Assembly (NCBI GenBank): GCA_010909165.1
Contig: VJWM01000193.1
Span: 310,001 to 374,000 of the forward strand
Source: Anthoceros angustus
Lineage: Eukaryota > Plantae > Anthocerotophyta
DNA length: 64,000 nt
Direction of reading: 5' to 3'
Below the pieces are notes generated by a model. It ran no database searches. It was not told the DNA's origin and was given only the letters and a program-made list of their open reading frames with translations. This document shows positions 1-64,000 of this stretch, piece after piece. Both the position numbers and the translations under genes were made by a program. Each line of letters starts with the position of its first letter. The stretch's first letter is position 1.

Positions 1-200
1 TGTCTGAGGCTAACCTGTGGCATGCTAGGCTTGGGCATATAAACAGGGAGAAGTTGAATCTAATGTCGTTTCTAGACTGTTTTAGGGAAAAGCTTCCCTC
101 TTGTTTCAAGCATCTACCCATCGCCGCCTTGTGTTATGTCGAAACAAAAGGAACTTCCTTCAAGAATAAACAAGCAAATACAAAGTGTGTTAGAACTTGT
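1..200 (+). mobile_element. Ty1/Copia GAG-pre-integrase fragment (5' flank of the Gypsy insertion)
   Basis: Reads ANLWHARLGHINREKLNLM...SVLEL with frameshifts, the Copia gag_pre-integrase motif. Ends in CTTGT (196-200), which reappears at 13505-13509 where the Copia integrase resumes (LVHADIAG). Confidence 0.85.
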
Positions 201-1370
201 TGTGGACTACGGACTTCTCGGGGGTTAGAAATTAGGTAGGGTTTTGTTTTTGTGGGAGCGAAGGATAAAATGAGGCGAAAAAGGGGAAATAAGCAGTTAG
301 CATCTCGGACGGCACTGGAGTATACTCCGACCGGAGTGAGGAGCTCTAGGCCTACGACAAGGTAAGAAGATAAGTCCCACCCCGAGGACCTGACTCCAAA
401 GAAGGGGTCCAGACCGACCCTGTGAGGGAAGACCTGACTCCAGAGGTCCGACCCCGAGTTCCAGAGGTCCTGAGGTCCAAACTGGGAGTGGGGAGAGCCA
501 CCAACCCCAGCAGATCCAGCTTGAGGGCCCATCGCGCAGGGCCCGCCAGAGAGAGAAGAGGGAGGACGAGGAAGACTTGGTGGTGATCGCCGCCGCCGCC
601 GGTGGCGCAGCACTGAAGAGGAAGGGGTCCTACCGCGATCATCCGATTGCGCCTGCAATGATGTGGCTTGGGCCGGTGCCAAGAAGGAATGAGGGCTATC
701 CACCCCACCACCGACGGCGATAGGCGGAATAGGGAGGTAGTAGGCGGTGGTTAGGCACACCGAAATGGCCTCACCGTAATAGAGGTAATAAAGGCGCCGA
801 CCTTCGCGTAGTATAAGAGGGCTAAGGCACCAATAAATCATCTTTCTTGGTGTTGATGCCGCTGCACCTTTGTGTCTTCTGCTAACGTGAGTCCCGAGTC
901 ACCGAAAGGTGCACGGTACCCGGGAGATTGATCTGTGGTCCCGTGACGACCTAACGTGTTGTGGTGTGTGCAGGAAGGTGTGACCCGTGCTCGCGAGCCG
1001 CCCCAAAGACCGAACGACCGGAACGTGAGCCGAGGAACTCCGGAGGGCGCGGCAGAGTCTGACGAGAGGCCCGCGAACGAGGAGGTCCGCTGTAACCCGC
1101 TTTTAAGACCGATGAGTGTAGCGTGAGGGAGAGAGGAAAGGACCGAAGTGTGAGGACGAATGTGAACGATACGAGAACGGTCCTAAACGCTTGGCCATAC
1201 CGGCCTCAGACGGTGAACGCTAGAGTAGTTAGGAGTGTGCGTGAACGAGCGAAGTGAGGTAAGAATCACCAAAACGCGTAAACGGAGCCTATCATTCCTT
1301 TGGGAACGGACTTCTTCCTACAACGACACGGATTGTGGCGCTACCGCCGCTATCACGAAAGTCGCGCACA
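201..1370 (+). repeat. Gypsy LTR copy 1 (5' LTR)
   Basis: Starts TGTGGACTACGG right after CTTGT and ends GTCGCGCACA immediately before the PBS. Homologous to four other copies in the window. Confidence 0.9.
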
Positions 1371-1373
1371 TTT

Positions 1374-1391
1374 TGGCGCCTGCCGGGAATG
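1374..1391 (+). promoter_or_regulatory. Primer-binding site, tRNA-Asp-like (also at ~7984, ~9795, ~11642)
   Basis: TGGCGCC(G/-)(C/T)TG(C/T)CGGGAA 3 nt after the LTR end. Resembles the complement of the plant tRNA-Asp 3' end (TGGCGCCGTTGCCGGGGA). Confidence 0.7.
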
Positions 1392-4300
1392 AAATCGCTC
1401 GTACAGCCGGATGCGTGAGGACGGAGGTAGTTAAGGAAGAATTGCTAAGAGAGTCGGACGCCAGATCGCCGAGCGCCCGAGCGCAGTAACGTGAGAGACG
1501 AAGCTCGAGGCGAGGTCACGAACCGCGCAAGCGCGGTGGAATTGGATCGTGAGGAGGAAGCACGCAGGCGTGGCGCAAGAGGAGCGTTCTCTCCCCGCCG
1601 CGACGATGGCAACAACAACGACCAAACAAGTTTCTCTTTGGGAAGAAGGAGAGATGCGAAACCTTTGTTGAGGATTTCATCCCGAGCAACTTCAACGGAA
1701 GAAGGTCGGATGCGCCTAATCCAAATTGCTCCAAGGGTCCTTCGGGACAGCGCCTGGTACCGGGAAGTACCGACCACCCTAACGCCTCGCAACCTTCAAG
1801 ATCAAGGATGCCTTCGGAAAGATTCCGCAATCGATCAAGAAGGCCATCCCGTCCAAGCTTGAGAACCCAAAGAGGGGCAAGACGGAAAGTTGGGATCAGA
1901 CATCGAACGGTTCTATGCCCTCCGGATCGGCACCCCACCCACACCATGCAAAGTGCTGGTTCGCACTACCACCTAAGCCAATGGCTAAGCATGTGCCGTT
2001 GCTTGCAGAAAGGATGTGAGTAAGGCGCGGCGGGCGGAAAACTATGAAGAATCGATGCACCAACGAAGAACGAGGACTCAAGGAGGAAAGAAGAAGAAAA
2101 AGAGGCGGAATCGAATCAAGATGAAGAGCCCTGGAGAGGAGGAAGACCGAGGTCGGAGGAAGAGGAGGAGACTCAAGAAGAAGCTCCACGGAGGAAGAGG
2201 AGCCCTCAAAAAACAAGAAGAAGCAGAAACGGGGTGGAAGAAGGAGGTCATGATGCCCGCACGAGAGGTCTTCGACCCCGCCCCTTTGAAAGAGGTAGCG
2301 GGTGAGGGAAGATCTAGAGAGTCATAAAAGAGGTGGAAGAGTTGACGATCAACGTGAAAGATCGTGAGCGACGCAAGGTGGCCACCACCGTGACTCATTT
2401 ATGGTGTGCGTGTGCCACCAACATGGGCACTGAAGGCCAATTGCCCCTCCGCACCCGTGAACCGTAGAGTACGACGGAGGAGAGTCCGAGGAACAAAGTG
2501 GAGGATGCTTACCAAGTGCAAGAAGCACCCGACGAGCACCAAGACGATGTATCCGCGCCGGAGGTCCATCCATACACCGTCGATGCAACCTCGAATGGGA
2601 GGACCTCCGCATTCTCGGCAGGTGGTCCGTTGGAACTGGGAACCCCGACTACTCCAACGCCTCCCATACCCCACCGCATAAGGTAACGAGACTTTGAACG
2701 TGGTGGAGATTGTGCGGGCACATGCCAGTGCACTGTGTCCGAATCCTCGCCGAGGACGGTACGCCACGCACCGGGAGCCAAGACCACCGACGCCCCTAAG
2801 GCGCGCCTGCTACAAATTGAAGACGACAATCGGAGGGGAGGAGGCACCGAGGAGCTCGAACGAGGTGGTACGGGCAAGTTCGCCAAGGAGAAGAAGGCGG
2901 ACCGAGGTGGAAGTGTCAACCCGAGTCGCCGAAGGAGCGGAAGGAACGGAGAGTAAGAGGAAGAAAATGGGATAGTCCCACTGACACGGAGGACGGAACA
3001 CCAAGGAAGCCGAACCCGCCAAAGAGGACGAGTTAAACCGGCAGCCCGCCAGAGAAGAAACCCCAAAAGCCACCGGAGTCTCCGGAGAAGCGGATCACCC
3101 ACGGCAACGCAGCTTCCACCGGATGTGGTTCGAGAAGTGACCGAGATGCTTCAAGAAGAACTCCGACAGACCCGGTGGTCCACCACCACCACAAAGAGCC
3201 AAACGCCGGAGGAGACAAGGCGAACGCGGACGCAGAGAACCACCCGCCCTTTCAAGGTGGCCGACTTGATGATGGACCAACAACACTTGGTGTCCCTTAG
3301 GCGCTTGTTAAAGGACAACCAAGTATCGGCTGTGAAGTCCTAAGGCCATCAGTGGAAACGCAACCACGCCGGAACTTGGTCCGGGCAAGAACGTGGAGGT
3401 AAGGGTCGATCTCATACGACTCGGGCGCCAGCAGTGGAAATTGCGGTGTGTAATTAAAACGTGCCTCTAGACACGGGTCGAGGAACCTCATCACCGAGGC
3501 CACCGCAAGACCGGGTTCACCACCTTCGAGCCATCCACCAAAACCCTCGGATGGCGACATGCGCGAGCGCCAGCAGGGAGTTGTCCGAGTCCAAGCCACC
3601 ATAGCGGAGCCCCTATACATTAGATTTTGTCATCGACTCCGACCTCCGGGTATGAGGTCCTCAGCGCTACCGGGCCTCGCCGATAAAACTACACTTTGAC
3701 AAGGAAATACACTTCAAGCCGGACTGGGATCCAAGGTGAGGGAAGGACGTAGCGACACCGGAGTAAGGACACGATCGGAGAAACCACAAGACTAGAGGGT
3801 ACACCTCCCAAGACAAGGGGACGATGAACGCGAGGATACGAATGAGGACTACCTTTCCCAAAATCACGTGGTCGAGGAGGAGATGGATTACCGAGGGACG
3901 CCTTTGGAGCGAGGTGGACGAGGAGGTCATCGATTGTTTTAGGGTGGACTCGCGAACAAGAGCCGGGAAGGCAATCAAGAGGAGGGTCCAAAGAGGACGG
4001 GAGGTAGAACCGAGGAAGTAACCTGCTTCACTTGACGAGCTCTTCGGAGTGGGGAATGCGTGAAGATGAACCCTGATGGAGGACGAGGCTCAACGAGCGC
4101 GAAGAGAAAGGGAGACGGCCAACCCGACGATGTGGAAGACGTGGAGGTTCGCCTGAAATTCTCAAATTCGCAAGGGCAGGAGGGTTAAACGAGACCTCAG
4201 CTTGTTGGGGAATTCAGGTGTTTGCTTTCAAGGTCACGATATGAAAGGCATTCAAACAAGGCTAACACCGGATAGATCTGAAGCCGAGCGGTGCCTGCTC

Positions 4301-6766
4301 GGATTAGGCAAGATAAATCAATCCCAAGCACTCGCCAAGGTCAAGGAAGTCCCGGATAAGTATCCGAAGCGACATCATCTTCCCAATCGAATAAAGGAGT
4401 GGGTGGCGCCATTGTGGTCGAAGCAAGCAGTGATTCGGTCCGTCAGATCGGAGAAAGCTTAACGCCGCCACTAAAAGGACCATTTCCCATGCCCTTTGTG
4501 GACGATATCGACAAGGTGGCAGCCGAGTACCTACCTTCTTGACTACGGCCACAACCACACACCTAAGGGAGCCTGACCGATAAGACAACATTCACCACGG
4601 AGTGGGGGACGCTTGCCTACAAACGGAGTGCCTTCGGATGACAGAGCACCCGGATCATTTATGCGGATGGTGACCAATGTCTTCCGGAATTCCCGAGGGA
4701 CTTCATGGAGGTGTTCTGACGACTCGTGCACGAGAGGAGGACAAACACGGGACATTTGCGGAAGTGTTTGGAACGATGTAGGAGACTCAACTCAGGCTCG
4801 CATCCCGAGAAGTGCTACTGCATGACAGAGGAATCTTGTTGGGGCACCGAGTGTCGGTAAGAGGGATAGAGGTGGACCAAGACAAGGTGAAAGTCATCCA
4901 CCCCGCAGCCCACCAACGAACTTGAAGGAGTTACGGGATTCTGGGCATGGTTACTATAGGCGCTTCATACAAGATTTTGCAAAGCGGGCCTGTGCTAGCT
5001 AGCGAAGGAGGAGGAATGGACCCGACGCCGTAAAGGGAGGCGGCATTCAGAGACCCCGCACCACTCCGCTGGCCCCAAGACTCAAAGGACCGGACCGGGG
5101 AAGCGATTCCATGTGTACGTGGATGTGTCACCGCCATCGGGTAGTGCTCACCAAAAGATGATAAACGGAGGGATCACCCAATCTACTGGAAGACACCACG
5201 ACGCGAACTGAGGTACACTACTACGGAGCGAGAGGCATTGGAATGGTATACTAAGAAATTACACTACCTTCGCCCAATGAGTTTGTGTTCTATGTTGATC
5301 ACTTCTACCAAGCATTTGGTGAACAAGGCACTTGTCCTGGACGAATCGAGGTGGATTCTGCTACAGGAGTTCACATTTGAGGTGGAGACTAGGCAAGGAA
5401 GCAACACCAAAACGCTGACTTCTTATCCAGATTAAAGACGGAGCCTGTCCTGCAGGATCAAGAGGACGCCTTCCGGATGAGGAATTGGTGGCAGCGATAG
5501 AGGAGGAGGTAGAGGAGCACAAATGACAAACCCAAGCCGGTGAACATGGACCCACGGGCGGAGAAGGGGAGCGGACGCAGGGGGCGGCCCTCTTACGCGG
5601 AGTTGGAACGGTACCTATGGGAGATGGAGCTACCCAACGAATCGAACCGGTCCACGGTGCCTTTGTGCACTACGCCGCCTTTCCTCAGATAACGTTGCAT
5701 CTTTAAGGTAGGCCACGTGGAACGAAGGTACCTCCAACAAAGTGAAACGGAGGTGGTAATAAAGGGATGCACAAGGACTAGGTGGTGGACATTATGCAAT
5801 ACAGTCACCACCAAGAAAATCTTGAGGTCGGGTACCGTGGCCCACCATGTATGGGGAAACACACCAATTGTGAAGAAGTGTGATGCTTGTCGCCGATCGG
5901 AAGCCGACGCCACAACTCAATGGCCGTTAGTGCCCATACTAGCACTAGCGCGAGAGAATGGGCATCGACTTCGCTGGACCTATACACCAACCCACTGTGC
6001 ACACAGCGCACATCTTGGTGGCAACGATCATCGCACCCGTGTGGCGGCCGCTACTGACACCGCGAGCACGGCCAAATTCTCTAAAAACATCATCACAAGG
6101 TATGGGTGTCCGCTGGTACCGGTGTTTATAGGGGAACCCATTTCCTCAATGATGTGATAACCGCAATGACGGACTATTTCGCATCACACATCGTGAAACG
6201 CCCCTACAATCCAAGGCCAACGGATCGACGGAGAAGACCAATGGACTTATCCGCCGATCCTCAATAAGTCGACGGTTAACTATGCGCACGATCGATACAA
6301 AGTCGCCATCGGCGCGGCGGGCGCTCGTAACGGCAGAAGGTAACCACGCAACGAACTCCGTATTATTCGACGGGCACTCACCCGTTATGCCGGCCGAGTT
6401 TGAGGTGCCAACACCGGTCATGATGGAAAGGCGCTTAACGGATGAAGAGAGCCAATCGAGCGGTTGCTAGGGTTTGTGCAAGATACGGAGGACCGGAAGA
6501 GGCGCAATAAACAATGCAATCGTATGTAATCAACGCAAGCCGTACATGATAGCGCCTTTAGAATCGTGGAGTGAAGGAGGGAGATCCGCCTCCTTACGAC
6601 AATGATATATGCACTTCCTGTAAACTCCACCCACGATGGATGGACCTTACCAAGTCGTGACTATACCCCAATGGGTCCGCTCAGCCGCGCTGATGGTGAA
6701 CCGCCCACTGGGTGAACGGATGGCGGTGAAAAGTACCACGCTTAGTGTTGGCGAGACGCCAACAGT
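1392..6766 (+). pseudogene. Gypsy gag-pol, broken by many small deletions
   Basis: RT motifs ~4350-4950, RNase H ~5100-5400 and integrase ~5750-6740 are recognisable across shifting frames. Confidence 0.85.
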
Positions 6767-6777
6767 GAGAAGGGGAG
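6767..6777 (+). promoter_or_regulatory. Polypurine tract of the Gypsy element
   Basis: GAGAAGGGGAG between the end of integrase and the start of LTR copy 2. Confidence 0.65.
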
Positions 6778-7980
6778 ACGGACTTGGTTAGAAATTAGGT
6801 AGGTTTTGTTTTTTGGGAGCAAGGATAAAATGAGGCGGAAAAGGGGAAATAAGCACGTTAATCGCACGGACGGGAGTATACTCGGACTGAGGAGTGAGCG
6901 ACTCAGGGCCTAATGGCGACAAGGTAACGCAGATAAGTCCTGACCGAGGACCGACCTGTAAGAAGGCCGGGTCCGTGGAGACCGGACTCAGGGAAGACCT
7001 GACCCAGAGGTCCGGACCCCGAGTCGAGACAGGTCCCGAGGTCCAAACTCGGGAGTGGGGAGAGCCACCAACACCAGCCAGCAGATCTAGGCCCTTGAGG
7101 GCCCGCCAGGGGGCCCGCCAGAGAGATAAGAGGGAGGACGAGGAAGACTTAGTGGTGATCGCCTTGTCGCCGCCGCCCGGTGGCGCAGCCTCGGCTGCAC
7201 TGGAAGAGGAAGGGGTCCGCGATCATCCGATTGCGCCACAATGAGTATTTTCACACGTGCCAAGAAGGAATCGTGGGGCTATCCCACCCCACCACCGACG
7301 GCGATAGGGCGAATAGGGAGGATAGTAGGCGCACTGTTAGGGCACACCGAAATGGCCCTCACCGTAATAGAGGTGTAATAAAGGCCGACCTTCAAGAGTA
7401 TAAGAGGGCTAAGGTCTCAATAAATCATCTTCTTGGTGTTGATGCGCTGCTCTGCACCTTTGTGTGTCTTCAGCTAACGTGAGTCTCGAGTCACCGAGCA
7501 AATGCATACTCCGGAGATTGACTGTGGTCCCGTGACGACCTAACGTGTTGTGGTGTGTGGAAGGGGTGACCCGTGCCAGAGTCACACTCAAAGACCGAAT
7601 GGATCCGGAACGGCGAGCCTGAGGAACTCGGAGGGCGGCAGAGCCCGGACGGAGAGGCCCGCTGAACGACGGAGGAGGTCCGATGTAACAAGGCCTTTCC
7701 CTAAGACAAGGAGTGTAGCGTGAGTGGAGAGAGGAAAGGACCGAAGTGTGAGCGACGAACGTGAACGATACGCGAATCGGTCCCTAAACGCTTGGCCATA
7801 CCGGCCCAGACGGTGAACGCTATAGTAGTTAGCGAGCAAAAGTGCGAGGCCGAACGAGCGCAAAGTGAGGTAAGAATCACCAAAACGCTAAACGGAGCCT
7901 ATCATTCCTTTGGGAACGGACTTCTTCCTACAACGACACGGATTGTGCGGTTTACCGCTATCGCCGAAAGTCGCGCGACA
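6778..7980 (+). repeat. Gypsy LTR copy 2 (3' LTR, but followed by a PBS)
   Basis: Homologous to 201-1370 (first bases eroded). Ends GTCGCGCGACA, then TTTTGGCGCC. Confidence 0.85.
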
Positions 7981-8210
7981 TTTTGGCGCCGCTGCGGGAA
8001 TGAAACTGTCACAGGATGCGGGAGGACGTGAGGTAGTTAAGAAGAATTAAGAGAGTCGGACGCCAGATCGCTGTAGCGCCCAGCGCAGTAACGTGAGAGA
8101 CGACGAGCTCGAGGCGTAATCAACGAACCGCAGGCGCGGGTGGAATTGTCGATCGTGAGGAGGAAGTGCCCCTGCAGGCGGCAGAGGAGCGGTTCTCACC
8201 GCCGCGACGA

Positions 8211-8559
8211 ATTGCTCGCTGCAGCCCATCACCGTTATGGCTTTACATTTGAGCAGGTCATTGTTGTCTTTATGGCCCCGTCTCGTACATAGCAAGAGGT
8301 CGCTTGGTTGATGATTTGTATCACTTAACTTGGTCAGCAGAACTGTAAGCATTTGTTACCCCATCAGGTCCGAGGCTAACCCGTGTATGCTAGGCTCATA
8401 TAAACAGGAGAAGTTGAATCTAATGTCGCTTCTAGACCTGCTTTAGGAAAAGCTCTTTGTTTCAAGACCCACTGTCTGCCGCCTTGTGTTATGTAAAACA
8501 AAAGGAACTTCCTTCAAGAATAAACAAGCACAATGAGCACAAAGTGTGTTAGAACTTGT
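8211..8559 (+). mobile_element. Duplicated Copia fragment (also 10036-10402 and 11887-12251)
   Basis: GHCCLYDSPVSVHA..RGRLVDDLY..LWHARLGHIN motifs. Overlaps in sequence with 1-200 and ends in CTTGT. Confidence 0.85.
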
Positions 8560-9791
8560 TGTGGATCACTGACTTCGGGGTTAGAAATTAGGTAGGGTTT
8601 TGTTTTTGTGTGGGAGCCAAGGATAAAATGAGGCGAAAAGGGGGAAATAAGCATTTAGCACCGGACGGCACTGGAGTATACTCCGACTCGGAGTGAGGAG
8701 CGCACTCCAGGCCTACGATGGCGCATAAGGTAATCTAGATAAGTCCGACCCCGAGGACCGGACTCAGAAGAAGGCCGGGTCCAGAGACCTGGACCTCAGA
8801 GGGAAGACCGGACCTAGAGGTCCTGACCGAGTCGAGACAGGTCCCGAGGTCCAAACTCGGGAGTGGGGAGAGCCACCACCACCACCCAGCAGATCCAAAT
8901 TGAGGCCCACCGCGCAGGGCCCGCCAGAGAGATAAGAGGGGAGGACGAGGAAGACTTAGTGGTGATCGCTGTCGCCGCCACGGTGCAGCCCGGCTGACCC
9001 CTGGAAGAGGAAGGGGTCACCGTGATCATCCGATTGCGCGCCAGCAATGACAGTGGCTCTACTTTGGGCCGTGCCAAGAAGGAATCAGGGCTATCCCACC
9101 CCACCACCGACGAGAAGTGAATAGGGAGGATAGTAGGCGGTTAGGCACACCGAAATGGCCTCACCGTAATAGAGGTGTAATAAAGGCGTCGACCTTCGGC
9201 GTAGTATAAGAGGGCCAAGGCCATCAATAAATCATCTTCTCTTGGTGTTGATGCCCTGCGCACCTTGTGTGTCTTCTGCTAACGTGAGTCCCGAACAAAG
9301 GTGCAGTAAGCCCGGGAGATTGATCGTGGTCCCGTGACGACCCAACGTGTTGTGGTGTGTGTGGAAGGGTGATCGTGTGCTCGTCTAGAGCTGACTCAAA
9401 GACCGAACGGACTGAACGCGCGAGCCGAGGAACTCCGGAGGGCGGCAGAGCCCGGACGGAGAGGCCCGGCTGAACGACGGAGGAGGTCCGGCTATAACCC
9501 GCGGCCTTTCCCTAAGACCGATGAGTGTAGCGTGAGTGGAGAGAGGAAAGGACCTGAAGTGTGAGTGATTTAATGTGAACGAGCACGGACGGGTCCCTAA
9601 ACGCTTGGCCATACCGGCCCGTGACGGTGAACGCTATAGTAGTTAGGCGATGTGTGCTTGAGGCCGAACGAGCGCAGTGAGGTAAGAATCACCAAACGCG
9701 TAAACGGAGCCTATCATTCCTTTGGGAACGGACTTCTTCCTACAACGACACGGATTGTGCGCGCCTACCGCCATCACGAAAGTCGCGCACA
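8560..9791 (+). repeat. Gypsy LTR copy 3
   Basis: TGTGG...GTCGCGCACA, followed by a PBS. Confidence 0.85.
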
Positions 9792-10402
9792 TTTTGGCGC
9801 CTGTCGGGAATGAAATCGTCACAGCCGTGATGCGTGGAGGACGTGAGGTAGTTAAGAAGAATTGCTAAGAGAGTCGGACGTTGGATCGCCAGAGCGCCCA
9901 GCGCAGTAACGTGAGAGACGACGAGCTCGAGGCGAGATCAACGAACCGCAGGCGCGTGGAATTGTCGGATCGCGTGAGGAGGAAGCAGCCCGAGGTGTGG
10001 CGAAGAGGAGCGGTTCTCACCGCCTACCGCGACGAATTGCTGCCTGCGCCCACTCACCTGGTCGCTATGGCTTTACATTTGAGTGGTCATTGTTGTCTTT
10101 ATGACTCGCCCGTATCCGTACATGCATAGCAAGAGGTCGCTTGGTTGATGATTTGTATCACTAACTTGGCCGCAACTGTAAGCATTTGTTACCCCATCGT
10201 GTCCGAGGCTAACCTGCGCATGCTAGGCTTGGGCATATAAACAGGAGAAGTTGAATCTAATGTCGCTTTCTAGACCTGCTTTAGGAAAAAGCTTCCTCTT
10301 TGCTTTCAAGCATCTACCGTCTGCCGCCTTGTGTTATGTCGAAACAAAAGGAACTTCCTTCAAGAATAAACAAGCACAATGAGCACAAAGTGTAGAACTT
10401 GT

Positions 10403-11638
10403 TGTGGACTACGGACTTCCAGGGGTTAGAAATTAGGTAGGGTTTTGTTTTTTGTGGGAGCCAAGGATAAAATGAGGCGAAAAAGGGGAAATAAGCAGTT
10501 GCACCCTGACTCAAGACTGGAGTATACTCCGGACTCGAGTGAGGAGCGCACTTAGGCCTACGATGGCGGCCATAAGGCAATCTAGATAAGTCCGGACCCC
10601 GAGGACCTGACTCAGAAGAAGGCCGGGTCCAGAGACCTGGACCCAGAGGGAAGACCGGACCTAGAGGTCCTGACTCGAGTCGAGACAGTCCCGAGGTCCA
10701 AACTCGGGAGTGGGGAGAGCCACCAACACCACCAAGATCCATTTTGGAGGGCCCACCGCAGGGCCCGCCAGAGAGATAAGAGGGGAGGACGAGGAAGACT
10801 TAGTGGTGATCGCTGTCGTGCCGCCACCGGCATGCAGCCCCGAGACCGAAGAGGAAGGGGTCTCACCGCGTGATCATCCGATTGGGTGCTACCGCACGAT
10901 GCTTTGGGGCCGCCGGTGCCAAGAAGGAATCGAGGGCCATCCCACACCGACGGCGATAGGCGGAATAGGGAGGATAGTAGGCGGTTAGGCACACCGAAAT
11001 GGCCTCACCGTAATAGAGGTGTAATAAAGGCCGACCTTGGCGTAGTATAAGAGGGCTAAGGCCGCCTCGAATAAATCATCTTCTCTTGGTGTTGATGCTG
11101 CCTGCGCACCTTTGTGTGTCTTCTTGCTAACGTGAGTCCGAGTCACCGAAAGGTACGACAGCCCGGGAGATTGATCGTGGTCCCGTGACGACCTAACGTG
11201 TTGTGGTGTGTGTGGAAGGGTGACTGTGACCCGTGTTTCAGAGCCGCCACCAAAGACCGAACGGACTGAACGCGCGAGCCGAGGAACTCCGGAGGGCGGC
11301 AGAGCCCGGACGGAGAGGCCCGGCTGAACGACGAGGAGGTCCGGCTATAACCCGCGCAAGGCCTTTCCCTAAGATCGATGAGTGTAGCGTGAGTGGAGAG
11401 AGGAAAGGACCGAAGTGTGAGTGACGAATGTGAACGATACGGACGCGAACGGGTCTAAACGCTTGGCCATACCGGCCCATTTGGGTGAACGCTATGAGTA
11501 GTTAGGCGAGTGAGTAACGAGCGCAGTGAGGTAAGAATCACCAAACGCGCAAACGGAGCCTATCATTCCTTTGGGAACGGACTTCTTCCTACAACGACAC
11601 GGATTGTGCGCCTACCGCCATCACGAAAGTCGCGCACA
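10403..11638 (+). repeat. Gypsy LTR copy 4
   Basis: TGTGGACTACGG...GTCGCGCACA, followed by a PBS. Confidence 0.85.
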
Positions 11639-12251
11639 TTTTGGCGCCTGTCGGGAATGAAATCGCTCATTAGCCGCGTGATGCGTGGAGGACGTGAGGT
11701 AGTTAAGGAAGAATTGCTAAGAGCCTGACGCCAGATCGCCAGAGCGCTTCCAGCGCAGTAACGTGAGAGACGACGAGCTCGAGGCGTAGGTCAACGAACC
11801 GCAGTAAGTGTGGAATTGTCGGATCGTGAGGAGGAAGCAGCCGTGTGGCGTGAAGAGTGAGCTCGCCTCACCGCCTACCGCGACGAATTGCTTTCGCTCG
11901 TGCAGCCCACTCACCGGCTATGGCTTTACATTTGAGCAGGTCATTGTTGTCTTTAAGGACTCGCCCGTATCCGTACATGCATAGCAAGAGGTCGCTTGAT
12001 GATTTGTATGCCTTAACTTGGCATAACCAAGCATTTGTTACCCCATCGTGTCCGAGGCTAACCCGTGGCATGCTAGGCTTGGGCATATAACAGGAGAAGT
12101 TGAATCTAATGTCGCTTCTAGACCTGCTTTAGGAAAAGCTTCCCTCTTGTTTCAAGCATCTACCGTCTGCCGCCTTGTGTTATGTCGAAACAAAAGGAAC
12201 TTCCTTCAAGAATAAACAAGCACAATGAAAAGCACAAAGTGTAGAACTTGT

Positions 12252-13504
12252 TGTGGACTACGGACTTCGGGGTTAGAAATTAGGTAGGGTTTTGTTTTTG
12301 TGTGGGAGCCAAGGATAAAATGAGGCGAAAAGGGGGAAATAAGCACCTGCTAGCACCCGGACCAAGACTGAGTATACTCCGGACTCGAGTGAGGAGCGAG
12401 CCCACGGCATGGCGGCGGTAACGAGATAAGTCCGGACCCCGAGGACCGGACTCAGAAGAAGGCCGGGTCCAGAGACCTGGACCTCAGAGGGAAGACCTGA
12501 CCTAGAGGTCCTGACCGAGTCGAGACAGTGGTCCCGAGGTCCAAACTCGGGAGTGGGGAGAGCCACCACCACCACCCCAGATCCAGCCTTTGAGGCCACC
12601 GCAGGGCCCGCCAGAGAGATAAGAGGGGAGGACGAGGAAGACTTAGTGGTGATCGCTGTCGTCCATGCAGCCCCCATGCACCCTGGAAGAGGAAGGGGTC
12701 ACCGCGTGATCATCCGATTGCGCGCCAGGCCGATGTGGCTCTCTACTTTGGGCCGTGCCAAGAAGGAATCAGGGCTATCCCACCCCACCACCGACGGCGA
12801 GAAGGAATAGGGAGGATAGTAGGCGGTTAGGCACACGAGGCGGCCTCGTAATAGAGGTGTAATAAAGGCGTCGACCTTCGGCGTAGTATAAGAGGGCCAA
12901 GGCCCGAATAAATCATCTTCTCTTGGTGTTGATGCCGCCTGCGCACCTTTGTGTGTCTTCTTGCTAACGTGAGTCCCGAGTCAATGAAAGCAGTAATGGC
13001 GCTCCCGGGAGATTGATCGTGGTCCCGTGACGACCCAACGTGTTGTGGTGTGTGTGTGTGGAAGGGTGACTGTGACCCGGCCGTCGAGCCGACTCAAAGA
13101 CCGAACGGATCGAACGCGCGAGCCGAGGAACTCCGGAGGGCGCAGAGCCCGGACGGAGAGGCCCGGCGAACGACGAGGAGGTCCGGCTATGTAACCCGCA
13201 AGGCCTTTCCCTAAGACCGATGAGTGTAGCGTGAGTGGAGAGAGGAAAGGACCTGAAGTGTGAGTGACGAATGTGAACGATACGGACGCGAACGGTCCCT
13301 AAACGCTTGGCCATACCGGCCCGTGACGTGAACGCTATAGTAGTTAGGCGAGCAAAAGCGCTGAGGCCGAACGAGCGCAAAGTGAGGTAAGAATCACCTG
13401 AAACGCGGCAAACGGAGCCTATCATTCCCTTGAGAACGGACTTCTTCCTACAACGACACGGGATTGTGCGCGCCCGGCTGGCCATCAGCGAAAGTCGCGC
13501 CACA
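12252..13504 (+). repeat. Gypsy LTR copy 5 (terminal, followed by the TSD)
   Basis: TGTGGACTACGG...GTCGCGCCACA, then CTTGT (13505-13509) and Copia integrase. No PBS. Confidence 0.9.
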
Positions 13505-16253
13505 CTTGTCCATGCCGATATAGCAGGGAAGCTGCAGGTGAAATCACTCGGAGGGGCTGAATATTATCTTACCTTAACAGATGATTACTCACGATACACA
13601 TGGGTGTATCCACTCCGACATAAAAGTGATGCGTTTGAATGTATTGAGACCTGGATTTCCATGGTTCAAAGACAGACTGGAAATCTGGTGAAATGTTTTC
13701 GAACAGACAATGGAGGTGAGTTCATAGGACACCAGTATGATGTCCTCTTTGAAGCTCATGGCATAATCAGACAGCTCTCAATCCCTTACACACAACAACA
13801 GAATGGGGTGGCTGAGAGGAAAAATCAGACCCTCATGGGTATGACTAGGAGCATGTTATTGGGTCAATAAACATTATTGGGCGTATTCTTACAACACCGC
13901 TACATCTTGAATCGGGTACTTACCACTAGTGTACCTGGTAAAACTCCTTACGAAGCTTTTTGGAAGAAGAAGCCAAGTTTGCTACACATGCGAGTGTTTG
14001 GCTCCACAGCGTATGCCTATGTCCCTAAACAGAAACGTCGCAAGTTAGATGACAGGGCTAGGCCTATGCTATTTCTCGGATATTCAGAAATCTCAAAAGC
14101 TTATAAATTGTATGAGCCAGCAACTCGAAGAGTGGTGCTCTCCAGGAGTGTTACCTTCGATGAGCTCTCTTCACCTCGTCAGCGTCTGAAGGCATACTTC
14201 GGTACCAAGATTCCAGTTTTGGTTGATTCTGAACAACAATCTTATGATGACGAGGACAGTGGGAGTATAGGTGTATCAGATGTTCCTCCTCCACCTGTGA
14301 TTGGAGTTGCACCACCGGTTCAGGTTCTTCCTCAGCCAGCTGTTAATTACCCTGACTCTGATGGTGAAGACCTGTTACCTGATCTGGATGCCGACAGCAT
14401 CTCAGATGACGATGGTGTTGACCCTCATGTTGAGCAAGGTTTTATTGATGACCTGGACGCACGATCAGATTCAACAGGTTCTGTGCAAGGCTCACATGAT
14501 TCTGACGACACTCAAGATGATTTACCAGCAGTGGGAGTTCAGGAGGTTGTCCTTGCGGAAAATGTTCCTGAACCACGTTATCCTGTACGAGAAAGACGAC
14601 CACGTGAGCAATGGTCTGAACCTCCCTATCAGTCCATAGACTTTCGTCGGGGAGCTCAAGCACATCTCATGGACCTGTCAGTGCCTGATGTGAGGCCAGA
14701 CCCACAATCTTATGATGAGGCTATCAATGGGCCGGATGGTCATCACTGGAGGAAGTCAATTGACGATGAGTATAACTCCCTTATTAAAAATCATACCTGG
14801 GAGCTGGTGGACTTGCCCGAGGGCAGAAAACCCATAAGCTGTAAATGAGTCTTTAAGACTAAGCTCAATGCAGATGGGACTATTGCCCGTTATAAATCCC
14901 GACTTGTTGCTAGGGGTTTCAGCCAAATTCCTGGAATTGACTACGGAGACACTTTCTCACCTGTTGTCAAACCTCCATCTATCCGTGTCCTTTTGGCTAT
15001 GGCAGCAGAATATGACCTCGAAGTACAACAAATGGATGTTTGTACTGCATTCTTACACGGTGAGCTGGAAGAGGTCCTGTATATGGAGCAACCACAGGGC
15101 TATATTAGTCCTAAAACTGCAAAGAAAGTATGTAAGCTGTTGAAGACAATATATGGTCTTAAACAGTCTCCTCGTGCATGGTACAAACGAATAATGAAGT
15201 ACCTTCGCAAGCTTGGATTCTTGCAATCTCCTGCGGATACTAATGTCTTTTACCTTGCTGATGGTTCCCTGTTCGTTATACTTGCTCTTTATGTCGACGA
15301 CTGTGTACTTTTGAGCAATAGTACCGACCAGCTCGACAAGGTTAAGGCTATGCTTCGTACTGAATTTGAAATGACTGACCAAGGTGACCTGCAGTTTTGC
15401 TTGGGGATTTAGGTCCTGCGTCATCGGGAACATGGTCAGATTGTACTTCATCAGACAAAGTATATAAAGGAGATTTTAAAGCGGTTTCACCTTGATAGTG
15501 CCAAGTCTGTTGCCACTCCCTCTGCAGTGGGGGAAAAGCTGACATCTGACATGTCTCCGAAGACTGCTGATGAACTCAGAGGCATGAAGGCTGTCCCTTA
15601 TGCAGAGGCAGTTGGCTGTCTTATATATCTGGCAAACTGGACCCGACCTGATATTAGCTATGCTGTCTCCGTGGTGTCTCAATTTCTTCAATCACCTGGC
15701 AGGCAGCATTGGGCAGTAGTTAAGAGGATTTATCGCTATCTTAAGGGTACCATATCCTATGGCCTCCAGTATACAAGTAGTGGGAGTAAGAAGGTTGACC
15801 TTATCTCGCTCACGATGCAGATCGGGCCTGACTCGACACACCGAAAAACAAGATATTGTCTCTTAGTCTCTGGGGCTGTGAGTTGGAGCTGCAAGAAGCA
15901 GACCTCCTTGGCACTCTCATCTGTAGGTGAATACAGCCCTCACCGATGCCTCAGAAGAAGTAGAATGGCGTAGGCGCTCTGAGTCGTTGAATCACCACAC
16001 TGGGCCAACATTACTTCACTGTGACAATATGAGTGCTATTGCACTAGTGGCCAACCCCAGATTCCATGCGAGGACCAAGCATATTGAGCTCTATCATCAC
16101 TATATCAGAGATACAGCAGAACGAGGTGTAGTGAAGGTGGAGTATATCAACACAAATTTGAACACCGCAGACATATTTACTAAGGGGCTTCCCAAAGCCA
16201 GACATTTTCAGCACATGGCTGCCCTAGGTTTAAGAGAGTTCAGCTATCCTTAA
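13505..16253 (+). pseudogene. Ty1/Copia pol: integrase core, RT, RNase H
   Basis: VHADIAG..DDYSRY..RTDNGGEF..QQNGVAERKN (rve); QMDVCTAFLHG..IYGLKQSPRAW..LYVDD (RVT_2); CDNMSAI..HARTKHIE..ADIFTKGL (RNase H). INT-RT-RH order. In-frame stops at TGG>TGA and CAG>TAG sites. Confidence 0.95.
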
Positions 16254-16469
16254 CAAGGAAGTTCAGACTTTCTATCCTAAGCTGGGCTGTGACTAAAGCC
16301 TGTACAAAAATCCTATCCACACAATAGGAGCTTTCACCTTCAAAGGTCTTAGCCACTGCTGGAACGAGGAGCAGCCTGAGGCTCACAACCTTCCTGCACA
16401 GGGTAGAACAGGTCTGCTGTTAGTTTTCCCTGAACATGCTAGCTTGGTGGATGAAGCATAGAGACTTTA

Positions 16470-16712
16470 TCAAATCGCAGGCAACACATGGGTCAGGTTT
16501 TTACAGTTTAGGTAAGCTTCTTCACTCACTAGGTACAGTCTCTTCCCGCACATGGGGCAAAGTCGGCTCCTGTAGGCACACACGCTGCAGTCCTGATTCC
16601 TCCTAGCTCTGTTGACTTCAATGTCGTCGAAAGCTCGCCTGCCTGCAAATCTGCAGCTTTGACTAAGGTTTGCTAGAAATCTCGCTCTCTTCACATCCAA
16701 AGAAGCTTCCAT
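16470..16712 (-). other. Putative small antisense Cys-rich ORF/exon in the Copia 3' region
   Basis: MEASLDV..RARRNQDCSVCAYRSRLCPMCGK, directly after a minus-strand acceptor-like CTTGCAG. GTGAGT donor-like sites lie nearby. No homology verified. Confidence 0.3.
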
Positions 16713-17244
16713 CTGCAAGGGTAGCTATTACAGAAGAAGCGCCGGTCTGTGATGATGGAGTCGCTCTCTTAGCTCCAGCTTGACGGCGAGAGTAGCTCTC
16801 ACGTCGACTCACCGTCGGTTGTGTTTGGCTCTATGTTTGTTGTCTCCTGCTCAGACCGAGGAACTGACTCACCACGGAGCCGGTGGTAAAGCTATGGAGG
16901 GCGCCACCAATGTGGAGCGATCACCATGTGCTCGCCATTTCCAGGGCTGCACGCCGAGTTGCCGATCGCCCGCGTGCTTCTCTTCTGCCAGCGCTGTTCA
17001 CCCTCTTCATCCTTGCCTGACGAGGATGTTGAGCGGGGCTAGCGCTGTGAGATGCTCCAGAGCGCGTCTTCATCCTTGGGCTTGCGCGTAACACAGTGCT
17101 GGTGATCATGGCATAAGAAGAAGGCTGTCAGGGGTTCCATGCTGTGTACGCTAAGAGTACGCCTCGTAACAGCGAGTAGCTGGGCGTAATGTTATTTGAT
17201 GATTACACAGTCCTTGGCCTTTGAACATATAAACCATAACGGTT

Positions 17245-17391
17245 TAGTGGGAGTGTTAGAGGTAGAAACCTAACATAGTTTATATATTTAATTACTTGAC
17301 TATAGGTTAAGTAGGTAACCCAAGAGTCATAAACAATTTTGTATTTAAGGAGTCACTCTCCATCATTTGTTTAATCAATGTTCATTATACA
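17245..17391 (+). repeat. Probable Copia PPT and short 3' LTR (~17254-17391)
   Basis: TTTAGTGGGAG followed by TGTTAGAGG... AT-rich ~140 bp ...TTATACA. The 5' LTR lies outside the window, so this is unconfirmed. Confidence 0.55.
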
Positions 17392-17393
17392 CA

Positions 17394-19903
17394 AGCTCGC
17401 TTCCGCGATTTATAGCACTGGAAACCTCCTCCTCCATTGGCTCCTCCCAAACTGAGCCTTATGCATCCATTTCACTCTCCAGGTCCTGAACCTCCGAAGC
17501 TAAGGGTCGCAATTCCTCCAAAATCTCCCTGTCGTCATCATGGGGACCCAGCAACTTCCTTGTCAACAAGGAGCGATCTCCTTACGAGCTTTGACTCGGC
17601 ATGTAGGTGGACCTGCATCTCCTGGCCCTTCAAACAAATCTCATCAAATTTCTCAGGCCATTCTCCTGAGGCTAACTTGTTATGCAAGGCATCCCTCTCG
17701 AGCGTCACGTCACTCAAACGAAGTTGTAAGATAACATTCTTGGTCGCATCTCCCTTCCATGCTTCTAGAATCCCCTTGCTAAGATAGTCACCGAAGCGTT
17801 GCTTCGACGACCAAAGATGCGATGCATCATTTTCTCCTGGCCACCTCCTGCTTGGTTTGTGAGCTCCTCACGTTCCTTGCTCCAAGTGGCCTGTCCTTCT
17901 TCCAGCTCCTTGAGCTTGGCCTCCAGTTCTTCATTCTTGGCTTGGGTAGCCTCAGCCTCCTCCTCTTTTCTAGATTGCTCTCACACTTTTCTTCCTCCTC
18001 TCTTCTTTTTGTCTTTTCTTTTCTCTCTTGCTCCTTCTTCTCTCTAGCTCCCTATCCTCTCTAGCTCCTCTCGCCTCTCTCGCCTCTCTCTCGCCTCTTC
18101 TCTTCTCTTCTTTCTCTTCTCTTCTCTTTTCTTTTCTCTTCTTTTCTTTTCTTTCTCTTTTCTCTTTTCTTTTCTTTTCTTTTCTCTTCTCTTCTCTTTC
18201 TTTTCTCTTCTCTTCTTTTCTCTTCTCTTCTCTTTTCTCTTCTCTTTTCTCTTTCTTTTCTTTCTCTTTTCTTTTCTCTTTCTCCTCTCTCTCTCTTCTC
18301 TAATCTACCTCTTCCACTCTTCCTAGCTAACTATCGCCTTGCGCCTCCCGGCCCCCACACCTCAAATCAAGAGCTAAGAGTTGCTGCTACCACTCCTTCC
18401 CCCATCGGACAGTCTCCTCAATTTTCTGATTGAGGGTAGCCACTTCCTTCACACGCTCCCTACTTTCTTGTCTCAGCCTTTGCTCTTCAATCTTGCTGAG
18501 CCCCAACCTCCTCTCCATCGTCAGTCAGGAGTGGAGAGACTGCCCACCGAGAGAAAGGCAGTCGGAGTCGACCCCAGGAGGGGAATGAGAAAACTAAGGC
18601 TTTGAAGGATCTGCTGACCATCTGTCAGCTAATTGACACTCCACTAGGGAAGCAGGCCTTACAGGAAGTAAAGGAGTTGGAGGTGAGAGCTGTCGTCAGG
18701 ATAGTCGAGGCGATTGCCCTACAGTCAGGTGGGGAGAAGGATAGCAAGGCTATCAAAGAGATGGCGCTGGCAAAGGGGCGCCTAGTTGACGGTTGGGTGG
18801 GACTCCTGTGACTCGGTCATCTCCTGGGGTGGGTTAGTTCCACCATCCTGCTCCATGGGGGTTGCCTCCTGTACACCTCGTGACACTGCCACCTCTTCGT
18901 CTTGTGCCACTATGATCTCCTCCCGGACAACAGGCACCTCTTCTTCCTTGGCGTGAGACGCCTGGGTGGTCTCATCATCTAAGATCACCACATGAGGTGA
19001 AGCACTCCCTTGCTCCACCTTGGGTTCCTCCTCTGCCTTCTTAACCTTCTTCGGGTTAGGGACCCCTGTACCATCCCGCAAAGGGACCACTTCAAACGGC
19101 TGGTAAGACTCCTCCAGCTCCTCTTCTGTAAGTAACCCATGTGCCGCCCACAACTGCACAAGGTAAGTACTCAAATGGCTGTGCCTCGCTACTTCATTGT
19201 CCACAATGTTTGGCCTCAGCAGCTTGTCTCGGTGATGCTCATAGGCCATCAGCATGGCTGTCCCCCAATCAGGCTGAGCTCCTTGCTTCAACTTCCACAT
19301 GAAATGAAAGAACGCGCTGTTGAAGTAGGTGGTTCGCTGACAGCAGGTCAGCCCCAGCACTATCCTTGTAAAAAGTTTCCACTTGAGGTCAGCAATCTTA
19401 TCTGTCCTCCAACCATTTTGCGTCTTCGTGTCCACCCCTCCGATGAGCATGCTGAGAGCTTCTTCGAGAAGGTCAGCCACCACTGCCCTTTTTCCATCTT
19501 CATTCCTCTCGGTGGGAGCCACACCACCACTTTCGCTCTCTGGCCTCCCATATACCTTGCGAATGTGCTGGACAGTCCATCCCTTCGGATCTGTCCGCAC
19601 GTTCCTCTCCTCCATGTTCTCCGTTTCTCCCTCCGTGAGTTCGAGCTGCCTGTAGCAAGACTCAACCAAGACACATTAGAATAGGCCCAAGGTGCCTCAT
19701 CATCTGCATGATGTTGTCGCAAGACCTCGAAAATCCCACAAGTCTATTGAGGAGACTTGCACGCTGAAATATACGAACCCTGGCCCCTCCTTCTCGGCCT
19801 GGTCTTTTTCGGGCTTCTCCTTCGCAGTCTTCTCCTTCTTCTTCTCCTTTGCTGACAGGCCCGCTCCCTCCTTGCTGCTATGCTGACAGGCCCTCTTCTA
19901 TGC
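17394..19903 (-). pseudogene. Degenerate TE-associated ORF (K-rich N-terminus, plant-mobile-domain-like core, E/K/R coiled coil), interrupted by the Copia insertion
   Basis: 295-codon ORF 18782-19669 (NGWRTDKIAD..LFTRIVLG..TTYF..QPDWG) plus frameshifted flanks (KEKEKKEKTAKEK; EELEAKLKELEE). Coding-like frames run to the edge of the putative Copia LTR. Family assignment is inference. Confidence 0.45.
17985..18320. repeat. Polypyrimidine (CT/CTTTT) low-complexity tract
   Basis: Almost pure C/T on the + strand. Would encode K/R/E-rich sequence on the minus strand. Confidence 0.95.
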
Positions 19904-20261
19904 TGAAAAAACATCAAAGGAGAACAAAAAAGAAGTTTCAGTATAATTTTAAATATATGACCCAATGACACATATATAGACTAAAATGGATATACTTCTC
20001 CATAAATAGAAAAGCAAACCAGGTTCAAAGGGGAAACGAAAAGTCCATGTAGATGATAATGTTAAGGAAATTAAGGAAAACACACGAGGCTTGGGAGTGA
20101 GAGGAGAATTTTGGTTTGTGTTGAAAAACTATTTTTAATTATTATGCTTGAATCAAAGCTAAATAAATATAGATTAAAAGAGTCTATGGAGAAATATGGA
20201 AAATTTTACACTCACTAAAATGGAAGAAGAACTTGTTGAATCCTCATACATTGTAGAAAAT

Positions 20262-20700
20262 GAGCAGCTAACAACTTCTTCTTTGAATGTCACGCTCCAT
20301 GTAGAGAAGTTTCCAACCACCTTACGGATGTGCTCTGGACACGTCAACGTGAATAGGTTGGGAGGAGTTCATATTCTTGCTTATTGTTCCGTCTACCAAA
20401 GCACATCAAACGCGTGGGTAGTGGTAACAAAGATCCTCCACACCGTTCCCAGCTAGCAGCAACACCAAGGATGACGAGATAGTCGTTGGGATGCCTCCCA
20501 CTTTTAAGTCTTGTGAGCATAATAGGCAAAATCACGCAGTGGCGTTTCATCGCTGCTAACGCCATCATCGACATTTGATGTGTTTCAGGCCTCGATTCTA
20601 ATTTGACGGCCTTTGCATTACATGGTCCATGCCGACCTCGAATCCCATTAAGCTTCTTATAATAAGCGACTTGGCAATCATGAGATGATGGTCTCCTATC
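20262..20700 (-). pseudogene. Degenerate partial copy of the adjacent UBC gene
   Basis: Matches 22211-22500 at DNA level (ctaacaacttcttctttgaatgtcacg; cacgtcaacgtgaata). Translates FDVLW*..GTISKNMNSSQPIHVDV vs VDVLWQDGTISKDMDSCQLIHVDV, with an internal deletion. Confidence 0.8.
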
Positions 20701-20811
20701 ACCATCGCACAAATAATTTGGCGAATATAGGTAGGTACTACTATTCTTTGAAAGTCTTAAAATTTTGAAGAAAATTTGATGGTTATTATAAATTCATTAC
20801 AAATGATTACT

Positions 20812-23586
20812 TCAAGGAAGTTTCTCAAAAGCTGCTTTCAACTTCGCCACAAGTTTTGCTAACGATAACTTGAAGCCCAAGGACCTACATGTGTCTCCCT
20901 CTAGTGCATCACTATGGGAACGTGATAAAGTGTTAGATGCAAAACCTACTCTAGCTCCTGCTGAATAAGCATTACATGCTGCCACAATTTTGGTCCCCAC
21001 TTTCTTGAAGTGCTCATTAACTAGTTGTTCAAAATGCAAGGGAGGATTTCGCATCAAATACAACATGGACTTGCAGCACAAGAGAAAACAATTTTCGTCG
21101 TATACTTGAGAATTCTTTTCTCCTTCCTCTGTATTTTGTTGATGATCAAAGTCTGGTTCGTTGTAAAAAGGCTTCTCAGTGAGCACAAGACTTTGGATTG
21201 AAAGGAGAACTTGCATGATGTTTGAAGCCTTTGGATTCCAAGCCTCCGATGTCTTCCCATGCCATGTGTTTAGCAAGCTGAGACATACTTCACCGTTTTC
21301 ATAAAGATTGGGATTAATCCGCAAACCTTTAGAGTAATAATGTGCTTCAGGTGGAACATCGGGATACTCTGACGAGAGATATATATCAAAAATATATAGT
21401 CCATCATGATATGGGGTGCCATCTACCCCAGTGATTACCGCTGTCAAAAGATCCATCCGTTCTTCATATACCCGCACGTAAATTGTGTCTGGAAGATTTT
21501 TTACTAGGAGGTCCCACTCATGTTGAACTCGCTTCATCCATTTCCTCTGAATTCCCACATTATTAGTGTTTGAGAAAAAGTGGTGGTTGCTTGCATCTTT
21601 GACTATATCAAAATGCTTAAAGGGCTCTCCCTCTGCTCTCTCCTCGATTCTTGTGGCTTCCGGTTTGACACTTGATGCATATTTTGTCATTTCAAGAGAC
21701 ATATCTGAATCCATTCTCATGATGGTAGGCTCGTCCACATCTTCACCCACATCCATATTCGCACCAGCAACTACATCCGTATAGGCCCATCCTTGCAAGG
21801 GACCTTGGAAATGGCCAACTTGCTTTGTTTTTCCCTTATAGGTAGGTGCACCGCTGCTAGGTTGACTACAAGCATCTTCACCATCGTTGTCGCTGTCACT
21901 ACAAGCCTCCTCCTCATCATGACTTGGATCACTCAAATCATGACCGTCTCCTGAAGAGTCTGAGTCACTTTCTAATGAGGATTCGTCATCGTATTTAATG
22001 ACTACATGTACATCATTCAACCCCACTTGTGACGTGGAACCATCCATCCATGCAACTTCAACATCCCCATTATCTGACAGTTGCCCGATGATACACCCAA
22101 ACCATGCAGTTGCGGATTCTGACTTTGGAATATTATGGTCCTTTGGGAGTCGAACGACAACATCTTTGATATAGTAATCATATTGAGCATGCTCGCAAAG
22201 CTCAAACACACTAACAACTTCTTCTTTGAATGTCACGTCCCCTTGTAAAGAAGTTCCCAACCACCTTACAGTTGCAATGCGTTGCTTGAAATCCACCTGC
22301 TGTATTATGCCAAGGCCATGTTCGACAATGTTTGAATTGTTTTCATCATCAACATCTTTAACAGTCACACATTGCCTTGGCCAAAAGTTGTGCTCTCCGC
22401 ACACGTCAACGTGAATAAGTTGGCAAGAGTCCATATCCTTGCTTATTGTTCCGTCCTGCCAAAGCACATCAACTGTGGTTTTGATGCCTACCACTTTGTG
22501 ACAGCCTTGAGTAACACCTTCCTCCTCCTCGCGTTTTGGTTGAGATTCTAAACTTGGGCGCCATCCTTTCGATCCCTGCTTCTTGGTTTCACATATGACA
22601 TTGGCGTCCTCAAAGCTAAAGCCCACAACAATCGCTTCATTGTGTTTGAGAGGTTTCATGTGCTCATGCAAAAGGCATCGGTCACCTAGTTGCCAATCTA
22701 TGTGAGAAAACTGGTTCATGACAGTCAAATCTTTTGGCTTCTGTTGCGTATTAGGCTTCCTCTGGATCCCAGGTACATTGCCATAAGTAGCAAACCATTC
22801 AACGACAACCATGTTAATATCAATTTGTGAAATTGTTCCACATAATTTCCTCCTTCGCTTGTTGTAGTTCCCAACTAACCATGTCGCCTTTTGTAGAGTT
22901 TTTTGATGACTTGCTACAACTCTCTGACCAATAAATAATGGCATATCCTCCTCTGCTATGTTGTGACATTTTAGATGGTCAGGGTTTGTAAGCTTTAGTT
23001 GGCACTGTGCTCCATCGTTAAACACCAATGTCACAAGCTCAATCACTCTGTCTACTTTTCCCACCCATCCAGCACCGATGACAAAGTCTCCCACTTGAAA
23101 TGAGCTTATTCTTCTTAAGCTTTTACTATCCATATCCTTCATGAGCATACCATTTGCAAGTTCCAAGTCCACTGTAATCATAACATTTGTCACGATCCCC
23201 ATTTGCCCTAATGGGTCTAGTGTAAGTGCCACTGCATCGTTATGCCTCAAAGTCCTATCCACAATATGGAGATGGTGTGGATTCACTATGGTCTTGTTCA
23301 AGTCCATCCACAACACTCTTGTTTGCCTACCGCTTTCTTCCTCCTCCGTATCGCTATTATATTCCGAGTCAACTGGATCTCCAAAGGTCCGTTGTACAAT
23401 TCCTAAAAGAGAAGGATTAGATTTCATAGAAACCACATCTTCATAAACACTGATGTGTTTCGCCCATTTCGCTTTTTCTTTCCCTTTGAACCCTTCTCCT
23501 TCCATTTTGATCGGCATTGTAATGCTCTGCCTTGAAAGGTGTAGAAAGTAACAAGAGGGACAAAATTTCCAAACTAGCTGTTTCAC
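20812..23586 (-). CDS. UBC23/24-like: UBE2O-type E2 ubiquitin-conjugating enzyme, UBC23/UBC24(PHO2)-like; one uninterrupted ORF (first ATG 23517)
   Basis: 924-codon ORF with a C-terminal UBC fold (RVYEERMDLL..GTPYHDGLYIFD..INPNLYENGEVCLSLLNTW, catalytic Cys intact) and the conserved N-terminal blocks of this family. The ORF begins right after a minus-strand TTCTAG acceptor-like site. Confidence 0.9.
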   Translation of the reverse strand: MKQLVWKFCPSCYFLHLSRQSITMPIKMEGEGFKGKEKAKWAKHISVYEDVVSMKSNPSLLGIVQRTFGDPVDSEYNSDTEEEESGRQTRVLWMDLNKTIVNPHHLHIVDRTLRHNDAVALTLDPLGQMGIVTNVMITVDLELANGMLMKDMDSKSLRRISSFQVGDFVIGAGWVGKVDRVIELVTLVFNDGAQCQLKLTNPDHLKCHNIAEEDMPLFIGQRVVASHQKTLQKATWLVGNYNKRRRKLCGTISQIDINMVVVEWFATYGNVPGIQRKPNTQQKPKDLTVMNQFSHIDWQLGDRCLLHEHMKPLKHNEAIVVGFSFEDANVICETKKQGSKGWRPSLESQPKREEEEGVTQGCHKVVGIKTTVDVLWQDGTISKDMDSCQLIHVDVCGEHNFWPRQCVTVKDVDDENNSNIVEHGLGIIQQVDFKQRIATVRWLGTSLQGDVTFKEEVVSVFELCEHAQYDYYIKDVVVRLPKDHNIPKSESATAWFGCIIGQLSDNGDVEVAWMDGSTSQVGLNDVHVVIKYDDESSLESDSDSSGDGHDLSDPSHDEEEACSDSDNDGEDACSQPSSGAPTYKGKTKQVGHFQGPLQGWAYTDVVAGANMDVGEDVDEPTIMRMDSDMSLEMTKYASSVKPEATRIEERAEGEPFKHFDIVKDASNHHFFSNTNNVGIQRKWMKRVQHEWDLLVKNLPDTIYVRVYEERMDLLTAVITGVDGTPYHDGLYIFDIYLSSEYPDVPPEAHYYSKGLRINPNLYENGEVCLSLLNTWHGKTSEAWNPKASNIMQVLLSIQSLVLTEKPFYNEPDFDHQQNTEEGEKNSQVYDENCFLLCCKSMLYLMRNPPLHFEQLVNEHFKKVGTKIVAACNAYSAGARVGFASNTLSRSHSDALEGDTCRSLGFKLSLAKLVAKLKAAFEKLP

Positions 23587-24189
23587 CTAGAAAGGCTATT
23601 CAAAGGAAAATCTCAATACAATTTCAAATATTGGTCCCATGATACATATATAGACCAAATTCTATATATTTCTCGATAAAGAGAATAGCAAACTAGGGTT
23701 GAGAGGAGAACCAAAAACGAAATCTTAGCACAATTTGAGATATATGGCCCAATGACACATATATAGACTAAACTAGATATATTTCTCGACAAACGAAAAG
23801 CAAACTAGGATCCACTATTATTTTTTCTTCCTCTACCAAATAAAGGAAATGATTTTGAGTATTGGAAAAACATCAAAGGAGAAGAAAAAAGAAGTTTCAG
23901 TATAATTTTAAATCCACCCGCTATATAACGCTACTGTCTCAATCTCGCAATCAATGCTTCACAGAAGGCCGGGCGTGGCATGCCATGCTCGCCCATCACG
24001 ATGCTCTCTCATCGTGGTATACTTTAAATGCAACACCATGTACAGTCCATACAGGATGTCATCGCCGTATTTTGCCCAAAGACGCACAACCCCAGATACG
24101 CACTCCACCACAACGAGGTTGTGATGTAAACCAACCATGCTTGATTTTAGAACCGCGCGAGTATGAACTGAGCGCGGGTGTCTTAAACA

Positions 24190-24355
24190 AACCATCCCAA
24201 AGACAAAGCAGTTAACCTAAACCAAGCACCCAAAGACAAGATTAACCTAAACCAAGCACCCAAAGACAAACAGTTAACCTAAACCAAGCACCCAAAGACA
24301 AACAGTTAACCTAAACCAAGCACCCAAAGACAAACACATTAACCTAAACCAAGCA
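24190..24355 (+). repeat. ~32-bp tandem repeat x5 (GTTAACCTAAACCAAGCACCCAAAGACAAACA), MULE subterminal
   Basis: Directly visible, abutting the left TIR. Confidence 0.9.
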
Positions 24356-24449
24356 TTCGGCGTGGCGTGCTCATGGAGTGTCCTGAAGGTGCAATTTTGT
24401 GGCTTGGTCAATTCGCAGAATCTAACTTGGCGGGTTTTGAAGGATTTGA

Positions 24450-27030
24450 AGATTGCCTACATTCCATGGAATAGAGTAGAAGATTTCATTTCGGTGAAGG
24501 CTTCAAATGTGCTGCAAGTTTCTATCTAAGGATTCAAAGACTCAAAATTCACTACCACCACCAATTGTGCCGTCCATGAACCGCAATCACATATATCGTA
24601 CTTTACGCAACTTCCAAGTTCTCTACACTAATTTCCGACCATTTGGGTTTCCGGCTTGGTGGCCTCTCCATGTGCTTTCTTTGCCTTAAGTTGAAGCCAA
24701 ATCTTGGTATTTGTCATGTGTGTTTCTATGTAGGTATTGGTGTTCATATGGACGGAGGATTTCAGCCGCTACCACACCCAAGAATGTGCATGAAGACCGG
24801 ATGTATGGCCAATTTTGTTGTGAAGCTTCTTATTCTGAAGTTGCTCGATCCTTCTTCATGAAGAGGCGACGAGATCGAGCGGGTGATACCATCTGTCATG
24901 TGGGACACCCTAAATTGTCTAGAGCTCCTTGGATCTCGAAGAGAAAAGGATTGGGTTAAACATTGTCTTTATTGCAAGGTATCATGTCGGAGATTGTCAC
25001 GTCGGCATGTTGCGATTGTGTACGAGAAGATGAGTCACTACATAGGACATGAGCGTGGTGGTGACGTCGAGATGACTACATGCAGCGCAAGGATGTGTTG
25101 AACATGAAACGACAAGTGGAAGCGGGTGAGTGGAAACTAGACCACGATGATGTAAAGTCCATCGAGATGTGGCTCAAAGTGAATGTTGACCTTATCTTCC
25201 ATAGATCGAACCCGTGAACCTTTTTAGGGTTGCAAACTCCTTTCATGCGATGTTCATCAAGCATGGTAACAATAGTGTGTTAGCCATGGACGCCACATTT
25301 GGTATGAACAAGTATAGGTACCACTTATTTACGGTGATGGTTTTGATCAACACCTTAATGGTATTCAGTTGGCAGGCACTAACACGAGGTTACTACCGCA
25401 CGAGGTGATTCGATATTAATTAATTAAAATTAGTAAAAGTTGAAAATCCGAAACTATGATACTTAAAATGTTGAATAGGTAAAAATTTATGAATTTATGA
25501 TGCCGAAAATAAGGAAACTAGGGTTTGTGTGGAAAATTAGGGGCTATTTAGGGGAGATCTATACATATCCATTAGTTTTATATATATACCTATGTATTTA
25601 ATAAATATTTAAATTTAATAAAATTATTTTTTTGTAAATATTGAAATTTTGAAAAATATAAATATTTATGTTGAACCTTATTTGTTTTCAAAAAATAATT
25701 ATTTCGGCATTATCCTGTTGAACCACCCCTCGGGGTACGGTATACTTTCTTTGGTATCATGGTTGACGCCACTCCGACATGTCGCTCTTACAACATGTGC
25801 AACATGGGTCCCTAGTTGCTTCCTAGTTGATGATTGTTTAGCAGAGATAGGTGCCTTTAAACAGTATGGGGGCCAACATACATGTTGTGTTGTGTCTATG
25901 GCATGTAAGGAAGGCTGGCAAATAAACCTTTTAAAGAAGGTAAAGTGCATTATTGCAAGGAAGAAGATTTGGGCAGCTCTTGCGGAGATCATGTATGTCG
26001 AGGCCATAATACGCAAGATGGTAGTCATGGGGTAAGGTATTGTTAGAGTTCTTCTACAAGGAGTGGCATGGAAGTCAACCACCTTTGTTGAGTATTTCAA
26101 GAAGCGTGGTGACTCTATAGGTATTATTCTTTGCCCAAAGTGCACTAGTTTCTTTGTGCGTAAGGTTGCTTGAATGGATGTTTACATGGTGTCATGTGTG
26201 TAATAATGTTTCGCATTTCGTTATGCCGACATGTGGTTGAAGAACTGCAGGATGTTTCCCATGGACAAGATACCACGCCGGAGGCCTTTCATCGATTCTT
26301 GAAGGAAAGAGTATCTTTTACCAAGGCTGCGTTGCGAAGGCGTATGGATTGGCTTCTTCATCAACTTGTGAACGAGGTAGCACATTCGGTACCTTGATTT
26401 CACCAAGACGGGGTTATGTCGAATTTAAAACTCGAGAAGGTATATGAGCATGTTTTGTCCATGAGCACCATCCTGCACGAGGTCATATTCCGTCAGAATG
26501 GGTCTCGTTGCATATTGCATGTCCTCTGAGGATAGTGACAAGGTTTACGTCATTGAGGCTGCACATTCTCCATGGGCATTTTGTACTTGTGGGATGGGGC
26601 AGAAAGGATTCATTTGCAAACATGTTGTGAAGGTGCAACATGTATGTGGTATATTTGAACATACTTCCCAGTTATTGCGCCTTGCTTGGTGTACCAATGG
26701 ATCTTATGTTCGGGCACAAGAAGAAGGAAGAACATTACCTGACCTAAATCTTGTTCTGGAGAATGAGATATCACATGATAATCATGTTCGGATACAACGG
26801 CTGTCACAATCGTTGTCGCACATCTTCCCATCAACCTGTAGCTTGGAGGAGTTGAAGTCGAAACGACGCCGAGACTTGGATGCAATCAGATGGGGTATTC
26901 CAAGCATTGTGGAAGCCAAGCTCGCTATTTTGTTTGAGGTCTGCGCAATAATGGAACAAGCACAACATCGTATTAGGGAAGTTGCACTGTGGACGAGGCC
27001 TCAAGCGATCCGGTATTAGAGGAGTTTGTT
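24450..27030 (+). pseudogene. MULE transposase with SWIM zinc finger, frameshifted
   Basis: IAYIPWNRVEDF; SVLAMDATFGMNKYRYHLFTV (first catalytic D); WVPSCFLVDDCLAEI; SWIM WAFCTCGMGQKGFICKHVVKV. Confidence 0.85.
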
Positions 27031-27126
27031 CCAATGACGGACCAACCGTTAGTGCGTTTCAAGGGCATTGAAGAACGCTCAAGACCAAGAAGAAAAAGTG
27101 ATTACTTTGTGACACCTTTAGGCTAA

Positions 27127-27483
27127 GGGCTGAAGAATTTTGCAATCGAGGGCTGAAAAATTTTGCAATCGAGGGCTGAAAAATTTTGCAATCGAGGGCT
27201 GAGGAATTTGTTCAGAGGAATTTGTTCTGAGGAATTTGTTCTGAGGAATTTGTTCTGAGGAATTTGTTCTGAGGAATTTGTTCTGAGGAATTTGTTCTGA
27301 GGAATTTGTTCTGAGGAATTTGTTCTGAGGAATTTGTTCGAGGAATTTGTTCGAGGAATTTGTTCAGACTGTTTGACCTTGTATAGCCCGGACTTCTTTA
27401 CTAGGATGTTTTACAAATTAGTACAATAATGAAGGCTCTTGTATGGCTAGAAGGCTCTTGTATGGCTAGAAGGCTCTTGTATG
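27127..27483 (+). repeat. Cluster of minisatellites: 23-bp x3, 14-bp (GAGGAATTTGTTCT) x~12, 19-bp (GAAGGCTCTTGTATGGCTA) x3
   Basis: Directly visible inside the MULE, downstream of the transposase. Confidence 0.9.
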
Positions 27484-27899
27484 GCAATTTCCTACCGAAC
27501 AGTTCGATTCAAAAATACGTCCCATCCACGATGTCCCCGCCTTTGCTAGTTGTCCTCCTCACTTTGGTGAACAGACATCAAGACTCCAACCGGCGGTTTA
27601 CCGAGGTCACGAGTACCGAGATAGCTGGGGCTGGCCAAGTGCATTTCCAGTTGTGACTTATACGAGCCTCGCCTCCAAGCGCTTTACTGCATCATTTCTA
27701 GGGCCCTGCAAAGATGAACCTACAAAACACTTCCTCCCCGCACAATCAAAATGCACTTCCAGGGCATCCCACATACTAGCGATGCAATGTTTATCGCCAT
27801 ACTCGGCTCATCACCCACTGCATTTGACCCCGAACTTGCCATCCACCGGAATGGAGCCGATCACATCACTCATCGAATTTGAGTGGCGAAGAGCCATCG

Positions 27900-28355
27900 A
27901 CGACCGCGGCGTCCCAACCCGCCACATCCCCCACCCCGCCTCCCAAGGCCGCCCAGCCTGCCTCCCCCGCCTCCCAAGGCCTCCCCCGCCCCGCGGCCTC
28001 CCGCCTGCCTCCCCCGCCTGGCCTCCCCCGCCTGCCTCCCAAGGCCGCCCAGCCCGTGGCCTCCCGCCTCCCGGCCTCCCAAGGCCTCCCCCGCCTCCCC
28101 CGCCCGCCTCCCCCGCCCGCCTGCCTCCCCCGCCCGCCTGCCTCCCAAGGCCTCCCAGCCCGCCTCCCGGCCTCCCAGCCCGCCCCTGCGCCTCCCAAGG
28201 CCTCCCAGCCCGCCCGCCCCGCCCCTCCTCGCGCCCCGCCCCTCCACCCCGCCTCCCTCCCCCGCCCGCCCGCCTGGCCTCCCCCCCGCCTCCTCGCGCC
28301 CCGCGCCCTCCCTCCCGTCCTCGCGTCCTCCCAGATCGCTCCCGCCTCCCGCCTT
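27900..28355 (+). repeat. Very C-rich low-complexity tract (CCTCCCAAGGCC / CCGCC units) abutting the right TIR
   Basis: Directly visible. Source of several Pro/Gly/Arg-rich shadow ORFs. Confidence 0.9.
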
Positions 28356-28629
28356 TAGTTTGAGACACCCGCGCTCAGTTCATACTCGCGCACGGTTCTA
28401 AAATCAAGCATGGTTGGTTTACATCACAACCTCGTTGTGGTGGGTGCGTATACTGGGGTTGTGCCGTGCTGGGCAAAATACGGCAGTGACATCCTGTATG
28501 GACCTGTACATGGTGTTGCGTTTAAAGTATACCACGATGAGAGAGCATCGTGATTGGGCAAGGCATGGCATGCCACGCCAGCCTTCACACGCGCGAAGCA
28601 TTGATTGCTTCGGAGATTGAGACGCAGGC

Positions 28630-28786
28630 ATATAACGCCAAGGCCATGTTCGACAATGTTTGAATTGTTTTCGTCATCAACATCTTTAACAGTCACTTAT
28701 TGCCTTGGCCAAAAGTTGTGCTCTCTGGACACGTCAACGTGAATAAGTTGGCAAGAGTCCATATCCTTGCTTATTGTTCCGTCCTG
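28630..28786 (-). pseudogene. Second partial copy of UBC coding sequence, split by the MULE (other half 23909-23931)
   Basis: 28639-28786 is near-identical to 22311-22458. The empty site AAATCCACCCGCTATATAACGCCAAGGCC matches AAATCCACCTGCTGTATTATGCCAAGGCC at 22289. Confidence 0.9.
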
Positions 28787-28791
28787 TCCAT

Positions 28792-28990
28792 TCTCTTCTC
28801 AGATTTCCAACTTTGCATTCTATCTGAAGTACAACAACTCTTCTCAGGTTTCTACCTTTGCATTCCATCTTAAGTACAGTAGCTCTTCTCAGATTTCTAC
28901 CTTTGCATCCTATCTTAAGTACAGCAATTCTTCTCAGGTTTGTACCTTTGCATTCTATCTAACAGTGGCTTCTCGGGTTTCTGCTGTCGC
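28792..28990 (+). repeat. 45-bp tandem repeat x~4.5
   Basis: Unit approx. CTCTTCTCAGATTTCTACCTTTGCATTCTATCTTAAGTACAGCAA. Confidence 0.85.
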
Positions 28991-29360
28991 ACTCTATTTG
29001 AATTGAGTAGTACGAACAGGGCAGGTGAACAGGACGTGCACCACATGCTATGCATGTTAATGAGAGCTGTGCAGTCCTGGAGAGCTGGGCAGGTGAACAG
29101 GAAATGGACCACATGCTGTGCATAGAATGCCGCTTCCGGTTCACCCTTGTGCATCCTGCGTGAAGGCAAGGACAACCTCCACCCCATCATGGGCTGCAGG
29201 GTGTCCTCGCAGCTTGGATTGCTGGGATTGTTGGAAAGCTAGACCCTAGAGAAAATCTTCCAGCGAGAGTTCGGTATTAATAAATTCCTGGAGTCGCATG
29301 TGGCACACATGTACTCATCCTTCGTAATTAGCCGAGCGAACTACTTCAACTTGAGCCTCC

Positions 29361-32300
29361 TTAGAGTACATGGTGTTCACTTTTCTCGGCATCCTCCTTG
29401 TGCCCAACCAAAAAACTGTGCACTAGCCCATCCATGTCTGTCCACCAGCTCTGGCCTGGCTGCTTCCATGCCTCGATTCCTCTTCTCCTTGCCTGCATCT
29501 CCAGGGCCTCCTCCCACATCTGGGCACCTGCATATATGCTTGACATGGCCACATATGCGCCAGCATCTTTCTTGTCCATGCTCACTGCTTGATAAAAAGC
29601 ATGGTGTCCCACCTCGACATTGCTCCACTTTCGACAAGCACTCAATAAAGTGTGCCACAATGCAGCATCAGGCAGTACAGGCATTGTCTTTATCACAGAA
29701 AGAGCCTCATCCAGTTTGCCTGCACGACCTAGGAGGTCCACCATGCATGTGTAGTGCTCCACCGTGGGCAATGTGCCACAGTGTTTACTCATTGCCTCAA
29801 AGTATTCTCGTCCCTTGTTCACCAGACCTGCATGACTGCATACTTTTAGAACACTGAGGAACGTGACGCCGGTTGGTTGTACGCCATCCTCTTTCATTCT
29901 GTGAAGCAGGTCAAACACCACTTCACTATTGCCCTGGCAGGTGTAGCCTGCAATCAGGGCATTCCAAGCAACGACGTCTCTTTTGGGCAATGCCTCAAAT
30001 ACCTGCAGTGCATCAGCTGTGCTACCCACCTTTGCATACATGTTCATCAAACTGACGGCTACAAACTCATCTGCCTCAAGCCCATGTTTCACAATCTGCG
30101 CATGAAGCTGTCTTCCCAGATTAAAAGCTGCTACATTTGCACATGCCTGCAGGAGGCAGACAAAAGTTGCAGAATCGGGTGCAACGATGCATTCTTCTTG
30201 CATATCTTTGTAAAGAGAAAGTGCTTCCTGTCCCATACCCTGCTGGGAGTATGCTGCTATCAACGTGGTCCATGTCACAACATTCTTTTCACCAAGGCCG
30301 TCAAACATGCCATGAGCGTCCTTTAAGCTGCCACACTTTGCATACATGTTAACCAAAGCGTTGGCTACAACCACATCAGCTTCAAGTCCAGATTCCCTGA
30401 TTTGCCCATGAATCTGTTTCCCCTTCTCCAAAGCCAGGGTGCCCACCCCTGCACAAGCTTGAAGAAGGCACACAAATGTAACAGAGTCGGGTGCAAAGAT
30501 GCCTTCTTCTTGCATATGTCCGTACAGAAGGAGGGCTGCCTGCCCCATGCCCTGCTGGGAATATCCTCCCATGATGGCATTCCATGTGACCACATTTTTC
30601 TGACCAAGTCCATCAAAGACGACCTGAGCATCAACTAAGCTGCCACAATTCACATACATGTTGACCAAACTGTTGGCTATGAACGAATCAGCCTGAAGAC
30701 CTCGTTTTCCAATTTGTGCATGCAGATGCCTGCCATACTCCAAACCCTGGTTGCCCATACTAGCACATGCCTGCAAGAGGCACGCAAATGTTACGGAATC
30801 AGGTGCAAGAATGTCTTCTTTCTGCATATCCCTGTACAGGTGAAGGGCTTCCTGCCACATACCCTTCTGGGAGTATGCCGCTATTATGGAATTCCACGTC
30901 ACCACATTTTTATGATGAAGCAGGTCAAAGACATGCTGAGCATCCGATATGCTGCCACACTTTGCGTACATGTTCACCAAACTGTTGGCGACAAACTCAT
31001 CAGCTTGAAGACCTCGTTCTGCAATCTGGGCATGAAGCTGCCTCCCACTTTCAAACGCTGGGACACCCACACTTGCACATGCCTGGAGGAGGCCCACAAA
31101 TGTCACAGAATTCGGTGCAGTATCGCCTTCAAGTTGTTGATAAATAAGAGTGTAAAGATGATGAAGGGCTTCCCGATCCATGCCCTGCTGGGAATATCCT
31201 GCAATTAGAACAGTCCATGTGGCCACATCTTTTTTCAGAAAGCTGTCAAACACTCCTTGCGCGTCTTCCAAGCTGCCACACTTGGCATACATGTTCACCA
31301 AACTATTGGCTACAAGCACATCAGCCTCCAGCCCTAGTTCTCCAATCTGTGCATGAAGCTGCTTCCCCTTGTCTAGAGCCGGAGCGCCCACACTTGCACA
31401 TGCTTGCAGGAGGCACACAAATGTCACAGAATTGGGTGTAGCCATGCCTTCTTCCTGCATGGCACTGTAAAGACGAAGGGCTTCCTTCCCCATTCCCTGC
31501 TGGGAATATCCTGCCATAAGAGCAGTCCACGTCACCACAGTTTTCTTATCAAGTCCATCAAACACGAGCTGAGCATCCCGTAGGCTCCCACATTTGGCAT
31601 ACATGTTTACCAGACTGTTGGCTACAAACACGTTACCCTGAAGCCCTCGTGCTTCAATCTGTGCATGGAGCTGCTTCGCCTTCTTCAGAGCTGGGATGCC
31701 CACACACGCGCATGCCTGCAGGAGGCACACAAATGTCACAGAATCAGGTTCAGCAATAGCTTCTCCTTGTAGTTGCATGGTATTGTAAAGGCTAAGGGCT
31801 TCCTGACCCATTCCCTGCTGGGAATATCCTGCTATGATGGCATTCCATGTCACCACATCTTTTCGAGGAAGGCCGATGAACAGTGCTTGAGCGTCTTCCA
31901 ACCTGCCACACTTGGAATACATGTCCACCAAGGAATTAAAAACAAACATCTCGGGCTCAGGCTCAAGCCTAGCGGCCAACACATCAGCATGCACCTGCTG
32001 CCCAGTTTTCACGTCTCCTGTCCTTGCACAAGCCTGAAGTGCTGCTACAAACACATGGCCATCTGGCTCCACACTTGACGTACGCATCCTATGATAGAGT
32101 TGTATGGCCTGGCCAGCTTGTCCATGCTGCACATAAGCAGACATTATGGCAGACCAGGTAAAGGCATCTGGTTTGGGGATGACGGTGAACACATCCATCG
32201 CCTCGTGCATGCAGGCATGCGAAGCATACATCCGCAGAACCTGATTGCACAGGAAGGTGTCCGACCCGCATCCCGTCTTCACGATAAGAGCATGGACGCG

Positions 32301-32792
32301 TCGACCTAGACCAAGACAATGCTTGTCCAATACACAGTGCTTCAGAAGGGTGCAGAAGAGAGATTTGGAAATGCAGCAGTGAGTGTACACAAGAAGACCC
32401 AAAGCCTCAACAGCCTCATTGAGCTGGCCCTGACGACATAGCTTCCTCACGGTTTCAGCCGTCACGCCACTTTGGTATCCTGCAAACTCACAGACAGTCG
32501 CAGTGGCAGGCAGGCTCCAGTTGCTTTTCGAGGCAAGCTGAACAGTCTGGACCTCCCGGGACTCTCCACTGCTCCTGCTGCTCTTCTTCTTCTTGTCGTG
32601 CCCACTATCCCAACAAAGTGTGGGCTCCCAAGAACATTGTGGCCACAAGAGCTCTTGACGGCTAATACACCCCTTGCTGCTGATGAGACATGCTTGTCCC
32701 GCTCCAGCCAGGCATCCTGAACGTTGCTTGCTTACGCTCCTGCTACCTGAAATAAACCCACCACTTTCAACGCTCCAGACAAGCTGCACCAT
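29361..32792 (-). CDS. PLS-class PPR protein (~9 P-L-S triplets + E1/E2 + truncated PG-box, no complete DYW); organellar RNA-editing factor candidate
   Basis: Intronless ORF with repeated VVTWNAIIAGY / SVTFVCLLQACA / VANSLVNMYAKCG motifs, S2 EHYTCMVDLLGRAG, E1 LWHTLLSACRKWSNV and PGQSWWTDMDGLVHSF, then a stop. First ATG 32792 with a transit-peptide-like N-terminus. Confidence 0.95.
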   Translation of the reverse strand: MVQLVWSVESGGFISGSRSVSKQRSGCLAGAGQACLISSKGCISRQELLWPQCSWEPTLCWDSGHDKKKKSSRSSGESREVQTVQLASKSNWSLPATATVCEFAGYQSGVTAETVRKLCRQGQLNEAVEALGLLVYTHCCISKSLFCTLLKHCVLDKHCLGLGRRVHALIVKTGCGSDTFLCNQVLRMYASHACMHEAMDVFTVIPKPDAFTWSAIMSAYVQHGQAGQAIQLYHRMRTSSVEPDGHVFVAALQACARTGDVKTGQQVHADVLAARLEPEPEMFVFNSLVDMYSKCGRLEDAQALFIGLPRKDVVTWNAIIAGYSQQGMGQEALSLYNTMQLQGEAIAEPDSVTFVCLLQACACVGIPALKKAKQLHAQIEARGLQGNVFVANSLVNMYAKCGSLRDAQLVFDGLDKKTVVTWTALMAGYSQQGMGKEALRLYSAMQEEGMATPNSVTFVCLLQACASVGAPALDKGKQLHAQIGELGLEADVLVANSLVNMYAKCGSLEDAQGVFDSFLKKDVATWTVLIAGYSQQGMDREALHHLYTLIYQQLEGDTAPNSVTFVGLLQACASVGVPAFESGRQLHAQIAERGLQADEFVANSLVNMYAKCGSISDAQHVFDLLHHKNVVTWNSIIAAYSQKGMWQEALHLYRDMQKEDILAPDSVTFACLLQACASMGNQGLEYGRHLHAQIGKRGLQADSFIANSLVNMYVNCGSLVDAQVVFDGLGQKNVVTWNAIMGGYSQQGMGQAALLLYGHMQEEGIFAPDSVTFVCLLQACAGVGTLALEKGKQIHGQIRESGLEADVVVANALVNMYAKCGSLKDAHGMFDGLGEKNVVTWTTLIAAYSQQGMGQEALSLYKDMQEECIVAPDSATFVCLLQACANVAAFNLGRQLHAQIVKHGLEADEFVAVSLMNMYAKVGSTADALQVFEALPKRDVVAWNALIAGYTCQGNSEVVFDLLHRMKEDGVQPTGVTFLSVLKVCSHAGLVNKGREYFEAMSKHCGTLPTVEHYTCMVDLLGRAGKLDEALSVIKTMPVLPDAALWHTLLSACRKWSNVEVGHHAFYQAVSMDKKDAGAYVAMSSIYAGAQMWEEALEMQARRRGIEAWKQPGQSWWTDMDGLVHSFLVGHKEDAEKSEHHVL

Positions 32793-33236
32793 GGCTGGCA
32801 GCAGAATCCTATACCCAAGGACGGATATCACGTGTGATCATCTTCCAGAGGATGTCTCCTCGTTCCAGCATGGTGGTGAACATGCAGGCAATAAGCGGCA
32901 GCTTGGACGATAATCGTAATCAGTTTGACAAAAAGCATCGTCATGCACATCTCAGAGCACAAGGACAAGAAGGTCATGAATTTGTGGCCAACAAGCTTGG
33001 TGAACATGGATGCAAATTTGGCAGCTTAGAAGGTGGGCCTAGATTTTTTTATGACACCAAAGCTTGTTACGATTGATAGGCTTTAATTCCTTGTGGTAAT
33101 GCAGTTTCACGTGCATGTTGAGAGACATCGCTTACCGGCTCCCGAGATCCACTGAGAAGAATGAAGAGTTCAAACGCACTAGCTTTGAGCCTAGACCGTG
33201 TGTGCAGCACCCCGGAGATAGTCCTTTTACAGCTGG

Positions 33237-36052
33237 TTAACTTGGCATTGATAATATGTAGAAGGAAAGGACAGTACAAGGAAGATGAACCATAAAGCAA
33301 TAGACATAGAGGCAACTGCTCCAAGACCACAGAAACTCTGTAGCTTGCCATAATTCTCCTATAGCAAGCCGTGATGGGAGGCCCAACAGGAATTGTCCTA
33401 TCCCAACCAGGCCAAGGGGAGATGACAAGATAGTTAGCAAGTTCCGTAGGATCAAGATGATGACAGCGCTCCTGGAAGTCTCCTTGGTGGTCATCTTCTT
33501 CCAGGTCCGTCGCAGAGGGCTGGCAGTCATACACATAGGGACTAGGGTGATGGCACCCAATATGGCTATGGCATAATTCAAAACTGAAATTACAGCAAGA
33601 CCTATTGTTGCAGCTGCCAGCAGGAAAGCCTTCAGGATCCTCCAGGAGTTGTCCTTCTTGTCAGCAGACGTCAGTTCAGCAAAATCAGAGCTTCTACTTA
33701 CCACTGGCGTGAACTGCAATGCAGCCCACAAGCTCAGGATAGCCAAGGAGGCCCAGGCAGCTACTCTGACCTCGTCATCTGAAAAGTCTCTAACCAAGGG
33801 GATGGATCCGAATGAAGAGTGCCCAAGCATGGAGTGAAGAAGAGGAGGAAGACATGCTACGAGGGCGGACCAGGCATAAACTATGAGAACAACCAGTAAT
33901 GGTTGAATTGATTGTCCACTCAAATTGCTTGGATTAGCTCCCACCACATCCTGTACAACCCTTTTACCTGCCTCCTTCTGTCTACGTTCTCCCCTGCTTT
34001 TTTGGTCTCCACCAGCAAACGACCATAGAGATGCAGCCTCAAGGGGAAAGCTTACAAGCAGTAGGAAAACTGGTATCATGTACGTACTAATTGCTATGAA
34101 CTTGGTTGGAGAAGTCATGACATAGAGGAACAACGAATGATGGAGTTTCTCAAGTAGATTATTAACAGATCGCACCACAAGCTCCAGCAGCCTGCGCACA
34201 GAGACCACTATTTAGAAATATAGACCGTCCAGGTTCAACAACAGCTTGGTCTTTTCAGACATGACCTGCCCAGTCTTTGAAGCGCATCAATCTGACTTGT
34301 AGCATCTGACATCCACCCTCCAGGAAAAAATTGCAGGGTGACAGCATCCACTTGGTAATCCCTGAAAGCCCCGTGAGCTCCTGTTGGCACACCGAGAGCC
34401 TTCACAAGCACAACATAAGAGGGAAGATTCAGTAGGCAATCAAGATCCGTAGTATTGAAGTTCAAAGTTTGTTTCTGACCAATATGTACCTGGTCTGAAA
34501 TTGATTTTGCAAACGTTGCCAGGCCACTGACATAGTCTGAGCCCGTAATGTGGTAGTTCCAATCAACATTCCACTTCCGTAATTGTTTGCTCAGTCTTTC
34601 CAACAGGCCACCTACATTTCGTACCCATGCAGAGTTCAACAATGTTGCTGATGAACCAAGAATCAGGTGAAAACCATGCCCCCATCCTGTTGCTATTGTG
34701 TTGCAGATATTCACAAGGTCAAGATTGGCCATTTGACCATTCAAGCCTTGACCCTGCACCTGGAGGTAGGTCACGCCCTTCTGCCCATATTCTTGCCCTT
34801 GCTGCAGCTCAACTACCAAGCCCGCAGCAATCGTGCCAGCGCGCTTGAAGTCACCCAAAAGCAAGTCATCGGGGTTCTTCCAACAACCACAGCTATTGTC
34901 AATCGGAGAAGGGCTTAAACCATGTTTAGCATCGATGCTCAGACAAGGCTGCTGCTGGCAGACCTCCCCTGACAGTAAGCTCCTGTACCCTGGTGCAGTT
35001 GGCAGAATTGGCTCGTGATACTCTTTCAGCCAGGCAGCCACAGCAGCATAAGCACCATGTCGAGAGTCTGCCACAAGCCAGATAATGTCCTTAGCCAGCC
35101 ACAAAGCCTTGCTAAGGAGCCCAACAACTTCCAGTCCAATCCCTAGAGCTAAAGCATCTTTGGCAGCTATATTCTGGGCGTCGACAGGAGTGACCAAGAC
35201 TATAGCATCATTTCCTTCTCCTCGTGGAGCCCTTATAATGCCAACCACGTTAACAGCTGGGCTTCTGGTCACCTCCTTGTTCTCCCTGTGCACTTGCCAC
35301 TGATAGTCTTGTGACACATTCTCCTTCGAATTTGTAAAGAAGCGAACGGCATCAAAAGGGTTCGCAGACGGGATAAATGGTTGAAAGAAAGAGTCCACTC
35401 CGAGAGCTTCAAAGTTGCTCAACAGCCACTTCCGTATTGCCCTGCATAAGCACAGATTCAAGACCCTTAATTTCAACTAGATCAGGCTCCAAGCGAATAG
35501 CACAATCATTCACTGATCTTCTCTTTTCGAGGGACTGACTCACAATGGTGCATCTGTGCTTTGGGCAATCAAACGCTGGACCTCATCCGCTAACACTCTG
35601 ACATCTCTTGCATTTGCTTCTCCAAAGTGTGCGTCCGCTGACCCTGCAGATAGCACGAGAAACTATGCAGTGTGCTCTGTCACATTCGAGCAGTGCCCCA
35701 TCTTACAGAATGAAACAGACAATTCTCTGACCTGGCATCAGTGCATTTTCAGAGACATAAGTATTCTTGGCCAAGGCCGGCAGCAGCAACAGGACCACCA
35801 ATCCGGCCAAGTAGCAGAACGTGCTTTCCTCTCAAAAGGTTGTAGTCAACGTTAGATACGAGCAAATGAAAACATGAAAGAGAAGCTCAAGGCTGCAACT
35901 CAGCTACTAACACCACTGTAATTCCCCTGAGAATCCGTGGCTCACCTCACCACATGGGCGTGCTTCACCAAAAGCGTTCCAACTCGGACAGCCAGCCTCT
36001 GCTGCTGTTCGTGGGGGCTTGCTGCAGAAGCCATCGTTTTAGCCGGATCCAT
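33237..36052 (-). CDS. GAA1: GPI transamidase component GAA1/GPAA1 (multi-exon)
   Basis: LLLPALAKNTYVSENALMPG, GIIRAPRGEGNDAIVLVTP, WLAKDIIWLVAD, GLNGQMANLDL, HGAFRDYQVDAVT, LLEKLHHSLFLY and C-terminal TM helices, with GT-AG introns. Confidence 0.9.
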
Positions 36053-36163
36053 TTGGCTTGCTTTTCAGGGCACAGCTTCTCAGGTTAAAAATACAGAACT
36101 GCAAACCGAGTGAAAATATAGTTCACAGTTCGGTCGCGGCAGTCTGTGTCTGCTCTTCCAAAG
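36053..36163. promoter_or_regulatory. 111-bp head-to-head interval between the GAA1 and PBC1 start codons (probable bidirectional promoter)
   Basis: Divergent ATGs at 36052 (-) and 36164 (+). Confidence 0.6.
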
Positions 36164-37368
36164 ATGTCGGTAAGTCTGCATCTCGCGACCTGTTCGTGGC
36201 CATGTTCCGTCTCGTGGAATGCGTGTGAACGTGCCTGATGCTTTGGGGCGCGGCAGATTACGACCTACAATGGAAGTGCCCTGATTGCCATGGTCGGCAA
36301 AGGCTGCTTTGCTATAGCCAGCGATCAAAGATTAGGAGTCCAGTTCCAGACAATTGCGACGGACTTTCAACGCATTTTCAAGATACATGACAAGCTCTAC
36401 ATCGGCCTTTCCGGGCTGGCTACTGATGTGCAGACTCTGTAAGCGTGAGCTGCAAATTGCTTTGGCTGCTGCCTGAGTTTGGCTTGTGACTGGGATGAGG
36501 GTTGATTCTCCTCTTGCAGGCACCAGAGGCTTCAATTTCGTCACAAACTCTACCAGCTGCGTGAAGAGAGGGATATGAGACCGGAGACTTTTGCCAGTCT
36601 TGTGTCTGCCATGCTGTATGAGAAGAGGTATGCTGTTCACTCTCAGGTCAGCCGGTTGGTGATCGCTGCTGAGTTCCGTTCTGACTCCAGGAGTTTTTCT
36701 AGGTTTGGACCCTATTTTGCTGAGCCTGTTATCGCGGGCTTGAATTCCGAGGGCGAACCCTTCATCTGCACCATGGATCTCATTGGAGCCAAGTACTTCT
36801 CTCGATGCCTTCTCCGTCAGCTCAAATTCTGTCCTTTTTCTGCTATTCCAAGCTTCCGGGCACTAGTTCATAGGCTTAATCTTTTGAGTGACTTTACCTT
36901 TACAGGCAGCTGGCAAAAGATTTCGTGGTTTCCGGAACTGCTTCTGAATCTCTCTACGGTGCATGTGAATCCATGTACAAGCCCGACCTGGTAAACCCTT
37001 GCTGCATAAGTTGAGACCCCTATTTAATTTCAAGGGCTTGCTGTGTGTGTGCGCTTGAAAACATGACGAGAACCTTGCGGGCTTGTTCACTGCCTTTATC
37101 GATACCTTGCAATTGTACACAACAGGAACCAGAGGAGCTGTTTGAGACCATTTCACAGGCTTTGCTCTCTTCTGTGGATAGAGATTGTGTCAGTGGCTGG
37201 GGTGGCATTGTCTACGTTGTGTAAGCACAAGTTTCAATCCTATCCAGCAGTTTCTTCCTCTTTACTTTCCTGATGCTACCATCTCGTGACCTGTCTCTGA
37301 AAATGTGTCTGTTATACAGGACACCGGATCAGGTCATCGTCCGAACGCTGAAGGGTCGGATGGACTAA
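36164..37368 (+). CDS. PBC1: 20S proteasome beta-3 subunit (multi-exon)
   Basis: MS|[89 protein letters not shown]. Confidence 0.95.
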
Positions 37369-38007
37369 CTTAGCATCAGTCTGCTTACTGAAGGTTAGAT
37401 TTGCCTAGTTTAAACAGCTGGTGGCTAGCCACGTCCTATAGCAACTCACAAAACTTGGTAGTTTGTCTGCAAATCACAAGACACTGCAGGCAGCCAGCAG
37501 CTAGGGGTTGCTACCGGTAGTTCTCACACGAGCATTTTTCGCGTTTCTTGCATTTCAGTATGCCGCCTTGTATCCCATCGTGTGAGAGTTCCCTTCGCTA
37601 CTTTGGACTATGTATTAGCGGTGGCGCCGTGGAGGTCTACCGGAACAGTTGCCATTCGCCTCGTGCAGTGTAGATCCAAGTTTTCCGATCTGGCATGCCT
37701 GATGAAGACTGCGTTGGACGGTGTCGGGGGATCCTGGTATGGTCCATTTCGCAACGGTCTTGGAAAAGCAATCCTCATTTTAAGTTAATACAATTATGTG
37801 CCACGTGTCCTAATCTTCCTTAGTCGCCACTTGTAGGGAGACGAGTGGGTCGATTTTGCATGCAATGGAATCGAGCGGCTAACGGTGAAACTGTCCTCCA
37901 GCACCCTACGCTCTCGACCCAAAGGGAGTTGAATGCTGGTGTAGATAGACTACAATCGAAGGGGAAGTATCAACCAGGCAACCAGCCCAGAAAGCTATTC
38001 GGCCAGA

Positions 38008-39140
38008 ATGGAGGACGGCAAGAGTTGGAGGCACGAGGGGGGAAAGTTCCGGACAAGCTCCAAGAGCTTGAGCCAAAACCAGTCCCTGCAGCAGCCATTT
38101 CTGGGGGGAAAATCTGGACATGGAGTTGGCTCGCCTGACATGGAGAATCAAAGGCAGGAAGTGGACGAGAAGCCGCAAGAGCTCTCTACCTGGGGAGGAG
38201 AGTATGCTAAAAGCATGGTCTATGGTGGGCTTGATGCCATTGTCACAAGTTTTGCCCTTGTTGCCTCAGTTTCTGGTGGAAACTTGCCTTCTGGTATGTT
38301 GCTCCAGGTTCTTGACTGTATCAAGTTTCAGCAATTAGATATATGTAGCAGTCTGGATGGGTGAGCAGGCCTGCAATATTGCAGTGTGTTGCGAATTCAG
38401 CTGCGGAGAGTCACTGCAGGGTACTAACATCGACATTTGCGGTCTTTCAGCGGCTGTGCTAGTTTTGGGGTTTGCCAATCTAGTTGCAGACGGCATATCT
38501 ATGGGCTTTGGAGATTTTCTGTCCAGCACTACTGAGAGAGACTACATGGTCAGCAGGAAGAGGCTGGCTGAGTGGCAGGTCAGAAACAACCGTCACACCC
38601 AAATGCTGGACCTGGTACGAGTTTATGAGGAGCATGGGATGGAAAAGGAGGACGCTGAAAAGGTTTGTGCCCTCAGTCCACTGCATGGAGGATTCACGAA
38701 GTAAGTTCCAGACACCAGTTAATAACTTCCCACCCTCTTATGCATGCTTTTGCCAGGTGGTGGACGTGTTTGCAAAATACAAGGACTTGCTGGTGGATCA
38801 GAAGATGACCTTGAAGGAGGGATTGCAGCCGGACGAAGATGAGACTCCCTGGAAGAACGGCATAGTCACCTTCATCTCTTTCCTGCTCTTCGGATGTACC
38901 CCACTTCTGACCTACCTGATTGCCAGTCCTCTCACCGAAAATCCCCACTACAGATTTGCAGCAGCATGCGTGGTGACTGGCATTGCCCTCATTCTGCTCG
39001 GACTAGCGAAAGCGAAGATCTCCGGCCAAGGATATGTCACATCAGCCCTTGTAGTTCTCTGTAACGGAGGCCTCGCTGCTGCTGCCGCCTATCTGATTGG
39101 CTATTTTCTTACTGATGTATTTGGCATCGATGAAGGCTGA
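38008..39140 (+). CDS. VIT1/CCC1-family vacuolar iron/manganese transporter-like protein (multi-exon)
   Basis: EYAKSMVYGGLDAIVT..VLVLGFANLVADGISMGFGDFLS..PWKNGIVTFISFLLFGCTPLL. Confidence 0.85.
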
Positions 39141-39635
39141 TTCTATCAGTCCAGCCGCTAATCCGATTGTGTACTGGACATCTTTGCACCTGGTTAACTT
39201 GGGTGCAGATGGTAATTGAGCACCTCGTTTTCTTCGCAATCCCTTTCGCTACGCCTTTAGGGAAGAGACCGGCAAAACGGAGGTGATGTGCGGATTATTA
39301 GTGTTTGCCCAACGTGTTGGACTCTCACGCCCACTGGTCACCTCTCACCTGAGGAAACGAGCAGTTGTGTTGCTGAATGGCAGGACCCAATCACGTTCCT
39401 CACACAAATATCAGCTGGGAGAAAGTAGAAGGTTTGGAATCTTACTGCGTAGAAAGAGTGCGAAAAAACAGCAAGCACTTGGACAGGATCGTGCGTCTCC
39501 TTGGCGTCCCTTCTTCCAATAGCGGCTTGGCGGTGTGTCAGTGGTGTCCCTCCCGTCTTCGAGTTCGAAAGCCTCTCCGGCAGACCCCTCGTATGGAATA
39601 AAAAGCTCCGCAGCTGGGAAAGGGCGGCGGGCGCC

Positions 39636-40055
39636 ATGGACAGAAAGGCTCTCTCCAAGTTCCACAGGAGCTTGAGCCAGGTGGATTTCGTGCTGGACCA
39701 AAACCGTGAGCTTATAGACGAGATCAATCGTAACCACGAGGCAAATATCCCTGAGAGCTTCACTCGCAACGTGTCACTGATCACGGAGCTGAATCAAAAC
39801 ATCAAGAAAGTTGTTGATCTCTACTCAGGCATTTCCAGCTCGTTTGCAAGCACGTTTCAGAGTGTGGCAGGCCCAAGGAGGGGCGAGGGGGACGGGGAAG
39901 GGGAGGGTGATGGGGACGGGGACGAGGAAGAGCAAGAGGAAGCGCCAAGAGAGGATCAAGAGGAAACCTCCACCTACACGGTCCCGGTCGGGTCTTCCCT
40001 ACCAGAAGAATCCAGAGGTAGCAGTGATAGCTCGAAGAGGAAGCGTCTCTCGTGA
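39636..40055 (+). CDS. ELF4-like: ELF4-like circadian protein (DUF1313) with acidic C-terminal tail
   Basis: SLSQVDFVLDQNRELIDEINRNHE..RNVSLITELNQNIKKVVDLYSGISSSF. First in-frame ATG at 39636; the listed ORF start is TTG. Confidence 0.85.
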   Translation: MDRKALSKFHRSLSQVDFVLDQNRELIDEINRNHEANIPESFTRNVSLITELNQNIKKVVDLYSGISSSFASTFQSVAGPRRGEGDGEGEGDGDGDEEEQEEAPREDQEETSTYTVPVGSSLPEESRGSSDSSKRKRLS

Positions 40056-41268
40056 TCTCTGCAGCTGGGAGAGTGTGCGGCTCCTGTTGCCTGTCTCCTT
40101 GTACAGTGATGAGACTGAGAGTTTGCGCCTCCTACTGTCAGTCGCCGAAAGATTCCTTGTACAGTGAGACCTCTCCGTGAGCGGAGTCCCGAAGAAGTAC
40201 CGTGAGAAGCAGCATTCGCTTGTGGCATGCTCCAGCAAGATTCTGTAGTTCCATTCTCGCAAGGTTCGGCTTCTCCTGTGACCCCGTCCACTCTGTTGCA
40301 TCCTGCTGTGTTCTGCTATGCTGTTCTCAATCATTTTCTGATTATCTCCTTACCGCTGGTTCACGTCTCAAAGATGTAGGCTTTGTAGGTCTATCAGATC
40401 TCTCTCGATGACATCCAATTGCAGCAATAGAAAGGCAATGTGGCGGACAGAATTCCCAAGGCTGAGTGTCTGATGAGAGCTTTCGCGTGGTGTAGCCAGC
40501 CAGGTGACAGCTTCTTCAATCTTGTTTATAGGACCTGGTATTGAGGACGTCTGCAAAGCAACAAAGCGCAATCACACAGCTTCATCTTCCTGGGCCTTGG
40601 ATGATCAGTAGAGAGGCATTATTAGCATGCAATTACAGAGCTAAGAGAATGCAAGCGAGCGGAGTTGCGGCAGCTCGAGGGTGAGATGTGAGATCGAGAA
40701 CTGAGCCCTAAGAAACGTTTCATTGTTGTGGTCATGAGTTCCGTGCCGCGACTGGACGTCGGTTTGAAACGCAAGGCGGGGCCTCCACGAATCACGCCTC
40801 TTCCGTCCCCTCCTGCTTTCCTCTCACCAACGCTAGGCACGAAGCATGGAACTTCTTTGGGATCGAGGGGGGGTGCCTGCCGAGGTAAGGTGAACAGACT
40901 TGATTCCCGCGTCTGGATCTGTGCGTCGTGGCGGCAGTGGCAAATTGGTCTTGTGGTCGGGTTGTTGACGGCCACTTGATGGAAGACTTGTTCAGCACAG
41001 CGGGTTGCAGATGCAGATGAGGCTTTTGTAGGTCATGCATGGAGGTGGAGGTCTTGGTGCTGATCCATCCGAATAGTTACGCCCTTTTAGGTCTCAATTT
41101 AGGCTCCAGGTTATGCTGCCGAACCCCGTATCTGCTGCGGGATCAGGAGGGGGAGATCTGTGGATTTGGCAACAGATCGTAGCTTCGGGGGCGGCATTTG
41201 CTCCTTCCAGACCGACGAAGGTGTCAGGGTGTGATTTGCGCTAGAAATGGTGATGGTCGTGTAGCACA

Positions 41269-44200
41269 ATGTCGGAGGGTGGCGAGGGCCGTGCGTCCAA
41301 CGAGGCCTCGTCGTTCGCTATGGACCAGAGCGTTGATTTGCTGGCCTCGATAGGTGAGGCCTGTGACTTGGAATGTCATCTCGATCTGGCGGACATCGGC
41401 GAGGATTGGGTGTCGCTCATGATGCTGGATGCCGGATCTGACTCAATCCCTGTTTCAGGAGACATTTCGTTCTCGGATATCTCTTGCACGGAGGTTGGGC
41501 CGAGTAATTGCTCAAGAGAGCAGGTGCACGATGGTTCAGGGTCGGACTCAGGCAGTCAGAGCCTATTCCCAGCCGATACGCTCTGGGATGGCATCGAGTC
41601 TGGCGGCACTTCTGCAACCAGCTCCCTCTTTATGTCTAAGGATGGCTCCGATTCCGATCTGGTTTTTGACACTTCAAGCAACCAGTTGTTTGCTCATCTG
41701 CAGAGCAATTTCCCACACATCTCGTTGAGGAATTCCCCGGTCACAGGCTCTCCATTTAGTCACATGTCTTTCTCCTCTCCTGAGGATGCCTCTAGTTGGC
41801 CCTCACCTCACTCGTCATTCATGGAAACGGAAGGCAGCAGCGGGTTCCTGATTGATGCCGATCTTGCTCTGGAGTGCCTGACAGACCAAGTGGTAGGCTT
41901 TCCCGGATCAGACTTGCCGAATCGTTCTGCTGAGGTCGTGCATTTTGCAGACACCTGTGCTGCCGATGGTGTTAAAAACCAGATTTGTGAAGCAAATTCT
42001 GGCCAGGGAATCACTCCTTCTGGTTCTCAGCTTGTGGTGTTATCATCACAATCAAATTCTGCTACTTCCTCATCAGGCTCCGCGGGCGGCCGTGTTGACA
42101 AAGGCTCTCCACGATGTGGGTCTATCGATGTATTGCGACCTGGCGAGGACCACGACGAGAGCCCTATATCGTCTATGAATCCTATCTCATCAGGAAAGAC
42201 TGGGGACAGGCATTGCACCAGGCTAGAGGGACGCGTGGATCAGCCGGACACCAGAGAAGAAAATATGCGTGATGGCAATGGGGAGGCGCCTAGGACGCGA
42301 AGATATGAGATGGGGGTTGTGTCTTCAGACGAAAGGCTAGGGGAATCCTATCGTGACAGGCCCAAGGTAAGGACTAAATCTGCAAGGAAGACTGAAATGA
42401 ATCGGATTTCCTGTGAGGGGGTTCTCCTGGCCCTGAAGTGATGCTTGACATCTGACCATGACCTGTGTGTTTTGTAGGGCGATAATGGAAACGTCCCTGA
42501 CATCAAGTGTGAGAAGGAGCTGGAGAACGACTTGGTTCACGTGGAAGCCTCTGACGACAGCTCTCCGATTGTTCCCTCACGATGGAAGTACACATCCAAG
42601 AGTGCTCTGAGTGCTGAAGAAAAAGAACAGACATCAAAGGGTACAAAGCGAAAAGGAGAAGATAGATCTCTACCGAGGCCAAGTGGGTCCGCATGCTCTG
42701 ATGGTCAGCATAGTGACGTGAGTGATGGAGACAAGAAAGACACTGCAGGAGATGCAGGAGACGCAGGAGAAGAAGACGATGAGAAGAGGAAGGCTCGGCT
42801 AATGAGAAATCGTGAGAGTGCGCAGCAATCTAGGCAAAGAAAGAAGATTTATGTGGATGAATTGGAGCAGAAGCTTAGGACTATGGCTGCCACGATTGCA
42901 GAGCTCAATGCCACCATCAATCATCTCACTGCAGAGAATGTGAACCTCAGGAGGCAGCTGGGCTATCTATTCCAGCCCAATCCTGCGTTAGCTGGGAGAC
43001 CTCCTGTGATGGCTCCACCATTGGTTCCTCTACCTCCTTATCCTGGCATGTATGGCATGCGACCAATGATCCCGGGTGTCCCTGCCCCACCAATACCAAT
43101 ACCAAGGCTGAAACCACAGTCTTCAGTGTCCAAAACCACGAAGAAAGCAGCAAAGGCACCAGCAGCTGGTGAGGATGTGGGCAGCAATAAGAAGAGGAGG
43201 AGGAAAGCTGCCAAGGCAGCATCCGTTGGTATTCTGGGTCTTTTCTGCTTCATTATGGTAATTGGCCCATATAGCTGGGGCCAATCTGAGCTTGAAAGCA
43301 GCCGGAGGTTGGAACACAGCAACATGGCCAGGGTCGGCAGAGTGCTGAACAGTTGGGAGGATGAGCATGAGCCGAGGGGTTATTGGCTTCCGGTCATGTC
43401 AAGTTGGTCCAGGTCTTTCAGGTGGTCAACAAGACAATATGATACAGATCCAAGCGTTGAGTCCCTGCATGAACGAAGAAGCCCTTACAGATCTAGGGAT
43501 CTCTCCTTTTCCAAACAAGTGAATAGGGAGAGCATCAAGAGAGTGATGAGAAATGCTACTAACATAAGCGGGAGGGCCACTTCTAGGCAGGTGAAAGCCC
43601 GCAGGAGAGAAAATGATGGAGAAAGTCCAGTTGGCACTGGCAGTAAACAAAAAGCAGAAGTAAATTCATCTGCAGTTTTCATAGGTGGGATGCTGTTTGC
43701 AAATGCAAGTGAGCCCTTTCCAGCATCCTTATCAGTTCCACGCAATAACCAGCTTGTGACGATAGAAGGTAGTCTCATCATCCAAGCAATCATAGCTGGG
43801 GATCAAGCTGCTGCTATGAGACATTCTAATCCAAGGAACATGAAGGAAGGGAAGGACAGCAGTGGCAAAGTCTTGCAAGGTGCACCAAAGCATCTTCTGG
43901 AAGGACAAGAGGAACAAGGACTAGCGCTTGAAGGTACTAGTCGGCAGGTTCTTCAGGAGGTATCCCCCAAGTTATCTGGTGAACAGGGAAGTGGAGCACC
44001 TGACAAGGGGTTGGTGAGAGCGTCTGCTGTAAAACCACAGGCTCTCTCGGCGAAGCAAGAGGCGACATACACCAGTAAGTTGTCTCCTGCAATCAAATCA
44101 GGATATCATTTTTCTCAGCTGATTATGGATGATGTCACAGGTGCATCTCTGCCTCCTGGTTCATGAAGCATTAGGCATAGTCGTTGTGGTCGTCGTGTTA

Positions 44201-44744
44201 GGTGTCATGTCCACTGTCAAGGGTAGTATCAGATGCATCTCATTTTCTAGAGATCAAAATTTATTTGGAAAGCTGACGGTTGGGCGTGTTCATTGCAGGT
44301 CTAGGGTTAAGTACTGGCATCTGCACTGAAGTATTCCAGTTTGATGCAACTCCTGTTGTAGGTCATGTTGCAAGACCGCGCGCTGCAAGATCGGACGCTA
44401 CACAGAACAGTACCGACAACAAAGATCAGAGCCGCAATCGTCGGGGCAGAAGAGATCCTTTTGCCATCCCCCTGCCACCTGCCCAAACCCAGGCCTCTGA
44501 GTTGAGAAATAAGACGCATGACCGGACGATCTCTGGAGACGAGGGGTTCAAGGGAAAATCTTCGATGGTGGTTTCCGTCTTCACTGCTCTCCAAGATCTG
44601 AAAGACGAGGAGAGGACAGTGGCGAATGGGGCTAAAGGGGGCACAAAGATCTTTGTTGTCATCCTTGTTGATGGTGTGAAGTACGTGACTTACTCCTGTC
44701 CACTGCCTCCGAGCAAGTCCCATCCGCAGGTTGTGGCTGGGTAG
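41269..44744 (+). CDS. bZIP17/28: ER membrane-tethered bZIP transcription factor, bZIP17/28/49 clade (introns ~42367-42477 and ~44151-44299)
   Basis: bZIP KRKARLMRNRESAQQSRQRKK..L-zipper, TM AASVGILGLFCFIMVIGP, S1P-like RVLN, and the clade-typical C-terminus IFVVILVDGVKYVTYSCPLP. Confidence 0.92.
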
Positions 44745-46493
44745 CAAGCATCTTGGTGAGCAGACAGGTTGTCGGTGCCAAATCTGCCTTGGGGCTGTGC
44801 TGTGGCTATGGGGGAATTGCTGGCGAGTTCGTGGCAGTGCTCGTATCATGTAAGTCTCTTTCCGGGGGTTTTTTTCTGTCACGGTGTTTGACACCTTGGC
44901 AGCTAAGTTTCTGTGCTAGCATAACTTTGAGAAGCTGAAGCAGAACCAGCTTCCTTCGTGATGGGGGTCACTGATAACGGGCTTGTGTTGTGTGCTTGCA
45001 GGGTCCATTACAACCCTCTAGATTCTATTGTACAGAAAGCTCAGTTTAGCACATGTGGCTAGCTGCAACGGCCCTCTCAAATGCGGGACTGTGCATAGAG
45101 CTGGTCGCAGGCCAAACCTCTTAATATTTGATACAGAGAGCCGTGTCCTAGCATGTATTCGATGCAGAGAGTCGTGTCCTATCGCAACGGAAGATCTGCA
45201 GTACTTTTCGGTTGGCCTGCTTGCATTTCGGTTGGCCGGCTTGCGTGTCGGTGGAGAGTGAGAGTCTTGCATTCCGTGCCACTGCTGGAATAGTCATTTC
45301 CTCGACAGCTTCCATCGCATGACTCGGTCTTGCGTCCCACGAGGCCCGGTCAGTCGAATTGGGAGCCCACATGATTTTGACCCCCCAGCTGACCAAACTG
45401 TATTGTTCTGGGTGATGATCGCGGCAAGCCCGCCGTCCCCACGGTAGTTATACATACACATACGTACATATGTGTGATTGCTATAACCCGGTAAATAAAA
45501 TGACCTTAGAAAATATAAAGAGTGAGAGCAATGGATTCTCATAGAATTACCCTGTCCATGTAGGTAGACCATATAACGCCGTGATTAAGCATCCTGAGCT
45601 TAGATCGGTACTTAGATGGGGTGCCTAAAGGGAGTGGATGCCCTTGGTGCAAGTAGCTTAGGCACACCATGGTACAAGTTGTCAAGTACCAAGTCCCATG
45701 ACGGAAATCCGTCCTTAGTGGACTCAAATAAAATTCTTCTTCTTCTTCTTCTGCCCGAGCTTGAAATATAGCTGCAAATATAATTCTTTGATTTTAGGGA
45801 TTATGTATTAGTACAAATCTACTAACATAAATAAAGTTGTTGTTGTTGTTGTGGTGCAGTCCTGGTGCATCTGACTTTTTCTTTCATGAGAAGTAATTAA
45901 TTGCTCACGCCACCATTTGCTCTCACCATATGTTGGATATGATCACATGCATAGCAAAGGCAAGCACTTACCTGTATATCATGCTCTATCTTCTCTAAAA
46001 ATCTTTCTACTATCATGGGCTTATAAATGGTCTTCTTGAATTAGTTTTAAAAAATCTTCATCCAAATGCGTACCTCCACGGTCATGTCTCCAATCAGGGA
46101 AGCCCAGTAAATTCTCAATTGGCTTAGCGATGTCTACAAATTGGTAATATGGATCCACGCGCATGTTTACATATCTACATGTGTATTCCGTGGGTTAGAG
46201 GCTATTTTGCCTTACAAAGCAATGGGGCCTGCCATCAATGCCTCTGTTGTCTCATAGCTTCGCACGGAATGCGATGCTGGTGCGTGCGACATCAACTTGT
46301 CTATGGTGTGGATCGTGATGCTGGTGTGGTTGTGCGATCCACTGCAATGCCAAAGTGTCGAAATGTGTGGCCGCTCCAACAGCAAAATGCCGGCCACGGG
46401 GTGCACTGCGAGGCTGTGGTGGCAATGATGTGTTCCTTCCGCTGAATAAGGGTCTCATTTTCCTAGCATCCTGCTGCATACAAGTGGCCTTTC

Positions 46494-46750
46494 ATGGCGA
46501 TTATAATGGATCAGCCTGTTTCGGGATTACAGTATTTGGTCGATGAGCTTACAAAGGACAACCTGGTGCATTTCAGCAATGTTCCTTTGCTTGTGCAGGT
46601 GGTTGGGTATAAGAAGGGTGTGTCGAAGTTGTATCACGATTGTTTGATTTGTAGCACTGCCATTCGAAGGGATAGAGTGTGCAAAAAATGTGGGCACGAG
46701 GATGCTGGCCAGAGCCTACCTCCCTTGAGGCCTGCTGCCGTTCTTCAAGG
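46494..46750 (+). pseudogene. RPA1-like OB-fold/zinc-ribbon fragment
   Basis: VQVVGYKK..LYHDCLICSTAIRRDRVCKKCGH resembles the Y-x-x-C-x2-C...C-x2-C motif of RPA1 DBD-C. Pattern match only. Confidence 0.35.
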
Positions 46751-47229
46751 CTCCCTCGGACCTTACCCACATCGGAGTTATCACCACTCCTACGCAGCTT
46801 GGCTGGATAAGCCTTATTATCCACGCATATCCCTTATTTCTCACACAAATCCTCAAAAAAAAATGAAAAACCCCCTTACTAATCGATCCGATGGGGAGTC
46901 AAATCATCTGTCCCTTGTCCACACCGCCTACCTGTCAACCTCTTCTTAGTCAAAAGACATCTAAACTTCAAATGCTTGTGGTAAGCCTCAATGCTGCTAT
47001 CGCAATTTGGCCAGCCTGTGGAACTTCCCTAGTTGCTTTAATCCACAATACCATGTTATGGCACCATTGCCATTTGAAACATGCAATAAAAGCAGGCTTA
47101 GTAGTTCCATATATAGTATAAAACAAATTGAGGTCTCAAGGGCTTTAGCTACATCACTTTCTCATTCATCCATGTACACAATCTTGCCTAATGTACTCAT
47201 CAAGTCTCCTTTGGTGGCCTTGGTCTTCA

Positions 47230-48680
47230 CTTTCTTCAATAACTATCGTAGAAAAATACGCCTAACATGACACAAACATAAGAATACGACTGTACCTTTG
47301 CCGAATACTTGTTGTATGACATTGATTTTGGCTGCAATCATCAACTAAGAAGGCATTCGAGTTCCAAGCACTGTTGGACTTCTCAATGACTTGTTTCATA
47401 GCCGGCAACCACCCACCAATATTATCCACAGCCGTTGTCAGATATGATCCACGTTACAAGTATCTCATTCATATGATCATCAAATACTAACAATGTGAAT
47501 AGTTGAAACTTCCACTTATTAGTCTCGAAAGTGGCATCCAGGGACACAATCGAGTTGTGTCCCCACTGAAAAATAGCAAAGTGTTGAAATGTAGTTTGGA
47601 CACCTAATACAAAATGAAACACCTTTGATGGCTTACGAGATGAAGAAAAAAAACGTCGCTATTGTGAAGATCCACTCATATTTTCACTCTTTTCTCGTCG
47701 ATATTATGAAGTCTCCAAGTACTACAATCTAGCTCTGCCTGCATGTTTCTGACATCCTTGGGCAATAAAAAATCATCACCAACCAACTACACGTTAGGGA
47801 GATCTTTTTTCCGCTAATAGACATCTATCTCATGGTTACACATAATCTAGTAATTATTGACTTTACACAATAACTTATGTTTAACGCACTCCCGCTTAGC
47901 TGCGGATAAACTTGGTGCCAATGTGATATTAGGAGGGGCATCGCATGCCAACAAACCATGGCAAAAATCATCATTACTATCTACATCATGCCCCTCATGA
48001 AAGCGTATCCCAGCTACTTTGGGCCATAGCAACAACCTGCTAATGAAGAGTAGAAACTTACACCCTCGCTTTCTACTCTCACCCGCTTTCACACGAAATT
48101 TTCTACTCCCTTCCCCTGTCCGCAGATGTTGTGCGACATCAATAAAAGTTTCCTTTCCTTTCAGCTATAGGTCACCCCTCATGTACCCACAAACATATTT
48201 CATTGCGGGCAGTTTTCAAGTGTGCATTGAAGCGCATTTTCAGCTTTGACCAATGCACTGAATTAATGATGTCGGATTGAAATTGTCACTATGCAAGTGT
48301 TAATTGATGATGAATTGAATTGATGTCGAACATGGCTAATCAGTGCCCGTTGTCCATCCAACATCCGATTGTGGGCACTTTAGCAAAGAGGACCGTTTTT
48401 AGATAGAAGCTAAACATACAGTTCAAACTGTTGCCACCAATGTGAAATTAGCTTATATTCCTTGGGAAATATGATTTTCTTGCAGGTGAAGCATCAAATT
48501 CAATGTTTCTGACAAAGCTATTAAAATGGGACATCTAGAATCGAAAAGGAGATAGAAAGAATAAGGTATTTCCCACATCCGCAAATAAATACAAAAAACT
48601 ACAAGTAATAGGGTGTGAAAGCTACATAATATTTTAAATTCATTAAGGGAAGTCGATCCCCCATCCGGACACTGATCCAC
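47230..48680 (-). mobile_element. Second MULE transposase remnant
   Basis: ESRKRGCKF..PKVAGIRFHEGH; SIVSLDATFETNKWKFQLFTLLVFD; NAFLVDDC..VFLCLCHV..LLKKVK. These are the same motifs as the first MULE. No TIRs identified. Confidence 0.75.
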
Positions 48681-50742
48681 CCTCTCGGGTTAACTGTGAC
48701 TTCGGATCCGGACGACTGATGGACATTGATGAGACTTATCAGCTGAGCAGGGATGCAAAAGCGGCGAGTGAGGAGTATCTTGCCCATAGTGCCCAGTCCA
48801 TAGCAGTCCTGAGGCAAAAGATTGAGGTGTCCATACATAAATATATGTCTTTGTGGGGCTCGAGGCCCAAGGCTTCCTTTTCTTGGTAGTAAGGTTGGCT
48901 TGTAATGGGGGTTGATATTAGACCATGAGCACACCCATGATCCGCGAGGGATTGTGAGCATCCTGGTTTGCATCATTTTGGTGCGAAAACGAAAAAGGCT
49001 ATGTGAGCCTGTGCCCTGGCAGCCTTGCTATGACGCAACTGGTTAGCATTCTCCTCACGTGGAGCGATACCATTCTTTGGAGAGATATTCACCTTATTCG
49101 TTGCTTCGTGTCTGCAAATCTGTTGCTTACATTAAATTAATGTAAGCAACAGATTCTTGGCCTTGGCCATAAATGCACTCTTGGCCTTGAGCTCATTAAT
49201 GTAGGTCCGTTGCTCTTGAGCTCATATATCCGCCCCGGGCCCATACCCACAATACTCAAGCCGCCTATGTTTCTGGACAATCGTGACCCGAGGCCCGAGG
49301 GCGTTCGTACATCGTACGATCTAGATCCCATATGGTCATCATGCAATTCAAGCCACACCACAACACTGACCGTTTGAGAAACTCTACTTGCCATCTTTAG
49401 TCCTCTGTGTTCACGATTTAGTGAACTCGCGCGGAAGTTGGCCAAAGCCAAATTAGGGCTCATTTTACAACTTAGACTTCGAGGTGTACACACACTGATT
49501 AGTATTTGCTTCAGGTATGACAAGAAGATAGACTTTGCAAAAAGATGACTAGGTGAGTTGCAGCTCTTTCGTAACAACAACTACAGAATCGAGGGACAAC
49601 TTTGGATAGACACCTTGCTTCTTACTGAGCAAAATGTGAGCCAGTCTTTTTGTCGATCATGAAGTTTGTTCAGAATGAATGCAAGGGACTTGTCACTATG
49701 CACTCAGTACAGTGTGAAGTTGCACAACAAAGAAACTCAAAAACATACAATTTAAGCAGGATGTTTAGTTCACACATAGGTCAGCGAGTGACATGACCAA
49801 CTCGAGCGTTGAGAGCAAGAACAATTAGCAAAATGACAGCCATAGTGAAGTCACAAAACAAAACACGACGAGATTGACATGAAAGCATGCCTCCTCTACA
49901 ATTCTCTCCTCTATCATTTTTCTTGTGCATTCTTATACGGTCGGCCCCCCCTAATTGGGAACTCTATAAATGGGATTCCTCTCTAAATAGGACCTCCCAT
50001 CCTACTCCCTTTAGTTTACAATGTAAAACATGATTGGGACCTTTTGAAACATACATTCATGTTAGTTTCACCTCCCCAAATGAGATTTTCAATTTTTTTA
50101 CTAAAAAAATTAAAAAATAAAGAAAAAAAAAATCGATACTCTTAAGCTAAGCTTTTCCTTTATGATAGGTAGAGGTTTTTTAATGCTGATTACAGAGAGT
50201 GCTAGCTTTCAGGCAACTATATAGAGAAGTGGTAAAAATTATTTTTAGTGAAACCTATCAATCAAAATTTAAATTATCTTTTTAAAGTACTTTTTAATTT
50301 TTTTAATTTTATGATATTATTTTATTATTTTTAAATAGGAAAAATGTAATCGGGATACCTCCCTTAATGGGACCTCTAAAGGCACTCCGAACAAGTCCCG
50401 ATTAGGGGCGTGGACTACATGTAGTATGAAGAAAACAGAATCCAAAGTACAACTTATGGAGCCCCAAGAGTTCGAGACAACGAAGGCCGAGTAATCAAGA
50501 AGTAGGAGTAATCAGGTAATGGGGACAACCCGGGGGCGTGGACGCGAGTGCCGGGAAGCGCCCACATGCCTTGACATGCGTTGGTTGTATGTAACATGGT
50601 GCATGCGGTGGCATGCAAAGCCATATATACCGGGGGCATCGGTGGCGGGCCCCACTGCTTTGGGAGGCGCGTGCGTTTACTTTGTAAGGCAAAATAGCCT
50701 CTAGTGTTGCGTTGAGGCTGGACGATAAAGGGCAGCGCTTTC

Positions 50743-50761
50743 CCAATTTCTGAGTTTCACG
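50743..50761 (+). promoter_or_regulatory. ER-stress response element ERSE-I (CCAAT-N10-CACG) upstream of SEC61A copy A
   Basis: CCAAT ttctgagttt CACG, exact plant consensus, ~125 bp upstream of the ATG. Confidence 0.65.
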
Positions 50762-50883
50762 CATGCTCGGGGCCGGCGATAGGGTTTCTTTCTTATAGAC
50801 CGACCCAGCATTCAATCTCACAGGAAAGGGGCCTGACTCTTCATCGCCAGCGGACCGAGCAGTAGGGCGATCCGACAGTCAAG

Positions 50884-53153
50884 ATGCCGGGGGGAGGGTT
50901 TCGCGTGTTGCATCTGGTAAGGCCCTTCCTCTCCGTGCTGCCGGAGGTGCAGACGGCAGAGCGGAAGGTCCCCTTCAGGGAGAAGGTGATGTACACTGTG
51001 GTGTCGCTCTTCATCTTCTTGGTCTGCAGTCAGCTGCCGCTCTATGGGATTCACACGGCCACGGGCTCAGATCCCTTCGTCTGGCTGCGAGTCATCCTGG
51101 CTTCCAACAGGGGAACTGTGATGGAGCTCGGTATCACGCCAATTGTCACCTCGGGGCTGGTTATGCAGCTCCTCGCCGGCTCCAAGATCATTGAAGTGGA
51201 CAACAACGTCAAGGAGGACCGGGCTCTTCTGTAAGTCAGCTCAATTTGTAGATCTCCGAGTTAGGAGCCTCTAAATGTGACGTGTCTGGTCCTGTCAGGT
51301 TAGAGCGGCTCTAGATCTGCAGTTTGTGGCTCTGGAGGGAGGGTTTTACTGCCTGATTTGCTCTGGACGGAGACACCGCTTCCCTTCTCTTCTTACTGCT
51401 TTGATTCCCTCTTTTAGTCCTCAGTACCACGAGTTTGAGGTCTCGGATGTAGTGAATCGGTAGAAAGCTTCTCTAATTCCTCGGATCCAGTAATCGTTTG
51501 CTGGTTGGGAGCCACATGCGCTAGATCTTGAGCCTAGGGTCGCTGCGCTTTGATCCGTCCTGCATGTTCGTGTTCTGTGGCAGAAATGGTGCCCAGAAGC
51601 TCTTGGGAGTGATGATCACTATTGGAGAAGCCGTAGCGTATGTTCTATCTGGGATGTACGGGGATGTCCGAGATCTTGGAGCTGGTAATGCCATTCTCAT
51701 TATTGCGCAGCTATTTTTCGCTGGCATCATCGTTATCTGTTTGGACGAGCTCCTGCAGAAGGGATATGGTCTTGGTTCTGGGATCTCCCTGTTTATCGCC
51801 ACCAACATCTGGTACGAATTCGGCTGTTGCTTGCAGAATGATGTGCAGCTCACCTTGTCGCTTCACACTTTTCTTGCTGTGCCTCTGCATTACGCGCTGT
51901 TGCCTTTTTTTCAAGGGTTCTTATCATAGCTTGCTGTTTTGCCAGTGAAAACATTATCTGGAAGGCGTTCAGTCCTACCACCGTCAATAGTGGTCGTGGT
52001 GCTGAGTTTGAAGGAGCAGTTATTGCTCTTTTCCATCTCTTGATTACCAGAGCGAACAAAGTGCAGGCGCTGAAAGAGGCGTTCTACAGGCAGAACCTTC
52101 CCAATGTTACCAATCTGCTGGCGACAGTCATCGTCTTTCTTATCGTTATTTACTTCCAGGGTTTTCGTGTTGTGCTTCCTGTGCGATCGAAAAGTGCCCG
52201 TGGACAACAGGGCTCGTATCCTATTAAGCTATTCTACACCTCCAATATGCCCATCATCCTGCAAAGTGCCCTCGTCTCCAATCTGTACTTCATCTCCCAG
52301 GTGCGTGCACACCCCTGCTTTCTGTATGGGCTTGGGAGTCTTAGCCACTGTCTTGGAGCTTCATAGCTGATGGTTTTTGCATTCAGTGACACTCCTCGCC
52401 TCGTGATGTGTTGCAGCTGTTATATAAGAAGTACGGAAGCAACTTTATTGTTCAGCTCCTTGGGAAGTGGAAGGAGACTGAGTACTCATCCAGTGGTCAG
52501 CTTTTCCCTGTAGGCGGCCTTGTGTATTACATCACACCTCCAGCCAGGTAAAGGCTCGTATGAGTGTCCTTGCATGCTGAACAGGTTTTGTGCATCTGAG
52601 GTTTTGTGTCGCTTTATGGGCCTTTGAACATGTTTCTGTTGGTGTTGCAGCTTGAAGGATATTGCGACCAACCCTTTCCATGCGTTGTTCTATCTGACAT
52701 TTATGCTGACAGCGTGCGCCTTGTTTTCAAAGACTTGGATTGAAGTCTCTGGCTCATCAGCTCGTGATGTTGCGAAGCAACTGAAGGTTACCTTCCTCGT
52801 CTGCAATCCCAGCCCTTGTGACTGCGTTTTTATGCCAAATAGTCGCTGCTTATGGTCATGTATGTGGACCGGAAATCTCCAGAAACTGATTTCTTACTGC
52901 TTGCTTTGATCAGGAGCAACAAATGGTGATGCCTGGACACCGGGAATCCAATCTTCAAAAGGAGCTGAATCGGTACATCCCAACTGCAGCCGCATTCGGT
53001 GGAATGTGTATTGGTGCTCTGACCGTTGTGGCGGACTTTATGGGCGCTGTGGGATCTGGAACAGGCATTTTGCTTGCTGTGACCATCATATACCAGTATT
53101 TTGAGACTTTCGATAAGGAAAGAGCAACCGAGCTCGGATTTTTTGGCTTCTAG
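50884..53153 (+). CDS. SEC61A: Protein transport protein Sec61 alpha, copy A (6 exons; exon 1 50884-51230)
   Basis: [100 protein letters not shown]. Confidence 0.97.
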
Positions 53154-54084
53154 GGTTGAGAGGTCACAAGATGAGTTCATGCTGGCGCTCAGTTGGAAGG
53201 TGCAGTTGAACTAGGTTCAAGCAGGATCTGCTGCTGTAACCTTATATCTACCAATACTTGGAAACTTTTTGACAGGGGGGGTCAGGTATTTTGGCTTCGA
53301 AGGCACAAGGGGGAGCCGGGTACGTGCACGCAAAGTTAGTCGGAAGGTAGCTTTGCAGTTGAACACCAGTGCAGGCTGGGTCCTTGGCTGGTTGTGAAGT
53401 GGCAACAGGTGTTGATCAGCTTTAGGCCCAACCAATCCGGAAGCCGGAAGTGGAAACCGCGAGTGACTCATGTTATGTCGGTTTGTTTCTGACGTTGGAA
53501 TGAGCTGCGGCAGATCTTGCTACATGTGTGAGTGAACTCAACGGTGGGCCTTTCTCCTCCTTTGCTGGGTATCATTCTTTTAGTTTTTCGTCCATCAGTT
53601 GCTCTCTTGAGCCGGGACCAGTTAGTGTTGGAAATTAGAGGATCTTATAGAGACGAGTAGTGAGGGCCTGTTGCCCATACCATCTCCAGTTGTCCAGAAT
53701 TTTGGGCGTCTGGCGGTTCAGTCACTTGCGTAGAGTCACTCGCCACATTCTATACCGCCTTCATGTGGGTTATGTATTTTGTCGGGCTCGGAGGTCTCCG
53801 AGCTTTGTCTTGTGGAAATACTTATACAGTCCTCCTACCTCCTTGTAAGCAAGCTTATGGGCCCAGACATAAACTCATAAACTCCTACCTCCACTCCCTG
53901 CATAAGCAAGCTTATGGAATCCTATGGGCCCAAGGTTGCGCATAAGCCGTGGAGCTTGAATCTCTTGACCAGCCAAGGGCCAATGCTGTGTACAGCAAGT
54001 TGTGCATATAAGGCATTTGCAAGACACGAAGGCACTGAAGTAAGAAAACACAAAACTAGAACCCGATGCGCAGTGTGAAGGGTG

Positions 54085-54154
54085 ATGTTATCGATCCACT
54101 GTATGTTATCGATCCACTGTATGTTATCGATCCACTGTATGTTATCGATCCCTG
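54085..54154 (+). repeat. 18-bp tandem repeat x4 (ATGTTATCGATCCACTGT)
   Basis: Directly visible, upstream of the SPPL pseudogene. Confidence 0.9.
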
Positions 54155-54410
54155 TTCGCCTTCTCGTGGCTTTCTTCCCTTAGAAAACGCGCGAGCCAGC
54201 GGCCTGCTTCCTGCAATGGGAGCCACTTGGACTGCTGTTCTGGAAAGATTCTGCACATTTGACGTTGCGCAGGAACGCAATTGTCCAATCCATGGGGTTT
54301 ACACGCTAAAACTGAGTTGGGAGGGCTCGGCATCCATCCGATTACTGCAAGTACGTGTTGGCTCGTTACTGGGATGATTCCCTGACCTTTAGGCGTTTTC
54401 GAAGTAGACC

Positions 54411-56357
54411 ATGGGGATTTGCTCTCCTGGCCGGCAGCTTCATGGCGGTTCTGCAACGGGGCTCTTGTAGGTTATGGTCTTACTGACTGCCTCGCTGCTG
54501 CTGCACGCCACGGCCGGGGACTTGTCGGATTATGACGATCCGCCCTCCTTGGTTGCGAAATGATCTTGTCCTGGGAGGTGCTTGCATGCATGCATGCGGA
54601 TTCCTGGGTGCATTGCCGGGTGGCAGTGCACTATATGTTTGTTGGTCCTTGGTTAGGTGACAACAGGCGTTGTGGTTTCACCAAGGAGTTGGAGCCCACT
54701 GGAAAGGCTCGACTCGGTGCAAGGCTGGATGGCTTATTTGTGCAGGTTGCCGAGTGGGAACATGTTGTGGGATGCTAGGCGAAGCTTGGGAATTCGGTTA
54801 ACGGGAAACAGGGGAACCAGTATGTTGGAGTCAGTGCATAGTTCGTTAGTCAGATTCCAAGCTTCTTTGTGGCCAAGCTGTCCAAAACCTGGCGTGCATC
54901 TTCCAGTTCATTTTACGTACTTGTCCACCAGGCAGGTGCCCACCATCACGTTCTCCAGCAGTCCTCTTTCGACAATCAGCGAGTGCAGCTGCAGCGAGTT
55001 GCCCTTCCGTAATGCCCCAGTGCTTGCAGAGGCCTTTTGAAGGCAAGCAAAAGTAACATGGCTACCCAAAATCAGCCCCTCCTGCTCCATTTGTCCATAC
55101 ACAATAAGTGCCTCGTGTCCCAGCAGGAAGAAGATGCTCATAGCATAGTGCACCTCTCTTCGTCGCAGATCCTGGGGAATGGTGCACAAATATTACAACC
55201 AAGGCAAGGAAGCGTGAGAAGAAGTGTACCCGATGCTGTAGTGCTTGCCTTGGAGGTGAGAATTGACGGGGGGTTTTGTTTCTAGGAGATCGCATTGTAC
55301 GTTCACAAAAAGGCTTGAATCGCACAGCGGGCTGGAGCAAGAGCTTGGTTTGTTGTTAATGACCAATAAGGTGGTGACTGTAATTGCTGTGTTGGTTATT
55401 AGTGTGAATGCATTCCTACTTATCACCAACGACTTGTATTGCTTTTGTGTGGGATGTTAGGATGTCTGTGCAAGACGACGTGTGAGGATAACGATACCGG
55501 TGTCGATATCACCATCCCTGTGGCGATGTTGCCCTAAGATGGTGGAAGCCGTCCGAAAGCCCATTTTGTGGCAGGGAGCAGGGGGTATGTGCAGTATTTC
55601 TTCTGTTGTACAACATGTTGGATTTTTTTAGTTTTAGTTGCTGCGGCAGTGTTATATTCCTCCTCTTTACCCTGTGTTTACAGTGAGAGTTCTTCTTTTC
55701 TCCCCAACTCAGCCAACCCAACTTTTGGATGATGCGGAATGTTTCTTGTGCTTGATGGCAGTTGTTACTACCCAGAGGTCTTCTTCTCGGTCTCCATGGT
55801 GGAGTGAAAAAGAGTCAAAGAGTGAAGTTGTGCTGATGGGCGTTTGGAATGTCAGCTTATATCAGAGAGCCGATCTGCTTGACTTAGCTGATAGGAATAT
55901 GCGTGCATAGTGACCACCACCGACCGGAGCTGCTCTCATCTGAATTCTGCTCTCCTTATGACATCCCAATCTCTGAAAACTACCGAGAGCAGACATCTCA
56001 CTTAGTCACCGTAGAGGAGTCCTGGGTTTCCCCTGAGGAGTTTCTAGTGCTCCATTTTGATTATTGCCGTCTAATGCGTTCAGCAGGTTCTTAATGCAGA
56101 ACTTTCAAAAGTGTGTGGTGTCACTTTGGTCAGGGTAACTAATCTGGTTTTCTGGGTTTTCCACCTGGTGGTTTTCCACATGGTTCATACCGACGTCCGA
56201 GGACAAAATATGATATTCCGTGTACTGCGTTTAGCAGGTTCTCAATGCAGGGGTTTCAAGCGTGTGTGGTGTCACTTTTGGTCAGGGTAACTGATTTGGT
56301 TTTCTGGGTGTTGGTGGGTTTCCACATGGTTCATACCGACGTCCAAGGACAGAATAT
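54411..56357 (+). pseudogene. SPPL pseudogene (copy A), 3'-truncated
   Basis: Colinear with 60395-62100. Stop at codon 20 (54468-54470), AAG>TAG in exon 2, a ~270-bp foreign insertion, frameshifts, and a ~150-bp local duplication at its end (56076-56357). Lacks the YD/GxGD/PAL exons. Confidence 0.88.
54846..55115 (-). pseudogene. Antisense PLS-PPR gene fragment inserted into SPPL pseudogene exon 2
   Basis: GHEALIVYGQMEQEG..VTFACLQKASASTGALRKG..LHSLIVERGLLENVMVGTCLVDKYVK..ELEDARQVLDSL is a P-L-S triplet. The segment is absent from the intact SPPL exon at 60770-60928. Confidence 0.85.
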
Positions 56358-56645
56358 ATTAAGTATTTATACAGAGGTTATAGAAGTATATCGGTTAATT
56401 AGTTCCATGGTCTATATATGTACCTAGTGTGTAGTTATGTTGACAAGTCAGTCAGCTATATGCTAGAACACTGGATCTACATATGGTTGTTGCAAAGATA
56501 TTGGACCCATTTGTTGGGCTCTGTGCATGCCAAGGGCCAGCTGTAGGGTTTTGTTCTTAGACAAGTCGGACATTCAGTCTTAGAAGAAAAGGGACACAGT
56601 CTCTATCCCAGCAGGACTAAGCAGCAGGGCCATCTGAAAGATAAA

Positions 56646-58805
56646 ATGCCAGGGGGAGGTTTTCGTGTGTTGCATTTGGTGAGGCCCTTCCTCTCCGTGC
56701 TGCCGGAGGTGCAGGCAGCCCAGAGAAAGGTACCCTTCAGGGAGAAGGTGGTGTACACAGCAGTGTCGCTGTTCATATTCTTGGTCTGCAGTCAGCTCCC
56801 ACTCTATGGGATCCACACGCCCATGGGCTTAGATCCCTTGTATTGGTTGCGAGCCATGATGGCTTCCACCAGAGGAACTGTGATGGAGCTCGGTATCACG
56901 CCAATTGTCACGTCGGGGCTGATCATGCAGCTTCTGACCGGCTCAAACATCATTGAAGTGAACAACAAGGTCAAGGAGGACCGGAATCTCCTGTAAGTCA
57001 CACCTCAGATTGTAGACCTCTAAGTCCGGGGATTCAAAATGAGTGTTATTTTTGGGTGCTGTAGGTCAGAGTGGCTCTTTACCTGCACTGTGGCGTGAGG
57101 GAGGGTGTCTCTGGCTTGATTTGCTCCTAACTCTGTCCTTAGGTTCTATTGCCACAGTTCTCAGGTCTTGGATGCTGTCTGTCATGGCTTTGCTTTGATC
57201 CACCCTGATGGTGCTCTTGTGTGGCAGAAATGGTGCTCAGAAGCTCTTGGGAGTGATGATCACTATTGGACAAGCTGTACTGTATGTCCTATCAGGGGCG
57301 TATGGAGATCTTGGAGCTGGTAACGCCATTCTCGTTGTTGTGCAGCTCACTGCTGCTGGCATCATCATGGTCTGTTTGGACGAGCTTCTTCAAAAGGGAT
57401 ATGGTTTTGGTTCTGGAATCTCCCTGTTCACTGCCACAAACATTTGGTACGGATTCGGCTGTTGCGTGCCAAATGTTATGCAGCTCACCTGTTGCCTCTA
57501 TGCTTTATCTTTCATCTGGTGATATTGGTTGCTGCGCCTCTCTGTACCATGAGCTGTCTCCACGGTTCTTATCATTAGGTTTGCTGTATTGCCAGTGAAA
57601 ACGTTTTCTGGAAGGCGTTCAGTCCCCGCACTATCAACAGTGGTCGTGGCCCTCAGTTCGAAGGAGCAGCTGTTGCCCTTCTCCATGCGGCCTTCTTCAG
57701 GATGGGATCGATACAGGCACTGAAACAGGCCTTCTTCCGGCAGGAGCTTGACAATGCCACTAATCTTCTGGCGACAGTCGTAGTCTTTCTTCTTGTTGTC
57801 TACCTTCAGGGTTTTCGGGTTTTGCTTCCAGTACAACACAAAAAGACTCGTGGACAAAAGGGAAAGTATGCTATTAAGCTTTTCTACACCTCCAGTATGC
57901 CCATCATGCTACAAAGTGCTCTTGTCTCCAATCTGTACTTCATGTCCCAGGTGCATGCACATCCTCACTATTTGTATGGAGTTCCAGGGGGTGTTAGTAA
58001 ACTACCGGTGTTTGAGCTGCAACGCCGGTAGTGTGTGCATTCAGTAATACTTGTCTCCTGGCCATGTCTTACAGTTGTTACATAACAAATTTGGAGGCAA
58101 CTTTTTCGTCCAGCTTCTTGGGAAGTGGAAGGCGGATGAGCAGTCATTCGGTGGTCAGCTTATCCCCGTTGGGGGGATTGTGTATTACATTACACCTCCA
58201 ACCAGGTAGAAGCTCGTGCGAGTGCCTCTCCAAGAGTCCCTCTCCAAGAAGTGTTTTTGCATGTGAGAGCTTCAGTCGTGCTATGGGCCTCTAAATGTGT
58301 TAATTGTCCTTATTCGGTGTTGCAGCTTGGGGGATATCGCGTCCAACCCTGTCCATGCGATGTTCTATTTGACATTTGTGCTGACAGCATGCACCTTGTT
58401 CTCGAAGATATGGACTGGAGTCTCTGGCACATCAGCTCGTGATGTGGCGAAGCAATTGAAGGTAAGCTTTAGCAGTCAGCAATCCCAGCCCTTGTGACTT
58501 CAAATGGCCATGTCTGTGAATCGGAAATTCCCGGACACTGATTTCGTCATGCTTGGTGTGATTAGGAGGAACAAATGGTGATTCCTGGACACCGGGAATG
58601 CAACCTTGAAAAGGAGCTGAATCGCTACATCCCAACTGCAGCTGCGTTAGGTGGAATGTGTATCGGTGCTCTGACTGTTCTGGCCGACTTGATTGGCGCT
58701 TTTGGGTCTGGAACAGGAATCTTGCTCGCTGTCTCCACTATCTTCCAGTATTTTGAGATCTTCGAGAAGGAAAAAGTAAAAGCGCTCGGAGCTTTTGGGC
58801 TGTAA
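56646..58805 (+). CDS. SEC61A-like: Divergent Sec61 alpha paralog, copy B (same 6-exon structure; reading frame intact, 3-aa deletion)
   Basis: All six exons splice in frame by my reading. Exon 1 is 347 nt as in copy A. Introns and UTRs are recognisably homologous to copy A. Many amino-acid replacements. Confidence 0.9.
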
Positions 58806-60394
58806 GGTTGAGAGGTGACAGGATGACCTCACTCTGCGCTCAGTTAGAAGGTGGCGTATAACTAGGTTCAGGCAGCATCTGCTGCAGAAGCCTTCATGTA
58901 CCAACATTTGTAAGTTTGGCTTCCTTCTACTGCATTAGAAGAAGCCGGGTAGGTTCGCGCAGAGCTAGATAGAAGGTGGTTCTGCAGCTGAATTGGTGAC
59001 CAGTGCACGCTGGGCTGGGTGCCCGGCTGGTTCTGAGATGGCAACAGGGCTTCTTTACCTGTTTGGCTGTGCTTTAACCTGCTGGTCGTGATTTACATGT
59101 ACGTAGGTCTTTGGGCTTGGAGATGTATTGGAAATCTTTTGTACAAAAGAGCTGAGACTTATGTTCCCAAAATGTCTCTCACCTACAGCACCTAGTGAGT
59201 CGAAGCTTTGGATCTGGGCACTCACAAAGTAGTAGTCTACCAGGGTGCAAAGACATCGATACTTAAGTAGGTACCTATTTCCTTCTGGGAATCCGGGGTT
59301 TAAGTAGCTGAACACATATGTTACAGGTAGTCTCTTCTGAGTCTTTGCAATTGCAAGATCAAACATCTCCCAAGACGGAATGGCCACTTGTGCGATGTAT
59401 GCTTCTTTCCCACACCCTTGTCTGCACGATCTCAAACCAGCGTTCGATATCGGATCGCTCATCAAACCCCTCGAATCACAGGATAAGAGGCGTCAATGAT
59501 TTCTGGTCCCAACAAGAGGAGATCGGAACCCCAAAGGTTTCTGCGTGTACGAGTTCGCAATATGGGTAAGCAACTCTACGCTGCTCACGGATACAGATTT
59601 GCGAGTGTCACCGACGGAGAGGATCGAGTGCCACTTCAGGATCGGATCGCGCGCCATCTTCGAGGTCCTAGACTCGAGGATTCTGAGAAGTCCTTGGATT
59701 GTGCATTGAAAATCTATGAAAATCAGGGTTCTGATTCTTCGCACTCGCTAGACGAATTTCCTTCATCGGACTTGGTACTTGACCACTTGTACCATGTTGA
59801 AGTTGAGGGGAGGAAGACACACCGGCTACATATCGGCCTCAATTTGAAGAAGAAAAATGAAGTGAAGCGTGAGGGGTGAGGGGAGGAAGGCACACCGGCT
59901 ACATATCGGGAAGCACGTCGTCTCCAGGGACAGCACATCGCCTTCACACGACGGATTCAAATCGGCTTCACATGATGGATGCAAATTGGCGTGACATGAC
60001 GGATGCAAATCGGCTTCACATGAGGCAGCAAGGGCCTGAAGTCGCCGACCAAAGCGTGAACCCAAAATTCCATTCGGAGCGAACCCAAAACTCAAGATAA
60101 TTTATTTCGTCTTCTTTACATACACTCTCCCTTCGCGTGGCACTCTCCCCTCACTCAGAAACTGCGCGAGCCCAGTGGTCTCCTTGCTGTGTCGGAGCTT
60201 GCTGTGGGAGCCCCTTGGACTGCTGTTCGGGCAGGATTTCGCACACTATTCGCGCGCAGGACGCGCAATCGCCCATGGGATTTCCATGCTAAACCTGATT
60301 TCAAAAGGAGCTGAGCGTCCATCAGAGGACTGCAAATAAGTGGGGGTCCATTGTTGGGATGATCCCCTGACCTCTGACATTTCCGAAGCCGACC

Positions 60395-63300
60395 ATGGGG
60401 ATCTGCTCTTCTGGCCGGCAGCCTCATGGCGGTCCTGCACCGGTGCTCGTGTGGCTGATGATCTTGCTGACTGCCGCCCTGCTGCTGCTGCAAGTCGCTG
60501 CTCGGGACATATCTGACGATGACGATTCGCCCTCGGTTCCTGGTTGCGACAATGCTTTTGTGCTGGTAGGTGCATGCATGCAGGTTCGGGGATGCATCAC
60601 CCGGTGGCTGTGCAGCAGACGCATACGTTTGGTGGTTCTTGGTTAGGTTACAGCATGCGTTGTGGTTTCGTCTAAGTGGTTGGGGCACATTGGAGATGGG
60701 AAGGCTCCAATTTGGAGTGCAAGGCTCCTTCTTTCAGTGGCTGAGTGGGAGCATGTTGTGGGATGATAGGTGAAAGTCCGGAATTGGGTTAACGGCAAAG
60801 AGGGGAACGAGTATGTGGGAGTCAGTGCAAAGTTCGGTGCCAAGATACAGAGCAAAGAAGAAGATGCTCACAGTGCACCTCTCTTCATCGCAGATCCTAG
60901 GGACTGTTGCGCAAATATCACGACCAAGGCAAGGAAGCGTTAGAACTGTACGCGCTGCCGTAGTGCTTGCCTTGGGAGTGAGAATTGACCGGTGATTTGG
61001 TCTCCAGGAAATCCCATTTGTTGTTATGGCTGAGAGGGGGGATTGTACGTTCACAAAAAAGGCTCGAATTGCACAGCAGGCTGGTGCAAGAGCTTTGTTA
61101 GTTGTTAATGACCAACAAGGTGAGGATCCTCATCGGTGTGCTGGTTATTATTGGGATGGGCACTCTTTCCTTATCACTGACAACTGGTATGTGCTCTCTG
61201 TGTGGGATGTTCACAGGGCTCTATAAGATGGTGTGTGAGGAGAATGATACCTTTGTCGATATCACCATCCCTGTGGTGATGTTGCCCAAAGATGCTGGAA
61301 CCAGTCTGGAAGCTAACGTTGTAGCAGGGAAGAGGGGTATGTGAAGATTCTGCCTCTGTAGCACACCATGCTGGAGCTTCCTTGTCTTAGTTGCGGGGGC
61401 AGTAGCTAATCCGTTTGCCCTGTGTTTCTAGTGAGAGTGCTCCTTTTCTCCCCAACTCGGCCGCTTGTGGATGTTGCGGAAGTTTTCTTGTGGCTGATGG
61501 CAGTCGGTACCATTTTGGGGGCTTCTTTCTGGTCTGCATGGAGTGCAAAAGAGGCATCAATCCAACACTACAGAAGAGTGAAGGTGTGCTGATCAGCATG
61601 TGGAATGTGATCTTGCATCAGAGAGACAATCTGCTTGATCTACCTGTCGTCCAAATATGCTTTACATGACAACCAATGAGCAGGGCTGCCCTCTTCTGAA
61701 CTTTGCTATCCTCATTTTTCATGTCTGCTGATCAGGATGTTGTCGACCCCTGTGTGGATGAAAGCCGCGAGGAGAAAAACGTGGTTGACATCAATGTTTA
61801 TTCAGCAGTGCTATTTCTCGTTCTGGCATCAGCATTTTTGGTGTTGCTCTACTTTCTCATGTCGAAGTGGTTCCTTATGATTCTGGTGGTCGTCTTCTGT
61901 ATTGGTGGAGTTGAGGTAATTTCCGCCCCTCAGTCTCTGAAAGGCTACCGATAGCAGACTTCCATCGTAGAGTTCGGTTCTCCTGCAAGGAGTTTCTAGT
62001 GCTCTATTTTCTGTCTTGACATCTAATGCGTTTAGCATGCTCTTATTGCAGGGCTTGCAAACCTGTGTGGTGTCACTTCTGTCAAGGTAAATGATCTGCT
62101 TCCATGGATTTTGGTGACTTATGGGAAGTGGGTTACGGTTTATCTATTGCTGAAATCCCTGCAAAACAGAGGTGCCTTCTGCTTTGACCTTTACAGGTGG
62201 TTTACATGTACCCATGGTTTCTTGCTTGCTCCCCCAACCCTGCAGGTTTGCGCCCAGTTTAGCTTCCATTTATGTAAACGTACCCTTAATCGGGGACATA
62301 TCAGTGCTCTCGCTTCTTGTTGCTCCTTTCTGCATCACATTCGGAGTGTTGTGGGCAGTATTTCGGCATCTCTCCTTTGCCTGGATCGCTCAGGATATTC
62401 TTGTAAGTTCTCATTTGGACGTCCTCTGTCTCACCATTTCCTGCCGGCTCCCTGTTGTCATAACTGACAAATCTTATTGCACTGTGTTTGTTCTCCAGGG
62501 CATTTCATTGATTCTGACAGTGCTCCAAATTGTGCAACTTCCTAACATCAAGGTGTGCTGTTGTAATTACTCGCCTCCATAGACACCTAGGTGTGTAGAA
62601 TAGGCAACAGCCCGTGTTCTCTGTACTGCTTTTGTAACCATGGGCTATTGGACACAGGTTTCCACAGTGCTATTGAGTTGTGCATTCTTCTACGACATTT
62701 TCTGGGTGTTCATATCACCTTATTTCTTCCACGAGAGTGTGATGATTGTGGTAAGTAAATCGCTGATGTCTGTGCCCTTCTCTTACCGCGTCTCCTGCCG
62801 GTTAGTCCGATCCAAGGATTCTCATCTAGTGCCCATGCCAGGTTGCTCGAGGTGACAGAAGCGGAGGAGATGGTATTCCGATGCTTCTCAAGGTTCCCAG
62901 ACTGTATGACCCATGGGGTGGTTACAGCATTATAGGTTTTGGAGACATTCTTTTGCCAGGCCTGCTGGTCTCCTTCTGTCTCAGGTAAGTCACCAGCTAT
63001 GAGCTTGTTGCCAGTGATCGCAGAAGAGGCTGGATCATAATCATAACCCTTGAGGTATCGCTGTTGCCATTTCGCAGGTATGACTGGGCAGCCAAGAAGA
63101 GCCTCTCGAAAGGATACTTCTTGTGGGCAATCATGGGTTACGGTTTCGGTAGGTCTCTACACCAGCCTTGCTTGCGCTCAAAGCCCACCAGCCCGAAATC
63201 CCATTTCGGCATCTGGACTAATGAGTACTGTGATCTTGGATCCTCTCCAGGCCTCTTCCTGACTTACGTGGCACTTAACCTGATGGACGGCAACGGTCAA

Positions 63301-63563
63301 CCGGCGCTTCTGTACATCGTACCTTGCACACTCGGTAACAAACGCAACACCTCCCCACTTCCTAACGCCGTGTGCATCTCCATCTGTTCCCACCTATAGC
63401 TAACCGGCATTCCACGTGTATAACGTACCCCGCAGGAACTGTGCTCTTCCTGGCCTGGAGGAGGGGGGAGATGAACCTCCTGTGGAGCCAGGACGACGAA
63501 GACGTGAAAGGGGAAGTAGAACCACCTCACACGGCAGCAGTACCCGCAGTCGGTGTATCATAG
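60395..63563 (+). CDS. SPPL: Signal peptide peptidase-like aspartyl protease with PA domain (SPPL2/4-type; multi-exon), copy B
   Basis: Signal peptide, PA domain ([18 protein letters not shown]), catalytic FFYDIFWVF and [18 protein letters not shown] motif. Confidence 0.92.
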
Positions 63564-64000
63564 TTCACCCAGCACGTCACCCACCACGAGCTGACAATCG
63601 GGTACATAGACCCTCCTCCTGTTTTCTGCGGACGGGACTCCAGTACAGCGGCCCCGTCCATTCATTTCTGGACAGGCCTGTTCCCAACTTGGCAGCAGTA
63701 GCACCGGTTATGGGTGAGAGCCTCTCTTCTCTCACCCAAAACGGACACCCTTCGTACAAATTATTGGAGGAGTCCAGAAATCCGTCCCTCCACCTAGAAA
63801 GGAGGCCCAAGGACGGATAGCACGGGCAGGCCACACGCTACTTTCGCCTTCTCCTCCTTTTATTCACTAGTTGTCGGACTGGGTTGCATCAGACTTTATT
63901 CGCAGGTGAGTGCGCTTTATTCCAGAGGAGAAAGGGACGTGGGTCTGGATATCGGCACCCTAGAGCTCCGATGTCGGAACGGAATATTATTGGGTGCTGG

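Follow-up and report, generated by a model that had tools for sequence, protein, structure and literature searches.

Tandem Sec61-alpha genes in the window

The window analysed here, a stretch of 64,000 nucleotides in all, carries two Sec61-alpha genes in tandem, and all the features described below lie on the forward (+) strand. Copy A, the canonical gene, is located at positions 50884..53153 and encodes 478 aa in six exons (50884-51230, 51584-51811, 51946-52300, 52417-52547, 52651-52786 and 52914-53153). Copy B, the paralogue, is located at 56646..58805 and encodes 475 aa, also in six exons (56646-56992, 57228-57446, 57596-57950, 58075-58205, 58326-58461 and 58566-58805), with its frame intact and no stop in it. 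The introns of copy B are all of the GT-AG type, giving ten canonical splice sites, and their positions and phases are identical to those of copy A. The Pfam families Plug_translocon (PF10559, E=1.7e-15) and SecY (PF00344) were both found on copy B, with matches on five of the six exons. Residues 4-108, 113-187 and 189-306 of the solved human Sec61A1 align with exons 1-3, the sole gap being a 3-residue deletion in the TM3-TM4 loop, while yeast Sec61p aligns with part of exon 5. This deletion, an in-frame loss of three codons (VRD) at 57309..57310, is the only coding indel of copy B relative to copy A.

When the window was compared with itself by blastn, the block 50761..53409, which begins about 120 bp upstream of the Sec61 gene and takes in the gene and some 250 bp of its 3' UTR, was paired with 56525-59048 at 75-79% identity. 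The introns and UTRs that the two copies have in common show 72-85% identity. The tandem layout, the common intron positions and the open frame bear out the initial annotation, in which copy B had been described as an intact local Sec61-alpha duplicate that shares introns and UTRs with copy A.

A second part of the duplication is found after copy A. The segment 54159..55959, which is 72-73% identical to 60130-61715, is a decayed partial copy of a PA-domain signal-peptide-peptidase-like (SPPL) gene, corresponding to its 5' part, and its PA-domain exon is disrupted by in-frame stops and by deletions of 26 bp and 1 bp. The apparently intact SPPL gene is located downstream of copy B (60130..64000) and reaches or passes the end of the window, with Pfam matches to PA at 61026-61223 and to Peptidase_A22B at 61703-61951 and 62172-62579. 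A duplication of about 5.8-6 kb probably copied Sec61-alpha and the 5' part of the adjoining SPPL gene, after which the SPPL fragment decayed and copy A, with an omega of about 0.08, went on serving the essential housekeeping function. The SPPL fragment was used as an internal control for neutral decay.

Rate of change and selection

The spliced models of the two copies were compared by local alignment, tree and dN/dS, and the differences between them were polarised with moss, liverwort and streptophyte-alga sequences as outgroups. Of the 114 differences, 94 could be assigned to the lineage of B and 6 to that of A (p=2e-21). The two copies are sisters in the tree (support 95/86), with branches of 0.025 for A and 0.38 for B, and the protein rate of copy B is about 15 times that of copy A. 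Few eukaryotic membrane proteins evolve as slowly as Sec61-alpha, and copy A has remained 93-94% identical to the Sec61-alpha of Sphagnum and Riccia over hundreds of millions of years. Pairwise dS and dN between A and B are 0.425 and 0.138, respectively, and omega is about 0.56 for B (bootstrap 0.42-0.74) and 0.08 for A if equal dS is assumed for each branch. Along the gene omega is about 0.2-0.5 (0.22-0.46 past codon 50), and no 50-codon window exceeds 1.

Then, could copy B be a gene on its way out, redundant and dispensable, transcribed but poorly or not translated, and intact merely owing to short time or to weak selection against dominant-negative channel subunits? Its fifteenfold rate, its omega and the many changes at near-invariant sites would agree with such a fate. 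However, the A/B alignments of non-coding DNA contain 38 indel events per 905 bp, a rate at which about 30 indels would be expected in the coding sequence of copy B, where a single in-frame one is seen. About 7 stops would also be expected under neutrality against none observed, the probability of no stop being about 0.007 for 171 random substitutions, and the SPPL fragment, which is of the same age, is full of stops. The upper bound of omega for copy B is 0.74, and all ten splice sites are intact. Moreover, the most conserved sites have been spared, as sites conserved in at least 61 of the 62 green sequences account for 30 of the 91 B-derived changes, compared with 52.5% of the columns (p=2e-4). 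Mutational decay by GC or methylation bias was considered separately and rejected, since neither GC drift nor drift of the mutation spectrum was found in copy B.

Transcription and orthologues

A spliced transcript of copy B exists in the same organism, where a contig of 1617 nt (run X1) matches with 0 mismatches and joins exons 2-6, spliced exactly at introns 2-5. In addition, spliced contigs that are 90-95% identical and carry B-type plug codons were found in runs X2, X6 and X11, which come from three related organisms. A word search with exon 1 of copy B among proteins of 63-201 aa, a range that excludes full-length kin, gave no fragment more than 81% identical. Both the expression of copy B and the occurrence of its orthologues in related species, for which the initial annotation had proposed checks, are thus confirmed, and they add to the evidence against neutral decay. 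With an intact frame and intact splice sites, an omega bounded at 0.74 and a spliced contig, copy B does not show the marks of a pseudogene, and the earlier statement that it has not simply decayed neutrally holds, its reading frame and splice sites being kept against the expectation from flanking DNA.

The transcript data also contain the remaining points in favour of a gene on its way out. A 43-nt unitig matching the start of exon 2 of copy A has a depth of 298, compared with 22.6 for the contig of copy B, which hints, tentatively, at B being the less abundant transcript of the two. A contig of similar depth enters exon 1 of copy B unspliced from at least 640 nt upstream, where 17 upstream ATGs are present, so copy B may have a long leader with many upstream ATGs; moreover, just about 120 bp of promoter-proximal sequence are common to A and B. 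Among the orthologue contigs, one lacks a nucleotide at 58787, and of the two X11 contigs one carries an extra nucleotide at 58411. Set against the frame and splice sites kept in copy B and the B-type genes spliced and expressed in three other organisms, these points leave the loss of copy B as quite an unlikely account.

The listed differences between copy B and its orthologue comprise 13 synonymous and 23 non-synonymous nucleotide changes, which are evenly split between the two lineages. Consequently, an omega near 0.5 persists after speciation. The orthologue contigs have F at position 62 of the plug (human numbering), T at 69 and S at 72, and positions 69 and 72 have changed again, independently, in the orthologues. 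Several yeast-like states, such as DPL, are confined to this species when it is compared with the B orthologues, and so are T95 and I438 (human numbering).

Plug, pore ring and lateral gate

All the substitutions listed in the initial annotation are present where it placed them, including IIW>VFW, YFQG>YLQG, FML>FVL, SGSS>SGTS, DFMG>DLIG and VTII>VSTI. One correction concerns FVW, where the V of copy A is A-derived and the Y of copy B is ancestral. The plug helix of copy B (codons 56832..56876, human positions 60-74) carries the derived changes F62L, V67A, I68M, L69M and N72T, and its closest matches among solved structures are fungal Sec61. The codon at 57271..57273 encodes Gln at human Q127 of the lateral-gate polar cluster, in place of the Glu of copy A and of most sequences from the green lineage; Q occurs at this position in 6 of the 62 green and 5 of the 11 distant sequences. 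With T, Q and N at human T86, Q127 and N300, copy B has the whole cluster.

Two codons of the pore ring have also changed. Thr at 57430..57432 corresponds to human I183 and yeast T185, where Ile is found in 62/62 green sequences, and Met at 57906..57908 corresponds to human I292 and yeast M294, where Ile is found in 61/62 green sequences and Met in 5/11 distant ones. The correspondence that had been claimed with human Q127, I183 and I292 and with yeast T185 and M294 was borne out, as was that with yeast Q129, by the alignment with Sec61A1 and by the literature, in which the yeast ring is given as V82/I86/I181/T185/M294/M450 (PMC8031780) and yeast Q129 is equated with human Q127 (bioRxiv 10.1101/2022.08.11.503542). 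The other four ring residues, human I81, V85, I179 and L449, are kept. Therefore, copy B has a six-residue hydrophobic pore ring, in which the two altered residues are those of the functional yeast ring. The RGQ and GHRE motifs of cytosolic loops 6 and 8 are unaltered, while 9 other residues have changed in loop 6 and 8 in loop 8. Three lysines have been gained in loop 6, and the key Arg residues of both loops are retained. The conserved basic residues of these loops are presumably ribosome contacts.

The initial annotation had spoken of a rewired plug, pore ring and lateral gate, and this wording does not stand. B changes are not enriched in the plug (5/16, p=0.2) or in the ring (2/6, p=0.3), nor in the lateral-gate helices (12/83 compared with 78/393 elsewhere), and omega lies at 0.22-0.46 over the whole gene past codon 50. 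Lumenal loop 5 is the region that is enriched (16/47, p=0.01 uncorrected), and change is densest there and in the cytosolic loops, away from the plug/lateral-gate pocket.

These distributions bear on two adaptive explanations. The initial annotation had proposed a specialised function, with altered gating, post-translational import or inhibitor resistance, which copy B may or may not have. According to the first, copy B is a specialised alternative translocon that arose by neofunctionalisation, with gating altered for a subset of clients or for some condition, like Ssh1 or a Sec62/63-dependent channel, on the basis of the Thr/Met ring, the fungal-type plug and the Gln restored in the polar cluster. 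Such a role would explain why several organisms have kept copy B intact and express it, why two ring residues that are near-invariant among 62 green sequences have changed, why the plug is nearest to fungal Sec61 and why loop 6 has gained three lysines with the key Arg of loops 6 and 8 kept; moreover, ring and plug changes have been reported in the literature to shift gating. However, the plug, ring and gate are not enriched for change, omega is uniformly low with no window above 1, and its persistence near 0.5 in copy B and the orthologues differs from a burst followed by constraint. In addition, some emblematic states (DPL, T95 and I438) occur in this species only, the resemblance to yeast is homoplasy of a generic kind (see below), and copy B is far nearer to Sec61 than to Ssh1. 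We therefore regard the specialised translocon as unlikely.

According to the second, copy B is an arms-race or decoy channel under diversifying selection by natural Sec61 inhibitors or pathogen effectors that bind the plug/lateral-gate pocket. All known inhibitors bind in this pocket, where the resistance mutations cluster (bioRxiv 10.1101/2022.08.11.503542), and the omega that is still raised in sister lineages and the recurrent substitution of plug residues 69 and 72 would be in keeping with such a conflict. However, the pocket is not enriched for change, and the densest change is found away from it. Furthermore, the polar prongs Q127 and N300 strengthen the binding of inhibitors, and resistance comes from losing, not gaining, either of them (bioRxiv 10.1101/2022.08.11.503542), whereas in copy B Q127 has been gained and N300 is still present. 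An arms race is accordingly a very improbable explanation.

Yeast-like residues

At human positions 62, 67 and 68 of the plug and at 127, 183, 192, 292, 368 and 385, the B-derived residue is that of yeast. The yeast states at these nine positions were verified directly, from short sub-range alignments and from papers. For example, the S. cerevisiae Sec61p chains 6n3q_A and 7kao_A confirm a ten-residue stretch of the plug as well as FVL, SGTS and IFW, and YLQG (position 258) was found in two other fungal structures. The roughly ten matches to yeast noted in the initial annotation are real.

The convergence that it drew from them, however, is not supported, as distant lineages and fast paralogues match alike. 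Out of the 91 derived states of copy B, 6-21 recur in each of twelve distant and mutually unrelated Sec61-alpha sequences, with 15 in a fungal-like sequence, 6-21 in protists and 7 in a vertebrate, while divergent angiosperm paralogues carry 9-12 of them, including the E>Q change. In other fast plant paralogues, coincidences with distant lineages are as frequent as in copy B or more so. Some of the full-length comparators, namely Nymphaea P0129, the vertebrate-like P0160, distant protists and Eleusine P0243, were reached by a search of representatives with exon 3 of copy B, whose matches are mostly fragments and chimeric models. Yeast-like states are thus usual in divergent Sec61-alpha, an outcome that the initial annotation had itself named as a refutation of its idea, and on these alignments the yeast-like residues of copy B are ordinary alternatives of any divergent member of the family, with no special convergence. 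A horizontal origin from a fungus was also considered and rejected, because introns, UTRs and tandem position are common to B and A. The lesson is that residues shared with a model organism need to be weighed against the level of homoplasy that is usual in the family.

Interpretation

Copy B is probably a lineage-specific tandem duplicate that works as a transcribed protein-coding gene and has been under strongly relaxed, but not absent, purifying selection since the duplication. It was probably maintained across one speciation event or more as an auxiliary channel subunit of lower expression, keeping the core of the channel (four of the six ring residues, the T86/Q127/N300 cluster and the RGQ and GHRE motifs) and drifting elsewhere among the residues that Sec61-alpha tolerates. 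Since this tolerated repertoire is small, many new states of copy B coincide with those of fungi, protists and divergent plant paralogues. The protein is presumably made and forms a translocon, in which the slightly less hydrophobic ring (I>T and I>M) and the altered plug would loosen gating.

Against relaxed selection stand the 30 B-derived changes at near-invariant green sites, which include the two ring residues and positions in loops 6 and 8, as well as the enrichment of lumenal loop 5 and the independent further changes of plug residues 69 and 72 in the orthologues. An omega of 0.56 with an intact reading frame also fits strong constraint at some sites combined with positive selection at others, and the retention of copy B across speciation argues for a selected role beyond plain redundancy. 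It is conceivable, though we consider it doubtful, that copy B and its orthologues represent a lineage-restricted alternative Sec61 channel of recent origin in a plant of bryophyte grade. This would be an independent analogue of Ssh1 at an early stage, on which diversifying pressure still acts, and its Thr/Met ring, fungal-type plug and more basic loop 6 would give looser gating for a certain set of clients or some condition.

A recent duplicate of so slow a protein, with 24% of its residues changed and yet intact, spliced and conserved across species, amounts to a natural mutagenesis experiment, from which one can read which positions of the channel admit replacement, two pore-ring sites and the plug among them. 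Should copy B have a client range of its own, it would stand as a rare instance of an alternative translocon in plants; otherwise, it would illustrate cleanly how relaxed selection can persist on the duplicate of an essential gene.

Comparison with known Sec61 systems

Copy B belongs to the same family and has the same architecture as the canonical plant Sec61-alpha of Sphagnum (P0363), Riccia (P0355) and Klebsormidium (P0391), but is just 74-76% identical to them, with 91 derived substitutions and the 3-residue deletion. Divergent duplicates also occur in other plants. To our knowledge, none of these paralogues has been functionally characterised. They are accelerated duplicates that arose independently, each in its own lineage, and include a Brassicaceae clade, represented by a 473-aa 'SecY protein transport family protein' of A. 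thaliana (P0398), A. arenosa P0402 and Capsella P0403, as well as duplicates in Vicia villosa (P0415), Tetracentron (P0399) and Eleusine coracana (P0243 and the likewise very divergent P0300). All of them go back to duplications separate from that of copy B, and I183T or I292M occurs in none of them. The tree branch of copy B (0.38) compares with about 0.08 for the Brassicaceae clade and about 1.6-1.9 for the Eleusine pair. Three Sec61-alpha genes are known in Arabidopsis (AT1G29310, AT2G34250 and AT1G78720; PMC3610429).

Compared with S. cerevisiae Sec61p, the other four ring residues of copy B follow plants and not yeast, and the states that the two proteins share have no common origin, because the introns and UTRs of copy B are those of copy A. 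As in the case of copy B, a second gene of the Sec61-alpha type stands beside the essential one for vertebrate SEC61A2 and yeast Ssh1p. SEC61A2 is highly conserved, unlike copy B. Ssh1, which is ancient and very diverged, provides the precedent for a Sec61 paralogue with its own client range in an alternative translocon. The exons of copy B match Ssh1 (2ww9_A) with E=7e-23 and 3e-8, compared with 1e-35 to 1e-41 for Sec61, and an Ssh1 orthologue is absent from plants (PMC3610429). With Ssh1 far below every Sec61 chain and copy B sister to copy A, copy B was rejected as an Ssh1-type subunit.

Tandem duplication at the Sec61-alpha locus

The DNA of the window is eukaryotic in character, with short GT-AG introns. 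In its self-comparison, 50761-53409 recurs at 56525-59048 with 75-79% identity, and 54159-55959 recurs at 60130-61715. The first stretch carries Sec61-alpha and the second the 5' part of a PA-domain signal-peptide-peptidase-like gene (SPPL), which together indicate a duplication unit of ~5.8-6 kb. Each unit contains a six-exon Sec61-alpha gene, copy A (50884-53153, 478 aa) and copy B (56646-58805, 475 aa). The two genes agree in their exon phases, all splice sites are canonical, and the introns and UTRs are still alignable (72-85% identity). The two proteins are 76.6% identical (dS = 0.425, dN = 0.138, pairwise omega 0.33). Pfam Sec61 plug and SecY domains were found on the B exons, and solved human Sec61A1 aligns with exons 1-3, where the sole gap is a 3-residue deletion of B in the TM3-TM4 loop.

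Two ~125-bp direct copies at 56060-56360 lie at the duplication junction, shortly before the point where A/B homology begins; each starts with 'gcgttcagcaggttct.aatgcag' and ends with 'catggttcataccgacgtcc.aggaca', and the one repeat that TRF detects within them is a short one of 15 bp. Other repeats in the window are large internal ones at 1-13500 (units of 1.4-5 kb recurring with 81-85% identity) and a tandem array at 29921-31931 (offsets of ~300-600 bp, 70-75% identity).

Copy B has changed rapidly but is kept intact

Because exon-sized queries miss full-length kin in a word search, homologues were collected by an exhaustive search with B exon 3, followed by a word search that started from a plant match of full length, giving 62 full-length green-lineage Sec61-alpha sequences. 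Copy A is 93-94% identical to the proteins of Sphagnum, Riccia and Spirogloea, while the identity of B to each of these is 74-76%. Polarised by 14 bryophyte and streptophyte-alga outgroups, the 114 columns that differ between the copies comprise 94 derived in B, 6 derived in A and 14 changed in both (binomial p = 2e-21 for the asymmetry of B over A). The maximum-likelihood tree joins A and B as sisters (95/86); the branch leading to A measures 0.025 and that leading to B 0.38. If equal synonymous divergence on both branches is assumed, omega is 0.56 for B (bootstrap 0.42-0.74) and 0.08 for A.

Several lines of evidence show that B is alive. Over 905 aligned bases of non-coding DNA, A and B are separated by 38 indel events, so that ~30 would be expected in the B coding sequence, where only one, in frame, was observed. 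When 171 substitutions were placed at random, the open frame survived in 0.7% of trials. The changes of B also spare the most conserved columns (30/91 vs. 52.5% of all columns, p = 2e-4), and no base-composition drift was found in B. How neutral decay looks here after an equal time is shown by the SPPL fragment behind A (54159-55959), a product of the same duplication event, which has stops in frame and two deletions, one of 26 bp and one of 1 bp. The SPPL gene behind B (60130-61715, continuing to ~64000) is apparently intact, with Pfam PA and Peptidase_A22B domains. An 18-bp tandem repeat (4 near-perfect copies, 54085-54155) lies at the start of the decayed fragment. The view of the initial annotation that B is not in neutral decay is thus borne out by the single in-frame indel, the open frame and the spared columns, and a slow death of B appears distinctly improbable.

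Transcripts and orthologues of copy B

Contigs from the public sequencing run X1 match B with 0 mismatches, so X1 probably derives from the same organism. Expression of B is confirmed by a spliced X1 contig of 1617 nt, in which exons 2-6 are joined exactly at the modelled splice sites. X1 has no contig over 56712-57240, and splicing of intron 1 is consequently visible only in relatives. A 43-nt unitig identical to the start of A exon 2 has a depth of 298 vs. 22.6 for the B contig; as contigs do not give expression levels, this is no more than a hint of A being the major transcript. Another X1 contig (951 nt, depth 21, about that of the B mRNA contig) is unspliced, begins 640 nt or more upstream of 56400 and extends into B exon 1; the stretch before this exon (55761-56645) contains 17 upstream ATGs. 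This contig may be a long leader, which would impede translation, or else a transcript that comes from the SPPL fragment and overlaps B or reads through into it. The contigs of relatives likewise reach far upstream of B, skipping 56446-56593.

Runs from three other organisms (X2, X6 and X11) yield spliced contigs 90-95% identical to B. They retain the B-type plug codons (Y-W-L-R-A-M) and are therefore orthologues of B, not of A, and the duplication is older than the corresponding splits. Several of the emblematic B states are private to this species: the orthologues have DPF where B has DPL, and carry the A state at B-numbered positions 36, 62, 98, 382, 439, 442 and 463. The differences listed between B and the orthologues comprise 13 synonymous and 23 non-synonymous nucleotide changes, about equally on both lineages, which indicates that the high rate is ongoing rather than a burst followed by constraint. 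A 1-nt deletion at 58787, five codons before the stop, is present in the X6 contig, and a 1-nt insertion at 58411 (exon 5) in one of the two contigs of X11; they could be genuine lesions or errors of assembly, or could reflect a further paralogue.

Distribution of the substitutions in the channel

The B substitutions listed in the initial annotation are all present at the codons given there. In the alignment to the solved structure, the Gln, Thr and Met of B correspond to human Q127, I183 and I292, and N300 is retained. The FVW site is an exception in that Val is derived in A, and the Tyr of B is ancestral. The plug, pore ring and lateral gate had been described as rewired; in fact, they changed no more than the rest of B. 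With approximate TM boundaries, no enrichment of B changes was found in the plug (5/16), pore ring (2/6) or lateral-gate helices (12/83), and lumenal loop 5 is the only enriched region (16/47, p = 0.01 uncorrected). Between A and B, omega is 0.22-0.46 in each 50-codon window after the first. A truly specialised function of B, as formerly proposed, is unlikely.

Most likely, A is essential and B auxiliary under relaxed constraint. After the tandem duplication, the essential role would have stayed with A, and B would have been retained as an auxiliary subunit, keeping four ring residues, the polar cluster and the loop motifs RGQ and GHRE as the core of the channel, and drifting outside it among tolerated residues. 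Published mutagenesis suggests that the Thr/Met ring and altered plug would loosen gating somewhat. An arms race centred on the pocket that binds inhibitors is very improbable, since resistance arises from loss of Q127 or N300 (bioRxiv 10.1101/2022.08.11.503542), whereas B gains the former and keeps the latter.

Resemblance to yeast and to other paralogues

The yeast pore ring consists of V82/I86/I181/T185/M294/M450 (PMC8031780), and yeast Q129 corresponds to human Q127 (bioRxiv 10.1101/2022.08.11.503542). When short sub-ranges of B were aligned with solved structures, fungal chains ranked top; those of S. cerevisiae Sec61p show the plug motif given in the initial annotation, FVL, SGTS and IFW, and YLQG is present in two other fungal structures. 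The yeast residues of the initial annotation are therefore accurate, and the matches are real, but they are background rather than special convergence. Of the 91 B-derived substitutions, 63 are shared with one or more of 12 distant Sec61-alpha sequences, with 6-21 matches per sequence (15 in the fungal-like protein P0166, 7 in the vertebrate and 6-21 in protists). According to reviews (PMC8745461), conservation of the plug is poor across homologues, and yeast tolerates substitutions in the ring.

A very divergent Sec61-alpha paralogue of 460 aa (P0243, P0299 and P0300), which appears uncharacterised, occurs in both subgenomes of Eleusine coracana (finger millet; homeologous chromosomes 5A and 5B), with 46-50% identity to canonical plant Sec61-alpha and a tree branch of ~1.6-1.9.

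The independently diverged paralogues of Arabidopsis, Capsella and Vicia villosa have 9-12 B-derived states in common with B, including E127Q, and the derived states of these angiosperm paralogues and of the Eleusine one coincide with distant lineages at rates equal to or higher than that of B. This outcome is one that the initial annotation had itself named as refuting its reading: given such generic homoplasy in distant lineages and plant paralogues, the yeast-like residues of B are those that Sec61 paralogues usually take on when they evolve fast.
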